Below are positions 1 through 64,000 of a stretch of 64,000 nt of DNA, piece after piece. The notes under the pieces were generated by a model. That model was not told the origin of the DNA, searched no databases, and saw nothing but the letters and a program-made list of their open reading frames with translations. Made by a program: the position numbers and the translations under genes. This DNA comes from Escherichia coli (lineage in GTDB: Bacteria > Pseudomonadota > Gammaproteobacteria > Enterobacterales > Enterobacteriaceae). The DNA lies in NCBI RefSeq assembly GCF_016903815.1, contig NZ_CP069973.1. One strand, given 5' to 3'. Position 1 is the first letter of the stretch, and every line of letters starts with the position of its first letter.

Positions 1-213
1 AAAGTGATGCAGGTAAGCGCAATGGCGGACCAGATGCTGCTGGATGCCAAAAATCCGCAAAGCGCGGGCAACCGACGCATTGAGATTATGGTGCTGACCA
101 AAAGTGCGTCCGATACGCTGTATCAATACTTTGGTCAGCATGGGGATAAAGTGGTGCAGCCGCTGGTGCAAAAGCTGGATAAGCAGCAGGTGCTTTCGCA
201 GCGAACGCGCTAG
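1..213 (+). CDS. lafU: 3' end of MotB/OmpA-like flagellar motor protein (partial, runs off window start)
   Basis: ORF in frame from position 1, stop at 211-213; C-terminal sequence (…NRRIEIMVLTK…) looks OmpA-like; sits immediately upstream of dinB as in E. coli. Symbol is from recollection of gene order. Confidence 0.45.
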   Translation, partial: KVMQVSAMADQMLLDAKNPQSAGNRRIEIMVLTKSASDTLYQYFGQHGDKVVQPLVQKLDKQQVLSQRTR

Positions 214-249
214 ATGCTGAATCTTTACGCATTTCTCAAACCCTGAAAT

Positions 250-269
250 CACTGTATACTTTACCAGTG
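250..269. promoter_or_regulatory. LexA (SOS) box upstream of dinB
   Basis: Palindrome cACTGTATACTTTACCAGTg fits the CTGT-N8-xCAG LexA pattern, about 15 bp before the dinB start. Confidence 0.7.
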
Positions 270-283
270 TTGAGAGGTGAGCA

Positions 284-1339
284 ATGCGTAAAATCATTCA
301 TGTGGATATGGACTGCTTTTTCGCCGCAGTGGAGATGCGCGACAATCCCGCCCTGCGCGATATCCCTATTGCTATTGGCGGCAGCCGCGAACGTCGGGGG
401 GTGATCAGCACCGCCAATTATCCCGCGCGTAAATTTGGCGTACGTAGCGCTATGCCGACAGGGATGGCGCTCAAATTATGCCCACATCTCACCTTGCTTC
501 CGGGGCGCTTTGACGCCTACAAAGAAGCCTCAAATCATATCCGTGAAATCTTCTCGCGCTACACCTCGCGTATTGAACCGTTGTCACTGGATGAAGCCTA
601 TCTCGATGTCACTGATAGCGTCCATTGCCACGGTTCTGCGACCCTCATCGCCCAGGAAATCCGCCAGACAATCTTCAACGAGCTGCAACTGACGGCGTCT
701 GCGGGCGTGGCACCAGTAAAGTTTCTCGCCAAAATCGCCTCCGACATGAATAAACCCAACGGCCAGTTTGTGATTACGCCGGCAGAAGTTCCGACATTTT
801 TACAAACCTTACCGCTGGCAAAAATCCCCGGCGTCGGCAAAGTCTCGGCGGCAAAACTGGAAGCGATGGGGCTGCGGACCTGCGGTGATGTGCAAAAGTG
901 TGATCTGGTGACTCTGCTCAAACGTTTTGGCAAATTTGGCCGCATTTTGTGGGAGCGTAGTCAGGGGATTGACGAGCGCGACGTTAACAGCGAACGGTTG
1001 CGAAAATCTGTCGGCGTGGAACGCACGATGGCGGAAGATATTCATCACTGGTCTGAATGTGAAGCGATTATCGAGCGGCTGTATCCGGAACTTGAACGTC
1101 GTCTGGCAAAAGTAAAACCTGATTTACTGATTGCTCGCCAGGGGGTGAAATTAAAGTTCGACGATTTTCAGCAAACTACTCAGGAGCACGTCTGGCCGCG
1201 GCTGAATAAAGCTGATCTAATCGCCACCGCGCGTAAAACCTGGGATGAACGCCGCGGCGGGCGCGGTGTGCGACTGGTGGGGCTGCATGTGACGTTGCTT
1301 GACCCTCAAATGGAAAGACAACTGGTGCTGGGATTATGA
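284..1339 (+). CDS. dinB: DNA polymerase IV (Y-family translesion polymerase)
   Basis: 351-aa ORF; N-terminus [20 protein letters not shown] is the typical Y-family start; preceded by a LexA box; followed by yafNOP. Confidence 0.95.
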
Positions 1340-1390
1340 TGTATACTATTATGTCTATTCTGGTGTGCATTATTATGAGGGGATCACTGT

Positions 1391-1684
1391 ATGCATCGAA
1401 TTCTCGCTGAAAAATCGGTCAATATCACTGAGTTACGTAAAAACCCAGCTAAATACTTTATTGATCAACCGGTTGCGGTTCTTTCTAATAATCGCCCCGC
1501 AGGATATCTCTTAAGTGCCAGCGCATTCGAAGCGTTAATGGACATGCTTGCTGAACAAGAGGAGAAAAAGCCCATAAAGGCGCGCTTCCGTCCGAGTGCT
1601 GCAAGATTAGAGGAAATTACACGCCGCGCTGAACAATATCTTAATGATATGACGGATGATGATTTCAATGACTTTAAGGAATAA
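1391..1684 (+). CDS. yafN: Type II antitoxin YafN
   Basis: 97-aa ORF immediately followed (2-bp gap) by the toxin ORF; Phd/YefM-like sequence. Confidence 0.85.
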   Translation: MHRILAEKSVNITELRKNPAKYFIDQPVAVLSNNRPAGYLLSASAFEALMDMLAEQEEKKPIKARFRPSAARLEEITRRAEQYLNDMTDDDFNDFKE

Positions 1685-1686
1685 GG

Positions 1687-2085
1687 ATGCGGGTATTCAA
1701 AACAAAACTTATTCGCCTGCAACTTACAGCAGAGGAACTTGATGCGTTAACGGCGGATTTTATTTCCTATAAGCGTGACGGTATTTTGCCAGATATATTT
1801 GGTCGCGATGCACTCTACGACGACTCGTTTACCTGGCCATTAATCAAATTTGAGCGAGTTGCTCATATTCATCTGGCAAATGTGAATAATCCATTTCCGC
1901 CACAGTTGCGCCAATTCAGCAGAACGAATGACGAAGCGCATTTGGTATATTGTCAGGGGGCGTTTGATGAGCAAGCATGGTTGCTCATTGCCATTCTGAA
2001 GCCTGAACCTCATAAACTGGCTCGAGATAACAACCAAATGCATAAAATTGGAAAAATGGCAGAAGCGTTTCGCATGCGTTTTTGA
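1687..2085 (+). CDS. yafO: Type II toxin YafO (ribosome-dependent mRNA interferase)
   Basis: 132-aa ORF tightly coupled to yafN in the dinB operon. Confidence 0.85.
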   Translation: MRVFKTKLIRLQLTAEELDALTADFISYKRDGILPDIFGRDALYDDSFTWPLIKFERVAHIHLANVNNPFPPQLRQFSRTNDEAHLVYCQGAFDEQAWLLIAILKPEPHKLARDNNQMHKIGKMAEAFRMRF

Positions 2086-2094
2086 ATTTATATT

Positions 2095-2547
2095 ATGAAT
2101 AACATACAAATAAGAGATTATCAGCCTGGCGATTTTCAGCAACTATGCGCTATTTTCATTAGAGCGGTTACGATGACCGCCAGTCAGCATTATTCACCAC
2201 AACAAATTGCCGCCTGGGCGCAGATTGACGAATCTCGCTGGAAGGAGAAACTCGCGAAATCACAAGTGCGGGTTGCAGTCATTAATGCAAAACTGGTCGG
2301 CTTTATTACCTGCGTTGAACACTATATCGATATGTTATTTGTTGACCCTGAATACACCCGCCGTGGGGTTGCCAGCGCTTTGTTAAAACCTTTGATTAAG
2401 TCTGAATCCGAACTTACAGTGGACGCCAGCATAACCGCAAAACCCTTTTTTGAACGTTATGGTTTTCAGACAGTTAAGCAGCAGCGCGTTGAATGCAGGG
2501 GAGCGTGGTTTACTAATTTTTCTATGCGATATAAACCGCAACATTAA
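2095..2547 (+). CDS. yafP: GNAT-family N-acetyltransferase
   Basis: 150-aa ORF, last gene of the dinB-yafNOP operon; GNAT-like sequence. Confidence 0.8.
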   Translation: MNNIQIRDYQPGDFQQLCAIFIRAVTMTASQHYSPQQIAAWAQIDESRWKEKLAKSQVRVAVINAKLVGFITCVEHYIDMLFVDPEYTRRGVASALLKPLIKSESELTVDASITAKPFFERYGFQTVKQQRVECRGAWFTNFSMRYKPQH

Positions 2548-2791
2548 ATCCAGCTTGCAATGAAAATAACGCCCGCCTGGTATGTGCGCGTTTTCTTATT
2601 CCACAAACTGCAAGGAGGTAAATCATGACAAATCCTTTATCAATGACTCTTTGCAGACCTTTCCAGGATTAATTCTTTTTTCTTGCCCTGGATTCGTCTG
2701 CCATTTCCTGATTTTTATATTTATATACTCTAAATAATTCGAGTCGCAGTACATGCAACTTGAAGTATGACGAGTATAAATGGAATGATAC

Positions 2792-2994
2792 ATGGGCAAA
2801 TATATTCGTCCCTTATCCGATGCGGTATTTACCATCGCATCTGATGACCTGTGGATCGAGAGTTTAGCGATTCAACAATTACACACCACGGCAAATTTAC
2901 CCAACATGCAGCGCGTAGTAGGGATGCCAGATTTACACCCCGGACGCGGCTACCCGATTGGCGCAGCGTTATTCTCTGTTGGTCGTTTTTACCC
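2792..2994 (+). pseudogene. ykfJ: RtcB-like RNA ligase N-terminal fragment
   Basis: Short ORF with RtcB-like motif ([15 protein letters not shown]) that then runs out of frame; 3' boundary approximate. Confidence 0.55.
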
Positions 2995-3346
2995 GGCAAG
3001 ACGTCGCGGTAACGGTGCTGGAAACAGAAACGGGCCGCTACTCTGACACGCTGCGTTCGGCGCTGATTTCTCTGGATGGCGATAACGCATGGGCATTAAG
3101 CGAAAGTTGGTGCGGCACTATTCAGTGGATTTGTCCGAGTCCGTATCGGCCTCATCATGGGCGCAAAAACTTGTTTCTGGGCATGCTAACAAGCGGCTGG
3201 CGCGATTGCTGATTGCCTGGACGCTGGAACAACAGCAACAGGAAAATAGCGCGGTGCTGAAATCGCGGCGGCGAATGTTCCATCACCAGATTGAACGTGG
3301 CAACCCGAGACGGACATTTACAGGGATGGCTTTTATCGAAGGATAA
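2995..3346 (+). pseudogene. prfH: Peptide-chain-release-factor homologue, disrupted
   Basis: PrfH-like segments split between two frames (ORFs 2958-3212 and 3089-3346); fused to the RtcB fragment by an apparent deletion. Confidence 0.55.
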
Positions 3347-3402
3347 TGAAGGATGAAACTGCCGGAAGGCGATTAAACGCCATCCGGCAGCAAATCAAAT
3401 AA

Positions 3403-4860
3403 TTACTTCGCCGGAATTTCTTTCAGCAGCTCAGTCAGCAGTGTCCAGTAATGACCTACGCTTTCGATGTGAACTTGCTCATCCGGAGAGTGTGGACCGG
3501 TGATTGTTGGCCCGATAGAAACCATGTCCATTTCCGGATACGGTTTTTTGAACAGACCACATTCCAGGCCCGCGTGGATAATCTGGATGTTCGGCGTCTT
3601 GTTGAACAGACGCTGATAAGTTTCACGTACCAGATGCATCACCGGAGAATTAGCGTCCGGCTGCCAGCCAGGATATGCGCCTTTCGCTTCGGTTTTCGCG
3701 CCAGCCAGTTTACCCAGCGAATCCAGCATGCTCACCACGTAGTCTTTACCGCTGTCGATCAGAGAACGGATCAGGCAGTGAATTTCTACGTTATTGTCAG
3801 TCATGGTCACCACACCGACGTTCAGGGAGGTTTCCACCACACCTTTTGCCACATCGGAATTGCGGATCACACCGTTCGGGGTGGCGTTCAGCAGACGAAT
3901 AAAGGTATCGCGAGATTTCGCAATCAGGGCAGCTTTATCGTTCGCAACAGAGTCCAGCAGCAATGCCAGATTTTTCTCTTTCTCTGCCAGCTCGTTTTTC
4001 AGGATCTCCTGATAGGTATTCACCAGAGATTTCAGGGCGTCGACTTTATCAGCTGCGACAGCAATGGTCGCAAAGGCTTCACGCGGGATGGCGTTACGCA
4101 GTGTGCCACCGTTGAAATCGATAAGGCGCAGGTCCAGCTCTTCTGCATGACCCGCCAGGAAGCGCACCAGCAGTTTGTTGGCATTACCCAGGCCAACGTG
4201 GATTTCACCGCCGGAGTGACCGCCTTTCAGGCCTTTTAAGGTTAACTTGAAGGTTTCAAAACCAGCTGGAACCGCTTCACGATCTAAATGCAGGTTGGAG
4301 GTGAAGTCGATACCCCCCGCGCAACCCATGTAGATTTCACCTTCCTCTTCGGAGTCGGTGTTAATCAGAATATCAGCCTGCAACCAGTTGCTCTGTAAGC
4401 CAAAAGCACCATCCATACCGGCTTCTTCGGTCATGGTCAGCAGCACTTCCAGCGGGCCGTGAACCACGTTTTCGTCAGCCAGAACAGCCAGCGCAGACGC
4501 CATACCAATGCCGTTATCCGCACCCAGCGTGGTGCCGCGCGCTTTAACCCATTCGCCATCAATATAAGGCTGGATAGGATCTTTAGTGAAGTCATGCACG
4601 GTGTCGTTATTTTTCTGCGGCACCATATCGAGGTGGGCCTGCAAGACGACTGGTTTACGATTTTCCATACCTGCGGTAGCAGGTTTACGAATCAGGATAT
4701 TACCTACCTGATCGCGTTCGACATGGAAACCTTTCTCTTTTGCCCAACCAACAATGTATTCAGCGAGTTGCTCTTCATGATAGGACGGGTGAGGAATAGA
4801 ACAGATTTTGGCAAAAATATCCCACAGCGGCTGTGGAGATAATTGAGACAGTTCAGACAC
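3403..4860 (-). CDS. pepD: Cytosol non-specific dipeptidase (peptidase D)
   Basis: 485-aa ORF; M20-family peptidase sequence, recognised as PepD. Confidence 0.95.
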   Translation of the reverse strand: MSELSQLSPQPLWDIFAKICSIPHPSYHEEQLAEYIVGWAKEKGFHVERDQVGNILIRKPATAGMENRKPVVLQAHLDMVPQKNNDTVHDFTKDPIQPYIDGEWVKARGTTLGADNGIGMASALAVLADENVVHGPLEVLLTMTEEAGMDGAFGLQSNWLQADILINTDSEEEGEIYMGCAGGIDFTSNLHLDREAVPAGFETFKLTLKGLKGGHSGGEIHVGLGNANKLLVRFLAGHAEELDLRLIDFNGGTLRNAIPREAFATIAVAADKVDALKSLVNTYQEILKNELAEKEKNLALLLDSVANDKAALIAKSRDTFIRLLNATPNGVIRNSDVAKGVVETSLNVGVVTMTDNNVEIHCLIRSLIDSGKDYVVSMLDSLGKLAGAKTEAKGAYPGWQPDANSPVMHLVRETYQRLFNKTPNIQIIHAGLECGLFKKPYPEMDMVSIGPTITGPHSPDEQVHIESVGHYWTLLTELLKEIPAK

Positions 4861-5120
4861 GTTAAGTCTCCTTGTCGATCACCCGCAAAACAGTATTGCA
4901 GGTCACAGGGTTAGCAGAAAATGTTGTCAACACAAGACAGGCTTGCGAGATATGTTTGAGAATACCACTTTATCCCGCGTCAGGGAGAGGCAGTGCGTAA
5001 AAAGACGCGGACTCATGTGAAATACTGGTTTTTAGTGCGCCAGATCTCTATAATCTCGCGCAACCTATTTTCCCCTCGAACACTTTTTAAGCCGTAGATA
5101 AACAGGCTGGGACACTTCAC

Positions 5121-5579
5121 ATGAGCGAAAAATACATCGTCACCTGGGACATGTTGCAGATCCATGCACGTAAACTCGCAAGCCGACTGATGCCTTCTGA
5201 ACAATGGAAAGGCATTATTGCCGTAAGCCGTGGCGGTCTGGTACCGGGTGCGTTACTGGCGCGTGAACTGGGTATTCGTCATGTCGATACCGTTTGTATT
5301 TCCAGCTACGATCACGACAACCAGCGCGAGCTTAAAGTGCTGAAACGCGCAGAAGGCGATGGCGAAGGCTTCATCGTTATTGATGACCTGGTGGATACCG
5401 GTGGTACTGCGGTTGCGATTCGTGAAATGTATCCAAAAGCGCACTTTGTCACCATCTTCGCAAAACCGGCTGGTCGCCCGCTGGTTGATGATTATGTTGT
5501 TGATATCCCGCAAGATACCTGGATCGAACAGCCGTGGGATATGGGCGTCGTATTCGTCCCGCCAATCTCCGGTCGCTAA
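5121..5579 (+). CDS. gpt: Xanthine-guanine phosphoribosyltransferase
   Basis: 152-aa ORF with PRTase motif ([11 protein letters not shown]). Confidence 0.95.
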
Positions 5580-5586
5580 TCTTTTC

Positions 5587-5619
5587 AACGCCTGGCACTG
5601 CCGGGCGTTGTTCTTTTTA
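5587..5619 (+). terminator. Probable rho-independent terminator after gpt
   Basis: GC stem (caacgcc…ggcgttg) followed by a T-run. Confidence 0.5.
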
Positions 5620-5670
5620 ACTTCAGGCGGGTTACAATAGTTTCCAGTAAGTATTCTGGAGGCTGCATCC

Positions 5671-6915
5671 ATGACACAGGCAAACCTGAGCGAAACCCTG
5701 TTCAAACCCCGCTTTAAACATCCTGAAACCTCGACGCTAGTCCGCCGCTTTAATCACGGCGCACAACCGCCTGTGCAGTCGGCCCTTGATGGTAAAACCA
5801 TCCCTCACTGGTATCGCATGATTAACCGTCTGATGTGGATCTGGCGCGGCATTGACCCACGTGAAATCCTCGACGTCCAGGCACGTATTGTGATGAGCGA
5901 TGCCGAACGTACCGACGATGATTTATACGATACGGTGATTGGCTACCGTGGTGGCAACTGGATTTATGAGTGGGCCACCCAGGCGATGGTGTGGCAACAA
6001 AAAGCCTGTGCGGAAGAAGATCCGCAACTCAGTGGTCGTCACTGGCTGCATGCGGCTACGTTGTACAACATTGCCGCCTATCCTCATCTGAAAGGAGATG
6101 ACCTGGCCGAGCAAGCGCAGGCTTTGTCAAACCGCGCCTATGAAGAGGCCGCTCAGCGTCTGCCGGGCACCATGCGGCAGATGGAGTTTACCGTACCCGG
6201 CGGTGCGCCCATCACCGGCTTTTTGCATATGCCGAAAGGCGATGGCCCGTTCCCGACAGTATTAATGTGTGGTGGTCTGGATGCGATGCAGACGGACTAT
6301 TACAGCCTGTATGAACGTTATTTTGCGCCGCGCGGCATTGCGATGCTGACTATTGATATGCCGTCGGTGGGCTTTTCTTCAAAATGGAAGCTCACCCAGG
6401 ACTCCAGCCTGTTGCATCAGCACGTCTTAAAGGCGCTGCCTAACGTACCGTGGGTAGATCACACTCGCGTCGCGGCCTTTGGTTTCCGTTTCGGCGCTAA
6501 CGTTGCCGTGCGTCTGGCATACCTTGAATCGCCGCGTCTGAAAGCGGTTGCCTGTCTTGGTCCGGTAGTTCATACCCTGTTGAGTGATTTTAAGTGCCAG
6601 CAACAGGTGCCGGAAATGTATCTTGACGTTCTGGCGAGCCGTTTGGGGATGCATGATGCTTCCGACGAAGCGTTGCGCGTGGAGCTGAATCGCTATTCAT
6701 TAAAAGTGCAAGGATTGCTGGGACGTCGCTGCCCAACGCCAATGTTATCAGGCTACTGGAAGAACGATCCGTTCAGCCCGGAAGAGGACTCACGCTTAAT
6801 CACCTCATCATCTGCTGACGGTAAATTGTTAGAGATCCCATTTAACCCGGTGTATCGGAATTTTGACAAAGGTCTTCAGGAAATCACCGACTGGATTGAA
6901 AAACGATTGTGTTAA
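5671..6915 (+). CDS. frsA: Fermentation/respiration switch protein (esterase)
   Basis: 414-aa ORF recognised as FrsA. Confidence 0.9.
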
Positions 6916-7374
<459 letters not shown>

Positions 7375-7393
7375 GTGAAATGTGCCGGATGCA

Positions 7394-7414
7394 TCACATC
7401 CGGCAATATCCATT
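7394..7414. terminator. Hairpin between convergent crl and phoE
   Basis: Inverted repeat gccggatg / catccggc between two convergent genes; overlaps the phoE stop codon. Confidence 0.4.
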
Positions 7415-8468
7415 AAAACTGATAGGTCATGCCAACCGCGACAATATCATCATTATTGATGTTCAGCTTATTATCGCTATCCAGTTGGTTGATTTTATAA
7501 TCAACAAACGCTGACATATTTTTGTTGAAATAATATGTAGCACCGACGTCGATATAATTGACCAGATCTTCATCACCGATACCTTCAATATCTTTCCCTT
7601 TCGATAAGACATAACCCAGGGATGGACGCAGACCAAAGTCAAACTGGTATTGAGCGACCGCTTCAAAGTTCTGTGTCTTATTGGCAAAGCCGCCAGTTAT
7701 TGGCGTCATTTTGCGTGTTTCAGAATAGAAAGTTGCCAGATAAATATTATTGGCATCGTATTTCAGACCTGTTGCCCATGCTTCTGCACGCTTGCCTGTG
7801 CCACGGCTTTGCAGGTTCTGCTCGTTAGTGCGATCGGAGTTGGTATAGGCCCCACTGATGGCGAAATCGCTGCCACCAAAGTCATATGTCAATGACGTAC
7901 CGAAGCCATCGCCGTTTTGCTTTTTAACGTCGCGGTTTTCGTTTTTCCCTTGATATTGCAGGGTTAAGTTCAGGCCATCGATAACGCCGAAGAAGTCGGT
8001 GTTACGGTAAGTAGCCAGACCGCTGGCGCGTTTGGTCATAAAGTTGTCGGTCTGCGCCGAGGAGTCGCCACCAAATTCCGGGAACATATCGGTCCAGGCT
8101 TCCACGTCATACAGCGCGCCCAGGTTACGACCATAATCGAAAGAACCCAAATCTTTATATTTCAACCCGGCAAAAGCGAGACGCGTTTTTTGCTGTGCAG
8201 TATCACTCTCCGCTTTATTACCGGCAAACTCCGCTTCCCACCGACCATAACCCGTCAGTTGATCGTTAATTTGTGTTTCGCCTTTAAAACCAAAACGGAT
8301 ATAACTCTGGTCGCCATCTTTACTGTCGTTATCACTCATATAATGCATGGCTTTAACTTTGCCATAGACATCCAGTTTATTACCGTCTTTGTTATATATT
8401 TCTGCGGCCTGTACGGATGCAGATGCCACAATGCCCATCACCACTAATGCCAGAGTGCTCTTTTTCAT
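7413..8468 (-). CDS. phoE: Phosphate-starvation outer-membrane porin PhoE
   Basis: Porin sequence with signal peptide [21 protein letters not shown]; start moved to the second in-frame Met to give 351 aa. Confidence 0.9.
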
Positions 8469-8541
8469 TTTCATTCCTGATTTTAATTAACGCGCGAATA
8501 TTCAGCGGGAGAGTCCCGTTGAAAACAGGAAAGTTTTTAAC

Positions 8542-8568
8542 CTGAGATTGTTAAAGATATATTACAGA
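8542..8568 (-). promoter_or_regulatory. Pho box (PhoB site) of the phoE promoter
   Basis: Minus-strand reading CTGTAATATATCTTTAACAATCTCAGG contains tandem CTGTAAT-like repeats upstream of phoE. Confidence 0.6.
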
Positions 8569-8755
8569 TTAATAATATTCTTAAAATGTGGTAATTTATT
8601 AAATCTGTAATAAAAGCGTAAACAACTGCCGCTACGCTTGCTGATCCCGCGCAACAAAACACCATGCTTTGCTCGCAGATGGTTGGCAACCGACGACAGT
8701 CCTGCTAAAACGTTCGTTTGATATCATTTTTCCTAAAATTGAATGGCAGAGAATC

Positions 8756-9859
8756 ATGAGTGACAGCCAGACGCTGGTGGTAAAACTCGGCACCAGTGTG
8801 CTAACAGGCGGATCGCGCCGCCTGAACCGTGCCCATATTGTTGAACTCGTTCGCCAGTGCGCGCAGTTACATGCCGCCGGGCATCGGATTGTTATTGTGA
8901 CGTCGGGCGCGATTGCCGCCGGACGTGAGCACCTGGGTTACCCAGAACTACCAGCGACTATCGCCTCGAAACAACTGCTGGCGGCGGTAGGGCAGAGTCG
9001 ACTGATTCAACTGTGGGAACAGCTGTTTTCTATTTATGGCATTCACGTCGGGCAAATGCTGCTGACCCGTGCTGATATGGAAGACCGTGAACGCTTCCTG
9101 AACGCCCGCGACACCCTGCGTGCGTTGCTCGATAACAATATCGTTCCGGTAATCAATGAGAACGATGCTGTCGCGACTGCAGAGATTAAGGTCGGCGATA
9201 ACGATAACCTTTCTGCGCTGGCGGCGATTCTGGCGGGTGCCGATAAACTGTTGCTGCTGACCGATCAAAAAGGTTTGTATACCGCTGACCCGCGCAGCAA
9301 TCCGCAGGCAGAACTGATTAAAGATGTTTACGGCATTGATGACGCACTGCGCGCGATTGCTGGCGACAGCGTTTCAGGCCTCGGAACTGGCGGCATGAGT
9401 ACCAAATTGCAGGCCGCGGACGTGGCTTGCCGTGCGGGTATCGACACCATTATTGCCGCGGGCAGCAAGCCGGGCGTTATTGGTGACGTGATGGAAGGCA
9501 TTTCCGTCGGTACGCTGTTCCATGCCCAGGCGACCCCGCTTGAAAACCGTAAACGCTGGATTTTCGGTGCACCACCTGCGGGTGAAATCACGGTAGATGA
9601 AGGGGCAACCGCCGCCATTCTTGAACGCGGCAGCTCCCTGTTGCCGAAAGGTATTAAAAGCGTGACTGGCAACTTCTCGCGTGGTGAAGTGATCCGCATT
9701 TGTAACCTCGAAGGTCGCGATATCGCCCACGGCGTCAGTCGTTACAACAGCGATGCATTACGCCGTATTGCCGGACACCACTCGCAAGAAATAGATGCAA
9801 TACTGGGATATGAATACGGCCCGGTTGCCGTTCACCGTGATGACATGATTACCCGTTAA
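8756..9859 (+). CDS. proB: Glutamate 5-kinase
   Basis: Start set at [14 protein letters not shown] (367 aa); the ORF-track start at 8669 is an over-extension. Confidence 0.9.
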
Positions 9860-9870
9860 GGAGCTGGCCG

Positions 9871-11124
9871 ATGCTGGAACAAATGGGCATTGCCGCGAAG
9901 CAAGCCTCGTATAAATTAGCGCAACTCTCCAGTCGCGAAAAAAATCGCGTGCTGGAAAAAATCGCCGATGAACTGGAAGCACAAAGCGAAATCATCCTCA
10001 ACGCTAACGCCCAGGATGTTGCTGACGCGCGTGCCAATGGCCTTAGCGAAGCGATGCTTGACCGTCTGGCACTGACGCCCGCACGGCTGAAAGGCATTGC
10101 CGATGATGTGCGCCAGGTGTGCAACCTCGCCGATCCGGTGGGGCAGGTGATTGATGGTGGTGTGCTGGACAGCGGTCTGCGTCTGGAGCGTCGTCGCGTA
10201 CCGCTGGGGGTGATTGGCGTGATTTATGAAGCTCGCCCGAACGTGACGGTTGATGTCGCTTCGCTGTGCCTGAAAACCGGTAACGCAGTGATCCTGCGTG
10301 GTGGCAAAGAAACCTGTCGCACTAACGCTGCAACGGTGGCGGTGATTCAGGACGCCCTGAAATCCTGCGATTTACCGGCAGGCGCAGTACAGGCGATTGA
10401 TAATCCTGACCGCGCGCTGGTCAGTGAAATGCTGCGTATGGATAAATACATCGACATGCTGATCCCGCGTGGTGGCGCTGGCCTGCATAAGCTGTGCCGC
10501 GAACAGTCGACAATCCCGGTGATCACAGGCGGTATAGGCGTATGCCATATTTACGTTGATGAAAGTGCAGAGATCGCTGAAGCCCTGAAAGTAATTGTCA
10601 ACGCGAAAACTCAGCGTCCGAGCACATGTAATACGGTAGAAACGTTGCTGGTAAATAAAAACATCGCCGATAGCTTCCTGCCCGCATTAAGCAAGCAAAT
10701 GGCGGAAAGCGGCGTGACATTACACGCAGATGTAGCTGCGCTGGCGCAGTTGCAGGCAGGCCCCGCGAAGGTGGTGGCTGTTAAAGCCGAAGAGTATGAC
10801 GATGAGTTTCTGTCATTAGATTTGAACGTCAAAATCGTCAGCGATCTTGACGATGCCATCGCCCATATTCGTGAACACGGCACACAACACTCCGATGCGA
10901 TCCTGACCCGCGATATGCGCAACGCCCAGCGTTTTGTTAACGAAGTGGATTCGTCCGCTGTTTACGTTAACGCCTCTACGCGTTTTACCGACGGCGGCCA
11001 GTTTGGACTGGGTGCGGAAGTGGCGGTAAGCACACAAAAACTCCACGCGCGTGGCCCAATGGGGCTGGAAGCACTGACCACTTACAAGTGGATCGGCATT
11101 GGTGATTACACCATTCGTGCGTAA
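9871..11124 (+). CDS. proA: Gamma-glutamyl phosphate reductase
   Basis: 417-aa ORF directly downstream of proB. Confidence 0.95.
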
Positions 11125-11238
11125 ATAAAACCGGGTGATGCAAAAGTAGCCATTTGATTCACAAGGCCATTGACGCATCGCCCGGTTAGTTTTAACCTTG
11201 TCCACCGTGATTCACGTTCGTGAACATGTCCTTTCAGG

Positions 11239-11314
11239 GCCGATATAGCTCAGTTGGTAGAGCAGCGCATTCGTAATGCGAAGGTCGGAGGTTCGACTCC
11301 TCTTATCGGCACCA
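11239..11314 (+). tRNA. thrW: tRNA-Thr (CGU anticodon)
   Basis: 76-nt sequence GCCGATATAGCTCAGTTGGTAGAGCAGC…GGTTCGACTCCTCTTATCGGCACCA with cloverleaf features and encoded CCA; position after proA matches thrW. Confidence 0.9.
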
Positions 11315-11328
11315 TTAAAATCAATAAG

Positions 11329-11595
11329 TTACACATCATTAGTACCTTCCTTATTTTTTGACTGGGACAAATTTGGGACCGATGGGTTCAGGACTGAGTC
11401 TATTTGCCGTGCGTGTTCGGTAAGGTGATTAGGCGCGAGGTGAGCATATCGACGAACCATTTCGATAGACTCCCAGCCTCCCATTTCTGAAAATGCAAGA
11501 AGAGAAACACTGGACTGAACCAGCCTGCTTGCCTTTGCTATCAAAGTACCTTGAAGGCCAGATGATTTCTGGCGATATTTACAGCGCTTCCGCAA
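11329..11595 (-). pseudogene. Tyrosine-recombinase (phage integrase) C-terminal remnant
   Basis: ORF ends in …[30 protein letters not shown]…, a typical P4-like integrase C-terminus; the upstream part is degenerate and there is no room for the catalytic core; lies 15 bp from the tRNA 3' end. Confidence 0.7.
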
Positions 11596-11677
11596 TGAGT
11601 TTTTCTCTGTGCCGCCAGAGGCGTTCCCCGCTTTTTCAGCACCGCAATAATGTCGGCGGAATGCCAGTCCTGTTGCA

Positions 11678-12148
11678 TCATGCGGCCACCTCGCTGATAA
11701 ATTTTACGCCGTCGGCGGTACGCAGCCAGCGTGGGGCTTTGAGTCCTTCCGTGAAATACCAGACCAGCTCACACAGCAGCCCGGTCAGGGTTTGCTCCAT
11801 TTTTGGTTCCGCCGGACGTTCCAGCAGAAGCTGGAGTAGTGCGAGGCAGTATTCGCACAAGGAATCAGGTTCGGAAATAAAGTGCTCTGGTGTGGCGGGA
11901 AGGGTATCCACGGTCAGGCTTTCGGTAAGATGCGGTGGGATGGGGTCGTGTAGTGTGGGTTGCAGTAGCGCAAGAGCCGCGTGAAGCCGCCCGCAGAGCG
12001 CCAGTCGTAGCGCTGGATCGTCGGTTTCAATCAGGGTTTCGGCAAAGCGGGCGCAGTAGTCAGCAAGGACAGTGAAATCCGTGGTGGCATTGAAGGGGAC
12101 GGTCAATAGATCGAGTAAATCGCTGTCAGTGGTGAGGATTGTAGCCAT
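11678..12148 (-). CDS. Hypothetical acidic protein (156 aa), unknown function
   Basis: Clean ORF with an AGGAGG-like RBS (ggaggttgcc) just upstream of its ATG; leucine/acidic-rich; no family recognised by eye. Confidence 0.5.
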
Positions 12149-12494
12149 AGGGCAACCTCCGATAAGTGGGTGTTCAAGCCACCACCGGAGAGGCTAATCT
12201 CGCGGGTGGTGGAACCGGGCAGGGTTAGCCTTACCAGCCTTATCGGACACTGGCGCGTCTTGCGACGCCCCCGCCCGGCCCACCATTGAGATGTAACCGT
12301 GCGAACAACACAAAAAAAGACGCTGGCGCGTCATGTGTCGCCGATAAGATTTCTTCAGGAGGCTAATCCCGACGCCTGATTTTGCAGGCGCGGGAGAAAG
12401 ATACTGCGATTGGTCATGAGTGGCAAGGGCTACATCATGTTTACCAACATCTCACGCAAAAATACCCTGATTATTAATAGCGAAAATCAGTTTC

Positions 12495-15400
12495 TTATTT
12501 TGGCGGTAGCTTTTTGCGGTTCTTTGCCAACTGGAATCCTTCAGGTAACGGTTTGAATTTATCGCCGCCTTTAGGCCAGCGTTTTGCCCTGCTCTGAAAT
12601 GCCCTTAACGAGTCGATATCCAGCGTTGCAGCGACCACAAAGTCATTATCACCGCCCTTCACACGAGCAATATCACGCATAAAGGGTTCTTTTGCCGGGG
12701 AACGTACGCGACTATCGCCGTATTTTCGGTTATTCACTAAAATAGTATAGGCATGAATATCCAGCGCTGCTGATTCAATCAACGATGCAAACGTATCTAG
12801 ATCTTTATTCCAGCTCAATACCATTAATGCATCGAGTGCGCCCTGAAAACGGATCCTCGCTTTACTATTCTGGAGTTCAGAGCAAATCATAACGCCAAAA
12901 TTGACGCCGTGATGAATATATACCGGCTTACGTTGTTTAACATTAAGTGTCGAATCCCAAGACTTACCATAAATTGAAAATAATGCCTCATCTTCACCTA
13001 CGGCGGGTTCCAGCTTGGGTTGCCATATTTTGACACTCGCTGGATAGCCGAGTCTGTTATCTGAAAGGACAAGTACGGCCTCACTCTTCAGTTGATTATC
13101 GTCTAAGTGGCGGTATTCTGTTCCCGCAATTAGACTGATACCCGCCGAACTCAAACGATCAGCAATACTGTTAACCCAGCGTAACGGGATTGAAAGCTCA
13201 GGGAATAAAACATAATCAGGTTTAGGAGATAGTTTCAATGTTGCATTAACCAGTTCAGAAATCCGCTGGTACCTTGAACGGGACAAGTTAGATTTATTGC
13301 AGGCCATTTTAGCCCAGTCGTCCTCCTCTGTTTTAATGCTGGTTAGCGCAACGACAACTTTATGTTTCCTGTCTGTGCCAATATGAATGAATTTCTTAGG
13401 CCGAGCTTTTTTTGTCGCTTCATCTGAGTCCTGCTCCGATGCTAGCAACGTCGGTTTGATCCATACTCCGCGTAATGCTTGAGTATATTTTGCCCAAATG
13501 GTGGACGGTCTCTCATCTGGTTTTTTGTCGGATGTGGAGGGTAATCCAACACATTCGGGGGCCAGTTCTGATATTTCAGCGGGTGTTAAAGGACGTGTAG
13601 GGAAAATGTAAGGTAGGTAACTTTCGTTCTTACGATTTCCTTTAGCCACTTTTTCCAGTCGGGTATTCTTGGTTGATTTCAAAAATAGCTTAATAACGTC
13701 AATATCAATAAGCGATGAGTCGCTCATTAATTTCAGTATTTTAACTTCTTTTTTACTATCACGCTGATTAACAAGTTTTTCTGCCGACTGACTCTTTACG
13801 ATCTGTTTATAAGGTTCCTTTGCTAAATCAGCTCGAGCTACCAATGGCGCTTTTAAATAAAAATCTGCTGAATCAAAGCGAAGATCCAGTAAATCCTTTA
13901 GATTCGTCAGACTTTGTGAAATATGATTAAAAAATGTATCCGCAAGGCACTCTTCTTTCTTTGAACGTTTATCAAGAAATAATCTGTCAGGACTGTAATA
14001 TCGTGTCGCTGCATCAACAAATAGCCAGCTTAATGTGCCTTTTATACAGCGCCAAAGATCATTTACTGCTCGAGTTTTGCAACCATTTATATTCACTTCC
14101 TTACCTGAAGTAATCACCGATGCCAACAGGTTGATGGATTCGTAAGCTTTAAGTACAATTTTTTCCGCGTGCTGCCATTCATTCATACTGATAGCAAAGC
14201 CAAGCAGCCTTGGCAGATAACTAAAATGTGCAAATAGATTATCAGCCCTAAGAATATGGTTGTAGGCAAACTGATAAAACTCTTCCCGCTGTTCTTTCCA
14301 TTCACTTGGAGGCAGATCTCGTGCCAGTGTTTCAACGTAGCGTAATTGCAGTGACCAGCCCAAACGACGAATGGTTAATCCATCCGCACGGCGCAGAGTA
14401 TCGGCATTTTCACCTACACTACCGGCAGCGGAAAGGACTTTAGCTGCGGTGGAGTGTTCCAGTTGATCCGGTGAAGGCATCAAGCGGTGTTCACTAGAAA
14501 GCTCGTAGATCTCCTTTTCGATACTGTCGAGCAGGTCTATTCCAGCCCTCCCTTGAAGCACGAAAAGTTTTTGCTTATCGGATTGTAACTGGATGGTGGT
14601 CTTACCCTGGAAATGCTCGCCCTGCTGTATTTGCCATATTTGTTTTTGCTCGTTTTTCAAATAAACGCAATCATTGCCAAGCCTATCTTGCAGCAATAAC
14701 ATAAATTCGTGATTATTAGTAATTGTCCCTGTATCGCGTATTACAAGGAACATATCATCGACATAACGACCGTAGTGAATTGGTGATAGTTTTTCAATGA
14801 CTAATTTATCCCAATGGTGTAGCAATATATTTGAAATGATCCGACTGGCTGTTAATCCAATGACCAGACCACCATTAATAACAGGTGTTTTGTACGCTAT
14901 TTTCTTTCCAAATGCCGCTGCGCCGTCAGACCAGTGCTTTAAGAATACTGCTAACTGTGCAGTAAACGCTTTTTCATCCTCAGTCAGTTTTATGTTTAGT
15001 GTGTTATAGAGATCATCAGAGGTTATAGCCAGTGGATCAATAAAATGATAGTAACTTTTTAAATCCAGTGAGGCGGCGATAATGTCACGATCTTTTTCCA
15101 ACTCGTCACGTATAGCTTTTAAGCCATCACCACGCCATTTTTGGTAGGGCTGGAAGTAGGGGCTAAAAGAACCCACGGCACTGATATGGAATGGATTATC
15201 CTGCTCATTGCTAAATAATTCATCATTACGAATACGCTTTAGCCGCGCGCCATAGCAACAGTTATCTAAGCTGGCATCAAATTTATGCCCGACCATGTTA
15301 ATCCATAGTGCAGAGATAATGTGACTATCAACCGGGAAGTCACCAATAATACGAAACTCTGGTATCAGATCAAAATTATTAAATAAATGGTCGGCTGCTC

Positions 15401-15704
15401 GTTTAGGATTAGAAAAGTGGACGTGTCCATTTTGGGATTCATGTTTTTTCTTTGTGGTTAATTTTTTCGGTAACAAACGAAATTTGCCAATCAACTTCTT
15501 ATTGCTACTGAATCCATCTTCGCTCTGCAAAAGATCTAAGAGTTTTTGCAGGTTTTCAAGTAATTCCTGCTCATACTCGGCAAATTTGATAGCAACAGGA
15601 AATGTATTCTCAAAGAAGCTATCGGCTTTTGCTTTCCGGTAAGCGACCAGAAGGTCTTCAATCGTCAGATCATCCCAGCCAGTGAAAATTGCCTGATATG
15701 TCAT
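12495..15704 (-). CDS. Reverse transcriptase fused to a C-terminal nitrilase (carbon-nitrogen hydrolase) domain; candidate defence-associated RT (UG/DRT-like)
   Basis: 1069-aa ORF. RT motifs: ASLDLKSYYHFID (motif A), GLVIGLTASRIISNIL (motif B-like), YGRYVDDMFLV (YVDD at 14754-14765). C-terminal nitrilase-like triad candidates: FPELSIP (Glu codon 13197-13199), a Lys near VKIWQPK, GVMICSE (Cys codon 12881-12883). Confidence 0.8.
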   Translation of the reverse strand: MTYQAIFTGWDDLTIEDLLVAYRKAKADSFFENTFPVAIKFAEYEQELLENLQKLLDLLQSEDGFSSNKKLIGKFRLLPKKLTTKKKHESQNGHVHFSNPKRAADHLFNNFDLIPEFRIIGDFPVDSHIISALWINMVGHKFDASLDNCCYGARLKRIRNDELFSNEQDNPFHISAVGSFSPYFQPYQKWRGDGLKAIRDELEKDRDIIAASLDLKSYYHFIDPLAITSDDLYNTLNIKLTEDEKAFTAQLAVFLKHWSDGAAAFGKKIAYKTPVINGGLVIGLTASRIISNILLHHWDKLVIEKLSPIHYGRYVDDMFLVIRDTGTITNNHEFMLLLQDRLGNDCVYLKNEQKQIWQIQQGEHFQGKTTIQLQSDKQKLFVLQGRAGIDLLDSIEKEIYELSSEHRLMPSPDQLEHSTAAKVLSAAGSVGENADTLRRADGLTIRRLGWSLQLRYVETLARDLPPSEWKEQREEFYQFAYNHILRADNLFAHFSYLPRLLGFAISMNEWQHAEKIVLKAYESINLLASVITSGKEVNINGCKTRAVNDLWRCIKGTLSWLFVDAATRYYSPDRLFLDKRSKKEECLADTFFNHISQSLTNLKDLLDLRFDSADFYLKAPLVARADLAKEPYKQIVKSQSAEKLVNQRDSKKEVKILKLMSDSSLIDIDVIKLFLKSTKNTRLEKVAKGNRKNESYLPYIFPTRPLTPAEISELAPECVGLPSTSDKKPDERPSTIWAKYTQALRGVWIKPTLLASEQDSDEATKKARPKKFIHIGTDRKHKVVVALTSIKTEEDDWAKMACNKSNLSRSRYQRISELVNATLKLSPKPDYVLFPELSIPLRWVNSIADRLSSAGISLIAGTEYRHLDDNQLKSEAVLVLSDNRLGYPASVKIWQPKLEPAVGEDEALFSIYGKSWDSTLNVKQRKPVYIHHGVNFGVMICSELQNSKARIRFQGALDALMVLSWNKDLDTFASLIESAALDIHAYTILVNNRKYGDSRVRSPAKEPFMRDIARVKGGDNDFVVAATLDIDSLRAFQSRAKRWPKGGDKFKPLPEGFQLAKNRKKLPPK

Positions 15705-15998
15705 GCGTTATCGTCCTTAGATTACAGTCTGTACAGAATTAGCCAGCCGTTTCATGCCCGAAGGGGGGCTCTTGACACCAGTAATCCATCAGTGAGGCTG
15801 GCAATAATTTTGATTTGTATCCATGTTACACGCTCCCCGCAACCAGTCCGAGCATATATTTGTCACATTTTTCCCGAAAGTGATTAAGTTTGAATTTTTT
15901 GTTTAATGTCGATTTTTAGTCGACAAAATGAGGAATAAGTAAACTATTTCTTGCTGTGGCGTATCCCTGAATCTACACTGGTTTAAATATTTGTACTA

Positions 15999-16802
15999 AT
16001 GTCTATTCAGAGGCGACAGTTGCCAAACTATCTAAACTGGCTGATGCAGCACACGCTACCCGGCCAGGTGCTGCTCCAGTCATGGCTTACCCGCAACGGC
16101 ATAGATCGTAAGCTCTCTTATCTCTATGTGAAGAATGGCTGGCTCAGGCGGATCGCTCACGGCGTATACTGCCGGACGGGTCGTGAACCGGATTGGGTGG
16201 ATGCGGTTTACTGCCTGCAATCGCAGTGGGAAAAGCCTGTTCGGGTGGCGGGGCTAACCAGCCTTGCGCTTCAGGGTCATGCGCACTATACCGAACAGGG
16301 TAAGCCGCAGGTCTGGCTCGCGCTTCCGGCTTACGTCAAACTGCCGGGATGGTTTTCTGCCTTTGAACAATCCGCAACATTTGTCACGCTGTATACGTCA
16401 GGCCTTACCGCTGATGTAACGCCATTTACTACGGAACTGAAAATTGGTGACCGGCAGTTAGCGGGCAGTGTCCCGGAACTGGTCGCGTATGAGATCGCTT
16501 GTGGCGTTCCTTCGTTGATCTCGTTCGAACATGCCGATGCTCTGTTTCAGGGGATGAATCTTCTCAGCCCGCGTAAATTGCAGGCGTTACTCTGCGCCAG
16601 TCATTCGGTTAAAACCAACCGGGTGATGCTTTACCTTGCCCGGCGTAATGGACACCCTTATTTTCAGTTTATTGATCAAAGCGGTATAGAAACAGGTACG
16701 GGAAAGCGGCAAATCATACCCGGCGGCTGGCTGGAGCCGGATTATCAAATTACTGTTCCACGCGCATTTAAACCGGAAGGAGTCGAAGATGGATCTGCGT
16801 GA
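15999..16802 (+). CDS. AbiEi-like antitoxin/transcriptional regulator (type IV TA / abortive infection)
   Basis: 267-aa ORF; N-terminal segment (…LYVKNGWLRRIAHGVYCR…) matches the AbiEi wHTH signature; overlaps the next gene by 14 bp. Confidence 0.65.
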   Translation: MSIQRRQLPNYLNWLMQHTLPGQVLLQSWLTRNGIDRKLSYLYVKNGWLRRIAHGVYCRTGREPDWVDAVYCLQSQWEKPVRVAGLTSLALQGHAHYTEQGKPQVWLALPAYVKLPGWFSAFEQSATFVTLYTSGLTADVTPFTTELKIGDRQLAGSVPELVAYEIACGVPSLISFEHADALFQGMNLLSPRKLQALLCASHSVKTNRVMLYLARRNGHPYFQFIDQSGIETGTGKRQIIPGGWLEPDYQITVPRAFKPEGVEDGSA

Positions 16803-17709
16803 TAGCTATGCCCGGCAGGTCAAACTGTTGATGGCCGCTCTGCCGTATGTGGCGAAGGAGTCCTGTTTCGCGTTGAAAGGCGGCACCGCAATCAATTTGT
16901 TTGTGCAGGATTTTCCCCGTCTGTCGGTGGATATTGATCTGGCGTATAAGAGCTTTGCGGATCGCGATACTGATCTGGCGGCTATCAACGACGCTTTGAA
17001 GAGGATTACTGCATCGCTGAACGGCAGACCGGGGATCACCGCGATTCGGCAGGAAAATAAAGCGGATGAAAAGCGCATCATTGTGAATACCGCTGATGCA
17101 AAGATTAAGATCGAGGTTAGCCCGGTCTGGCGCGGGCTGTTGTTGCCTCCGGCAGAAATGCCTGTGTGCGAACGTGTGGAAATGGAGTATGGCTTCACCA
17201 CCATGAGTGTCGTCTCGCTGGCGGATCTTTATGGCGGTAAAATCTGCGCAGCGCTTGATCGTCAGCACCCGCGCGATCTGTTTGATGTGCTGAATATGCT
17301 GGAGAAACCGGGACTGATGCGGGAGATCTTTGACGGTTTTCTTTGTTATCTGGCAGGCCATCCCCGCCCCATTGCCGAGTTGCTGGCCCCAAACTGGGAT
17401 ACAGAGCGGATCACGACGCTGTATGCTCAGGAATTTTCGGGGATGACTCAGCAGGAAACGTCGCTGGAATCGCTGCTGTCAGTAACGACTTTGCTGCCGC
17501 AGGCGTTGAAGTCACATCTTACGGATCTGGATCGCGAGTTCTTGCTCAGTTTTAAGCAAAACAGCCCTGACTGGTCGCGGTATCGCTATCCTGAAATTCA
17601 GCATCTTCCGGCTATTCGCTGGAAGCAACGTAATCTGGCGGTGCTGAAAGATAAAAATCCGGCGAAGTATGTGGCGGCGGTGAATAAGCTAGAGAGGGTG
17701 CTGGCGTAA
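16789..17709 (+). CDS. AbiEii-like nucleotidyltransferase toxin (DUF1814-type)
   Basis: 306-aa ORF with nucleotidyltransferase motif FALKGGTAINLF…RLSVDIDLAY; translationally coupled to the upstream AbiEi-like gene. Confidence 0.7.
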   Translation: MDLRDSYARQVKLLMAALPYVAKESCFALKGGTAINLFVQDFPRLSVDIDLAYKSFADRDTDLAAINDALKRITASLNGRPGITAIRQENKADEKRIIVNTADAKIKIEVSPVWRGLLLPPAEMPVCERVEMEYGFTTMSVVSLADLYGGKICAALDRQHPRDLFDVLNMLEKPGLMREIFDGFLCYLAGHPRPIAELLAPNWDTERITTLYAQEFSGMTQQETSLESLLSVTTLLPQALKSHLTDLDREFLLSFKQNSPDWSRYRYPEIQHLPAIRWKQRNLAVLKDKNPAKYVAAVNKLERVLA

Positions 17710-17821
17710 TCAATAGACCAGCATTAATCACAGATGATTACCAATCAGCCAGAAATGGTTAAATCGTCGAATTCATAATTAATACTTTTTCTTACGCCGC
17801 TGAACAGCTTGAAAAGGATGT

Positions 17822-17933
17822 ATATTTTAAATAGCAGTGAAGTGAACAGTTTATTGCCGTTATTAATAGAGATGGAGGAATAAATACGCGTATTCTACTA
17901 TTGCAACAAAAACAACGATAATGATCAGTTTTC
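17822..17933. repeat. Dispersed ~110-bp repeat, copy A
   Basis: About 88% identical by eye to 37104-37214; shared core …tgaagtgaacagtttattgccgttattaataga…cgtattcta…aaaacaacgata…tcagttt. Confidence 0.75.
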
Positions 17934-18142
17934 ATAATGAAGTAACCTGATAGATATAAAAATGTTGATTGAGGCTAAATGCCCGGATGAAGGTTGTCGA
18001 GGGAGCCAGGTGGTTTTTTCTTTTGGGTGATCTCCATTGCTGGATAGTCCCCTCTTTCTCGCTCAAAGCAGACCCTGGAATTGAACGCAGAGGGACTACC
18101 TGACACAATTTTGCACAGTGAAGAGTCGGTCGTTATTAACGT

Positions 18143-19027
18143 TCAGATTTTCAATGTATCAATGACCATCCGCAGGGCGGGGGAGACGTTGCGATGAGGG
18201 TAATAGAGAAACAATCCCTCCATTCGCAGGCTGTAACGCTGCAACACCCTGATAAGCTTACCGTGTTCTAAATCATCCGCGACCAGTTCAACAGGAACAT
18301 AGGCCAATCCGAGGCCCAGCCGGGCTGCTTCTGCTTCCATATAGCTGTCGGATAAGGCCCATTGCCCTTCAGGGCGATGAGTGATTTTTTTATCATCCTG
18401 ATTGAGTTCCCACTGGTATACGCTGCCGTCGGCAAACTGATAGGCGATACAGGGATGCGCCTTTAAATCCGCCGGGGTTTGCGGAAAACCATAGCGACGA
18501 AAATGTTCCGGAGTCCCCACAATTGCCATCTCCATATCGGGCGTGATGCGTACCGCGACCATACCCTGGCCGACTTCAGGCCCCAGGCGGACACCTGCAT
18601 CGAATCTTTCCTCGATGATATCGACGAACCGGCTCTCATTTATCAGTTCAAGCCGGATATCAGGATATCTCTGTTTAAATACCGCCAGCTTTGGCAGCAG
18701 GCATTTATCAATCGCGTGCTGGCTGGCATTGATACGCACCGTGCCGGAGGGCGTCTCTCGATAGTGCGCCAGCGTGGCAAGCCCAAGATCTAACATTTCA
18801 AATCCAGATGCCGTCTTCTGGTAGAGCTGCTCGCCTGCTTGTGTCAGCGACAGTTTACGCGTGGTGCGCACTAGCAGCTGGACGCCCAGCCTTTCTTCAA
18901 GCTCGCGAACAGAACGGCTGACTCCTGACTGAGCAAGACCCAGCCGCTGAGCCGCTGCGGTAAAGCTGCCTTCCCGCACCACCTGCATAAACAGGTACAG
19001 CTCGTTGTAGTTCTCCCTTTTCGCCAT
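18143..19027 (-). CDS. LysR-family transcriptional regulator
   Basis: 294-aa ORF with LysR N-terminal HTH (FTAAAQRLGLAQSGVSRSV) and substrate-binding domain; divergent from the hydrolase gene. Confidence 0.85.
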   Translation of the reverse strand: MAKRENYNELYLFMQVVREGSFTAAAQRLGLAQSGVSRSVRELEERLGVQLLVRTTRKLSLTQAGEQLYQKTASGFEMLDLGLATLAHYRETPSGTVRINASQHAIDKCLLPKLAVFKQRYPDIRLELINESRFVDIIEERFDAGVRLGPEVGQGMVAVRITPDMEMAIVGTPEHFRRYGFPQTPADLKAHPCIAYQFADGSVYQWELNQDDKKITHRPEGQWALSDSYMEAEAARLGLGLAYVPVELVADDLEHGKLIRVLQRYSLRMEGLFLYYPHRNVSPALRMVIDTLKI

Positions 19028-19213
19028 TGAAACATCCCCCCTTCATGCCGGCAATCTCCGCATTAATTTATAACAATATGGTATTAATCTTAGCATTAAT
19101 CGCCCCCTAATCAGCACTAATTCTGCTCACTATAATGACCCCATCAAAGTAAAGCACCGCAGCGTTGTCCGTCGGAAACCTGTATCTCTCTGTTGTTTTT
19201 TATGGGGACTTTT

Positions 19214-20350
19214 ATGAAAGCCTTCACCCGCACGCTAAAAACCGCGATGCCGACCATGCTGCTTTTCGCATCATTAAGTGGAGTCACGACAATGAGTTAT
19301 GCTGATTCAACCAATCCTAATGCCCCTGTGTCCATGACAGATAAATGGGATAAAACGTTCGCCGAGAGCCAGAAAGTCGATCACCGTAAAGTCTCGTTCC
19401 CGAACCGATATGGCATCACCTTAGTGGGCGATCTTTACCTGCCTAAAGACCGTGGCGATCGCAAGCTGGCGGCGATTGCGGTCAGTGGGCCATTTGGCGC
19501 GGTGAAAGAGCAATCCAGCGGCTTGTATGCGCAGACGCTGGCGGAACGAGGGTTTGTTACCCTGGCGTTCGATCCTTCTTACACCGGGGAAAGCGGCGGC
19601 TATCCGCGAAACGTCGCCTCACCGGATATCAACACTGAAGATTTCAGCGCGGCGGTGGATTTCTTAGGGCTGCAAAAAGAGGTAGATCGCAACCGTATCG
19701 GGCTGCTCGGTATTTGTGGCTGGGGCGGCATGGCGCTGAACGACGTGGCGATGGATACCCGCGTTAAAGCGGTAGCTACCAGCGTGATGTATGACATGAG
19801 CCGGGCGATGGGTCATGGTGTGGGGGATGGCAAAGACCGTTATTCTACCGCCGACCGTCGTGCCGTTCTGCAATATCTGAATGAACAGCGCTGGAAGGAT
19901 GCGCAGAGCGGAACGTTCGCTCACGGTGGTCATGATATTAATGTCGATAGCAACGGCAAGGTCAGTGCGGGCGAGCGCATTCTGCCAGAAACGCTGCCGG
20001 CAAATCCTCATCCGGTACTGAAAGAGTTCTTTGACTACTATCGCATGCCGCGCGGCTTCCACGAACGTTCCGTTAACTCTACCGGGGCGTGGACGGCAAC
20101 GATGCCGCTGTCATTTATGAATATGCCGCTGTTGAGCTACGCCAGTGAAATCACCATTCCGACGCTGATTGTGACCGGTGAGAAAGCACATTCACGCTAT
20201 TTTGCTGAAGATGCTTACAAGGCGGTTGGCAGTAAAGACAAAGAGTTGGTGGTGGTACCAGGGGCAAATCACGTGGACCTGTACGATAACGTGGCCGGAA
20301 AAATACCTTTCGCGAAGTTCGAACAATTTTTCCAGACCAAACTGAAATAA
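19214..20350 (+). CDS. Secreted alpha/beta hydrolase (dienelactone-hydrolase-like, Cys nucleophile elbow)
   Basis: Start set at MKAFTRTLK… (signal-peptide-like N-terminus); GICGWGG elbow; paralogous to the ORF at 39036-39956. Confidence 0.75.
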   Translation: MKAFTRTLKTAMPTMLLFASLSGVTTMSYADSTNPNAPVSMTDKWDKTFAESQKVDHRKVSFPNRYGITLVGDLYLPKDRGDRKLAAIAVSGPFGAVKEQSSGLYAQTLAERGFVTLAFDPSYTGESGGYPRNVASPDINTEDFSAAVDFLGLQKEVDRNRIGLLGICGWGGMALNDVAMDTRVKAVATSVMYDMSRAMGHGVGDGKDRYSTADRRAVLQYLNEQRWKDAQSGTFAHGGHDINVDSNGKVSAGERILPETLPANPHPVLKEFFDYYRMPRGFHERSVNSTGAWTATMPLSFMNMPLLSYASEITIPTLIVTGEKAHSRYFAEDAYKAVGSKDKELVVVPGANHVDLYDNVAGKIPFAKFEQFFQTKLK

Positions 20351-20425
20351 AACCTCTCCTGAATTGATGCAAAGCCATCGGCCATAGGCTGGTGGCTTTT
20401 ATCCTGATCTTTGTGAAATTTCACT

Positions 20426-21619
20426 ATGTCGACACTAAGCCAAACACTATCACCTCATCATCAGCGCGCATACTGGGGCGGTATTTTTGCCATGACCCTG
20501 TGCGTGTTTGTGCTGATTGCTTCTGAATTTATGCCCGTCAGCCTGCTCACGCCGATTACCCGCGATTTAGGCGTGACGGAGGGGCTGGCAGGGCAGGGGA
20601 TTGCTATCTCCGGCGCGCTGGCGGTTCTGACCAGCCTGACGCTTTCAACGCTAGCTGGAAAGATGAATCGTAAGTTCCTGCTGCTGGGGATGACGGTTCT
20701 GATGGCCGTATCGGGGCTTATTATTGCGCTGGCTTCCAGTTATCTGATGTATATGGTCGGTCGTGCGATGATTGGTGTGGCCATTGGCGGATTCTGGTCG
20801 ATGTCAGCGGCAACGGCTATTCGTCTGGTACCGCAGCATCAGGTTACGCGTGCGCTGGCGATTTTCAACGCCGGTAATGCGCTGGCGACGGCCGTGGCCG
20901 CACCGCTGGGAAGCTATCTGGGGGCTACGGTCGGATGGCGAGGCGCTTTCTTGTGCCTGGTGCCTATCGCGGTTGTCGCCTTTATCTGGCAATGCATTAG
21001 TCTGCCAAGCATGGATGCGAATAAAAGCCACACGTCATGTGGCGCGGTATTCCGCTTATTTAGCCGCCGCATGGTTGTGGTCGGCATGATAGCCTGCGGC
21101 CTGTTTTTCATGGGGCAGTTTGCACTATTCACCTATGTGCGCCCGTTTCTGGAGTCGGTGACACGGGTTAATTCCTTAGGCTTGTCGTCGATTTTGCTGA
21201 TTATCGGCGTGGCCGGTTTTATTGGCACGCTGGTTGTTTCGGCATTTCTCAACAGAAAATTCTACCCCACGCTGATGGCCATACCCGGACTGATGGCCGT
21301 CATTGCCATCGGTCTGATGCTTACCGGGCATCACGTCTGGACGGTCTCGCTGCTGTTAGGACTCTGGGGCATGCTGGCCACCGCCGCGCCAACCGGATGG
21401 TGGACATGGATTGCGCGTACGTTGCCTGACAACGCCGAAGCTGGAGGCGGGCTCATGGTCGCGGTGATTCAGCTCGCCATCGCCCTTGGATCAACGGCAG
21501 GAGGCATTGTGTTTGACCGCCTTGGCTGGCAGAGCACGTTTGCTATGAGTAGCGTGCTGCTCCTTTGCGCTGGCGTACTGACCTTTGTTACCGCACGCCA
21601 GAAGGCCGGTGCGCTTTAG
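20426..21619 (+). CDS. MFS transporter
   Basis: 397-aa highly hydrophobic ORF with a multi-TM pattern. Confidence 0.8.
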   Translation: MSTLSQTLSPHHQRAYWGGIFAMTLCVFVLIASEFMPVSLLTPITRDLGVTEGLAGQGIAISGALAVLTSLTLSTLAGKMNRKFLLLGMTVLMAVSGLIIALASSYLMYMVGRAMIGVAIGGFWSMSAATAIRLVPQHQVTRALAIFNAGNALATAVAAPLGSYLGATVGWRGAFLCLVPIAVVAFIWQCISLPSMDANKSHTSCGAVFRLFSRRMVVVGMIACGLFFMGQFALFTYVRPFLESVTRVNSLGLSSILLIIGVAGFIGTLVVSAFLNRKFYPTLMAIPGLMAVIAIGLMLTGHHVWTVSLLLGLWGMLATAAPTGWWTWIARTLPDNAEAGGGLMVAVIQLAIALGSTAGGIVFDRLGWQSTFAMSSVLLLCAGVLTFVTARQKAGAL

Positions 21620-21797
21620 TCCGGCGAGGCGCGCGTTGCTGAATAAGTTACACAAGGCGATAAGCGCCCTCTATGGGTTGGGCGCTCTTTTAAACGATTT
21701 AGGTGATTTTCTTAAACGGCTACTGCAGATTTTTCTCTTAATTTATGGGTATTTCCCCCGGAGGTGAGGAAGCGCTCCCCACGCCCCGCCGCGAGGA

Positions 21798-22751
21798 TCA
21801 GGACGATGGAGGCAGGCATGAATCCTCCTGACGGAGACGTACAGCGGCGACTTCTGCCAGCACGGAGAGTGCCAGAGTATGCGCATCCCGGGCTTTGGGG
21901 AATATCCCGACGGGTGCCCGGATTTGCGCTGTCTCCTCCCTGGACCATCCCAGCTCGTGGAGCTTTTGCAGACGTAAAGTGTGGGTTCGATAGCTGCCCA
22001 ATGCGCCGAGATAAAAGGGTTTTGCTTCTCGCGCGGCCTGCAACACTGGCAGCTCCCGGTTGAGATCATGGCACAGCAAAATGACCGCCGTATCGGTATC
22101 GATCTGAGCGCTGGCTGAGGCCGGAAAAAGATCGAAGATATGGCTGTCATAGCCTGTGGCTGCTGCAAGACTCGCGGTTGCCTGCGCCTCAAGAGAACGT
22201 CCGTAAATCATCAGCCTGACGCATGGCCTGAACCCCACCTCAAAGCCATTGAGATTCCAGCCCGTCCGGGTTTGCGTGGGCAGGCACACCAACGATTGTG
22301 CTTGCGGATCGTAGCGCAGACCCGCCGGTTTTCTCTGTTCCAGGCGGTTCAGCACGGCGAGCAGAGGCTGTGCCGAGCGTAGTTTATGGAGCGTCAGCGT
22401 GATCCCACCGCCGCAGGGCAGAACGATGTCAAACCACGGCGAACCTTCGCCATAGCGAATTTCGCGATCGCGGCCTGAGCCCATCATCTCCAGCGCTTCA
22501 AAAGCGGCTGCGGCCTCCACGCAGCCGCCAGAGACAAAACCGCAATAACGACCATCTTCGCGCACCACCATCTGAGCCCCGAGCGGGCGCGCTGCGCCGC
22601 CGCGTATTTCCACCAGCGTCACCAGCACCGCTCCTTTACCGGACATTAGCGCCTCTACGGCGAAGCGCAGAATGGTCCGGTGGTCATCGGTGAGAAACGC
22701 CTGCTCTGGCTTATGCCAGTGCTCGTCTTTGTCAAAAAGCGAGTATGACAT
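21798..22751 (-). CDS. paoD: Molybdenum-cofactor insertion chaperone (XdhC family) for periplasmic aldehyde oxidoreductase
   Basis: 317-aa ORF, last gene of the paoABCD block. Confidence 0.8.
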   Translation of the reverse strand: MSYSLFDKDEHWHKPEQAFLTDDHRTILRFAVEALMSGKGAVLVTLVEIRGGAARPLGAQMVVREDGRYCGFVSGGCVEAAAAFEALEMMGSGRDREIRYGEGSPWFDIVLPCGGGITLTLHKLRSAQPLLAVLNRLEQRKPAGLRYDPQAQSLVCLPTQTRTGWNLNGFEVGFRPCVRLMIYGRSLEAQATASLAAATGYDSHIFDLFPASASAQIDTDTAVILLCHDLNRELPVLQAAREAKPFYLGALGSYRTHTLRLQKLHELGWSREETAQIRAPVGIFPKARDAHTLALSVLAEVAAVRLRQEDSCLPPSS

Positions 22752-22760
22752 TGTTCCTCC

Positions 22761-24959
22761 TTAAACCACATCCGGCAGCTTATCGAGCAACTTATCCAGA
22801 GTGATGGGATAATCCCGTACCCGAATACCGGTGGCGTTATACACCGCGTTGGCGATAGCCGCGCTCACGCCGCACAGGCCCAGCTCACCGACACCTTTGG
22901 CCTTCATCGGGGAGGAGATGGGGTCGGTATCATCCAGGAAAATCACCTCCTGTTTTGGGATATCCGCATGAACCGGCACCTCATACCCCGCCATATCGTG
23001 ATTAACGAAGTAGCCCAAACGGTCATCTACCGCCAGCTCCTCCATCAGTGCCGCGCCCATGCCCATAGTCATCGCGCCAATGACCTGGCTGCGTGCAGTT
23101 TTCGGATTCAGAATGCGCCCCGCTGCGCACACGGCGAGCATACGCCGGACCCGAACTTCTCCCGTCGCGCTATGCACGCCGACCTCCACAAAATGCCCAG
23201 CAAAGGTCGATTGCTGGTACTCCTTGCTCAGTGTTCCGAATTCAATGCTCTCTTCCGCTGTCAGTCTGCCGCCTGCGGTGGCCTCATGTAGCATGGCGCT
23301 TCGGGTACCGTTGGTAATCTTGCCGTCGGCAAACTGCGACTGCTCAGGATCAAACCCGACTGCCGAGGCAATCATTTCGCGAAGCTTCACACAGGCGGCG
23401 TAAACGCCGGAGGTGGAGGTATTCGCGCCCCATTGTCCACCAGAACCCGCAGAAACCGGGAAACTGGAATCGCCGAGGTGAACCGCAACCTGCTCCAGCG
23501 GTACGCCAAGCATTTCCGCTGCCGTCTGGGCCAGAATGGTGTAGCTGCCAGTGCCAATATCGGTCATGTCCGTTTCCACGGTAACGGTGCCGTTTTGCTC
23601 CAGGTGAACCCGCGCACCCGATTTTTCCAGCAGATTATTGCGAAAGCCCGCCGCAACACCGTGGCCGACTAGCCACTCCCCGTCGCGTACCTGTCCGGGT
23701 GTGGCGTTGCGCTGCTTCCAGCCAAATTTATCCGCTCCGGTGCGCAAGCACTCGATAAGCTGACGGCGAGAGAAGCGGCGCGTCGGGTCGGCGGGGTCAA
23801 CCTGAGTGTCATTCAGGATGCGAAACTCGACGGGATCGATGCCCGCTTTTTCCGCCAGTTCGTCGATCGCGATTTCGAGCGCCATCAGACCGGGGGCTTC
23901 GCCGGGCGCACGCATGGCGTTCCCTTCCGGCAAATCAAGCGTGGCGAGCCGCAGGCCTGTATGACGATTCGCCCCTGCGTAAAGAAATTCGCTTTGCTGT
24001 ACCGCCGTTTCCGGCGTGCCGCCGGGCAGGTTTCCGGACCAGCTTTCATGTGAGATAGCAGTGATTTTCCCGCTCTGGTCGGCACCGATACGCAGGTGCT
24101 GAAGGGTGGCGGGGCGGTGCGTTGTGTTATTGGGAATAGTGGGGCGGGGGAGCATCACTTTAACCGGACGTTTCACCGCACGGGCGGCGAGGGCCGCCAG
24201 CAGCGCATCGCTTCTCAGGAACAGCTTGCCGCCAAACCCTCCACCGATATACGGGGAGATAATACGCACATTCTCCACGGGCACTTTCAGCGTTTTTGCC
24301 AGATCGGTGCGGCACCAGTCAATCATCTGATTTGAGGTCCAGAGGGTAAGCTTATTTCCATCCCAGACGGCCATCGAGGCATGCGGTTCCATCGCCATAT
24401 GGCTCTGGTCCGGGGTCGTGTAGGTAGCATCAATCTTCACCGCAGCGGAGGTGAAAGCCCCGTCAAAGTCACCAACATTTTTATCGGGCGTGTCTTCCGG
24501 CGGCTGACTGACGGCCTGTTTCTCGTCCGCCAGGGAGTAAGCTCCTTTATTACGGCGATAGTGCGCCTGCACCAGCGAGGCCGCCGCTCGTGCCTGTTCG
24601 AAGGTCTCGGCCACTACCAGCGCAATGGCCTGATGATAGTGCTCAATAGTGGGGCCGCCTAACAGCCTGGCGGTGTTTTTGTCGCCTTTGCCGAGTGCCC
24701 CGGCGTTACTGGCGGTAATGACAGCCAGTACGCCCGGCGCTTTTTGCGCGGCGTCCGTATCGAGGGCGGTGAGGCATCCTTTGGCAATGGCGGAACCGAC
24801 GATATAACCATAGGCGGCGTTGGGGGCTTCTTCATGCCATTCGTAGGCGTAGCGTGCCGTGCCGGTAGTTTTCAGCGGTCCGTCGATGCGGTCATGGGGA
24901 CGACCGACAACCTTCAGCTGATCAATCGGGTTTTCCCCTGCGGGTTTATCAAATTTCAT
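22761..24959 (-). CDS. paoC: Aldehyde oxidoreductase molybdopterin-binding subunit
   Basis: 732-aa xanthine-dehydrogenase-family large subunit. Confidence 0.85.
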
Positions 24960-25912
24960 GCCTGTGCCCTCGCTTCAGCCAGTACGGAGGCAAGCGTTCG
25001 CTTCGCCAACAGGAGTTTAAAGGTGTTTTCAGTGGTGGGATGGGCGCTGGCGAACAGCGCGTCATACACGGCCTGCGCCCCCTGGGATAGCTGAGCATCC
25101 GCAGCCTCAATGCGCCAGGGCTTATGTGCTACTCCGCCCAGCGCGACGCGCCCGCTGCCGTTAGGCTGAATAATCGCTGCGACCGATACCAGGGCAAAGG
25201 CGTAGGAGGCGCGATCGCGCACCTTACGGTAAATATGTTTTCCGCCGAGCGGCGGAGGTAACGTCACCGCAACGATAAGCTCACCGGGAAGCAGGGCGGT
25301 TTCAATGTGCGGCGTTTTTCCCGGAGGGTGATAAAAATCAGCCAGTGTGATACTGCGAGTCTTTCCCTCCGGCGTGATGGTTTCCACCACCGCATCCAGC
25401 AACCGCATTGCGACCGCCATATCGCTCGGATGGGTGGCAATGCAGGCTTCGCTTACGCCTACCACCGCGTGCTGACGGCTAAAGCCTTCAAGTGCCGCGC
25501 AGCCGCTCCCGGGCAGGCGCTTATTGCAGGGCTGATTGGTGTCGTAAAAATAGGGGCAGCGCGTGCGCTGGAGCAGATTACCTGCGGTGGTTGCCTGATT
25601 ACGTAACTGACCAGACGCGCCAGCGAGCAGGGCGCGGGAGAGTACCGCGTAATCACGACGCACGCGCTCGTGAGCTGCCAGGTCGGTGTTCCATACCAGT
25701 GCGCCGATGCGCAGCCCACCCGCGTCGGTCACTTCAATCTTATCGAGCCCGAGCCCGTTCACATCGATAAGGTGGGTTGGCGTTTCAATTTCCAGCTTCA
25801 TCAGGTCCAGCAGATTGGTCCCGCCAGCGATAAATTTTGCGCCGGGTACGCGCTGAGCGCTAAGTGCCGCCTCGGCCGGGGTGTTCACTCGTTCATAGGT
25901 AAACGCCTTCAT
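24956..25912 (-). CDS. paoB: Aldehyde oxidoreductase FAD-binding subunit
   Basis: 318-aa ORF; 4-bp overlap with paoC and paoA. Confidence 0.85.
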
Positions 25913-26598
25913 GATTTTATCTCCCCCGCAGCATCTTCAATGGCGGCAAGGATGTTAGCGTATGCACCACAGCGACAGATGTTGCCGCTCATACGTTCAC
26001 GGATCTCATCGGCAGTTCTTTCTGGAGGGGAAACCAAATCGACCGTGACGTGACTGGGAATGCCGTCCTGAATCTCTTTTAGCACCGCTACTGATGAGCA
26101 AATTTGCCCGGAGGTGCAGTAGCCGCACTGGAAGCCATCATGCTTGATAAAGGCCGCCTGCATGGGGTGAAGATTCTCTGGTGAACCCAGGCCTTCAATG
26201 GTGGTGATCTCGGCCCCCTGATGCATGACTGCAAGCGTCAGGCAGGCATTAAGCCTGCGACCATTGACCAGCACGGTACAGGCTCCGCACTGCCCGTGAT
26301 CGCAACCTTTCTTGGTACCGATCAGATGCAGATTTTCACGCAAAGCGTCCAGTAGCGTGGTTCGGGTATCAACGTCCAACTGCTCGGTTTTGCCGTTCAC
26401 CTTAAGTGTCAGGGGCATTATCTCTGGCGCGGGTGTAGCTGCCGGAACGCTTGCTGCAAGCGTAGAATGAGGATAAACCACGGCGGTCGCCGCCGTTGCG
26501 GCGCTGACTTTAATCAGATCGCGACGGGTCAAACTAAAATCGTGCGGCTCGTGCTTCCCAACCCGATTATCTTCGGGGTATTCGCCTTGGTTGCTCAT
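25909..26598 (-). CDS. paoA: Aldehyde oxidoreductase 2Fe-2S subunit with Tat signal
   Basis: 229-aa ORF; twin-arginine motif ([18 protein letters not shown]) and cysteine clusters typical of [2Fe-2S] subunits. Confidence 0.85.
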
Positions 26599-27004
26599 AC
26601 CAGGCCTCCGGTATTCTAAAGGGGAAAATAAGAGAGCGTTGCGAGAGTGCTGATGCTTTTTTAAACGTTAAGCATAGTCGGTGAGAGCAGGAGGATTATT
26701 CTTAAAACGCGAATGCAGCTATGAGCCCGGCTAATTAATTCATATTCGCCGATGACGGGAGCTCGTTTATTGCTTTAGTTGTACGATGCAAAAACCGATA
26801 AGGAAACCTGTGATTGTCAGCTCTGCATCACCCTACAAATCTTTGTCACTTCTAACATAAAAATAGGGAGAAATGATGGTGCTTATATTCATTGGCGATT
26901 AGGAAACTATCTTGTTATACAAAACAATACAGTTCTTTACATTTGTCTTGTTTTATGAATACTCCTGAAGAGGTGTATAACATAATGGTACAAGCAGGGT
27001 AGAT

Positions 27005-27619
27005 ATGAATATATTTGAACAAACTCCACCGAACCGCAGACGTTATGGTCTTGCTGCATTCATTGGGCTGATTGCTGGCGTTGTTTCCGCATTTGTGAAG
27101 TGGGGGGCTGAAGTTCCATTGCCGCCACGTAGCCCGGTGGATATGTTTAATGCAGCGTGTGGCCCGGAATCATTAATCAGGGCTGCTGGGCAAATTGATT
27201 GCTCCCGTAATTTTCTCAATCCTCCGTATATTTTTCTTCGAGACTGGCTAGGGCTGACAGATCCCAATGCGGCTGTTTATACCTTTGCCGGGCATGTCTT
27301 TAACTGGGTTGGCGTTACGCACATTATCTTTTCGATAGTGTTTGCCGTTGGTTACTGTGTGGTCGCTGAAGTATTTCCAAAAATTAAACTCTGGCAGGGC
27401 TTACTGGCAGGTGCTTTAGCCCAACTTTTTGTTCATATGATTTCATTCCCTCTCATGGGACTGACGCCACCTCTGTTTGATCTCCCGTGGTATGAGAATG
27501 TTTCTGAAATTTTTGGACATTTAGTCTGGTTCTGGTCCATTGAAATTATTCGCAGAGATTTACGAAACAGAATTACTCATGAGCCAGACCCTGAGATCCC
27601 TTTAGGCTCAAACAGATAA
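27005..27619 (+). CDS. yagU: Inner-membrane protein (DUF1440 family)
   Basis: 204-aa hydrophobic ORF in the expected position. Confidence 0.8.
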
Positions 27620-27632
27620 TGCATTGAATAAT

Positions 27633-27662
27633 AAAAATGGCGCAAATGCAGCGCCATTTTTA
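27633..27662. terminator. Hairpin terminator between yagU and ykgJ
   Basis: aaaaatggcgc…gcgccattttt stem flanked by A- and T-runs, between convergent genes. Confidence 0.55.
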
Positions 27663-27867
27663 TAGGTTAAAAACATTGCTTTTTACTTTCTGAAGCAGAT
27701 AGCCAGTGAGTACATCGCGCTACTTCAGGATGCTGTAGATCCGGAGAACACTATAGAGGAAGATGCATTGTTGCTGGCAGATGGAAGAAGTTTCGGGTTT
27801 TGTTATCCCTGAAAAACGAAGCCCCGCGGTTATAGCTGGCGGGGCAGTGCAATTAATTATTGCATAT

Positions 27868-28197
27868 TTATAACGGTGTCAGCCCGTATTTAGCTCTTGC
27901 ACGATTGCAAGCCTCATTGACGACTCCGTTCTCACCAGACATGGCGAATTCTCTGCACGTGGACGATCGATTTTTATATATCGTGCAGCAGGCATTTTTG
28001 CCCGGTGTTCCTGCAAGGGCAATACATCGGGGGTTTTTCTGATTGGTACCGCTCATGCATCGGTGAAAAGGGGATATTTGTTCAGTGAGCCTGGCGGGAA
28101 TGGTACCGCCAGCATCGTCGGCTTCGGCCCAGTAAAAAGAGACGCGGAAAAATGCACAACAGGCACCACACGTCATGCATGGATTCAGATTGCTCAT
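27868..28197 (-). CDS. ykgJ: YkgJ-family cysteine-cluster (putative zinc/iron-binding) protein
   Basis: 109-aa ORF with CxxC clusters (CMTCGACC…). Confidence 0.8.
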
Positions 28198-28510
28198 AAT
28201 TCACCAGTACAGCTATAAATCGTAAAGAGAACAGCGGTACATCGTATGTAAGAACGTACCGCGGTTGGCTGGGGAACTTTCGATAGTGTGAGTATTGAAT
28301 GATTTCCAGCCGTTACCGATTTTACGTACTAATTCGTGAATAAACCACTCGTTAGCAGGCTGCCTGGTACCTTTCCGTGTCTCCTGAACACTATGGTGTA
28401 CATATGAGAAAGCCCATCGTTACAGGTGACATTGACGATCGCTTCCACATCATTTAATCGATTATTTGAGTCTCTGAGGTGGAATTCTTCCCTCGTCCGA
28501 TGGATAAGTC

Positions 28511-29221
28511 TTAGTCCGCCGAAGGGGGCTTAGCAGGACAGGAATCGCTAATCTTAATGAATTTGTCGTTATAGACCAGATAATGATTCCCCGGCTGACG
28601 TAACTCAGGCTGATGAACCACGTCTCCCGGACGTAGATACCAGGCATCGCCTTCCTCTTCGGTCGAATCACATCCTGGCTTAATCAGTAGCTTAAACCAT
28701 GTGTTGCCAGTGTTACTTACCGTTCCTGTCACCTGGTCGAAGGACCATTTAAACTGAACCTGACGTGGTCGTACTACCAGAATGGTATCTATCACCACCA
28801 CCGGCTCCGTGCTGACCTCGCCGCCGGTTGGGCTACGTCTTGTCTGGTTACGAGTGGGGACCTCGCGAAATGAGACCCGGTAGTAGCGCTCGCGGTTATC
28901 CCGTGGACCATGATAGTAAAATTTAAAATACTCGCTCTCACCAGCCTGCAACGCCAGCTGGCGGGGGGCGAAAAGCAGTTCACCATCCACCGGTCGGGTG
29001 CGCAATTCACTGCTGCCCGGGCTATCAATAGCACTGATGGCAATACGGTATATCCGTGCGCTTTTGTTGTTATTCACTACACGTTTGCTGACAAAGTCAG
29101 TCTCGGACGGCAGTGAAAAAGTCAGATTGCCGACCGAAATCGCCTGTGTCAAAGGTGCCGCCAGCATACAGACCACTGTCAGCAGGGCCTTAGTTAATGT
29201 TACGCCACGTCGCCTGAACAT
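28511..29221 (-). CDS. ecpE: E. coli common pilus chaperone-like protein EcpE
   Basis: Start set at [11 protein letters not shown]… (236 aa); overlaps the ecpD 3' end. Confidence 0.8.
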
Positions 29222-30833
29222 GAATCTCTCCTGAAGCGCTGACTTCGCCAAACCAGCCGTTATCATCTACCGTACGCAGCGAAATGGCGTTATCCATTGG
29301 AATCGAAAATTTGACTGTGGTCTTATCCATCTGCCCCACTTCGCCAGAGATATCAGTCCACGGTGTGGTCAGCCACAGCGCATCGGTCATATCCCGCCAG
29401 CTATCATCGCACCCGGCATCGTAGGTTTTTGTAGCTCCGCTGCGGGTAATAAAGGAAAGCGTCGCCGGGAACGGTACTTTCGCCTTACCATCATCGGAGC
29501 TGAAGACACAATAGGAGCGCCCGCCAATCACCTGCGCGGGTCCGGTCACCTTGATCAGCACTTCGTCGGCAGCTGTTTTACCGCTGGTGGTTACGATATA
29601 GCCGAAATCGAGTGCCGACTCGCCGCTGCCAACATATCCCTCCCGCGACGGTGTCTGAGTATATTCATCGGAGATAATACTGATGCTGAAATCACGGGGT
29701 TTGATAATCAGCGTGTTGGAGGTAGAAAATTCATACCAGCCAGACTCCGGTGATGTGGTGTTCTGAAAGCGAAAGTTGAATAGATCTTTGGTGTTGATAT
29801 CGCTGATCCCGAGGTTCACCATCTGCTTAAAGAAGTTGCTCGAGAAGAAAACATAGATCGAGTCTGCGCTCTTCATCTCGTTGAAGGTGTAGTAATAGGC
29901 AGTATTGCTCACCGGTTTCCATGAACTGCCATTCAGACTGAACTGCATATCGTACGCCCCGACGGCCGAGGCTAACGACGAGTTGGCGATCGCCGGGAAT
30001 ATATGGATTGAGGTGTTGCTGAGTCCGTTTGTTTGCAGGGTATAGTTAACCATCTTACAACTTAATCCTGAACGGCTGCCGATGGTTTGCGTCCGGCAGT
30101 CGGCGTTCCCTTCGCCCAGAGTCGGTACTCCGTCGCTGTTGATAAACACCTCCGCCAGCGAGTGGGTATTTATCAACCGTAGATTTGCTGCTTTCGTATG
30201 GGTGACGTTGCGAACATACCAGTTGCCGGAGGCCTGATCCTTACAGCGTGCGCCGCTGCTGGCGTCATAGTTCACAGAGGTCTGGCAGGCATTGATGGTC
30301 ATTGTAAAGCTGCTGCCGACGGGCATTTGTTGCAGATACTGGTAAAAGGCGTCTGACAACATGCCGTGCATCCACTTCGCGCCGCCGCTGGTCACCGTCG
30401 CGCCATAAAATCCACTGGCGTCGGTGGTTTGCGGCAGGATAAGACTGGTGGTCATATTACACCCAGCGTACCAGTTGATGCAGCGCAAGCCAGTTAAAGG
30501 AGATGAAACTGGTGAATTTTCCAGCCACATATCAAACTTCCAGTTGGTATAAAGGCCGGTGTTGTAACCGTTATCAATGTAGCCGAGGCTTTGCTGATAG
30601 ATGGTTCCTGAACCATTGTATTTTAAACCGGTCCAGCGGTTGGCACCGGTCAGGCGCGGATCCAGCGCCCCGCCAGGAGTGACGAAAAAGTTGTCGTCTG
30701 AGTTGTTTTCGACAAACACAAACTCGCGTGCCGGAGCATCCGCCCAGGTGGTTTTGCTCACTGCCGCTCTGAGCGCGGTTGCAGGCCAGATTAGCGCAAC
30801 GATTATCATCGCTATCAGTAGGTTAACTCTCAT
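29190..30833 (-). CDS. ecpD: E. coli common pilus tip adhesin EcpD
   Basis: 547-aa ORF with signal peptide, in the ecp operon. Confidence 0.85.
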
Positions 30834-33348
30834 TCTCTTCTCCTGTCTGCGTCACCGCCGCCCACGATGAGAGGCCGCTGCAGACCACATCACCGACCCA
30901 GACGGCACCGCGCGCCTGGTTGAGTTCCAGTGCCACTTCGCAGGTTTTATTGCCACTGTAGCGAAAATCGATAGTGGGGTATTTCTTATCCACGTCCATG
31001 ACAAACTCGCCGTTTTCATCGGTTCGGGTTCGGCCGATATGGTTGTTAATCCGTGCGTTAGCCAGCAGTGTGCCGTCTTCCGCACGGATACGACCGGAGA
31101 CGGTAACCATCTGCTTCACCTCTGGCTCAATGACAGCGACATTGCCTGGATAGAGAGTCAGATGGCTTTTGCGACCGCTGACGATATCGTAACTGTCGAG
31201 TGAGTTTTTGCTGTTCTGTAACTCCACCTCATATCTTCCATAGGGAGAGAGCGGGAGATAGTTACGCTTGCCGTTAAGCGGGAAAATCCGCCCGTTGATT
31301 TTGGCGCTGATCTGACCATCGTTCTCCAGGCCAGTGTCGAATATCACCCCAGCATTGCCATCGGTCCGCCCGCTGGCAGCGATGTTTTTACCTTGCCAGC
31401 CGACGCTGCCGTTGGCGGTCAAATTGGTATTGATGTAGCCGTCCGCCGCGCTATTGACGTTCAGCGTTCCGCTGGCGTAACGAGCGTCGAACTGTGCATA
31501 CGCCCCACCGCTGAGGGTTTTGTCATCACCGGTATCGCCGGAGATGGCTCGTGACAGATTGGCACCAACAGTGCGAATGGTTCCTTCATCAAACTGTTTG
31601 CGTGCTGACAGGTTTGCCATGGTGTAGCCGTTTTGATGGGTCATCCCTGCGCTAAACCAGTTGCCCAGTGGTAGCGAGAGATCGAGAGCGATATATTTCC
31701 CTGTATTGGCGCTGCTGTCGCCGTTGTTATAGCGCTGAATACCGGCCCGCAGGCCAAGCGAACCAAAGGGACCGCTGTAGACATTTTGATAGTAATCTGC
31801 CGTGTAATAATGGCTGTTGTAACGGCGGTCATCATTGTAGCTGATGCTGAATGTGCCCAGCTTCGACCACAGTGAGTTCAGGTTGAGTGTGCCGCCGATT
31901 GCACGGTTGTCGGCATCGCTACGTCGCAATTGATTGCCAATGCGGGTTTTTTCCTGGTTAACCCACAGCGAACTGAAGCCTCCAGGTAGAGTGGCGCTGA
32001 TGCTGGCGATGTTGCTCCATGAGCTGTCACTGGCCAGCATGTTTTGCAGGTTAACGTTGATCGCCCCCCCAAGCGGCAGCGTCAGACGGGTTTCGCCCAC
32101 TGCCTGATTATCGTATCCATATCCCGTTGCCGCCCAGCTAAGCGTACTCAGTGAGCCGGAGGTCGAGGCACCTGCCAGCCAACTCTCTTTAGCTGGTCGC
32201 GTCTTTTTCCCGTTTTCCGACCAGCGATCCATATGAAAGCTACCGCCCCATATCTGCCACGCCAGTGGTGCACCGACGCCGCGCCCCCGGCTAAACAGCT
32301 TATTGACCCGTTGAGTGCGTTTGCTGATCACGCGACCGTTAACGATCACCTCAACTTCCACATCGTAAATACCGTACGGTAGACCTCGGGTATCCACTTC
32401 ATGATTGCCCATGGTGAAGTTCTGAACGCTTAATAGCCGCCCATCACGGGTGAGATGTACTTCGCCCGCCGCCGGTAAAAAGGCGATCACTGGCGTGGCT
32501 GACTGGCTGCTGTCGAAGATGGTGGAGCTGGCCTGGTTTCCCCAGGAAAGGCCGTAAATCTTCCCTGCTGAAATGGCGGTCATCGGCCCTAAGGACTGCA
32601 AGTTCCAGGTGTCGAGCATTCCACCGGCAAATCGGTGACCGGCAAAATCGCGTTCATACATCGCTTTATATAATTCACTGTCCTGTTGACCGCTACCGAT
32701 CCCGTACAGCGAGCCGTCGAGCACCACGTGATGTTCGCGCAGTGCAGTAACGTTATTCAGCGACAGATAGCTGGATGTGTTGCTCCCGCCGTTACGCAAC
32801 TGGTTGTTATAGACGCCGAAGTTATAGCTCAGATTACTGCTGAGGGTGTTAACACTGGACTGCCCGATGTCTTCGCTACGTGAGCGTAGTACGGTGCCCA
32901 GCGCTTCGCGCTTGACCACTAGCTGCAGCAGCAGTTGGCGCAAGCTGAGATCCAGCTGCGCGTTGTCAGTCAGGGGGATGGTAAGGGCCTCATTGAACGG
33001 GGCGTTCGCCAGAGCCATCAGCTGCTGTCGAGTTTGTTCGCTGACACTGGCGTTATCTTCACTCTCTTCCAGCTGTATTTTCCGGATGCGTAGCTGTCCA
33101 TCATCCAGCCAGATAAAAGCGCTGCCGATTCGCTGATCGTCCTGGCGACCCTGGCTACCGGCGAGATGAATATAAAGCGGGACGCTCATGCCGTCCTGGA
33201 GCGCCTGACTGAAGGCCTGCGGAATAATCACCCCACCTATTTGCTGCGCACTTATGTCAGCAGCGCTGGCATCGGGCTGAACGAACAAAAAGACCATGCC
33301 GAAGGCAAACTGGGCTTTCAGTCCTGGGGAGAACCGTCGTAAAGGCAT
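30823..33348 (-). CDS. ecpC: E. coli common pilus usher EcpC
   Basis: 841-aa outer-membrane usher-like ORF. Confidence 0.85.
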
Positions 33349-33373
33349 TGTCGTTATCCATCTGCACAGCTAT

Positions 33374-34042
33374 CTATTTCACGGGAATGAACTTATCACC
33401 CTGCCAAAGTGCAACCCGTCCTTTGTTATCCGCCGTGTCCACGCGGGTAAAACGACGCGACTTGCCCGGCATCAGGTAGTAATTCTCTTTACACTCCTTA
33501 CCATTGGCGGCTTTCAGGCAGGGGCCGTAGGCGAGGATCCGCAGCGTCGCATTTCCTGTATTTGTCAGGGAGCCGTTGGCGTACTGAAAGCGGTAGTTCG
33601 CCTGGCGGGGGGCGACGACCAGAATGGTGCCGATGCGGGCGGAAGCAGTGGCTACAGCGCTGCGGTTGGCATTATCGCGCTGCGCATCACTGAGGGCCTG
33701 ATCGAACCAGACAATGCGGTAGTAGCGCTCTTTTTCATCTGCTGGTCCCTTATAGAAGAAGCGGATCACTTCGCTGGCTTGGGCGGGTAGCAGCAAGCTA
33801 GCGGGAGTGAGTAGCAACTCATCCGGCTTGTCCATTGCGATAACCTGCCCGTCGTCAAGCGGTGAAGAGAGCCGTTCGAGACGGATATTGATGAGGCGGC
33901 CACTGTCGGTACTGTTTTGGATCGTTTTGCTCAGCGTGCTGCTGTCACTGTTCATAAACGATGATATATCGCCGACATCCAGCGCCTGGGCCGGAGATAT
34001 TCCGGAAAACAGCAGAGCGAGAGGCAGAAGGTGCTTTTTCAT
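33374..34042 (-). CDS. ecpB: E. coli common pilus chaperone EcpB
   Basis: 222-aa ORF with signal peptide. Confidence 0.85.
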
Positions 34043-34099
34043 AACAATTCCGTCCAGGAATAAAGCAGGGGGGCTACCCCTGCTGGTACATCAGAGAGA

Positions 34100-34687
34100 T
34101 TAACTGGTCCAGGTCGCGTCGAACTGTACGCTAACGTCGCCGCTCCAGATGCCTTCCGGTAGAGTGCTGTAATCGGTTACTGCGGTGGTACCATTGGTGG
34201 TGCCGCTGATGATGGAGAAAGTGAAACCATCCTGTGCGGTGGTACGATTGCTGGCATTGTAACCGTTAGCCAGTGGGCTAAGGTTGCCGCCCAGTACGCC
34301 GTTGGCGGTATCGATCATCACGGTATCGCCAGTTTTTTCGACTGCCGCGCCGTTATAATCCACGCCCACATTCAGTGTGGAACCTGAGGTATCCAACTGG
34401 GTTAAGGTGTTGGTGATAAGACGTGAGGTCAGTTTAAAGGCGGTAGCCGTTGAGTCACCCTCGATAGCCACGTCAAATAGACCTTTCTGTGAGTTAAAAC
34501 CTTTAATGCCTTCGGCATACTGGAACGCCAGGCTACCGAGTGGCGTCACAACCAGCTTACTGGTGGTGTCTTTTTTGGCTGTTGCTGACCAGGTCGCTAC
34601 AGCCTGAGCTGTTACGTCAGCAGCCTGCGCCACACCTGTACCGGTAAACACCGTTACCAGAGCTATTGCCAGAACCTTTTTTTTCAT
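34100..34687 (-). CDS. ecpA: E. coli common pilus major subunit EcpA (MatB)
   Basis: 195-aa ORF with signal peptide [22 protein letters not shown]. Confidence 0.9.
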
Positions 34688-34761
34688 TGCTTTTCTTCCC
34701 GAGTTGAATTGAGGACGTGATGTCCCTGTGAGTCATTTTTTAAAACTAACTTGCCTGGAGT

Positions 34762-35373
<612 letters not shown>

Positions 35374-35756
35374 TTACAGGTACATTCAGTTTCTTTAGTA
35401 AATCGGAAGTAAATAAGATACGTAGCACATATCAATATAGGTTAAACGAGATTAAGTTTTAATTATTTCGATTAGGTTTAAATTTATGTTTTTTTCCTGA
35501 TGAGTGTCAATATGTGAACAGAAAAGGAATTCCATGGTTAAGTCAATATTTACAAAAAATGAAAATATTGCTTTTTTGATAAGAAGAAAAAGACATTCAG
35601 TTTCATAAGGTTATTGGCAATATAACGTTCAATTCTTACTTGCATTTTATATTAGCCAGGAACTTTGCCCTGAGGTGTTAGGAATAGTCTTAATGTGTTG
35701 TGTAATGGACTAGTAAAAAAACAAGTTTAAATGATAAGAAATAGAATATAAAACTA

Positions 35757-35981
35757 TCATGAGTTATAATTAAAGATGATTTTCCAATCAGTAAGGTGTT
35801 TTAATGGATTAACATGCCGCACAAAATGGTTATGGGTGTTCATCCCAATAAGTGATGAAAAATTAAACAGGTGTAAGTACGTCATCTGTCCGGTAAGCCC
35901 CCTAAGAGCCAAATTAAGTGAAGTTAAACGAAGACTGCCAGTTGTCACAGGAACGATGGCCTCTTTGCCAGGGCACTGCAT
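35757..35981 (-). CDS. ykgL: Small hypothetical protein (possible YkgL)
   Basis: 74-aa ORF in the AT-rich region between ecpR and ykgO; called only from position and length. Confidence 0.3.
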   Translation of the reverse strand: MQCPGKEAIVPVTTGSLRLTSLNLALRGLTGQMTYLHLFNFSSLIGMNTHNHFVRHVNPLKHLTDWKIIFNYNS

Positions 35982-36387
35982 TCAGTCATCTGTGCGCGTT
36001 ACTCTAACTGGCACTCGAACGTCGGCGATGGGGTTACCGGTGGATCAGGCCGTTCCTGTGGCGTAAACGTTTTTATGTCAGTACCAACAGATTTACCACA
36101 TTTATCATCTTAACCGTTTGAGTGTAAATGCAGGCTGCGTCGCAAAGGGAGGAAACTGAGTGGCGTGTTCAGTCTAAAAGAGAGTTGATGCCAGCATACA
36201 GGGCGCACCTGGTCAACAAGTCAACATTAATATAATGGAATATTCGGAGAGAAACGTCAGGCAGTTGACCTTAAATGAACAGGAAGATACATCCCCAGGA
36301 AAATTAATGCTGGTGTAATAAATACACCAACATTAATCCGGTCTGATTATTAATCAGACAAATATCGTTAATTCGTCGAATTTTGAA

Positions 36388-36528
36388 TCAACGTTTTTTC
36401 TTACGACCCTGAACGGCCTTAAAACGTGGATTAGATTTACAAATCACATATAGCCGTCCTTTTCGCTTCACAATCTGACAGTCTGGATGGCGTTCTTTTG
36501 CGGTACGCAGAGAGTTAAGGACTTTCAT
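36388..36528 (-). CDS. ykgO: 50S ribosomal protein L36 paralogue (zinc-independent, type B)
   Basis: 46-aa [46 protein letters not shown]; start overlaps the ykgM stop (ATGA arrangement). Confidence 0.85.
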
Positions 36529-36791
36529 CATGCCCCCTTTTTCGTGCTAACAAAACGACCAAAACGTTGGGTGAATCGTGCAACATTTCCTTCTGATGCC
36601 ACTGTTCTCAGCTTCCCTGTATAGAACGGGTGCGATTTAGAAGAGACATCAATTGTCACGTACGGATACGTTACGCCATCCAGCTCAATCTCACGGTCTG
36701 TTTTGATAGTCGAGCCGATTTTAAAGTACTCATCAACACTGGTGTCGTGGAACACCACAGTACGATACTCAGGATGGATATTGGGCTTCAT
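36528..36791 (-). CDS. ykgM: 50S ribosomal protein L31 paralogue (zinc-independent, type B)
   Basis: 87-aa [18 protein letters not shown]…; Zur-box palindrome in its promoter. Confidence 0.85.
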
Positions 36792-36802
36792 CATTTTTAC
36801 CT

Positions 36803-36820
36803 GTTATGTTATAACATAAC
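36803..36820. promoter_or_regulatory. Zur box upstream of ykgM-ykgO
   Basis: Perfect 18-bp palindrome GTTATGTTATAACATAAC, 12 bp upstream of the ykgM start; matches the TGTTATA…TATAACA Zur core. Confidence 0.7.
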
Positions 36821-37103
36821 CATAAAGATACATGCTCATCCGGATCATTTCAACACCCAATCCCTGTGACCATTTGTGGTATGTGGAATTTCGGCAACGG
36901 GGAAGTCTGGCATTGTTAGCAGCCATTGGCGACGCTCCCATAAACGCCTTGATGAGTGATGGTTTCGCTGAGAGTATGAATTTTTCGAGAATGGAGGCTA
37001 TCTCCATTTTACTGGCCGATGATTTATCGCAGTTTGATTGCCGGACAGCGTGTATTCCTCTCCCACGGATATAATAATTACTTACAAAAAAGGGAGAGGA
37101 TGC

Positions 37104-37214
37104 ATATTTTTTAATATCACTGAAGTGAACAGTTTATTGCCGTTATTAATAGAAATGGAGAAATAAATAGGCGTATTCTACAATTGCGACAAAAACAACG
37201 ATATTAATCAGTTT
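37104..37214. repeat. Dispersed ~110-bp repeat, copy B
   Basis: About 88% identical by eye to 17822-17933. Confidence 0.75.
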
Positions 37215-37719
37215 ATGACTGATTTGTTGTACTTTATTCTCTTTCATTGGTACTTCCTCGCTTTAAAAAAGAGTGCACTTCGTAAGTGCCCTTATATAAA
37301 TAACGAGTTTGGTCAACCAATTTTTTGACATGTATCACAAATTTGAATAGATGTATTACATCGGCTATCTTTTATTGCCCCAACGTCATTGATATATGTC
37401 GCCTGAAGTCAGTCCGGGAATGAGTCTGATCTCAAAACTGGCCCAGCCCGGGCGTTGATTGGCGCTGAGGAGCATATCGCATCTCATCATAATGTCGTAT
37501 CTCCTGGGGTGTTATACAAGATATCGTTGTTGGTGACCTGGGAGAGGAATTGAGTTCTATTAAACCGTCAACTATGCCGGATACATACTGGATTACACAG
37601 CAGGCACGCCTTACGAGAGAACGTGCCGCAGTGACGAGTTAATTATCTGAAAGAATTTGCGAGGCTGTATCGGTTACTCATTGGTTTAATAGTTTTACTC
37701 TCGGGAGAGTAATAGATAT

Positions 37720-38862
37720 TTAATCCATTAACGGAAACCAGCCAGTTCCTTTCGATGCCTGAATTTGATCCCATAGTTTATCCGGAATGGTTAATTCAGG
37801 AACAAGTTGTGGATTAAGGGTTGTTTGAATTTCATGGCTTCTACCTGATTCAGCTAAAGTCACCCATTCTGGATTTATCACCAGCCCTTTACCGATCGCA
37901 ACAAGTGGCAGGCCAGCGGAAATTGCTTCTTGAGCCTGAGACGGTGTGCGTATTTTACCTGCAGCGATTACCGGCACTCTGCCTGCAATATGATTTAAAA
38001 TCAATTCAATAGTTCGGGGGCCATTTGGCGACTCAACAGGGTAGCTATCGTTAATACTGACCAGCGAGGTATGTATATACGAAATACCGGATGAAATGAG
38101 TCGATCAAGGAGTTTATAAGTATCCTCTATCCGCAGCCCCCCTGTTACAGATTCTTCAGGAGATATTCTGTAACCGATAGCAAAGCGCTTTGTCGCATAT
38201 TCATAGACTACATTTTTTACTTCCTGTAATACGGCCAGCGGGAAGCGCATACGTCCTTCAAGATCTCCTCCCCATCGGTCATTACGCTGGTTAAATAGAG
38301 GGGAGAAGAAATTCTGCAGAAGGAATCCGTGCGCACCATGAAGTTCAACGCCATCAAAACCTGCTTTAATCGCCCTTTTTGTGACATCTCCGAATGCTCT
38401 AATGGTTTCCTGAATTTCGTTTTCAGTCATTTCCCTGCTTTGTACCACTCTCTTCATAAAGTCACCAGATTTTACGCTTGATGCGCTGGCACTAATAACA
38501 TCGTTATTTGGCACAAGCTCCGGGATGGCTTTATTACCAGCGTGGAAAATCTGCAAAATAGCCGGAGCACCGCCACTTTTGGCTGCAGCTGCTAACTTTT
38601 CAAGGCTGTTAATGAAACGGTCGTCATACGCGGCAAATTCATGAGTAAACCCAATGCCGCTTGGCGTGACATAGGTGCATCCTGTTATTACTAAACCAAC
38701 ATTTTGTGAGCGACGTTTATAAAATTCGAGTTCTTGCTCAGAGATGGTTCCATCAGGATTAGCTGACCAGGTTGTCATAGGAGCCATAACGATACGATTA
38801 CGTAGCTTTATTTTTTCTGTCAGCATAAAAGGAGAAAACAATGATGGGTGTTTATTTGTCAT
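37720..38862 (-). CDS. Old-Yellow-Enzyme family NADH:flavin oxidoreductase
   Basis: 380-aa ORF; N-terminus …LFSPFMLTEKIKLRNRIVMAPMTT… is a typical OYE TIM-barrel start. Confidence 0.8.
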   Translation of the reverse strand: MTNKHPSLFSPFMLTEKIKLRNRIVMAPMTTWSANPDGTISEQELEFYKRRSQNVGLVITGCTYVTPSGIGFTHEFAAYDDRFINSLEKLAAAAKSGGAPAILQIFHAGNKAIPELVPNNDVISASASSVKSGDFMKRVVQSREMTENEIQETIRAFGDVTKRAIKAGFDGVELHGAHGFLLQNFFSPLFNQRNDRWGGDLEGRMRFPLAVLQEVKNVVYEYATKRFAIGYRISPEESVTGGLRIEDTYKLLDRLISSGISYIHTSLVSINDSYPVESPNGPRTIELILNHIAGRVPVIAAGKIRTPSQAQEAISAGLPLVAIGKGLVINPEWVTLAESGRSHEIQTTLNPQLVPELTIPDKLWDQIQASKGTGWFPLMD

Positions 38863-39035
38863 AACAATACCTCAAATGTTTATCTGATTTTAATGCGTAT
38901 AATCTTAATAAGTTGAGTTGCTACTTTTTGATGCTTTTTTTCCTTTAATAGAATTCTTTTTGAGTAATTTTATTATTGTTGTGTAGTCAATAAAGGATAA
39001 ATGTCAGGGAGATAAGGAATCTCCCTGTAAGATTA

Positions 39036-39956
39036 TTACAAATGTGTTTTATAAAAAGGAATTAATTTTTCGAGTGCCTGTTTCACAGGTTCTGGCTTAT
39101 CATACAGGTCGTAATGTGAATAACCTTCAACCACGACCAGCTCTTTATGTTTTGAGGCAGCGCGGCCAATAATTTCGCAGCCGTCACGGTAGGCACCAAA
39201 TGCGCCCACTCTATCGCCCACCACAACCATTATTGGTTGAGTTAACAGGACTTCTGCAAGATGAAATGCATCCCAACCCACGGCAACAGTCTGATGTGAG
39301 AATAGCGAACGATTTACCCCATTAGGTGCACAGCCTCGTGGCGAACGATAATATTCTGTGGCTTCAAAAAGGTCTATTTCTGTTAATCCCGCTTCAAGAG
39401 CTGCATCCGGAGAAGAGGGGAGTAAATCATCTACGCGAAGTTTTGCGCCGTTAGCTTCGTCTGTTCTTTGTTGCGCCATCGCTTCGAGTGCTCCGATAGG
39501 ATTAAACGCTGTAAATCCCTCACGCATAAGACGCCCGTAGTTTGCACCCGTGACAGTACCAATAGCTTTAATTCGACGTTCTGTCATTGCGGCATTAATG
39601 GCATATCCACCTCCACCACAAATACCCAGTACACCAATACGCCCGGCATCAACGTAAGGTAAGGTGGTAAGGTAATCAACGACAATGCTGAAGTCTTTTA
39701 CTCGCATTGTTGGATCTTCCAGATAACGCGGTTCTCCACCGCTGCTTCCCTGAAAACTGGCATCAAAAGCAATGACGATAAAGCCAGCTTTTGCCAGGGC
39801 GGCACCATACACACTACCCGATGTCTGTTCTTTGCAGCTTCCAATTGGATGGGCGCTGATAATGGCAGGATACTTTTTTTCACTATTAAAATCGTCAGGG
39901 AAATAGATATCAGCAGCTATATCCCAGTAAGTATGTTTTATCGAAACAGTTTTCAT
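39036..39956 (-). CDS. Alpha/beta hydrolase (dienelactone-hydrolase-like, Cys nucleophile elbow)
   Basis: 306-aa ORF; GICGGGG elbow; paralogue of the ORF at 19214-20350. Confidence 0.75.
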   Translation of the reverse strand: MKTVSIKHTYWDIAADIYFPDDFNSEKKYPAIISAHPIGSCKEQTSGSVYGAALAKAGFIVIAFDASFQGSSGGEPRYLEDPTMRVKDFSIVVDYLTTLPYVDAGRIGVLGICGGGGYAINAAMTERRIKAIGTVTGANYGRLMREGFTAFNPIGALEAMAQQRTDEANGAKLRVDDLLPSSPDAALEAGLTEIDLFEATEYYRSPRGCAPNGVNRSLFSHQTVAVGWDAFHLAEVLLTQPIMVVVGDRVGAFGAYRDGCEIIGRAASKHKELVVVEGYSHYDLYDKPEPVKQALEKLIPFYKTHL

Positions 39957-40112
39957 TTCAAGCTCCGGGGATTTGCCTAAACAGATTTAAATATCATTTC
40001 TATTATCCGCAACTGGCATTCGTGTTCATATCGAGAACGGCGTAATAGTATGACTTGTATTGGTTATCATCAATGGTCTAATATCTATCACAGTGTTAAG
40101 TTAAGGTTTACA

Positions 40113-41039
40113 ATGATGAAAATAGAGCCTTCAATTTTGCCTTCTCTTGCCTGGTTTGCGCTTATTGTTCGTGCCGGCAGTTTTTCCAGAGCCGCTTCTG
40201 AAATGGGTATTACGCGGGCCGCATTGTCCCAGAATTTAAAATCTCTTGAGGAACGTCTTAACACCAAGCTGATATACCGTACGACCCGCAATATGTCGCT
40301 TACTGAGGAAGGACAGCGTCTGTATGAAGTGCTGGTGTCGGCTTTGGGGCAAATTGATGATGCTTTGAAAGATGTTGGTGATACCCAACTTGAACCTACA
40401 GGCCTGTTGAGAATAAATTCCTCCCGTGTTGCAGCACGGATGCTTGTTGAGCCTCATATTGGCGAGTTTCTTACTCGTTACCCCAAAACAAAGATAGAAC
40501 TCATTATGGATGACGGTTTATCTAACATTATTGCGGACGGCTGTGATGTGGGCATACGTCTTGAGCAAGGACTGGATGAGCATATGACTGCCGTTCCTGT
40601 TTCTCCGCTTATTAAACTGGTTACTGTGGCATCGCCAGATTATTTAAAAGAACACGGTATTCCTGAAACGCCTCAGGAACTGAGTAACCATAATTGCCTT
40701 CGGTTGCGGCATAAAAGTAGCGGTGCACTCTCTGCATGGGAGTTTTCTAATGTTGTGGGGGGTAATGAAGAGTTCGAAATAGAGGTTTCAGGTAAGTATA
40801 TTTCTAATGATGACGAAAGCATGATACGAATGGCGCTGAATGGAACGGGTATCATTCAACATCTGGATTTTGCAATCGCTGAACATATCAATGCGGGCAA
40901 GTTACAGCCGATTCTTGAGGATTGGGCCGTTTCATTTCCTGGATTTTATATATATGTTTCATCACGGGTGAGAATGCCCTCTAAAGTTCGTGCTTTTATT
41001 GATTTTATGGTGGAGAAAAGAGTAAAAATAGAAAGTTAA
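40113..41039 (+). CDS. LysR-family transcriptional regulator
   Basis: Start set at MMKIEPS…; LysR HTH (FSRAASEMGITRAALSQ); divergent from the hydrolase gene. Confidence 0.8.
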   Translation: MMKIEPSILPSLAWFALIVRAGSFSRAASEMGITRAALSQNLKSLEERLNTKLIYRTTRNMSLTEEGQRLYEVLVSALGQIDDALKDVGDTQLEPTGLLRINSSRVAARMLVEPHIGEFLTRYPKTKIELIMDDGLSNIIADGCDVGIRLEQGLDEHMTAVPVSPLIKLVTVASPDYLKEHGIPETPQELSNHNCLRLRHKSSGALSAWEFSNVVGGNEEFEIEVSGKYISNDDESMIRMALNGTGIIQHLDFAIAEHINAGKLQPILEDWAVSFPGFYIYVSSRVRMPSKVRAFIDFMVEKRVKIES

Positions 41040-41121
41040 TGATGTGTGTCAGAATATCGGTAAGAAGAATGGCGCAATCGTGAGGATACGTTTATTCATA
41101 ATAAATCTCCTGAAAGTTTAG

Positions 41122-44045
<2,924 letters not shown>

Positions 44046-44595
44046 TTATCGTTCATGAGAAGCATAACGTAAAGGGAAAAGCTCGATTAGACGGCAGGAT
44101 TTGTCAGGGGGTATGAACAAAATTCATAAATCTGTTTGAGGGTTGAGATTAGTCGTGCAAGTTCGATATCCCCGGAATTTACAGTCCGATGAATATAAAT
44201 GAATGTCCATAAAAAATATATTGGTTTATCCTGGCGTATATACTCACTTCGACGTACTCCCAATAGCAGTTAATTAAAGACGGGTCATTATTATTCACTC
44301 TTAATAATGAATTATTCACTGCCCGCAGAGTAAGAAATATAACTTAAGTATCTATTTAATAACTTGCACAAAAAGCTAAATTTTTACCCATAAATAAAAA
44401 TATAATCCCGCGCCCAACCACCTGATGAGTGGCTACAGACACTGGATATATTAGGTGGCGGTGTACTTTCTTACATAAAGGTATTTCCTTTTCTGCGGAA
44501 AAGGAAACCGGGAAATCCCCGGTTTTTCTGACAAGCAGACGCCATTATTTGTGTCTGCCTATGTTCGTTAATTCGTTCATCAGGAAATTATCTCA

Positions 44596-47500
44596 ATGTC
44601 ACGTTATAAAACAGGTCATAAACAACCACGATTTCGTTATTCAGTTCTGGCCCGCTGCGTGGCGTGGGCAAATATCTCTGTTCAGGTTCTTTTTCCACTC
44701 GCTGTCACCTTTACGCCAGTAATGGCAGCACGTGCGCAGCATACGGTTCAGCCACGTTTGAGCATGGAAAATACCACAGTAGCTGCTGATAATAATGTGG
44801 AGAAAAATGTCGCGTCGTTTGCCGCAAATGCCGGGACATTTTTAAGCAGTCAGCCAGATAGCGATGCGACACGTAACTTTATTACCGGAATGGCCACAGC
44901 TAAAGCTAACCAGGAAATACAGGAGTGGCTCGGGAAATATGGTACTGCGCGCGTCAAACTGAATGTCGATAAAGAATTCTCGCTGAAGGATTCTTCGCTG
45001 GAAATGCTTTATCCGATTTATGATACGCCGACAAATATGTTGTTCACTCAGGGAGCAATACATCGTACCGACGATCGTACTCAGTCAAATATTGGTTTTG
45101 GCTGGCGTCATTTTTCAGGAAATGACTGGATGGCGGGGGTGAACACCTTTATCGACCATGATTTATCCCGTAGTCATACCCGCATTGGTGTTGGTGCGGA
45201 ATACTGGCGTGATTATTTGAAATTGAGCGCCAATGGTTATATCCGGGCTTCTGGCTGGAAAAAATCGCCGGATGTTGAGGATTATCAGGAACGCCCGGCG
45301 AATGGCTGGGATATTCGTGCTGAGGGCTATTTACCCGCCTGGCCGCAGCTTGGCGCAAGCCTGATGTATGAGCAGTATTATGGCGATGAAGTCGGGCTGT
45401 TTGGCAAAGATAAACGCCAGAAAGATCCACATGCGATTACCGCTGAAGTGAATTACACGCCAGTGCCTCTTCTGACCCTGAGTGCCGGGCATAAGCAGGG
45501 CAAGAGTGGTGAGAATGACACTCGCTTTGGCTTGGAAGTTAATTATCGGATTGGCGAACCTCTGCAAAAACAACTCGATACAGACAGCATTCGCGAGCGT
45601 CGAATGCTGGCAGGCAGCCGCTATGACCTGGTTGAGCGTAATAACAACATCGTTCTTGAGTACCGCAAATCTGAAGTGATCCGTATTGCTCTGCCTGAGC
45701 GTATTGAAGGTAAGGGCGGTCAGACGGTTTCCCTGGGGCTTGTGGTCAGCAAAGCAACACACGGACTGAAAAATGTGCAGTGGGAAGCGCCGTCATTACT
45801 GGCTGAAGGTGGCAAAATTACCGGTCAGGGTAGTCAGTGGCAAGTAACGCTCCCGGCTTATCGTCCAGGCAAAGACAATTATTATGCGATTTCAGCAGTT
45901 GCCTACGATAACAAAGGCAATGCCTCGAAACGTGTGCAGACAGAAGTGGTTATTACCGGAGCTGGTATGAGCGCCGATCGCACGGCGTTAACGCTTGACG
46001 GTCAGAGCCGTATTCAAATGCTTGCTAACGGTAATGAGCAAAAGCCGCTGGTGCTGTCTCTGCGCGACGCCGAGGGTCAGCCAGTCACGGGCATGAAGGA
46101 GCAGATCAAGACTGAACTAACCTTCAAACCGGCTGGAAATATTGTGACTCGTACCCTGAAGGCCACTAAATCACAGGCACAGCCCACACTGGGTGAGTTC
46201 ACCGAAACTGAAGCAGGGGTGTACCAGTCTGTCTTTACGACCGGAACGCAGTCAGGTGAGGCAACGATTACTGTTAGCGTTGATGGCATGAGCAAAACCG
46301 TCACTGCAGAACTGCGGGCCACGATGATGGATGTGGCAAACTCCACCCTGAGCGCTAACGAGCCGTCAGGTGACGTGGTTGCTGATGGTCAGCAAGCCTA
46401 CACGCTGACGCTGACTGCGGTGGACTCCGAGGGTAATCCGGTGACGGGAGAAGCCAGCCGCCTGCGACTTGTTCCGCAAGACACTAATGGTGTTACCGTT
46501 GGTGCCATTTCGGAAATAAAACCAGGGGTTTACAGCGCCACGGTTTCTTCGACCCGTGCCGGAAACGTTGTTGTGCGCGCCTTCAGCGAGCAGTATCAGC
46601 TGGGCACATTACAACAAACGCTGAAGTTTGTTGCCGGGCCGCTTGATGCAGCACATTCGTCCATCACCCTGAATCCTGATAAACCGGTGGTCGGCGGTAC
46701 GCTTACGGCAATCTGGTCGACAAAAGATGCCAATGACAACCCTGTGACCAGCCTCACGCCGGAAGCGCCGTCATTAGCGGGTGCCGCTGCTGTTGGTTCT
46801 ACGGCATCTGGCTGGACAAATAATGGTGATGGGACGTGGACTGCGCAGATTACTCTCGGCTCTACGGCGGGTGAATTAGAAGTTATGCCGAAGCTAAATG
46901 GACAGGATGCGGCAGCAAATGCGGCAAAAGTAACCGTGGTGGCTGATGCGTTATCTTCAAACCAGTCGAAAGTCTCTGTCGCGGAAGATCACGTAAAAGC
47001 CGGCGAAAGCACAACCGTGACGTTGGTGGCGAAAGATGCACATGGCAACGCTATCAGTGGTCTTTCGTTGTCGGCAAGTTTGACGGGGACCGCCTCTGAA
47101 GGGGCGACCGTTTCCAGTTGGACCGAAAAAGGTGACGGTTCCTATGTTGCTACGTTAACTACAGGCGGAAAGACGGGCGAGCTTCGTGTCATGCCGCTCT
47201 TCAACGGCCAGCCAGCAGCCACCGAAGCCGCGCAGCTGACTGTTATTGCCGGAGAGATGTCATCAGCGAATTCTACGCTTGTTGCGGACAATAAAACTCC
47301 AACGGTTAAAACGACGACGGAACTCACCTTCACCGTGAAGGATGCGTACGGGAATCCGGTCACCGGGCTGAAGCCAGATGCACCAGTGTTTAGCGGTGCC
47401 GCCAGCACGGGGAGTGAGCGTCCTTCAGCAGGAAACTGGACAGAGAAAGGTAATGGGGTCTACGTGTCGACCTTAACGCTGGGATCTGCCGCGGGTCAGT

Positions 47501-64000: not shown

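Follow-up and report, generated by a model that had tools for sequence, protein, structure and literature searches.

An AbiE-type gene pair and its variable neighbour in the thrW island of Escherichia coli

Two overlapping genes lie back to back with an RT-nitrilase gene in a 64,000-nucleotide stretch of E. coli DNA (hereafter the window), which raises the question of whether they encode a genuine AbiE toxin–antitoxin system and, if so, whether that system stands alone or acts together with its divergent neighbour. We consider it highly probable that positions 15796–17709 form a self-contained abiE toxin–antitoxin cassette of the AbiEi_3 subtype and that the RT-nitrilase is independent of it. 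The pair itself is already known, from the RefSeq annotation, which names both abiEi and abiEii, and from the hotspot #33 entry (AbiEii) of a published E. coli survey; it is an ordinary, correctly recognised member of the AbiE family and brings little new biology. What is added here is a corrected start for abiEi, a bounded cargo slot beside the pair, and an operator model for AbiEi_3-type antitoxins.

Layout, family membership and predicted folds of the pair

The pair occupies two open reading frames on the plus strand, 15999–16802 (267 aa) and 16789–17709 (306 aa), and both frames, their coordinates and their 14-bp overlap (16789–16802) are exactly those of the original prediction. The overlap is set by the ATG of abiEii at 16789 and the TGA of abiEi at 16800–16802, and an AAGGAG Shine-Dalgarno sequence for abiEii lies just upstream, at 16777–16782. 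The junction, GAAGGAGTCGAAGATGGATC.GCGTGA, is kept in E. coli variants, Salmonella, Photorhabdus and Brenneria, with a single substitution in Brenneria alone, and we infer that translation of the two genes is probably coupled. The start of abiEi is most likely TTG 16020, not ATG 15999. The ATG is not conserved at the orthologous loci of Salmonella, Photorhabdus and Brenneria; the TTG is conserved there together with its Shine-Dalgarno sequence (AGAGG/AGGAG), and the equivalent start is the one used in homologues and by RefSeq, giving a putative antitoxin and probable autorepressor of 260 aa (16020–16802). The RT-nitrilase gene lies on the minus strand at 12495–15704, leaving a gap of 294 bp (15705–15998) to the first open reading frame; with abiEi starting at TTG 16020, the RT-to-abiEi intergenic distance is therefore approximately 315 bp.

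Both products belong to described families. AbiEi matches Pfam AbiEi_3_N (5.7e-29) and AbiEi_3 (2.1e-33) as well as PADLOC (E-value 2.2e-77), while the product of abiEii, a predicted DUF1814 nucleotidyltransferase toxin, matches Pfam PF08843 over residues 14–221 (i-E 3.9e-35) and PADLOC over its full length (4.3e-116); searches of NCBIfam and PHROGs returned no match for either protein. The assignments agree with the expectation of an AbiEi-type N-terminal winged helix, borne out by AbiEi_3_N and by the predicted fold described below, and of an AbiEii/DUF1814 motif, since the quoted strings are present (LKGGTAINLF at residues 29–38 and RLSVDIDLAY at residues 44–53 of the 306-aa protein) and the Pfam AbiEii match is significant. 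The suggested AbiEi_4 domain (PF13338) has to be replaced: its match spans 17 residues (43–59; i-E 0.0046, 17.5 bits), and the protein belongs to AbiEi_3/AbiEi_3_N.

DUF1814 toxins are defined by the motifs hG[G/S]x15DhD with an upstream Arg, K-x6-R and +DxxD, mutation of which abolishes the toxicity of S. agalactiae AbiEii (PMC3985639). The residues of the E. coli protein fit these motifs and make up a complete DUF1814 pol-beta nucleotidyltransferase set, comprising motif I (G31-G32, with x15 to D48-I49-D50), motif II with the phospho-acceptor (R44/S46/D48/D50), E109, motif III (K151...R158) and motif IV (R162-D163-L-F-D166). Among 30 homologues G31, G32, R44, S46, D48, D50, K151, R158, R162, D163 and D166 are invariant, and S46 is equivalent to the phospho-acceptors T65 of S. 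agalactiae AbiEii, S78 of MenT3 and S46 of Serratia AbiE-T2.

Searches of PDB chain sequences with both proteins, by phmmer or with a 30-sequence profile, gave nothing relevant, so folds were compared instead. The best Foldseek matches of the AbiEi AF2 model (pLDDT 90) are Rv2827c/MenA4 (1zel, 4.8e-9) and S. agalactiae AbiEi (6y8q, 6.5e-7), the TM normalised to the query being 0.45–0.50 in the comparison with the latter, and the protein is predicted to adopt the two-domain AbiEi/Rv2827c fold, with an N-terminal winged helix and a C-terminal antitoxicity domain. The AbiEii model (pLDDT 91) matches MenT4 (6y56, 3.4e-8) and MenT3/TglT (4e-6 to 9e-6) in the PDB, with a probability of 1.0 and TM of 0.51–0.59 for MenT4 and MenT3, which points to a MenT4/MenT3-like pol-beta NTase fold. 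As there is no match at the sequence level in the PDB, the transfer of mechanism from MenT and S. agalactiae AbiE to this pair rests on fold and motifs, at approximately 15% identity.

Three characterised systems are close enough to be informative. The AbiE-2 system of Serratia sp. ATCC 39006 (AbiE-A2/AbiE-T2) is a validated toxin–antitoxin pair that perturbs tRNA abundance, and its toxin kills E. coli 10^6-fold, with rescue by the cognate antitoxin only (PMC7725324). It resembles the present pair in its Pfam AbiEi_3 antitoxin, its DUF1814 toxin with S46 at the same number and its bicistronic enterobacterial operon (PMC7725324); the comparison is with its published description, and the homologues that we found in the genus Serratia are approximately 54–55% identical. 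MenA4/MenT4 of M. tuberculosis (Rv2827c/Rv2826c) provide the best structural matches for both proteins within one operon (1zel for the antitoxin, 6y56 for the toxin), with MenT3 (Rv1045) of the same species as a further fold match for AbiEii, but differ in sharing only approximately 15–16% identity with no HMMER match and in having unrelated repeat sequences. S. agalactiae AbiEi/AbiEii, whose antitoxin is a wHTH autorepressor with a C-terminal antitoxicity domain, likewise form an overlapping operon with the antitoxin first, with motifs I–IV and with the phospho-acceptor position occupied by Ser/Thr (Dy 2014; Arrowsmith 2026 preprint). Their overlap is 4 nt, in contrast to 14 nt in E. coli; the antitoxin is smaller (chains of 184–195 residues in 6y8q, compared to 260 aa) and, unlike the E. 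coli protein, is not placed in AbiEi_3 by PMC7725324.

The two genes are conserved as an overlapping unit, and purifying selection on them is strong. The dN/dS ratio of both genes is 0.07–0.16 within E. coli and between genera (0.07–0.12 for abiEii), both open reading frames are intact in all inspected variants and they are annotated as genes in 40 of 40 sampled records. In 78 of 80 other species an AbiEi_3-like gene is the immediate upstream neighbour and ends no more than 200 nt from the AbiEii start, abutting or overlapping it, and the family as a whole is large and named, with more than 8,000 close homologues. The Pfam and PADLOC matches and the Foldseek folds agree with the AbiEi/AbiEii identity and the defence-island setting of the original prediction, and together the family assignments and modelled structures strongly support a genuine AbiE toxin–antitoxin (abortive-infection) pair.

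The thrW island and the slot beside the pair

The island at the tRNA-Thr gene thrW of E. coli that carries the abiE cassette at its distal end is integrase-borne and decayed, its integrase and an HTH gene being pseudogenes. Its position, proA–thrW–yagP, corresponds to the chromosomal site of defence-island hotspot #33 (proA / tRNA-Thr-CGT / yagP) of Hochhauser et al. 2023, who list AbiEii for hotspots #5, #33 and #37 and characterise #33 as a site of integrase-only defence islands. In ST131, GI-thrW carries the methyltransferase M.EcoMIII; cargo-slot junctions, the boundaries of the AbiE cassette and the architecture of the upstream repeats are not described in the portions of the hotspot #33 and ST131 GI-thrW papers that were available. 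A search near the right edge of the island found no attR copy of the thrW 3' end, so that the right boundary could be placed solely by comparison among strains. The island backbone also contains C4/IsrK RNAs.

Next to the pair, and separate from it, is a variable cargo slot (12429–15795, minus strand), both junctions of which were placed by alignment with other islands (left ~12429, right ~15796). Here the slot holds a single UG5-large RT-nitrilase gene (12495–15704; PADLOC RT_UG5-nitrilase, E=0), and in other strains it holds a type I R-M system (hsdRMS), as in ST131-type strains, or dptFGH, each cargo bringing just ~85–91 bp of its own upstream DNA. When RT-, R-M- and Dpt-type islands are aligned, the sequence leftward of 15796 is cargo-specific and homology among the island types begins at GGCTGGCA, ~224 bp upstream of TTG 16020. 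The segment 15705–15795 thus goes with the RT gene, and the block 15796–16019 (plus strand) travels with abiEi–abiEii in all E. coli island variants as a putative upstream control region. By this alignment the RT–abiE intergenic region is composite, its two parts meeting at a swap junction near 15796. Of the 294-bp divergent control region proposed at the outset as common to both modules, the size of the gap stands but the sharing is not supported, since the junction splits the region.

The alternative that this bears on is a composite system in which the RT-nitrilase and AbiE would be regulated together from a bidirectional promoter, with AbiE as an effector or regulator of the RT. The two modules are adjacent and divergent, 294–315 bp apart, the RT's own 91 bp yielded no consensus promoter, and every RT-bearing E. 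coli genome has AbiE, ~258 of 260 holding the whole 7.2-kb block. However, of 5,426 E. coli genomes 832 carry the abiE pair but just 260 the RT, so that at least 572 have AbiE without the RT; hsdRMS or dptFGH replaces the RT in the slot; the homology junction divides the intergenic region; and when 80 loci with related pairs in other species were inspected, not one had an RT homologue within 10 kb. The two modules are thus not consistently found together. We regard a composite system as very unlikely, its distribution having already largely refuted it, and the early caveat that coupling between the modules was unproven was apt, as the same distribution contradicts the functional coupling that had been hinted at. 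On the genomic evidence the RT-nitrilase is cargo in its own right, a single gene and one of several neighbours that alternate beside abiE, and the abiE pair is best regarded as a cassette that stands alone rather than as the partner of this gene.

Repeats and a candidate promoter upstream of abiEi

The block upstream of abiEi contains two units on the plus strand that form a direct repeat, 71% identical, and are candidate AbiEi operators. The distal unit (15888–15925; 38 nt, GTTTGAAT...TAATGTCGATTTTTAGTCGACA) holds the palindrome TGTC-N11-GACA at 15907–15925. In the proximal unit (15981–16018; GTTTAAAT...TAATGTCTATTCAGAGGCGACA) the palindrome, at 16000–16018, overlaps the AGAGG Shine-Dalgarno sequence of abiEi (16009–16013), and a full GGTTTA hexamer at 15979–15984 starts two bases to the left of the unit. 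TGTC-N11-GACA has two matches in the 64-kb window, both upstream of abiEi, where 0.6 are expected, for a pattern that was defined only after inspection of the sequence. The repeat units, spanning −132 to −2 relative to abiEi, are comparable in layout to the promoter repeats of Rv2827c, which autoregulates through two tandem repeat sets from −1 to −131; the S. agalactiae AbiE operator, TGTTGCTTTTA-N27-TAAAAGCAACA, differs from the E. coli repeats.

As a family-wide operator TGTC-N11-GACA was rejected, being found at just 2 of 76 distant loci, and the palindromes therefore look locus-specific, with the GGTTTA box as the common element. Among 6-mers upstream of abiEi GGTTTA shows the strongest enrichment, occurring at 27 of 76 loci from other species compared to 1.7 expected, with positions that peak around −40 and −112; the enrichment spans phyla, and GGTTTA/TAAACC boxes taken together are enriched ~16-fold over the 76 loci. 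The pattern AAAC[CT]-N3-36-[GA]GTTT is present in 42 of 77 upstream regions compared to 1.6% of background windows. A test for 13-mer direct repeats across the loci gave a modest enrichment (mean of 10.19 matches versus 9.58), with at least 12 matches in 9 of 77 upstream regions and in 3 of 380 controls.

A candidate abiE promoter lies between the two units (15951–15979, plus strand), with a putative −35 element TTGCTG (15951–15956), a spacer of 17 nt and a putative −10 element TACACT (15974–15979) that aligns with TATAAT in Salmonella and Photorhabdus and TATATT in Brenneria. A strict sigma-70 scan reported no plus-strand promoter upstream of abiEi and did not flag this site, and a terminator scan found none convincing after abiEii. 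To our knowledge the DNA targets of AbiEi_3-type antitoxins have so far not been mapped, and the GGTTTA box with the palindrome units offers a concrete, testable operator model for them.

Proposed mechanism and possible roles

By analogy with S. agalactiae AbiE, M. tuberculosis MenAT and Serratia AbiE-2, we propose that AbiEi would repress its own promoter through the duplicated units at 15888–15925 and 15981–16018, and would bind AbiEii and hold it inactive, probably through induced auto-phosphorylation at Ser46. Free AbiEii would add nucleotides to the 3' acceptor ends of tRNA, blocking translation and growth; the nucleotide and tRNA specificity varies among the characterised AbiE/MenT relatives. 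Loss of antitoxin control, on phage infection or on loss of the island, would then free the toxin and may lead to abortive infection, to retention of the island, or to both.

It is possible, though on balance somewhat doubtful, that the pair serves chiefly for addiction or stabilisation, holding the thrW island and its defence cargo in the chromosome, with no direct activity against phage. The pair is constant where the adjoining slot varies, and it is retained even though the integrase gene is now a pseudogene; relatives at 54–58% identity are located within gene clusters of conjugative elements (T4SS) and of type IV pili/shufflons, remote from defence genes; and AbiE stabilises an ICE in S. 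suis, according to the available part of that report (PMC11062541). S. agalactiae AbiE in E. coli gave no protection against 32 coliphages, and a defence phenotype is therefore not guaranteed for the E. coli pair. On the other hand lactococcal AbiE and some DUF1814 systems do confer phage resistance, and an AbiE pair of E. coli CFT073 distinct from this one (c3681-c3682) altered phage susceptibility. A literature search found no report of phage resistance conferred by the present pair, the record for its relatives being mixed, and the stabilising and anti-phage roles are compatible, neither excluding the other. That the pair is instead decaying and non-functional, left over from a dead mobile element, as the two pseudogenes and the missing attR repeat might suggest, is extremely improbable: we rejected this reading on the intact open reading frames, the low dN/dS and the invariant catalytic residues, and the upstream control block is conserved as well.

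A wider reading, to which we attach a low probability, extends the autonomous cassette into a fixed anchor of integrase-only islands with one cargo slot, the backbone order being int, HTH, a 156-aa protein, the C4/IsrK RNAs, the slot and abiE. The two putative AbiEi operator units in the 224-bp block might then also control the divergent cargo gene, RT-nitrilase or hsdR; if the antitoxin were lost or titrated in the course of infection, the adjacent defence gene would then be released from repression and the island retained as well. The slot at ~12429–15795, sharply bounded and filled differently from strain to strain, is a convenient natural swap site for the study of defence-cargo turnover.

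Gene architecture and protein families

The antitoxin gene abiEi and the toxin gene abiEii lie on the plus strand as two ORFs of the ORF list (15999–16802, 267 aa in its longest form, and 16789–17709, 306 aa), which overlap by 14 bp between the toxin ATG at 16789 and the antitoxin TGA at 16800–16802, with an AAGGAG ribosome-binding site six bases 5' of that ATG. Both ORFs, their overlap and the toxin motif LKGGTAINLF...RLSVDIDLAY are found as described in the original prediction, which is therefore confirmed save for the antitoxin start, placed there at ATG 15999. This ATG is missing from the orthologous Salmonella, Photorhabdus and Brenneria loci, in which TTG 16020 and an AGAGG/AGGAG Shine-Dalgarno are invariant; antitoxin homologues start at the equivalent of TTG 16020, and the RefSeq gene also starts there, giving a protein of 260 aa.

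The expected DUF1814/AbiEii domain was recovered in the 306-aa protein by both Pfam (AbiEii/PF08843, 3.9e-35) and PADLOC (AbiEii, 4.3e-116). The antitoxin matches AbiEi in PADLOC (2.2e-77) and AbiEi_3_N (5.7e-29) and AbiEi_3 (2.1e-33) in Pfam; the AbiEi_4 domain first proposed for it gives only a marginal Pfam match of 17 residues, and the subtype is AbiEi_3. No solved structure matched either protein at the sequence level, profile search included. The AlphaFold models are confident (pLDDT 91 for the toxin, 90 for the antitoxin), with best PDB matches to MenT4 (6y56, E 3.4e-8) and MenT3/TglT for the toxin, and to Rv2827c/MenA4 (1zel, 4.8e-9) and Streptococcus agalactiae AbiEi (6y8q, 6.5e-7) for the antitoxin; each protein is therefore closest to one half of a single Mycobacterium tuberculosis operon. 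Residues invariant in a 30-sequence AbiEii alignment include G31, G32, R44, S46, D48, D50, E109, K151, R158, R162, D163 and D166, and conform to the family motifs hG[G/S]-x15-DhD (with Arg four before the first Asp), K-x6-R and +DxxD, mutation of which abolished toxicity in S. agalactiae (PMC3985639). S46 occupies the phospho-acceptor position (T65 in S. agalactiae AbiEii, S78 in MenT3, S46 in Serratia AbiE-T2). Profiles, motifs and predicted folds thus bear out the AbiEi/AbiEii identification in substance, and the pair is ordinary: its family is named, partly characterised and very large, with > 8,000 homologues at E < 1e-5.

The thrW island and its cargo slot

The window comes from the E. 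coli chromosome and matches strain 7/2 at 100% identity, with the annotated order proB, proA, tRNA-Thr (thrW, 11239–11314), integrase pseudogene, HTH pseudogene, 156-aa hypothetical protein gene (11678–12148, minus strand), 'ash family' ORF, RNA-directed DNA polymerase, AbiEi-family antitoxin, AbiEii/AbiGii toxin, ykgR fragment and LysR regulator; both genes of the pair are thus already named in RefSeq. The E. coli defence-island survey (Hochhauser et al. 2023) places AbiEii at hotspots #5, #33 and #37, and its supplementary table defines #33 as yagP (LysR) / proA / tRNA_Thr_CGT, the same locus as the island described here, known in ST131 as GI-thrW. With genes and hotspot on record, our additions are modest: the anatomy of the cargo slot, RNA matches in the island backbone, and, for AbiEi_3 antitoxins, a candidate operator (the GGTTTA box) shared across phyla.

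The 156-aa protein has no match in PADLOC, NCBIfam or PHROGs, nor in Pfam (precomputed for a homologue). It is kept beside the islands that carry abiE, at 64% identity in Salmonella and 69% in Brenneria and as a fragment in Photorhabdus, and its gene belongs to the backbone of this island family. Between it and the cargo slot, the conserved backbone contains minus-strand Rfam matches (12202–12404) to C4 antisense RNA (RF01695, 12202–12290, 71 bits, gathering 45), isrK (RF01394, 12313–12391, 68.8 bits, gathering 50) and c4-a1b1 (12352–12404, 43.8 bits, slightly below gathering), which suggest that the island's ancestor was an element with RNA immunity of the P1/P4 type. The matches overlap the short 'ash family protein' ORF (12194–12367), which may be secondary to the RNAs.

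The slot is occupied by a full-length RT-nitrilase gene of UG5-large type (12495–15704, minus strand, 1,069 aa in the ORF list; PADLOC RT_UG5-nitrilase, E=0), alone and with no partner gene, flanked by 65 bp of its own sequence downstream and 91 bp upstream. According to a preprint, canonical UG5-large loci carry a transmembrane partner, but the partner-less member DRT11 is still active, defending Sinorhizobium meliloti with the RT and fused nitrilase domain alone. In the same scaffold the RT is replaced by hsdRMS in strains ZH193 and ETEC4070, and by dptFGH and HTH genes in strain 33F4. Homology to these variants stops at ~12428 and resumes at ~15796, 224 bp upstream of TTG 16020, and the intergenic region is therefore a mosaic, 15705–15795 belonging to the RT cassette and 15796–16019 to abiE, rather than the single shared divergent control region originally envisaged. 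Where another integrase pseudogene comes next, homology stops 2–3 nt past the abiEii stop.

Functional coupling of the two modules, raised as a possibility on the basis of their adjacency, is contradicted by their distribution: the pair occurs in 832 of 5,426 complete E. coli genomes versus 260 for the RT, slot cargo is swapped, and no RT-nitrilase homologue lies within 10 kb of the pair at any of 80 loci sampled across many phyla (one genome per species). In 78 of these 80 an AbiEi_3-like gene ends < 200 nt from the AbiEii start. A Salmonella island runs integrase, HTH_35 gene, 157-aa gene (sharing 64% identity with the 156-aa one here), Lamassu-like genes (CTD7, MC3, LmuB_C), two unknown genes and abiE; neighbours differ again in Photorhabdus and Brenneria, and relatives at 54–58% identity lie within conjugative-element (T4SS) genes or beside a type IV pilus/shufflon cluster. 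The abiE genes are an obligate two-gene unit, and RT adjacency is confined to one E. coli island variant.

Directly right of abiEii is a truncated ykgR fragment (~17863–17931), the complete gene lying ~19 kb on (~37146–37247, RefSeq); this partial duplicate may be the trace of an old rearrangement at the right edge of the island. No terminator-like site was found immediately 3' of abiEii; a terminator-like hairpin and T-run (GAGGGAGCCAGGTGGTTTTTTCTTTTGG) lies at 17999–18030 (plus strand), ~290 bp past the stop and beyond the fragment. Elsewhere, the lowest-GC kilobase of the window (35001–36000, GC 0.35) lies within the long ecpR-ykgL intergenic region in the strain 7/2 annotation, and ykgL (~36128–36353) and ykgE (~54990–55708) are frameshifted pseudogenes in RefSeq for that identical strain.

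The upstream control region

The conserved block upstream of abiEi contains a 38-nt direct repeat (15888–15925 and 15981–16018, 71% identical), each copy closed by a TGTC-N11-GACA palindrome, the proximal one overlapping the abiEi Shine-Dalgarno. This pattern, picked after inspection of the sequence, has two matches in the 64-kb window, both here, against 0.6 expected. In place of TACACT (15974–15979, plus strand), Salmonella and Photorhabdus have TATAAT in the alignment and Brenneria has TATATT, so this hexamer is likely the -10 of the abiE promoter; TTGCTG lies 17 nt upstream.

In an unbiased 6-mer enrichment test on the upstream regions of 76 loci from the 80-species set, GGTTTA came first (27 of 76 loci against an expected 1.7), followed by its complement TAAACC (22 of 76 against 1.4); GGTTTA positions peaked at ~-40 and ~-112. 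A composite AAAC[CT]-N3-36-[GA]GTTT occurs in 42 of 77 upstream regions versus 1.6% of control windows. Many loci have their own palindromes, one upstream and one across the start codon; the statistics give modest support to a duplicated repeat. In E. coli the GGTTTA box (15979–15984, plus strand) directly follows the putative -10. The overall arrangement is like that of the Rv2827c promoter, in which the antitoxin binds two tandem repeat sets between -1 and -131, and is consistent with the ~200 bp of upstream DNA needed for cloning the Serratia abiE operons (PMC7725324). We infer from these sequence patterns that AbiEi binds the repeat units as candidate operators.

Predicted activity, selection and allelic variation

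The DUF1814 toxins MenT3 and S. agalactiae AbiEii extend the 3' ends of tRNAs with extra nucleotides, which halts translation, and Serratia AbiE-T2 affects the tRNA pool (PMC7725324). In characterised relatives the antitoxin, on binding the toxin, causes it to auto-phosphorylate, and on these grounds AbiE has been proposed for reclassification as type VII; the antitoxin also represses the operon. By analogy, E. coli AbiEii would extend tRNA 3' ends and halt translation, and AbiEi would bind AbiEii, trigger its auto-phosphorylation and repress abiE. For the E. coli pair itself, the analysis shows the gene architecture, the motifs, the predicted folds, purifying selection and candidate operators. 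Its role may be defence, island retention or both: S. agalactiae AbiE gave E. coli no protection against 32 phages, and in CFT073 another E. coli AbiE pair had an effect on susceptibility to phage.

Both genes are intact in all variants examined, with dN/dS (Nei-Gojobori) of 0.08–0.16 among E. coli alleles and 0.07–0.11 against Salmonella, Photorhabdus and Brenneria. The overlap junction is kept across these three genera, with a single substitution, in Brenneria only. In ETEC4070 (locus L004, 9022–10711, compared with 16020–17709 of the window) abiEi has a dS of 0.23 to the window allele, the same as the ST131-type allele, while abiEii is nearly identical (dS 0.02) and the right flank also matches, a pattern which implies a recombination breakpoint within the abiE operon.

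What the first reader, a model, noticed from the sequence alone, without database searches (positions are those of the whole stretch)
17822..17933. About 110-bp dispersed repeat present at 17822-17933 and 37104-37214, each at the left edge of a LysR/hydrolase module
The two copies are about 88% identical by eye. Both lie in intergenic DNA just to the left of a cluster containing a paralogous LysR regulator and Cys-elbow alpha/beta hydrolase (18143-21619 and 37720-42132). The sequence is not a REP/ERIC-type palindrome that I recognise. It may be a conserved promoter or small RNA duplicated with the module, or a recombination scar. Copy A is followed by an independent hairpin (tagtcccctct…agagggacta, about 18046-18099).
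Basis: seen in the sequence. Interest (0 to 1): 0.5.

Follow-up and report, generated by a model that had tools for sequence, protein, structure and literature searches.

The report
ykgR gene and its truncated relic
The 110-bp repeat is the last two-thirds of the small membrane-protein gene ykgR: one copy is the working gene and the other a dead, truncated leftover, so the feature is ordinary and does not belong to the LysR/hydrolase clusters.

Summary
The repeat is real: 17815-17931 matches 37097-37214 at 90% over 118 nt (E 6e-40). The window is E. coli chromosome, thrW to ykgR.

- **Copy B** is codons 12-33 plus the stop of ykgR (33-aa small membrane protein, 37146-37247, minus strand), together with 49 nt of 3' flank.
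- **Copy A** is a 5'-truncated ykgR pseudogene, already annotated as such in RefSeq. It has no start codon, an in-frame TGA just upstream, and mostly amino-acid-changing substitutions.
- **New here:** copy A abuts a relic of the ykgO 3' end and terminator (17699-17827, 76% to 36308-36438). The region is therefore a decayed ykgO-ykgM-ykgR locus that lost about 660 bp.

The link to the LysR/hydrolase modules is not supported. The proteins are only 29-42% identical and the modules are inverted relative to each other. In other genera the LysR-hydrolase-MFS cassette has different neighbours and no ykgR nearby. There is no Rfam hit, no RNA structure signal, no promoter-like site, and never more than two copies of the repeat unit in any genome examined.

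Three of 5,426 complete E. coli genomes carry one full ykgR with copy-B upstream DNA and copy-A downstream DNA. They lack the 19.3 kb in between (pao, ecp, ykgMO). The repeats therefore bracket an insertion/deletion polymorphism whose direction is unresolved. Low interest.

The parts
37146..37247 (-). ykgR, the intact gene for the 33-aa small membrane protein YkgR (MKENKVQQISHKLINIVVFVAIVEYAYLFLHFY)
   Evidence: Translation. RefSeq annotation WP_000662258.1 in the 100%-identical strain 7/2. NCBIfam NF041474 equivalog, 78.1 bits against a cut-off of 40, model positions 1-33 of 33.
37097..37214 (-). Repeat copy B: ykgR codons 12-33 plus stop (37146-37214) and 49 nt of 3' flank (37097-37145)
   Evidence: BLASTN against copy A, 89.8% over 118 nt, E 6e-40.
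17815..17931 (-). Repeat copy A: 5'-truncated ykgR pseudogene (codons 12-33 plus stop at 17863-17931) and 48 nt of 3' flank
   Evidence: PGAP annotates it as 'small membrane protein YkgR, incomplete, missing N-terminus'. There is an in-frame TGA two codons upstream and no start codon. NF041474 scores 36.1 bits, below the cut-off of 40, covering model positions 12-33 only. Copy A versions in five strains show 2-4 nonsynonymous against 1-2 synonymous codon changes.
17699..17827 (-). Relic of the ykgO (L36 type B) 3' end: last 12-16 codons, stop at 17779-17781, and a decayed ykgO terminator hairpin. It is fused directly to copy A and overlaps it by 13 nt (17815-17827)
   Evidence: 76% identity to 36308-36438, E 9e-19. 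In strains with an undisturbed left flank the match is 76-79% over about 155 nt, E down to 8e-31. The conceptual C-terminus FQAVQRRKKKY* compares with Ykg[12 protein letters not shown] (read from the alignment; a short, individually non-significant tblastn match, E 0.64). The hairpin folds at -10.5 kcal/mol here against -21.1 kcal/mol (z -8.5) in the real gene.
36308..36438 (-). Counterpart of the relic in the functional locus: ykgO last 16 codons plus stop (36388-36438) and the ykgO terminator region
   Evidence: ykgO and ykgM are annotated in strain 7/2.
36439..37096 (-). Segment of the functional locus with no counterpart at copy A (about 660 bp): the 5' two-thirds of ykgO, all of ykgM, and the ykgM upstream region
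   Evidence: This is the gap between the two homology blocks. Both deletion end points carry the imperfect repeat AAAT(C/A)T(A/G)(A/C)ATCC.
17932..18142 (.). Single-copy spacer between copy A and the LysR stop codon. It contains the hairpin at 18046-18099 and belongs to neither the repeat nor the LysR-hydrolase-MFS cassette
   Evidence: No counterpart at copy B. Cassette homology in other genera starts at 18139-18152. It occurs once per genome in 912 E. coli genomes. Hairpin fold.
17699..17710 (.). Junction between the thrW island (AbiEii end) and the relic: 12 nt (TGCTGGCGTAAT) shared by both sides. The junction removes about 35 nt of the relic in this strain
   Evidence: Breakpoints at query positions 1500 and 1511. 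The relic extends about 35 nt further left in O157, C122 and GN02270.

Best explanation
**Identity (shown).** The repeat unit is the 3' two-thirds of the small-membrane-protein gene ykgR plus about 45 nt downstream, read on the minus strand. Copy B (37097-37214) is part of the working gene, which sits upstream of the zinc-regulated ribosomal-protein paralogues ykgM-ykgO. Copy A (17815-17931) is a dead fragment. It lacks promoter, ribosome-binding site and the first 11 codons. It is fused on its 3' side to a fragment of the ykgO 3' end and terminator. Copy A plus its left neighbour is therefore the relic of a ykgO-ykgM-ykgR locus that lost about 660 bp between two short imperfect repeats.

**Function (inferred).** The relic probably does nothing as a sequence. 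It is backbone DNA next to the thrW integration hot spot, and most E. coli have lost it by larger deletions.

**Origin (inferred).** The two copies flank a 19.3-kb block: spacer, LysR-hydrolase-MFS, paoABCD, yagU, ykgJ, the ecp pilus operon, ykgL, ykgO and ykgM. Rare genomes have a single full ykgR with copy-A downstream DNA and lack the block. Copy A shares derived bases with that single-copy allele along its whole length. The favoured history (about even odds) is that the block was joined into a short allele. One end joined illegitimately at ykgR codon 11/12 and the other by homology, leaving the resident 3' part of ykgR stranded as copy A. The reverse history, an old duplication followed by deletion, is not excluded.
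For: - **Identity.** The window is 100% identical to E. coli 7/2, where the two places are annotated as ykgR and as a partial ykgR pseudogene. Translation and the YkgR family model agree. YkgR is an experimentally detected membrane protein (PMC7549839).
- **ykgO relic.**
- **Decay of copy A.** It has an in-frame stop and no start codon and no promoter-like site. Nonsynonymous changes exceed synonymous ones in copy A, whereas functional copies across Escherichia show 3-6 synonymous against 0-1 nonsynonymous.
- **Backbone, not island cargo.** O145:H28 has an empty thrW site yet carries thrW-LysR-SDR-hyp-relic-LysR-hydrolase-MFS-paoD. The breakpoint at 17699 is shared by hundreds of genomes. K-12 lost the relic in a 6.1-kb deletion.
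- **Single-copy alleles.** 6EVA, wlxctx60 and GF4-3 are the only 3 of 5,426 genomes spanning the junction query. They have no match to ykgMO, ecpA, paoC or hydrolase probes.
- **Relationship of copy A to the single-copy allele.** They share the derived states GATT>GATC and ATT>ATA. The single-copy allele keeps 9 nt at the junction that all copy A versions lack, and it lacks the copy-A-specific changes.
Against: - No expression data were available, so transcription of copy A (for instance as the 3' end of the LysR mRNA) cannot be excluded.
- The polarity of the insertion/deletion is not established. No genome was found with an intact ykgO-ykgM next to hyp-SDR, and none with the block but without copy A.
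- E. albertii and more than 90% of E. coli have the full arrangement next to ykgR. That fits loss in the rare alleles as well as gain.
- The two homology blocks differ in divergence (76% vs 90%). This needs either different constraint histories or gene conversion.
- Copy A of E. coli is closer to copy B of E. coli (90-92%) than to the copy-A-type sequence of the divergent strain E69 (82-85%). That hints at some sequence exchange between the copies.
Confidence: 0.85

Rival explanations
1. Old duplication followed by decay. A segment running from the spacer at 17932 to within ykgR was duplicated, for example in tandem. Most of the first copy was then deleted, leaving the ykgO and ykgR fragments. 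The rare single-copy genomes are later deletion products of recombination between copy A and copy B.
For: Direct repeats 19.3 kb apart are a classic deletion substrate. The region is deletion-prone: K-12 has a 6.1-kb deletion, and Escherichia sp. E1V33 has lost everything between thrW and ykgR through a different junction. The full arrangement next to ykgR is the majority state and is also seen in E. albertii.
Against: The single-copy alleles are copy-A-like at the 5'-most informative sites of the repeat. A crossover would therefore have to fall within the first 8-11 nt of homology. They also retain 9 nt and several ancestral bases that every sampled copy A has lost, so they are not recent recombinants. 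Two diverged haplotypes, 92% identical, share the same junction.
Confidence: 0.4
2. One reading: the unit is a functional promoter or small RNA that was duplicated together with a paralogous LysR/hydrolase module.
For: Both copies lie to the left of LysR and alpha/beta-hydrolase genes. Copy A is strictly linked to the adjacent LysR gene within E. coli (910 vs 912 genomes).
Against: The unit is ykgR coding sequence. There is no Rfam hit. Fold energies are within shuffles on both strands (z between -1.1 and +1.1). Copy A has no promoter-like site. The module proteins are only 29-42% identical and the modules are inverted relative to each other. No DNA homology exists outside the repeat and the ykgO block. 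The cassette in other genera lacks the unit.
Confidence: 0.03
3. Copy A still encodes something: either a truncated YkgR transmembrane peptide or the 47-aa ORF in another frame (17792-17935, minus strand, ATG at 17935).
For: The ATG at 17933-17935 is present in all copy A sequences examined. The YkgR-frame remnant is still open for 22 codons and scores 36.1 bits against the YkgR model.
Against: The YkgR frame has no start codon and a TGA directly upstream. By my reading of the O157/O145 sequences, the other-frame ORF stops after about 33 codons there against 47 here. That ORF has no family match. Substitutions in the YkgR frame are mostly nonsynonymous and include L>P and F>S in the membrane helix. 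No promoter-like site was found.
Confidence: 0.03
4. The unit is a dispersed or mobile repeat (REP/ERIC-like, a transposon end or a phage attachment site).
For: It lies next to the thrW integration hot spot, and the island junction in this strain falls at the edge of the relic.
Against: The window and every genome examined in detail hold at most two copies of the unit; queries that included flanking DNA gave up to 4 places per genome. A degenerate motif scan of about 100,000 species genomes found it only in Escherichia, plus two tiny contigs that are 97-98% E. coli sequence. There is no phage match. The plasmid hits look like large K-12-derived (F-prime-like) plasmids or 4-5 Mb chromosomes filed as plasmids, judged from record length and organism. 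There is no tRNA-end repeat nearby and no palindromic structure.
Confidence: 0.01

Closest known systems
ykgR (b4671), small membrane protein YkgR of E. coli K-12; NCBIfam NF041474
   Same: Copy B is this gene. The protein is identical to WP_000662258.1, in the same position upstream of ykgM-ykgO as in K-12.
   Different: Copy A covers only model positions 12-33, scores below the family cut-off, and has no start codon.
RefSeq/PGAP pseudogene annotation 'small membrane protein YkgR; incomplete; missing N-terminus' (e.g. CRT46_RS27220 in strain 7/2)
   Same: It has the same coordinates as the coding part of copy A, 17863-17931.
   Different: The annotation does not record the 48 nt of shared 3' flank, the adjoining ykgO fragment, or the relation to the 19.3-kb block.
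ykgM-ykgO, the paralogues of ribosomal proteins L31 and L36 (zinc/Zur regulation is from general knowledge, not tested here)
   Same: The relic to the left of copy A derives from the ykgO 3' end and terminator of such a locus.
   Different: ykgM, the ykgM upstream region and two-thirds of ykgO are gone. In other genera ykgM-ykgO sits between an EAL-domain gene and ylaC, with no ykgR nearby.
Gene remnants left by homology-facilitated illegitimate recombination, or by decay of a tandem duplication, in bacterial chromosomes
   Same: There are direct repeats of part of a gene at the two ends of a block that is present or absent between strains. One junction is homologous and one is illegitimate.
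   Different: The direction and the mechanism were not demonstrated here; they are inferred from the pattern of shared substitutions only.

Membership tests
YkgR small membrane protein (NCBIfam NF041474) | Full-length match to the 33-residue model above the curated cut-off of 40 bits | tested here: met
   Copy B ORF 37146-37247 scores 78.1 bits over model positions 1-33 of 33. This row applies to copy B only.
YkgR small membrane protein (NCBIfam NF041474) | The same criterion applied to copy A | tested here: not met
   Copy A scores 36.1 bits, below 40, over model positions 12-33 only. It has no start codon and an in-frame TGA upstream.
YkgR small membrane protein (NCBIfam NF041474) | Purifying selection on the membrane helix | tested here: not met
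   For copy A, 2-4 nonsynonymous against 1-2 synonymous codon changes in five strains. Functional copies show 0-1 nonsynonymous against 3-6 synonymous. The sample is small.
Ribosomal protein L36 type B gene (ykgO) | Complete reading frame of about 46 codons | tested here: not met
   At 17779-17827 only the last 12-16 codons plus the stop remain. The intact gene is at 36388-36531.
Structured small RNA or cis-regulatory RNA (any Rfam family) | Covariance-model match, or fold stability beyond shuffled controls | tested here: not met
   No match at gathering thresholds and only noise at E up to 10. Fold z-scores lie between -1.1 and +1.1 on both strands of both copies.
REP/BIME/ERIC-type dispersed intergenic repeats | Many copies per genome, imperfect palindrome, intergenic location | tested here: not met
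   The window holds two copies. Queries that included flanking DNA gave a median of 1 and at most 4 places per genome. The unit is not palindromic and is coding in copy B.
Segmental duplication of a LysR/hydrolase module that includes the repeat | Colinear homology extending from the repeat into the module, same relative orientation, comparable divergence | tested here: not met
   There is no DNA homology between the modules. Protein identity is 29-42% against 90% DNA identity for the repeat, and the modules are inverted. The cassette in other genera lacks the repeat.
Recombination substrate flanking a presence/absence block | Natural alleles with one hybrid copy and without the intervening DNA | tested here: met
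   6EVA, wlxctx60 and GF4-3 have one full ykgR, copy-B-type upstream DNA and copy-A-type downstream DNA, and none of the four block probes.
Recombination substrate flanking a presence/absence block | Demonstrated direction and frequency of the exchange | not testable with these tools
   This needs a rooted genome phylogeny and a PCR or selection assay. The substitution pattern is only suggestive.

The most novel reading that the evidence does not exclude
The two ykgR copies may be the footprint of the event that placed a 19.3-kb block into an older, shorter thrW-ykgR region of Escherichia. The block carries the Pao aldehyde oxidoreductase, the E. coli common pilus operon, the ykgM-ykgO ribosomal-protein paralogues and a LysR-hydrolase-MFS cassette. 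On this reading, surviving 'short' alleles (6EVA, wlxctx60, GF4-3, probably E69) are natural E. coli that never had, or cleanly lost, ecp and ykgMO.
Probability: 0.45. Interest if true: 0.35.

Novelty: already known. Interest (0 to 1): 0.18.

Why it matters
It matters little for biology at large. The repeat is a known gene and its annotated pseudogene fragment, not a new regulatory element.

Three points are modestly useful.
- The unannotated ykgO fragment shows that the 'intergenic' DNA left of the LysR gene is a decayed ykgO-ykgM-ykgR locus.
- The repeats mark the ends of a block carrying ecp, pao and ykgMO. That block is missing from a few natural E. coli, which could serve as natural knock-outs.
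- Short gene fragments like this can mislead repeat or sRNA screens and read mapping for ykgR.

Tried and rejected
- I used a degenerate DNA motif scan of species genomes instead. It found only Escherichia, and it returned the E69 locus cut at codon 18, so the 5' end of that copy could not be read. Exact look-ups of the E. albertii YkgM sequence found nothing on record. E69-like genomes are not in the complete E. coli set; the best match was 84%.
- **Origin from another genus with the LysR module.** I tested whether copy A came with the LysR-hydrolase-MFS cassette from a genus where the cassette neighbours ykgR/ykgMO. This is rejected. In Kluyvera, Citrobacter and Klebsiella the cassette has unrelated neighbours, and its homology stops at the LysR stop codon. 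A sample of the 90% LysR cluster showed no other Escherichia species.
- **Second intact ykgM near copy A.** Divergent 'E. coli' L31B proteins turned out to be on an integrative conjugative element, or in another genus at the ylaB-ylaC site.
- **Island cargo or attachment site.** Rejected. There is no tRNA-end repeat and the relic is present at an empty thrW site.
- **Mobile element.** Rejected.
- **Structured RNA.** Rejected.

Full report
**Observation.** BLASTN aligns 17815-17931 with 37097-37214 at 89.8% identity over 118 columns with one 1-nt indel (E 6e-40). The ungapped core, 17825-17931 vs 37108-37214, is 91% identical. No other long repeat occurs in the window apart from one weak 44-nt pair.

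**What the window is.** The region is 100% identical to the chromosome of E. coli strain 7/2. The gene order is as follows.
- proBA, then thrW (tRNA-Thr, 11239-11311).
- A small thrW island: integrase remnants, a 1069-aa reverse transcriptase, and AbiEi/AbiEii.
- Copy A.
- LysR, alpha/beta hydrolase and MFS transporter.
- paoDCBA, yagU, ykgJ and ecpEDCBA-R.
- ykgL, ykgO, ykgM, then ykgR (copy B).
- A flavin oxidoreductase, a hydrolase and two LysR genes.

**Identity of the repeat.**
- Copy B overlaps ykgR (37146-37247, minus strand). This gene encodes the 33-aa small membrane protein MKENKVQQISHKLINIVVFVAIVEYAYLFLHFY.
- It matches the NCBIfam equivalog NF041474 end to end, at 78.1 bits against a cut-off of 40.
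- YkgR has been detected experimentally. It cross-links to the signal recognition particle (PMC7549839; reviewed in PMC12648545).
- The repeat covers codons 12-33 plus the stop and 49 nt downstream of the gene.
- Copy A is what RefSeq already annotates as 'small membrane protein YkgR, incomplete, missing N-terminus' (17863-17931).
- In the ykgR frame copy A reads SL*KLIIIVVFVAIVEYAYLFLHLY*. There is no start codon, and a TGA lies two codons before the homology begins.
- Against the YkgR model copy A scores 36.1 bits, below the cut-off, over positions 12-33 only.

Directly left of copy A, 17699-17827 is 76% identical to 36308-36438 (E 9e-19). That target is the last 16 codons and stop of ykgO (ribosomal protein L36 type B) plus its terminator region.
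- The stop codons line up (17779-17781). The remnant reads ...FQAVQRRKKKY* against YkgO ...[11 protein letters not shown].
- In strains whose left flank is undisturbed the block is about 35 nt longer and the match reaches E 8e-31.
- The strong ykgO terminator hairpin (-21.1 kcal/mol, z -8.5) has a weakened counterpart at 17699-17735 (-10.5 kcal/mol).
- The two blocks overlap by 13 nt on copy A (17815-17827, AGGATGTATATTT). This stretch resembles both deletion end points in the functional locus.
- Copy A plus its neighbour is therefore a ykgO-ykgM-ykgR locus that lost about 660 bp (equivalent to 36439-37096), probably between short imperfect repeats. The lost part is most of ykgO, all of ykgM and the ykgM upstream region. 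The locus was also truncated at ykgR codon 11/12.

**Is copy A doing anything?** Nothing suggests so.
- Rfam gives no match at gathering thresholds and only noise at E up to 10.
- Both strands of both copies fold no better than shuffled sequence (z between -1.1 and +1.1).
- No promoter-like site lies in 17500-18300.
- Functional ykgR copies from E. coli, Escherichia sp. E1V33 and E. albertii differ by 3-6 synonymous and 0-1 conservative nonsynonymous codons. Copy A in five strains shows 1-2 synonymous and 2-4 nonsynonymous changes, including L>P, I>T and F>S in the membrane helix.
- The 47-aa ORF in another frame (17792-17935) has no family match. By my reading of the O157/O145 sequences it stops after about 33 codons there.

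**Relation to the LysR/hydrolase 'modules'.**
- The paralogy is real but remote. The LysR next to copy A is 42% and 29% identical to the two LysR proteins near copy B, and the hydrolases are 32% identical.
- The layouts are mirror images. Next to copy A it is LysR(-)/hydrolase(+)/MFS(+). Near copy B, after an intervening oxidoreductase, it is hydrolase(-)/LysR(+)/LysR(+). The repeats themselves are direct.
- Apart from the two blocks above, no DNA similarity links the regions.
- Orthologues of the copy-A LysR (84-90% identical) in Kluyvera, Citrobacter and Klebsiella sit in three unrelated chromosomal contexts. DNA homology to the window spans only 18139-21564, and no ykgR, ykgM or ykgO lies nearby.
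- The repeat was therefore not duplicated with the module. Within E. coli, however, copy A, the 211-bp spacer and the LysR gene always travel together: 910 genomes carry copy A plus spacer and 912 carry spacer plus LysR, out of 5,426.

**Backbone, not island cargo.**
- In O145:H28 the thrW site is empty and the order is thrW-LysR-SDR-hyp-[relic]-LysR-hydrolase-MFS-paoD. O157, C122 and GN02270 show the same right-hand part.
- In the window's strain the AbiE island abuts the relic at 17699-17710, with 12 shared bases.
- K-12 lacks copy A. A 6.1-kb deletion fused the C-terminal part of the thrW-proximal LysR (yagP) to the DNA just upstream of paoD.
- The unit is not mobile. There is no phage match. 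The plasmid hits look like large K-12-derived (F-prime-like) plasmids or 4-5 Mb chromosomes filed as plasmids, judged from record length and organism. A degenerate motif scan of about 100,000 species genomes found it only in Escherichia, plus two tiny contigs that are 97-98% E. coli sequence.

**Single-copy alleles.** Three complete genomes contain one full-length ykgR: 6EVA, wlxctx60 and the divergent GF4-3. Its upstream side is copy-B type and its downstream side is copy-A type, running ykgO relic-hyp-SDR-LysR-thrW.
- A chimeric probe showed that these three genomes have no match anywhere to ykgMO, ecpA, paoC or the hydrolase. Typical genomes gave six places.
- At proBA they fall within ordinary E. 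coli diversity.
- The divergent strain E69 has the same copy-A-type downstream junction behind an apparently intact ykgR 3' end. Its 5' end could not be read.
- Escherichia sp. E1V33 has lost everything between thrW and ykgR through a different junction.

**Which came first?** The evidence comes from the alignment.
- The single-copy alleles and all copy A versions share two derived, synonymous states (GATT>GATC and ATT>ATA). All copy B versions and the outgroups lack them.
- Every copy A has further changes (GCC>GCG, CAGTG>CACTG, a 9-nt loss at the junction) that the single-copy alleles lack.
- Copy A therefore descends from a gene like that of the short allele. The short alleles are not recent crossovers between modern copies, because such a crossover would have to fall within the first 8-11 nt of the homology.
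- I slightly favour insertion of the 19.3-kb block into a short allele. On this model one end joined illegitimately at ykgR codon 11/12 and the other by homology.
- An old duplication with partial decay, followed by an early deletion, remains a serious rival.
- The block is the majority state, and ykgR-ykgM-ykgO adjacency is also found in E. albertii.
- E. coli copy A is closer to E. coli copy B than to the E69 sequence, which hints at some exchange between the copies.

**The hairpin at 18046-18099.** It is real but lies in the single-copy spacer 44 nt downstream of the LysR stop codon. It is not followed by a T-run and has no counterpart at copy B. Its role was not established.

**Verdict.** The feature is an annotated gene and its pseudogene fragment, with an unannotated ykgO fragment beside it. 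Interest is low. The only mildly new element is the insertion/deletion polymorphism of the pao-ecp-ykgMO block, which is bounded by the two ykgR copies.

Noticed in passing
window 12495-15704 (-), 15999-16802 (+), 16789-17709 (+): The small thrW island carries two anti-phage systems. One is a 1069-aa reverse transcriptase matching the DRT class UG5-nitrilase model end to end (1034 bits). The other is an AbiEi/AbiEii toxin-antitoxin pair.
   Followed up: partly
window 12202-12391 (-): Rfam hits to C4 antisense RNA and isrK lie next to the integrase remnants. This suggests a P4-like satellite remnant at thrW.
   Followed up: no
window 27625-27825 (+): There is a full-length Rfam IS009 match of 190.7 bits. 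By coordinate conversion from the strain 7/2 annotation it falls in the yagU-ykgJ interval.
   Followed up: no
L019 10001-10279 (E. coli GCA_028559195.1 contig ABKOBF010000028.1): A lone ykgM-like L31 type B gene lies on an integrative conjugative element among TraC/TraU/TraG and integrase genes. It is 92% identical at protein level, has a 5-residue YPYVT duplication, and is 79% identical in DNA including the upstream region. It has no ykgO or ykgR beside it.
   Followed up: partly
L022 10001-10476 (Logan SRR11408829 contig 33): In another enterobacterial genus, ykgM-ykgO (80% and 87% protein identity) lies between an EAL-domain gene and ylaC, near hha-tomB-acrAB, with no ykgR. The Escherichia position of ykgMO next to ykgR and ecp is therefore lineage-specific.
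   Followed up: partly
L002 17204-17720 (K-12 yagP) vs L003 5454-5934: K-12 yagP is the C-terminal part of the thrW-proximal LysR gene. A 6.1-kb deletion fused it to DNA just upstream of paoD. The deletion removed SDR, hyp, the ykgO/ykgR relic and the LysR-hydrolase-MFS cassette.
   Followed up: yes
L009 9826-10363 (Escherichia sp. E1V33): ykgR is full length with the copy-B-type 3' flank for about 100 nt. It is followed directly by sequence like the thrW-island end and the last 16 nt of thrW. ykgMO and everything up to thrW are missing from this position.
   Followed up: partly
L013 about 9440-9470 (GF4-3): The 9-mer TTCAAGCTG at the ykgO relic junction is present in three tandem copies in GF4-3, against one in the other strains.
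   Followed up: no
window 37275-37345 (-): A terminator-like hairpin (GCACTTACGAAGTGC followed by a T-run) lies about 30 nt upstream of the ykgR start. Further upstream, my reading of the sequence shows TGTGATACATGTCAAA, which resembles a CRP-type site. All of this is absent from copy A.
   Followed up: no
window 28878-28921 and 33717-33760: A weak 44-nt direct repeat (70% identity) lies inside the ecp operon. It probably reflects the paralogous ecpB/ecpE chaperone genes, or chance.
   Followed up: no

Follow-up and report, generated by a model that had tools for sequence, protein, structure and literature searches.

The closest described counterpart of the genes considered here is the pgrR (ycjZ)-ycjY pair of Escherichia coli K-12, in which a LysR-type regulator of the same kind lies divergently to an alpha/beta-hydrolase of the same family, with a GIC nucleophile elbow. 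PgrR binds the ycjY/pgrR intergenic region, with a regulon that includes ycjY-ymjDC-mpaA (PMC5934670), and represses its own promoter (PMC10505187). Structures have been solved for YcjY (PDB 5XB6) and for PA2218 of Pseudomonas aeruginosa (PDB 2HDW), with no function found for either in the published literature and, likewise, no substrate for any member of the family. More broadly, dienelactone hydrolases are a known case of alpha/beta-hydrolases with a Cys-His-Asp triad (PMC11878206; bioRxiv 10.1101/2025.10.30.685675).

The window, a 64,000 nt stretch of E. coli contig NZ_CP069973.1, is best described from its sequence as holding three LysR-controlled accessory cassettes that are inherited separately (Table 1). 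A preliminary description had recognised two LysR-hydrolase modules, and the ORF coordinates and accessory genes that it listed are borne out (MFS_1, Oxidored_FMN, a second LysR and two Aldo_ket_red genes). It did not include a third such pair, the already documented pgrR-ycjY of the core genome.

Table 1. Cassettes, genes and predicted elements within the window
Feature	Position	Strand	Remarks
Cassette 1 (LysR1/H1/MFS)	18058..21635		Discrete transferable unit
LysR1	18143..19027	-	HTH_1 + LysR_substrate; divergent from H1
Candidate LysR box ATAACAATATGGTAT	19070..19084	+	Interrupted palindrome, T-N11-A type
Conserved CTAATCAGCAC element, then TATAAT -10 hexamer (19131-19136)	19107..19136	+	Putative H1 promoter, poor -35
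H1, PA2218-type Cys alpha/beta-hydrolase	19214..20350	+	422 bits, E 2e-125 to PDB 2HDW
H1 predicted signal peptide, residues 1-30	19214-19303	+	N-terminus MKAF...SYA|DS
H1 key residues	Cys168 19715-19717; Glu323 20180-20182; His353 20270-20272	+	
MFS transporter, NepI/SotB-related	20426..21619	+	MFS_1 1.5e-37; PGAP start 20492
Cassette 2a (OYE-H2/LysRA)	about 37812..41095		OYE gene start at 37720, outside left limit
OYE-family flavin oxidoreductase	37720..38862	-	Oxidored_FMN 5.7e-78
H2, YcjY-type Cys alpha/beta-hydrolase	39036..39956	-	230 bits, E 4e-67 to PDB 5XB6 (YcjY)
H2 key residues	Cys113 39618-39620; Asp248 39213-39215; His281 39114-39116	-	
LysRA	40113..41039	+	LysR; divergent from H2; syntenically conserved putative regulator
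Cassette 2b (LysRB, AKR1, AKR2)	41096..44094		3.0 kb; separate unit adjoining 2a
LysRB, PgrR-like LysR	41239..42132	+	Paired with H2 in the preliminary description
Two aldo-keto reductases (AKR1, AKR2)	42163-43152, 43179-44030	-	Aldo_ket_red 3e-79, 1e-50; convergent with LysRB

The limits of these units are sharply drawn by comparison with other genomes. Cassette 1 displays 91.6 % nucleotide identity to Kluyvera genomosp. 1, with a match that begins and ends exactly at the cassette limits, and 86 % to Serratia marcescens. Cassette 2b is similarly matched over exactly its own length by loci of Klebsiella michiganensis and Erwinia piriflorinigrans (84-85 % nucleotide identity), and the LysRB-AKR-AKR arrangement is intact in Klebsiella, Erwinia and Serratia, where the AKR proteins are 91-96 % identical; in the Klebsiella and Erwinia genomes an NmrA-like gene, absent from E. 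coli, lies divergently to LysRB. For cassette 2a, the left limit is the junction of a 6.2-kb deletion through which module 2 is missing from K-12, where the pseudogene ykgP corresponds to the final 90 nt of the OYE gene, whilst the right limit is the onset of cassette 2b homology. The G+C content of cassettes 1, 2a and 2b is 54, 43 and 50 %, respectively. Amongst 5426 complete E. coli genomes, cassette 1 is present in 912, H2 with LysRA in 2104 and LysRB in 1894, such that the accessory cassettes are found in 17-39 % of genomes; ycjY-pgrR is core, occurring in 5218. O157-like strains harbour OYE-H2-LysRA without LysRB. To judge from these limits and distributions, cassette 2b is a unit distinct from cassette 2a, which it happens to lie next to.

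With regard to the regulators, LysR1 and LysRB share 42 % identity over 292 aa (238 bits, E 2e-82), and the motifs earlier quoted for them are found in both as RFDAG(V/I)RLG, MVAVRI.PDM.MA(I/V)VG and LYYP. As YafC, YhjC, AaeR and DmlR, E. coli LysRs belonging to this broad subgroup, reach only 25-34 % identity (91-165 bits) to either protein, this likeness is well above the family background. Despite this, the grouping of LysRB with H2 in a single second module does not hold. LysRA orthologues (51-54 % identity, 343-373 bits) are divergent from H2 orthologues in five of six proteobacterial loci, such divergent pairs occurring in Paraburkholderia, Stenotrophomonas, Pantoea, Shewanella and Cupriavidus, whereas against LysRB these regulators reach only some 220 bits. 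LysRA sequences form a clade with 100 % bootstrap support, and the H2/LysRA intergenic region contains conserved TGTMAA...ACTGT elements common to orthologous loci. Synthesising the synteny of H2 orthologue loci, the putative regulator conserved divergently to H2 is LysRA, not LysRB, which travels with the AKR genes.

In Proteobacteria no regulator family is commoner than LysR, and as its members lie beside all sorts of enzymes, their adjacency to H1 and H2 might be meaningless, with two unrelated operons merely having common domains; we regard this as improbable. The hydrolase-linked LysRs form one clade apart from YafC, DmlR, YhjC, AaeR and four other LysRs in 181 of 200 neighbour-joining bootstraps (90 %), within a tree of limited sampling, built by neighbour-joining only, in which the E. 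coli outgroups are 4 of 47 LysRs. This clade, which also leaves out other LysRs of the same loci, suggests an old regulator-enzyme partnership. The divergent layout is also kept, for H2/LysRA from E. coli to Burkholderia and Shewanella, and for H1/LysR1 as far as Psychrobacter, with LysR1 orthologues adjoining H1-type genes divergently in enterics, Aeromonas, Psychrobacter and Pasteurellaceae. Overall, H1-type genes have a regulator resembling LysR1 or LysRB no more than about 2.5 kb away in some 21 proteobacterial loci, and H1-type/MFS cassettes of alpha- and beta-proteobacteria, as well as of Xanthomonadales, are bordered by LysRB-like regulators; in addition, PgrR is tied to ycjY by experiment. 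The link is nevertheless not universal, as most non-proteobacterial loci have no LysR nearby, with an AraC-type regulator or none instead, and at three H1-type loci the neighbouring LysRs are unrelated (about 90 bits).

The hydrolases H1 and H2 are 32 % identical over 323 aa (118 bits, E 4e-35), with GICGWGG of H1 aligned to GICGGGG of H2, and the elbow Cys of both occupies the alignment position of Ser in the GLSMGG/GMSFGG elbows of the serine hydrolases 8B4U, 9PJB and 7D78. Pairwise alignment thus places both the LysR and the hydrolase pairs above the twilight zone, as true homologues, and the replacement of Ser by Cys that had been proposed is upheld. Within the family set, the nucleophile (C168 in H1 numbering) and His353 are each kept in 123 of 123 sequences, and the KEQ motif (positions 98-100) is unchanged except for one Glu-to-Asp at position 99. 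The acid position, 323, is Glu/Asp in 80 of 81 H1-type and Asp in 40 of 41 H2-type sequences, with Ser in YcjY. Two residues beyond the nucleophile, all 81 H1-type sequences have an aromatic side chain, versus Gly in all 42 H2-type/YcjY sequences. Rather than being peculiar to these two genes, the Cys elbow also occurs in 2HDW and 5XB6 and is a trait of the whole YcjY/PA2218 family; on these alignments it is homologous between H1 and H2, not convergent. The two proteins do, however, fall into different orthologue groups of this one Cys alpha/beta-hydrolase family, both widely distributed, and neither is the other's closest kin, since H2 is nearer to core-genome YcjY (41 % identity, 227 bits) than to H1 (itself 34 % identical to YcjY). 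H1 has a predicted signal peptide that H2 lacks. Orthologues of H1 and H2 exist at 50-82 % identity in distant phyla, those of H2 at 75-82 % in Burkholderia, Cupriavidus, Pseudomonas, Stenotrophomonas and Mycobacterium, which places the H1-H2 split before the enterobacteria.

These observations largely refute the notion that LysRB with H2 and LysR1 with H1 are copies of one module, duplicated as a unit in the E. coli or enterobacterial lineage. The above-background likeness of LysR1 to LysRB and the homology of the hydrolases would fit such an event, as would a 107-nt ykgR-derived repeat (91 % identity) beside both loci. A repeat at 91 % in DNA cannot, however, share its date with a split that has left proteins at 32-42 %, and must reflect a different event. 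Moreover, H2 has LysRA as its syntenic partner, LysRB sits in another cassette, distinct in limits and G+C content, H2 and LysRB are nearer to YcjY and PgrR, respectively, than to their module-1 counterparts, and the hydrolases parted before the enterobacteria arose; a joint duplication is accordingly very improbable. Of the two histories earlier entertained, ancient duplication or independent acquisition of related cassettes, the second is favoured and duplication within this genome is not: by these comparisons, cassettes 1 and 2a are ancient paralogues that reached E. coli independently, with no recent local duplication.

Three separate LysR cassettes, two of them built around Cys hydrolases, with a likely role in inducibly detoxifying or scavenging a xenobiotic or electrophile of ester or lactone type, is the reading that we favour, with some reservation. 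By analogy with other LysR systems and with PgrR at ycjY, each LysR would bind the intergenic region common to both divergent genes, sense a small molecule (substrate or product) and turn on the divergent operon. In cassette 1 the candidate box falls where the LysR1-H1 intergenic alignment (12 orthologous loci) is best conserved, its centre lying some 56 bp 5′ of the conserved TATAAT and about 65 bp from the putative start of transcription. The CTAATCAGCAC/-10 element is kept across enteric and Aeromonas orthologous intergenic regions, differing in the two most distant loci, and may serve as the H1 promoter; it is not amongst the sites reported by a consensus promoter scan, as expected if its -35 is weak.

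H1 is probably exported. A GGGGA Shine-Dalgarno sequence precedes the start used here, whilst the PGAP start (19292) would remove the signal peptide. A hydrophobicity heuristic finds signal-like N-termini in 68 of 80 H1-type orthologues, and in six of six proteins tested Tat-like RRxLLK motifs yield weak matches to TAT_signal, all below the Pfam cutoff. A thiol nucleophile is unusual in the oxidising periplasm, which counts against export; the predicted Sec-type signal peptide nonetheless makes periplasmic action probable. Neither H2 nor YcjY has an N-terminal extension on sequence comparison, and H2, with no signal peptide, is taken to be a cytoplasmic enzyme. In both, Cys, the invariant His and a Glu/Asp after strand beta7 would form the catalytic set, attacking an ester, lactone or thioester-type carbonyl to give a thioester acyl-enzyme intermediate. 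Cys nucleophiles favour thioester chemistry, and H1 and H2 could conceivably be acyltransferases with Cys as acyl carrier, like the fungal polyketide transferases GrgF, which joins two polyketide chains (PMC8902786), and Fma-AT. PDB 6LZH (GrgF) is matched by H1 (E 6e-7), H2 (1.4e-3) and the family profile (2e-9), but weakly and over the core only; as acyl-carrier, PKS or CoA-ligase genes are absent from the bacterial neighbourhoods, and an exported H1 has no obvious acyl donor, we give this scant credence.

Hydrolysis as the favoured chemistry leaves the nature of the substrate to be judged from the surrounding genes. Across loci the neighbours include OYE, AKR, NmrA, FMN reductase, flavodoxin, cupin, CMD, acetyltransferase and MFS pump, which points to a xenobiotic or electrophile of ester or lactone type. 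The redox and detoxification character earlier proposed for the neighbours is retained, with the substrate itself a deduction from them. MFS genes accompany H1-type genes in 16-19 of 80 loci, and in cassette 1 the MFS protein probably carries substrate or product, in either direction, across the inner membrane. In cassette 2a, LysRA would control the divergent H2 and then the OYE gene, 173 bp downstream of H2; reductases and pump would handle leftover reactive parts. These accessory proteins stay below the cutoffs of named models, with 288 versus 584 bits for the MFS protein against NepI, 261 versus 425 for AKR against DkgA, and OYE scores under those of NamA and NemA.

Peptidase action on cell-wall peptides seems doubtful when set against these neighbours. 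H2 matches Peptidase_S15 at 39.9 bits (cutoff 23), and there are Peptidase_S9 matches too, but the S15 match covers the generic alpha/beta core only (profile 5-128 of 262) and H1 has none. Whilst ycjY is co-regulated with mpaA and ycjG, within the PgrR peptidoglycan-recycling regulon, and the probable periplasmic site of H1 is where murein peptides arise, no murein-recycling genes recur amongst the neighbours of both cassettes and about 95 related loci, where redox enzymes dominate. Little more can be said for quorum-quenching acyl-homoserine-lactone (AHL) lactonases like UilS of Serratia marcescens, which was annotated as a dienelactone hydrolase (PMC11633161). UilS (NF047920) is the top named NCBIfam model for H1 and H2 (64 and 75 bits, E 1e-17 and 8e-21), and an exported H1 would encounter external signals; these scores are, however, far under the 400-bit cutoff, with matches confined to the N-terminal half of the model, such that H1 and H2 are not members. 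To our knowledge E. coli produces no AHL, and with reductases and a pump as neighbours this role is unlikely.

Detoxification or scavenging remains the preferred role, and the cassettes can be placed alongside the described systems. PA2218 is an orthologue-level match to H1, including GICGWGG and the HVDLYD histidine motif. Cassettes 1 and 2a differ from pgrR-ycjY in being accessory rather than core, in having a pump or OYE nearby where ycjY is co-transcribed with mpaA, and in carrying Glu323 or Asp248 where YcjY has Ser; LysRA, with which H2 is paired, shares only 31 % identity with PgrR, unlike LysRB (47 %) and LysR1 (41 %). Dienelactone hydrolases (PF01738; ClcD/PkDLH, P91, E. coli 4ZV9) share the fold and, by analogy, the Cys-His-acid triad and thioester mechanism. 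H2 passes their gathering score (25.0 versus 21 bits) with a match to only 12-123 of 217 positions, whilst H1 gives no match to this profile at E ≤ 0.001. Being 70-140 residues longer, with an insertion between strands 6 and 7 and an invariant KEQ motif, H1 and H2 are, by sequence, members of a family of their own. Finally, the classical LysR units (AaeR-aaeXAB, DmlR-dmlA and the convergent YafC-dkgB) possess the same HTH_1 and LysR_substrate domains, divergent promoters and T-N11-A-type box, but LysR1, LysRB and PgrR, mutually 41-47 % identical, stand apart from their regulators as a distinct clade.

The window matches positions 283151-347150 of the chromosome of E. coli strain 7/2, and carries two gene sets that combine LysR-type regulators with Cys alpha/beta-hydrolases, H1 and H2. 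Module 1 (cassette 1) consists of LysR1, H1 and an MFS transporter, and module 2 of an OYE-H2-LysRA part and a LysRB-AKR1-AKR2 part. All three regulators are of the LysR type, with HTH_1 at E 1e-23 to 3e-19 and LysR_substrate at E 7e-39 to 3e-29. The MFS gene has two candidate starts, 20426 and 20492 (PGAP).

Positions of the regulator, hydrolase and companion genes of both modules
Feature	Module	Position	Strand	Arrangement
LysR1	1	18143-19027	minus	divergent to H1
H1 hydrolase	1	19214-20350		divergent to LysR1
MFS transporter	1	20426-21619		
Old-yellow-enzyme reductase (OYE)	2	37720-38862	minus	
H2 hydrolase	2	39036-39956	minus	
LysRA	2	40113-41039	plus	
LysRB	2	41239-42132	plus	
AKR1, aldo-keto reductase	2	42163-43152	minus	
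AKR2, aldo-keto reductase	2	43179-44030	minus	

H1 and H2 are homologous, as had been proposed on their elbow motifs, with 32% identity over 323 residues (E 4e-35) and GICGWGG of the former lying opposite GICGGGG of the latter. PDB 2HDW, a structural genomics entry for P. aeruginosa PA2218, aligns with H1 at 422 bits over residues 30-382, and PDB 5XB6 (E. coli YcjY) with H2 at 230 bits over residues 12-304; a profile built from the two hydrolases and YcjY matches 2HDW at 548 bits and 5XB6 at 370. This full-length similarity to two solved structures identifies both proteins as members of the YcjY/PA2218 family. Searches of Pfam and NCBIfam turned up no model dedicated to it, and in Pfam H1 and H2 match PETase, Peptidase_S15 and DLH over part of the profile only.

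Both proteins have the features of an alpha/beta-hydrolase, namely a Sm-X-Nu-X-Sm elbow after strand 5 (GICGG in H2), from which H1 deviates by a Trp at nucleophile +2, and an invariant His after the last strand (H353 in H1, H281 in H2). An alignment of 123 sequences (YcjY with 81 of the H1 type and 41 of the H2 type) shows no substitution at the Cys, at the H-x-D-L-Y-D His or at several Arg, Asp and Tyr residues, and in the KEQ motif there is just one, Glu to Asp. The family signature in these sequences, comprising P-x-G-x-x-KEQ, D120, S122, R132, Cys168, R183, Y276 and His353-x-D-L-Y-D (Cys168 of H1 being Cys113 in H2), is invariant or conserved at ≥97%. The place expected for the triad acid, after strand 7 (the ...IV.G strand), is occupied by Glu323 in H1, with Glu or Asp in 80 of 81 H1-type proteins, by Asp248 in H2, with Asp in 40 of 41 of its type, and by Ser in YcjY. 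In profile alignments the elbow Cys falls exactly on the nucleophilic Ser of GLSMGG/GMSFGG in 8B4U, 9PJB and 7D78; given also its invariance in the 123 sequences, the Cys elbow is therefore a trait that the family inherited. Cys-His-Asp triads are already known in alpha/beta-hydrolases, for example in dienelactone hydrolases (PMC11878206; bioRxiv 10.1101/2025.10.30.685675).

The YcjY/PA2218 family contains subtypes beyond the three compared here (H1, H2 and YcjY). The residue at nucleophile +2 is aromatic in 81/81 H1-type proteins and Gly in 42/42 of the H2-type/YcjY proteins, and H2 is nearer to YcjY (41%) than to H1 (32%). H1 begins with MKAFTRTLKTAMPTMLLFASLSGVTTMSYA, followed by DS, an N-terminal extension that is absent from H2 and YcjY. 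Signal-like N-termini occur in 68 of 80 H1 orthologues, around a dozen of which bear a Tat-like RRxLLK, with weak TAT_signal matches that fall below the Pfam cutoff. From these N-termini, H1 is probably periplasmic and H2 probably cytoplasmic. In the region 19193-19303, the PGAP start of H1 (19292) lies inside the predicted signal peptide, and the ATG at 19214, preceded by a GGGGA ribosome-binding site, suits the orthologues better. H1-type proteins are 51-64% identical across Proteobacteria, Bacteroidota, Firmicutes, Elusimicrobia and Melainabacteria, whilst orthologues of H2 are 75-82% identical in Burkholderia, Cupriavidus, Pseudomonas, Stenotrophomonas, Shewanella and even Mycobacterium. 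Shewanella mangrovisoli has a second H2-like gene (10173-10924 of its locus, 62% to H2), 5 kb from the H2 orthologue and adjoining flavodoxin and AraC genes. A further family member, 38% identical to H1, lies at 1356-2399 of a Klebsiella locus, accompanied by genes for an MFS protein and a cyclophilin-like protein.

With regard to function, the favoured role would be to hydrolyse, upon induction and via a thioester intermediate, a xenobiotic or electrophile of the ester, lactone or thioester type, with reduction and efflux as companion steps. Against dienelactone hydrolase (PF01738), H2 scores 25.0 bits (cutoff 21) but covers only profile positions 12-123 of 217, and H1 gives no match at E≤0.001. 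That the hydrolases act as peptidases is possible but less well supported: H2 covers only positions 5-128 of 262 in Peptidase S15 (X-Pro dipeptidyl peptidase, PF02129), its nucleophile is Cys rather than Ser, and H1 has no match to this profile. The same grading applies to AHL-lactonases; scores against the model of the quorum-quenching lactonase UilS (NF047920) are 64.4 bits for H1 and 75.0 for H2 versus a cutoff of 400, and are confined to the N-terminal half. Catalytic residues are not named in the publication on UilS. A role as acyltransferases is a third possibility, likewise less well supported than hydrolysis. No known substrate was found for any YcjY/PA2218 family member, nor any functional data in the literature on YcjY and PA2218; that on GrgF and Af380 was also covered.

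The companion genes are consistent in kind with the hydrolytic role. The MFS protein is related to the NepI purine-nucleoside efflux pump (NF007578) but is not an orthologue, at 288 bits versus a cutoff of 584. OYE and the two aldo-keto reductases reach their Pfam domains at 263, 266 and 173 bits and miss all equivalog cutoffs (NamA 175/431, NemA 122/403 and DkgA 261/425 bits), and are family members without assigned specificity. Recurrent neighbours of the hydrolase family are a NepI-like pump, AKRs, NmrA-like and short-chain dehydrogenases, and FMN reductase/flavodoxin, as well as cupin, CMD, hexapeptide acetyltransferase and cyclophilin-like proteins.

The preliminary description regarded the gene sets as paralogous modules, pairing LysR1 with LysRB and H1 with H2. 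The similarity of the two regulators is real (42% identity, 238 bits, E 2e-82), and the strings quoted for it are present. Four further E. coli LysRs from that broad subgroup (YafC, YhjC, AaeR and DmlR) share no more than 25-34% identity with the window LysRs, and the LysR1-LysRB similarity is therefore above family background. Whilst homology within the proposed pairs stands, LysR1 had been compared with the wrong partner, as LysRA is the divergent neighbour in H2 loci. Of six proteobacterial H2 loci, five have an orthologue of LysRA (51-54% identity, 343-373 bits) in this position, and these regulators reach only ~220 bits against LysRB; an NmrA-like gene comes after H2 in these loci. LysRB orthologues are 85-90% identical throughout Enterobacterales, and form a fixed NmrA(-)/LysRB(+)/AKR1(-)/AKR2(-) unit in Klebsiella and Erwinia, and an NmrA/LysRB/AKR2 unit without AKR1 in Serratia. 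H1-type genes of enterics, Aeromonas, Psychrobacter and Pasteurellaceae have a LysR1-like regulator in divergent orientation, and those of Xanthomonadales and of alpha- and beta-proteobacteria adjoin a LysRB-like one (330-370 bits), often with a NepI-like MFS. The best 80 loci of the genomic-context scan were all H1-type, and H2 contexts were therefore sampled protein by protein, a small sample of seven loci. In K-12, yafC (LysR) and dkgB (aldo-keto reductase) are convergent with a 4-nt overlap (L094 1668-3382), the same tail-to-tail layout as LysRB and AKR1 in the window.

Conserved intergenic motifs accompany LysR1 and LysRA, and represent candidate regulatory sites for the divergent hydrolase promoters. 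In an alignment of 12 orthologous LysR1-H1 intergenic regions, ATAACAATATGGTAT (19070-19084) lies within a conserved block, and both CTAATCAGCAC (19107-19117) and TATAAT (19131-19136) are kept in enteric and Aeromonas loci. The arrangement of ATAACAATATGGTAT, CTAATCAGCAC and TATAAT resembles that typical of LysR-activated promoters, making this a candidate promoter. Consensus promoter and terminator scans of both module regions returned nothing above shuffled expectation; one weak hairpin is present in the H1-MFS gap (20380-20397).

A number of observations show that module 2 is a composite. In addition to the LysRA pairing, DNA homology to Klebsiella and Erwinia (84-85%) extends over exactly 41096-44094, beginning at the start codon of a lost NmrA gene. 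O157-like strains retain OYE-H2-LysRA and lack LysRB and AKR1; amongst 5426 genomes, H2 with LysRA is found in 2104, LysRB in 1894 and the full module in 1785, and G+C is 43% for OYE-H2-LysRA and 50% for LysRB-AKR-AKR. In the O157-like module 2 of strain 136 (L093 5001-6413), ~680 bp of unrelated DNA with a 357-bp hypothetical ORF stands in place of LysRB, AKR1 and part of AKR2, leaving AKR2 truncated and OYE-H2-LysRA intact. K-12 lacks window 37812-44044, all 6.2 kb of module 2, at one clean junction, and the final 90 nt of OYE survive there as the pseudogene ykgP (L092 23717-23806, window 37720-37809); module 2 has therefore been lost there by deletion.

Cassette 1 (18058-21635) is discrete, with 91.6% nucleotide identity to Kluyvera and 86% to Serratia, and 912 of the 5426 E. 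coli genomes carry it. Its site in K-12 holds different DNA that includes yagP (L092 7382-7792), which was considered as a LysR1 stump and rejected, being only 28% identical and the C-terminal fragment of a different LysR. yagP adjoins paoD in K-12-specific DNA beside intF, and strain 7/2 has cassette 1 at that paoD position. A replacement hotspot seems to lie downstream of paoD. At 192-6917 of a Serratia marcescens locus, orthologues of LysR1 (95%), H1 (96%) and MFS (81%) lie directly beside NmrA-LysRB (90%)-AKR2 (94%), followed by Abhydrolase_6, flavodoxin, CMD and cupin genes. Cassettes 20 kb apart in E. coli are thus contiguous in this organism, so such units tend to gather at the same sites.

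Directly to the left of cassette 1, a degenerate ykgL/ykgO end (17699-17815, 73.5% to K-12) is fused to the 3′ part of ykgR (17815-17931), which is ~91% identical to the intact ykgR region near module 2. A 107-nt direct repeat results between this stretch (window 17699-17931) and 37108-37214; its copies, 19.3 kb apart, flank the pao-ecp-ykgMO segment. The remnant occurs in 909 genomes, almost exactly the 912 with cassette 1, and is inherited with it. The repeat was considered as a trace of a segmental duplication that created both modules, and this was rejected because 91% DNA identity and 32-42% protein identity imply mismatched ages. At tRNA-Thr (thrW, window 11329-17709), where K-12 has prophage CP4-6, lies an island with an integrase fragment, a reverse transcriptase-nitrilase fusion of 1069 aa (PADLOC RT_UG5-nitrilase of the DRT class, 1034 bits) and a pair formed by AbiEi (257 bits) and AbiEii (386 bits).

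The count of two modules was incomplete, as a third LysR-hydrolase pair exists in pgrR-ycjY, divergent neighbours in K-12 that are present in 5218 of 5426 genomes. LysRB and LysR1 are 47% and 41% identical to PgrR, respectively, with 303 and 216 bits versus 102-155 to YafC, YhjC, AaeR and DmlR. By genomic SELEX, PgrR has a site between ycjY and pgrR and a regulon that includes ycjY-ymjDC-mpaA (PMC5934670), and it represses its own promoter (PMC10505187); amongst these regulators, binding and control of the divergent hydrolase promoter is documented for PgrR only. In a neighbour-joining tree of 36 LysRs (200 bootstraps, only four E. coli outgroups), regulators beside H2-type genes form one clade (200/200), and PgrR with those beside H1-type genes another (153/200). 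LysRA is sister to the PgrR-like clade, outside it, and both clades jointly split from YafC, DmlR, YhjC, AaeR and four unrelated same-locus LysRs (181/200). For a distance method with few outgroups, this topology supports an old regulator-enzyme association. Strict co-divergence of regulator and enzyme was considered and not adopted. By similarity YcjY groups with H2 but PgrR with the H1-linked regulators; three enzyme groups in an unrooted topology are too few to choose between co-divergence and partner swapping. The K-12 genes ymjC and ymjD, which lie downstream of ycjY, were considered as OYE-gene remnants, which would have made ycjY-OYE parallel to H2-OYE, and were rejected for lack of a tblastn match at E≤1.

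Overall, the observation in the preliminary description holds and its interpretation does so only in part. A broader proposal, which we consider rather unlikely, is that the PgrR/LysR1/LysRB/LysRA clade and the YcjY/PA2218 Cys hydrolases constitute an ancient mobile sensor-enzyme partnership, often with a NepI-like pump and NAD(P)H/flavin reductases, defining an undescribed bacterial system for reactive ester/lactone compounds. Were this true, PgrR-YcjY would bear its 'peptidoglycan recycling' label only incidentally, and the H1 type, which is 50-60% identical from Proteobacteria to Bacteroidota and Firmicutes, would be an exported and in some cases Tat-dependent thiol hydrolase of the periplasm that acts on a new class of substrate. 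Two gene sets with the generic annotation 'alpha/beta hydrolase / LysR', found in both pathogenic and commensal E. coli, are hereby placed in a defined family with two crystal structures, their regulators are assigned to genes, and they are tied to the sole studied example, PgrR-YcjY. Two K-12 oddities are also explained, ykgP as an OYE stump and the absence of module 2 as a 6.2-kb deletion. The family is very widespread and well conserved, and the make-up of its cassettes (regulator, pump and reductases) offers a practical route to substrate and inducer. As genome features the cassettes are unsurprising, accessory operons under LysR control being common and already known; the Cys hydrolase family is likewise known by structure, and the gene sets described here are added members.

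Follow-up and report, generated by a model that had tools for sequence, protein, structure and literature searches.

The ykgM-ykgO operon of Escherichia coli: type B ribosomal proteins L31 and L36 and their palindromic Zur operator

The operon and its products

In Escherichia coli, ykgM and ykgO almost certainly form a two-gene operon that zinc-loaded Zur keeps switched off and that codes for the type B paralogues of L31 and L36, two ribosomal proteins. The operon was analysed in a 64-kb stretch of E. coli DNA, below called the window, where its operator is the perfect 18-bp palindrome GTTATGTTATAACATAAC at positions 36803..36820. The Zur switch of ykgMO is already known and belongs to textbook metalloregulation. 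The operon of strain K-12 and its Zur operator were reportedly described by Panina in 2003 and by Hemm in 2010. The preliminary description of this DNA likewise called the switch known biology, and this is a fair statement, as the operon is well studied and both a Zur EMSA and data on zur deletion have been published.

YkgM is the type B (zinc-free) ribosomal protein L31 of 87 amino acids, encoded at 36528..36791 on the minus strand (RefSeq WP_000803998.1), and YkgO is the type B ribosomal protein L36 of 46 amino acids, encoded at 36388..36528 on the same strand (RefSeq WP_000866436.1). The RefSeq coordinates were taken from the annotation of an identical sequence, and the two open reading frames are adjacent on the minus strand. 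The stretch that contains them is common in the species: over bases 36250..37300 of the window, E. coli strain 7/2 and many other genomes are 100% identical to it, and the stretch is present in 5086 of 5426 complete E. coli genomes.

The assignment of both proteins to type B is supported by several resources. YkgM matches the NCBIfam model NF002462 (type B 50S ribosomal protein L31) with 122.8 bits, the cut-off being 86, and stays below the cut-offs of 70 in the generic L31 equivalog models NF000612 and NF001809; its Pfam match is PF01197 (Ribosomal_L31). YkgO reaches 90.9 bits with the type B L36 model NF002021, which has a cut-off of 70, and its Pfam match is PF00444 (Ribosomal_L36). YkgM is nearly identical to chain D7 of the E. 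coli ribosome structure 6i7v, which is L31 type B (E = 2e-42), and YkgO is nearly identical to chain C5 of the same structure, named L36 2. The type B NCBIfam models, Pfam, RefSeq and the 6i7v chains therefore agree with the gene identities that had been read initially.

Zinc ligands of the two paralogues

In the alignment of YkgM with RpmE of K-12, the cysteines C16, C18, C37 and C40 are all replaced, no cysteine is found anywhere in YkgM, and the protein carries a 12-residue insertion relative to RpmE. From this alignment, the loss of the zinc site in L31B is self-evident.

The alignment of YkgO with RpmJ gives a more graded picture, in which C11 corresponds to H14, C14 and C27 are kept as C17 and C30, and H33 is replaced by F36. 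Only the His33 ligand of RpmJ is clearly lost, to Phe36, while two of the cysteines remain and the third position is occupied by a histidine. Because YkgO retains two Cys and a His, the designation “zinc-independent” follows less readily from the sequence for L36B than for L31B.

In experiments with the K-12 sequence, L31B and L36B took the positions of L31 and L36 in the ribosome, and L31B repressed rpmE (PMC9825181, PMC7297116). The role in ribosome remodelling at zinc starvation that was proposed from the window is in line with this published replacement and with the match of both proteins to chains of 6i7v.

The Zur operator

The palindrome at 36803..36820 is built of two 9-nt half-sites and is a site for two Zur dimers. 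It was found at precisely the position where the preliminary description had placed it, with complete 9+9 symmetry, and the 64-kb window contains no other perfect palindrome of at least 14 bp. Dinucleotide shuffles contain on average 0.3 perfect 18-bp palindromes per window, so that the length of 18 bp alone is not decisive, and the significance of the palindrome derives from its position and from its match to the Zur motif.

The site fits the RNNNY skeleton RNNNYRNNRYNNYRNNNY (RxxxYRxxR*YxxYRxxxY), given for the Zur “dimer of dimers” (Gilston 2014). This skeleton is unspecific, with 241 matches in the window versus 268 expected from shuffles. The Zur IUPAC 20-mer TGWNAYRWTATAWYRTNWCA, which has a central TATA, aligns to 36802..36821 with one mismatch, located at an outermost position, and all other sites in the window have three or more mismatches to it. 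The older Zur consensus of 23 bp likewise has its single best match within the window at the palindrome. A comparison with Zur-box motifs, which had been suggested as a check, thus singles out this site as the best one in the window, with one mismatch to the 20-mer of Gilston 2014.

From the -35 hexamer to the ATG of ykgM, the window is identical to K-12, in which the operator has been characterized experimentally. The K-12 L31p operator was bound by Zur in an EMSA with an apparent Kd of 0.025e-18 M2, the tightest of four K-12 operators, and its palindromic score is also the highest of the four; in vivo repression via this operator was 560-fold by RT-PCR (PMC4219657). Binding by Zur in EMSA, on which the initial reading of the palindrome was made to depend, is thus published for the identical K-12 sequence. 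A ykgM-lacZ fusion was induced ~1000-fold by zinc chelation with TPEN or by deletion of zur (PMC7297116), and the operon responds to calprotectin with an induction of more than 1000-fold (PMC12279244). In UPEC, the hlyII promoter has a near-identical box to which Zur binds at least as tightly (PMC5916954). The identity of the operator to that of K-12, the EMSA and the published derepression of 560- to ~1000-fold together uphold the claim that ykgMO is repressed by Zur. The 18-mer is invariant in six E. coli sequences, in which the base 3 nt upstream of it, the -10 hexamer and the leader vary.

It could be argued that the palindrome is a chance product of AT-rich sequence, as the average of 0.3 per shuffled window would allow, or that it serves another regulator of the Fur family, such as Fur itself, since AT-rich inverted repeats are common to Fur and Zur boxes. 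Both are hardly conceivable. The best alignment of the 19-bp Fur consensus GATAATGATAATCATTATC at the site has 9 mismatches out of 19, and more than 1000 other positions in the window match this consensus at least as well as the palindrome does, while the Zur 20-mer and the 23-bp Zur consensus both have their best match in the window here. Binding of Zur has been demonstrated by EMSA for the identical K-12 sequence, and across Proteobacteria the 18-mer is associated with zinc genes, including genes for Fur-family proteins that are likely zur. The site at 36803..36820 is therefore the Zur operator. A Fur box was rejected, as its 9/19 mismatches to GATAATGATAATCATTATC are unremarkable within the window.

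Predicted promoter and leader

A promoter is predicted directly upstream of the palindrome. Its -35 hexamer, TTGAAA at 36848..36853 on the minus strand, is a sigma-70-like match and is the same in K-12 and in four other sampled strains; the predicted -10 hexamer TATCTT lies at 36825..36830 on the minus strand, after a 17-nt spacer, and is TATTTT in one sampled strain. TTGAAA-17-TATCTT agrees with the consensus in 9 of 12 positions and is the only sigma-70-like match in 36150..37150, a region that has fewer such matches than its shuffles. The putative Shine-Dalgarno core of ykgM, AGG at 36800..36802 on the minus strand, was read from the sequence and lies 8 nt before the annotated ATG.

Counted from the predicted -10 hexamer, the palindrome begins 4 nt downstream; it spans the predicted +1 (~36818), and its last base lies 1 nt ahead of the AGG core and 11 nt ahead of the annotated ATG of ykgM. 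It had been described as sitting over the promoter; this holds for the predicted +1, which it covers, but not for the -35 and -10 hexamers, as it begins 4 nt downstream of the latter. As the +1 is a prediction, the placement of the operator relative to it depends on one 9/12 match. Neither a mapped +1 nor the operator sequence was found in PMC4219657, and the promoter architecture is not given in PMC10410751 or PMC12279244. In E. albertii, Moritella and Aliivibrio, A/T-rich -10-like hexamers are seen by eye 4-6 nt upstream of the same box. The footprint of a Zur operator is ~30 bp (PMC4219657), and with the palindrome located just after the predicted -10 such a footprint would span from the -10 to the Shine-Dalgarno sequence.

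Proposed mechanism of regulation

When zinc is sufficient, two Zn-Zur dimers bind the 18-bp palindrome at 36803..36820 cooperatively, as published for the identical K-12 sequence, and Zur placed on the predicted +1 and the short leader would probably exclude RNA polymerase. When zinc falls, Zur gives up its sensing zinc and comes off the operator, upon which transcription of ykgMO rises several-hundred-fold to ~1000-fold. The products L31B and L36B then take over from the zinc-binding L31 and L36 in the ribosome, with L31B also repressing rpmE. The transcript would most likely end at the hairpin 36337..36303.

The operon is of biological importance as a means of sparing zinc when the nutritional immunity of the host sets in. 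In E. coli Nissle, ykgMO is the operon most strongly induced by calprotectin (PMC12279244), and the ykgMO promoter has been used in biosensors of gut inflammation (PMC12279244, PMC10410751).

The operator sequence in other genomes

The exact 18-mer was searched for in one genome per species and was found at 120 loci or more, against about four expected in 298 Gb, an estimate that assumes equal base frequencies. Among the matches listed, nearly all belong to alpha-, beta- and gamma-proteobacteria. The first flanking open reading frames of the 120 loci listed were clustered, and at 89 of these loci at least one neighbour belongs to a zinc-homeostasis family; at the other 31 the neighbours fall outside the families assigned as zinc-related.

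The most frequent neighbours among the 120 loci listed are COG0523 CobW-type GTPases, found beside the 18-mer at 28 loci, followed by Fur-family regulators (14 loci), ZnuC-like ABC ATPases (10 loci), TonB-dependent receptors (9 loci), ZnuA (8 loci) and Peripla_BP_2 binding proteins (7 loci). L31B stands beside the 18-mer at 7 of the listed loci when identified by tblastn and at 6 in the clustering of open reading frames, FolE2 at 6 and ZinT at 4, while L36B directly follows the 18-mer at 2. In other species the box lies 10-36 nt before the start codon of L31B or L36B. The reuse of the unchanged 18-mer before many zinc-regulon genes of alpha-, beta- and gamma-proteobacteria is a mildly useful by-product of the analysis.

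Some genomes, for example those of Moritella sp. JT01, Moritella sp. PE36 and a Burkholderiaceae MAG, contain three to four exact 18-mers before different genes of the zinc regulon. In Morganella psychrotolerans the 18-mer is followed by L36B without L31B, with a gene of the ZinT family just downstream, and in a proteobacterial MAG it is also followed directly by L36B without L31B. In an Acinetobacter MAG the 18-mer precedes L31B, with no L36B behind it.

The position of the palindrome next to the ribosome-binding site raises the question of an additional role in RNA. Transcribed at the 5' end of the mRNA, the palindrome could form a 7-bp hairpin that abuts the Shine-Dalgarno sequence and tunes stability or translation, adding to the repression by Zur; such a hairpin might even be a site of autoregulation by L31B, by analogy with the leader hairpin through which L31 and L31B repress rpmE (PMC9825181, PMC7297116). 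The RNA from 36820 to 36780 does fold into a structure in which the palindrome forms a hairpin (MFE -6.7 kcal/mol, z = -2.08), a stability equalled or exceeded by 7 of 200 shuffles, and the AGG core is only 1 nt past the end of the palindrome. However, folding as RNA is expected of any DNA palindrome and is not independent evidence, and with the predicted +1 (~36818) inside the palindrome the stem would be truncated. Moreover, providing bL31 in trans left ykgM-lacZ unaffected when zur was absent (PMC7297116). Many unrelated genes have the same 18-mer in front of them, and its distance from them varies, which fits an operator in DNA and not an element of the leader RNA. A role of the hairpin in the mRNA is thus quite improbable, and the palindrome is best understood as the DNA operator of Zur.

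The junction of ykgM and ykgO

On the minus strand the junction of the two genes reads ATGATG (36526..36531), with the ykgM stop codon TGA at 36530..36528 and the annotated ykgO start codon ATG at 36528..36526, so that the stop and the start share one base (TGATG, 36530..36526). The preliminary description reported an ATGA stop/start overlap at 36526-36530, and an overlap is indeed present there, but in the annotation it is the 1-nt overlap TGATG and not ATGA. An ATGA would be created only by an alternative in-frame ATG of ykgO at 36531..36529.

Should ykgO begin at 36531..36529, the overlap would be the 4-nt ATGA and the product would have 47 amino acids (MMKVL...), a reading that is considered unlikely. 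The upstream ATG is in frame and occurs in the window as well as in strains 20Ec-P-124 and SCPM-O-B-8794, and a genuine ATGA overlap is found in E. albertii, although there it is formed via the ATG homologous to the annotated ykgO start. It is the second ATG, however, that RefSeq annotates as the start of ykgO, the type B L36 profile begins at residue 2 of the 47-residue form, and the orthologues in Moritella, Enterovibrio and Aliivibrio start with MKVL. Position 36531, which is A in the window, is G in K-12, IAL7255 and O91:H21, where the upstream codon becomes GTG; the change is silent in ykgM. Among exact matches to a 60-mer over the junction, the K-12 version is the commoner one, with at least 2245 records versus at least 529 for the version of the window, both counts being lower bounds because other SNPs share the identity band, as seen in strain 20Ec-P-124. 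Also, the Shine-Dalgarno-like AAGGGGG ends 1 nt before the first ATG of ykgO and 4 nt before the second, a spacing that, as read from the sequence, favours the second. The annotated start at 36528..36526 is therefore retained here.

An extra in-frame ATG is also present in ykgM, at 36794..36792, and is ATA in strain HCM-28C-2. Both genes of the window are thus opened by a tandem in-frame ATGATG (36789..36794 and 36526..36531), and other strains do without the upstream ATG of either gene, that of ykgM being ATA in HCM-28C-2 and that of ykgO being GTG in K-12.

In six species or strains, E. albertii, a divergent E. coli, two Moritella, Enterovibrio and Aliivibrio, the junction of L31B and L36B lies within -4 to +3 nt. 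Its type differs among the other species that have this operator: E. albertii has a true ATGA, Aliivibrio a 1-nt overlap, and Moritella and Enterovibrio have spacers of 1-3 nt. Across these sequences, the tight juxtaposition of L31B and L36B, and not any specific overlap, is the conserved feature. Coupling of ykgO to ykgM by termination and reinitiation would fit such a tight junction, and, given the base shared in TGATG, ribosomes that end ykgM would probably re-initiate on ykgO. It was noted earlier that a knockout of ykgO might alter the expression of ykgM (PMC9825181).

Probable transcription end and ykgL

A probable intrinsic terminator of ykgMO is located at 36303..36337 on the minus strand. 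It has a stem with arms of 15 nt around a loop of 5 nt, and UUUU comes directly after it. The hairpin has a folding energy of -21.1 kcal/mol (z = -7.9), and none of 200 shuffles folds as well. A scan for consensus terminators called none at ykgMO; it missed this hairpin because the hairpin is AU-rich and has a short U run of four. A terminator is drawn after ykgO in Fig. 2A of PMC7297116, and the hairpin 36337..36303 is most likely where transcription of ykgMO ends.

The hairpin sits within the 3' end of ykgL, which is convergent with ykgO (36128..36353, plus strand) and is annotated here as a frameshifted pseudogene. In a published RNA-seq study, calprotectin induced ykgL together with ykgM and ykgO (PMC12279244). 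Instead of expression of ykgL itself, this co-induction could reflect transcription that reads through from ykgMO in antisense.

Comparison with known systems

The operon occupies the same locus as in K-12, likewise with ykgR, ykgL and ecpR as neighbours, and the RefSeq accessions of its YkgM and YkgO are common to many E. coli strains. The differences from K-12 comprise a few silent or flanking SNPs, among them three within the terminator hairpin and the A/G at 36531, by which the junction is ATGATG in the window and GTGATG in K-12. Further differences are the frameshift in ykgL and a segment of ~6.2 kb upstream of ykgR (37812..44044) that is deleted in K-12.

The operators of znuABC, zinT, pliG and UPEC hlyII have the same two-dimer layout RNNNYRNNRYNNYRNNNY with a central TATA, and the hlyII box has 16 consecutive bases, GTTATGTTATAACATA, in common with the ykgM operator. 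Among these E. coli Zur operators, that of ykgM alone is a perfect 18-bp palindrome.

Similar Zur-regulated systems are described in PMC9825181 and PMC13343924 for YtiA/RpmEB of B. subtilis, the alternative ribosomal proteins of Mycobacterium and RpmE2 of Neisseria, where a zinc-free paralogue is derepressed at low zinc and replaces the zinc-binding form. The operator sequences and the operon content of these systems differ between the organisms.

Surroundings of the operon

A 9-bp perfect inverted repeat, TCCTCTCCC and GGGAGAGGA, is found at 37056..37064 and 37092..37100 with 27 nt between the arms. It lies in the intergenic region of ykgR and ykgM, ~46 nt past the ykgR stop codon. A search of 35000..39000 against Rfam at a permissive threshold matched no RNA family, including at this repeat (37056..37100), so that neither a leader element nor an sRNA of a known kind is seen in this region.

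The operon is also present in records labelled as plasmids. The K-12 plasmids of ~214-242 kb among them are probably F-primes that carry the lac-proximal region of the chromosome, and the others are some smaller E. coli plasmids and one record of 4.9 Mb, which is evidently a chromosome. A mobile copy of ykgMO that would be of interest was therefore rejected, the records being F-primes, other E. coli plasmid records and a mislabelled chromosome.

The alignment with K-12 jumps from position 37811 of the window to 44045, and K-12 keeps only a 90-bp remnant, the pseudogene ykgP, of the 6.2-kb segment. In the window this segment contains an intact gene for an NADH-dependent flavin oxidoreductase (37720..38862, minus strand), together with an alpha/beta hydrolase and a LysR-family regulator.
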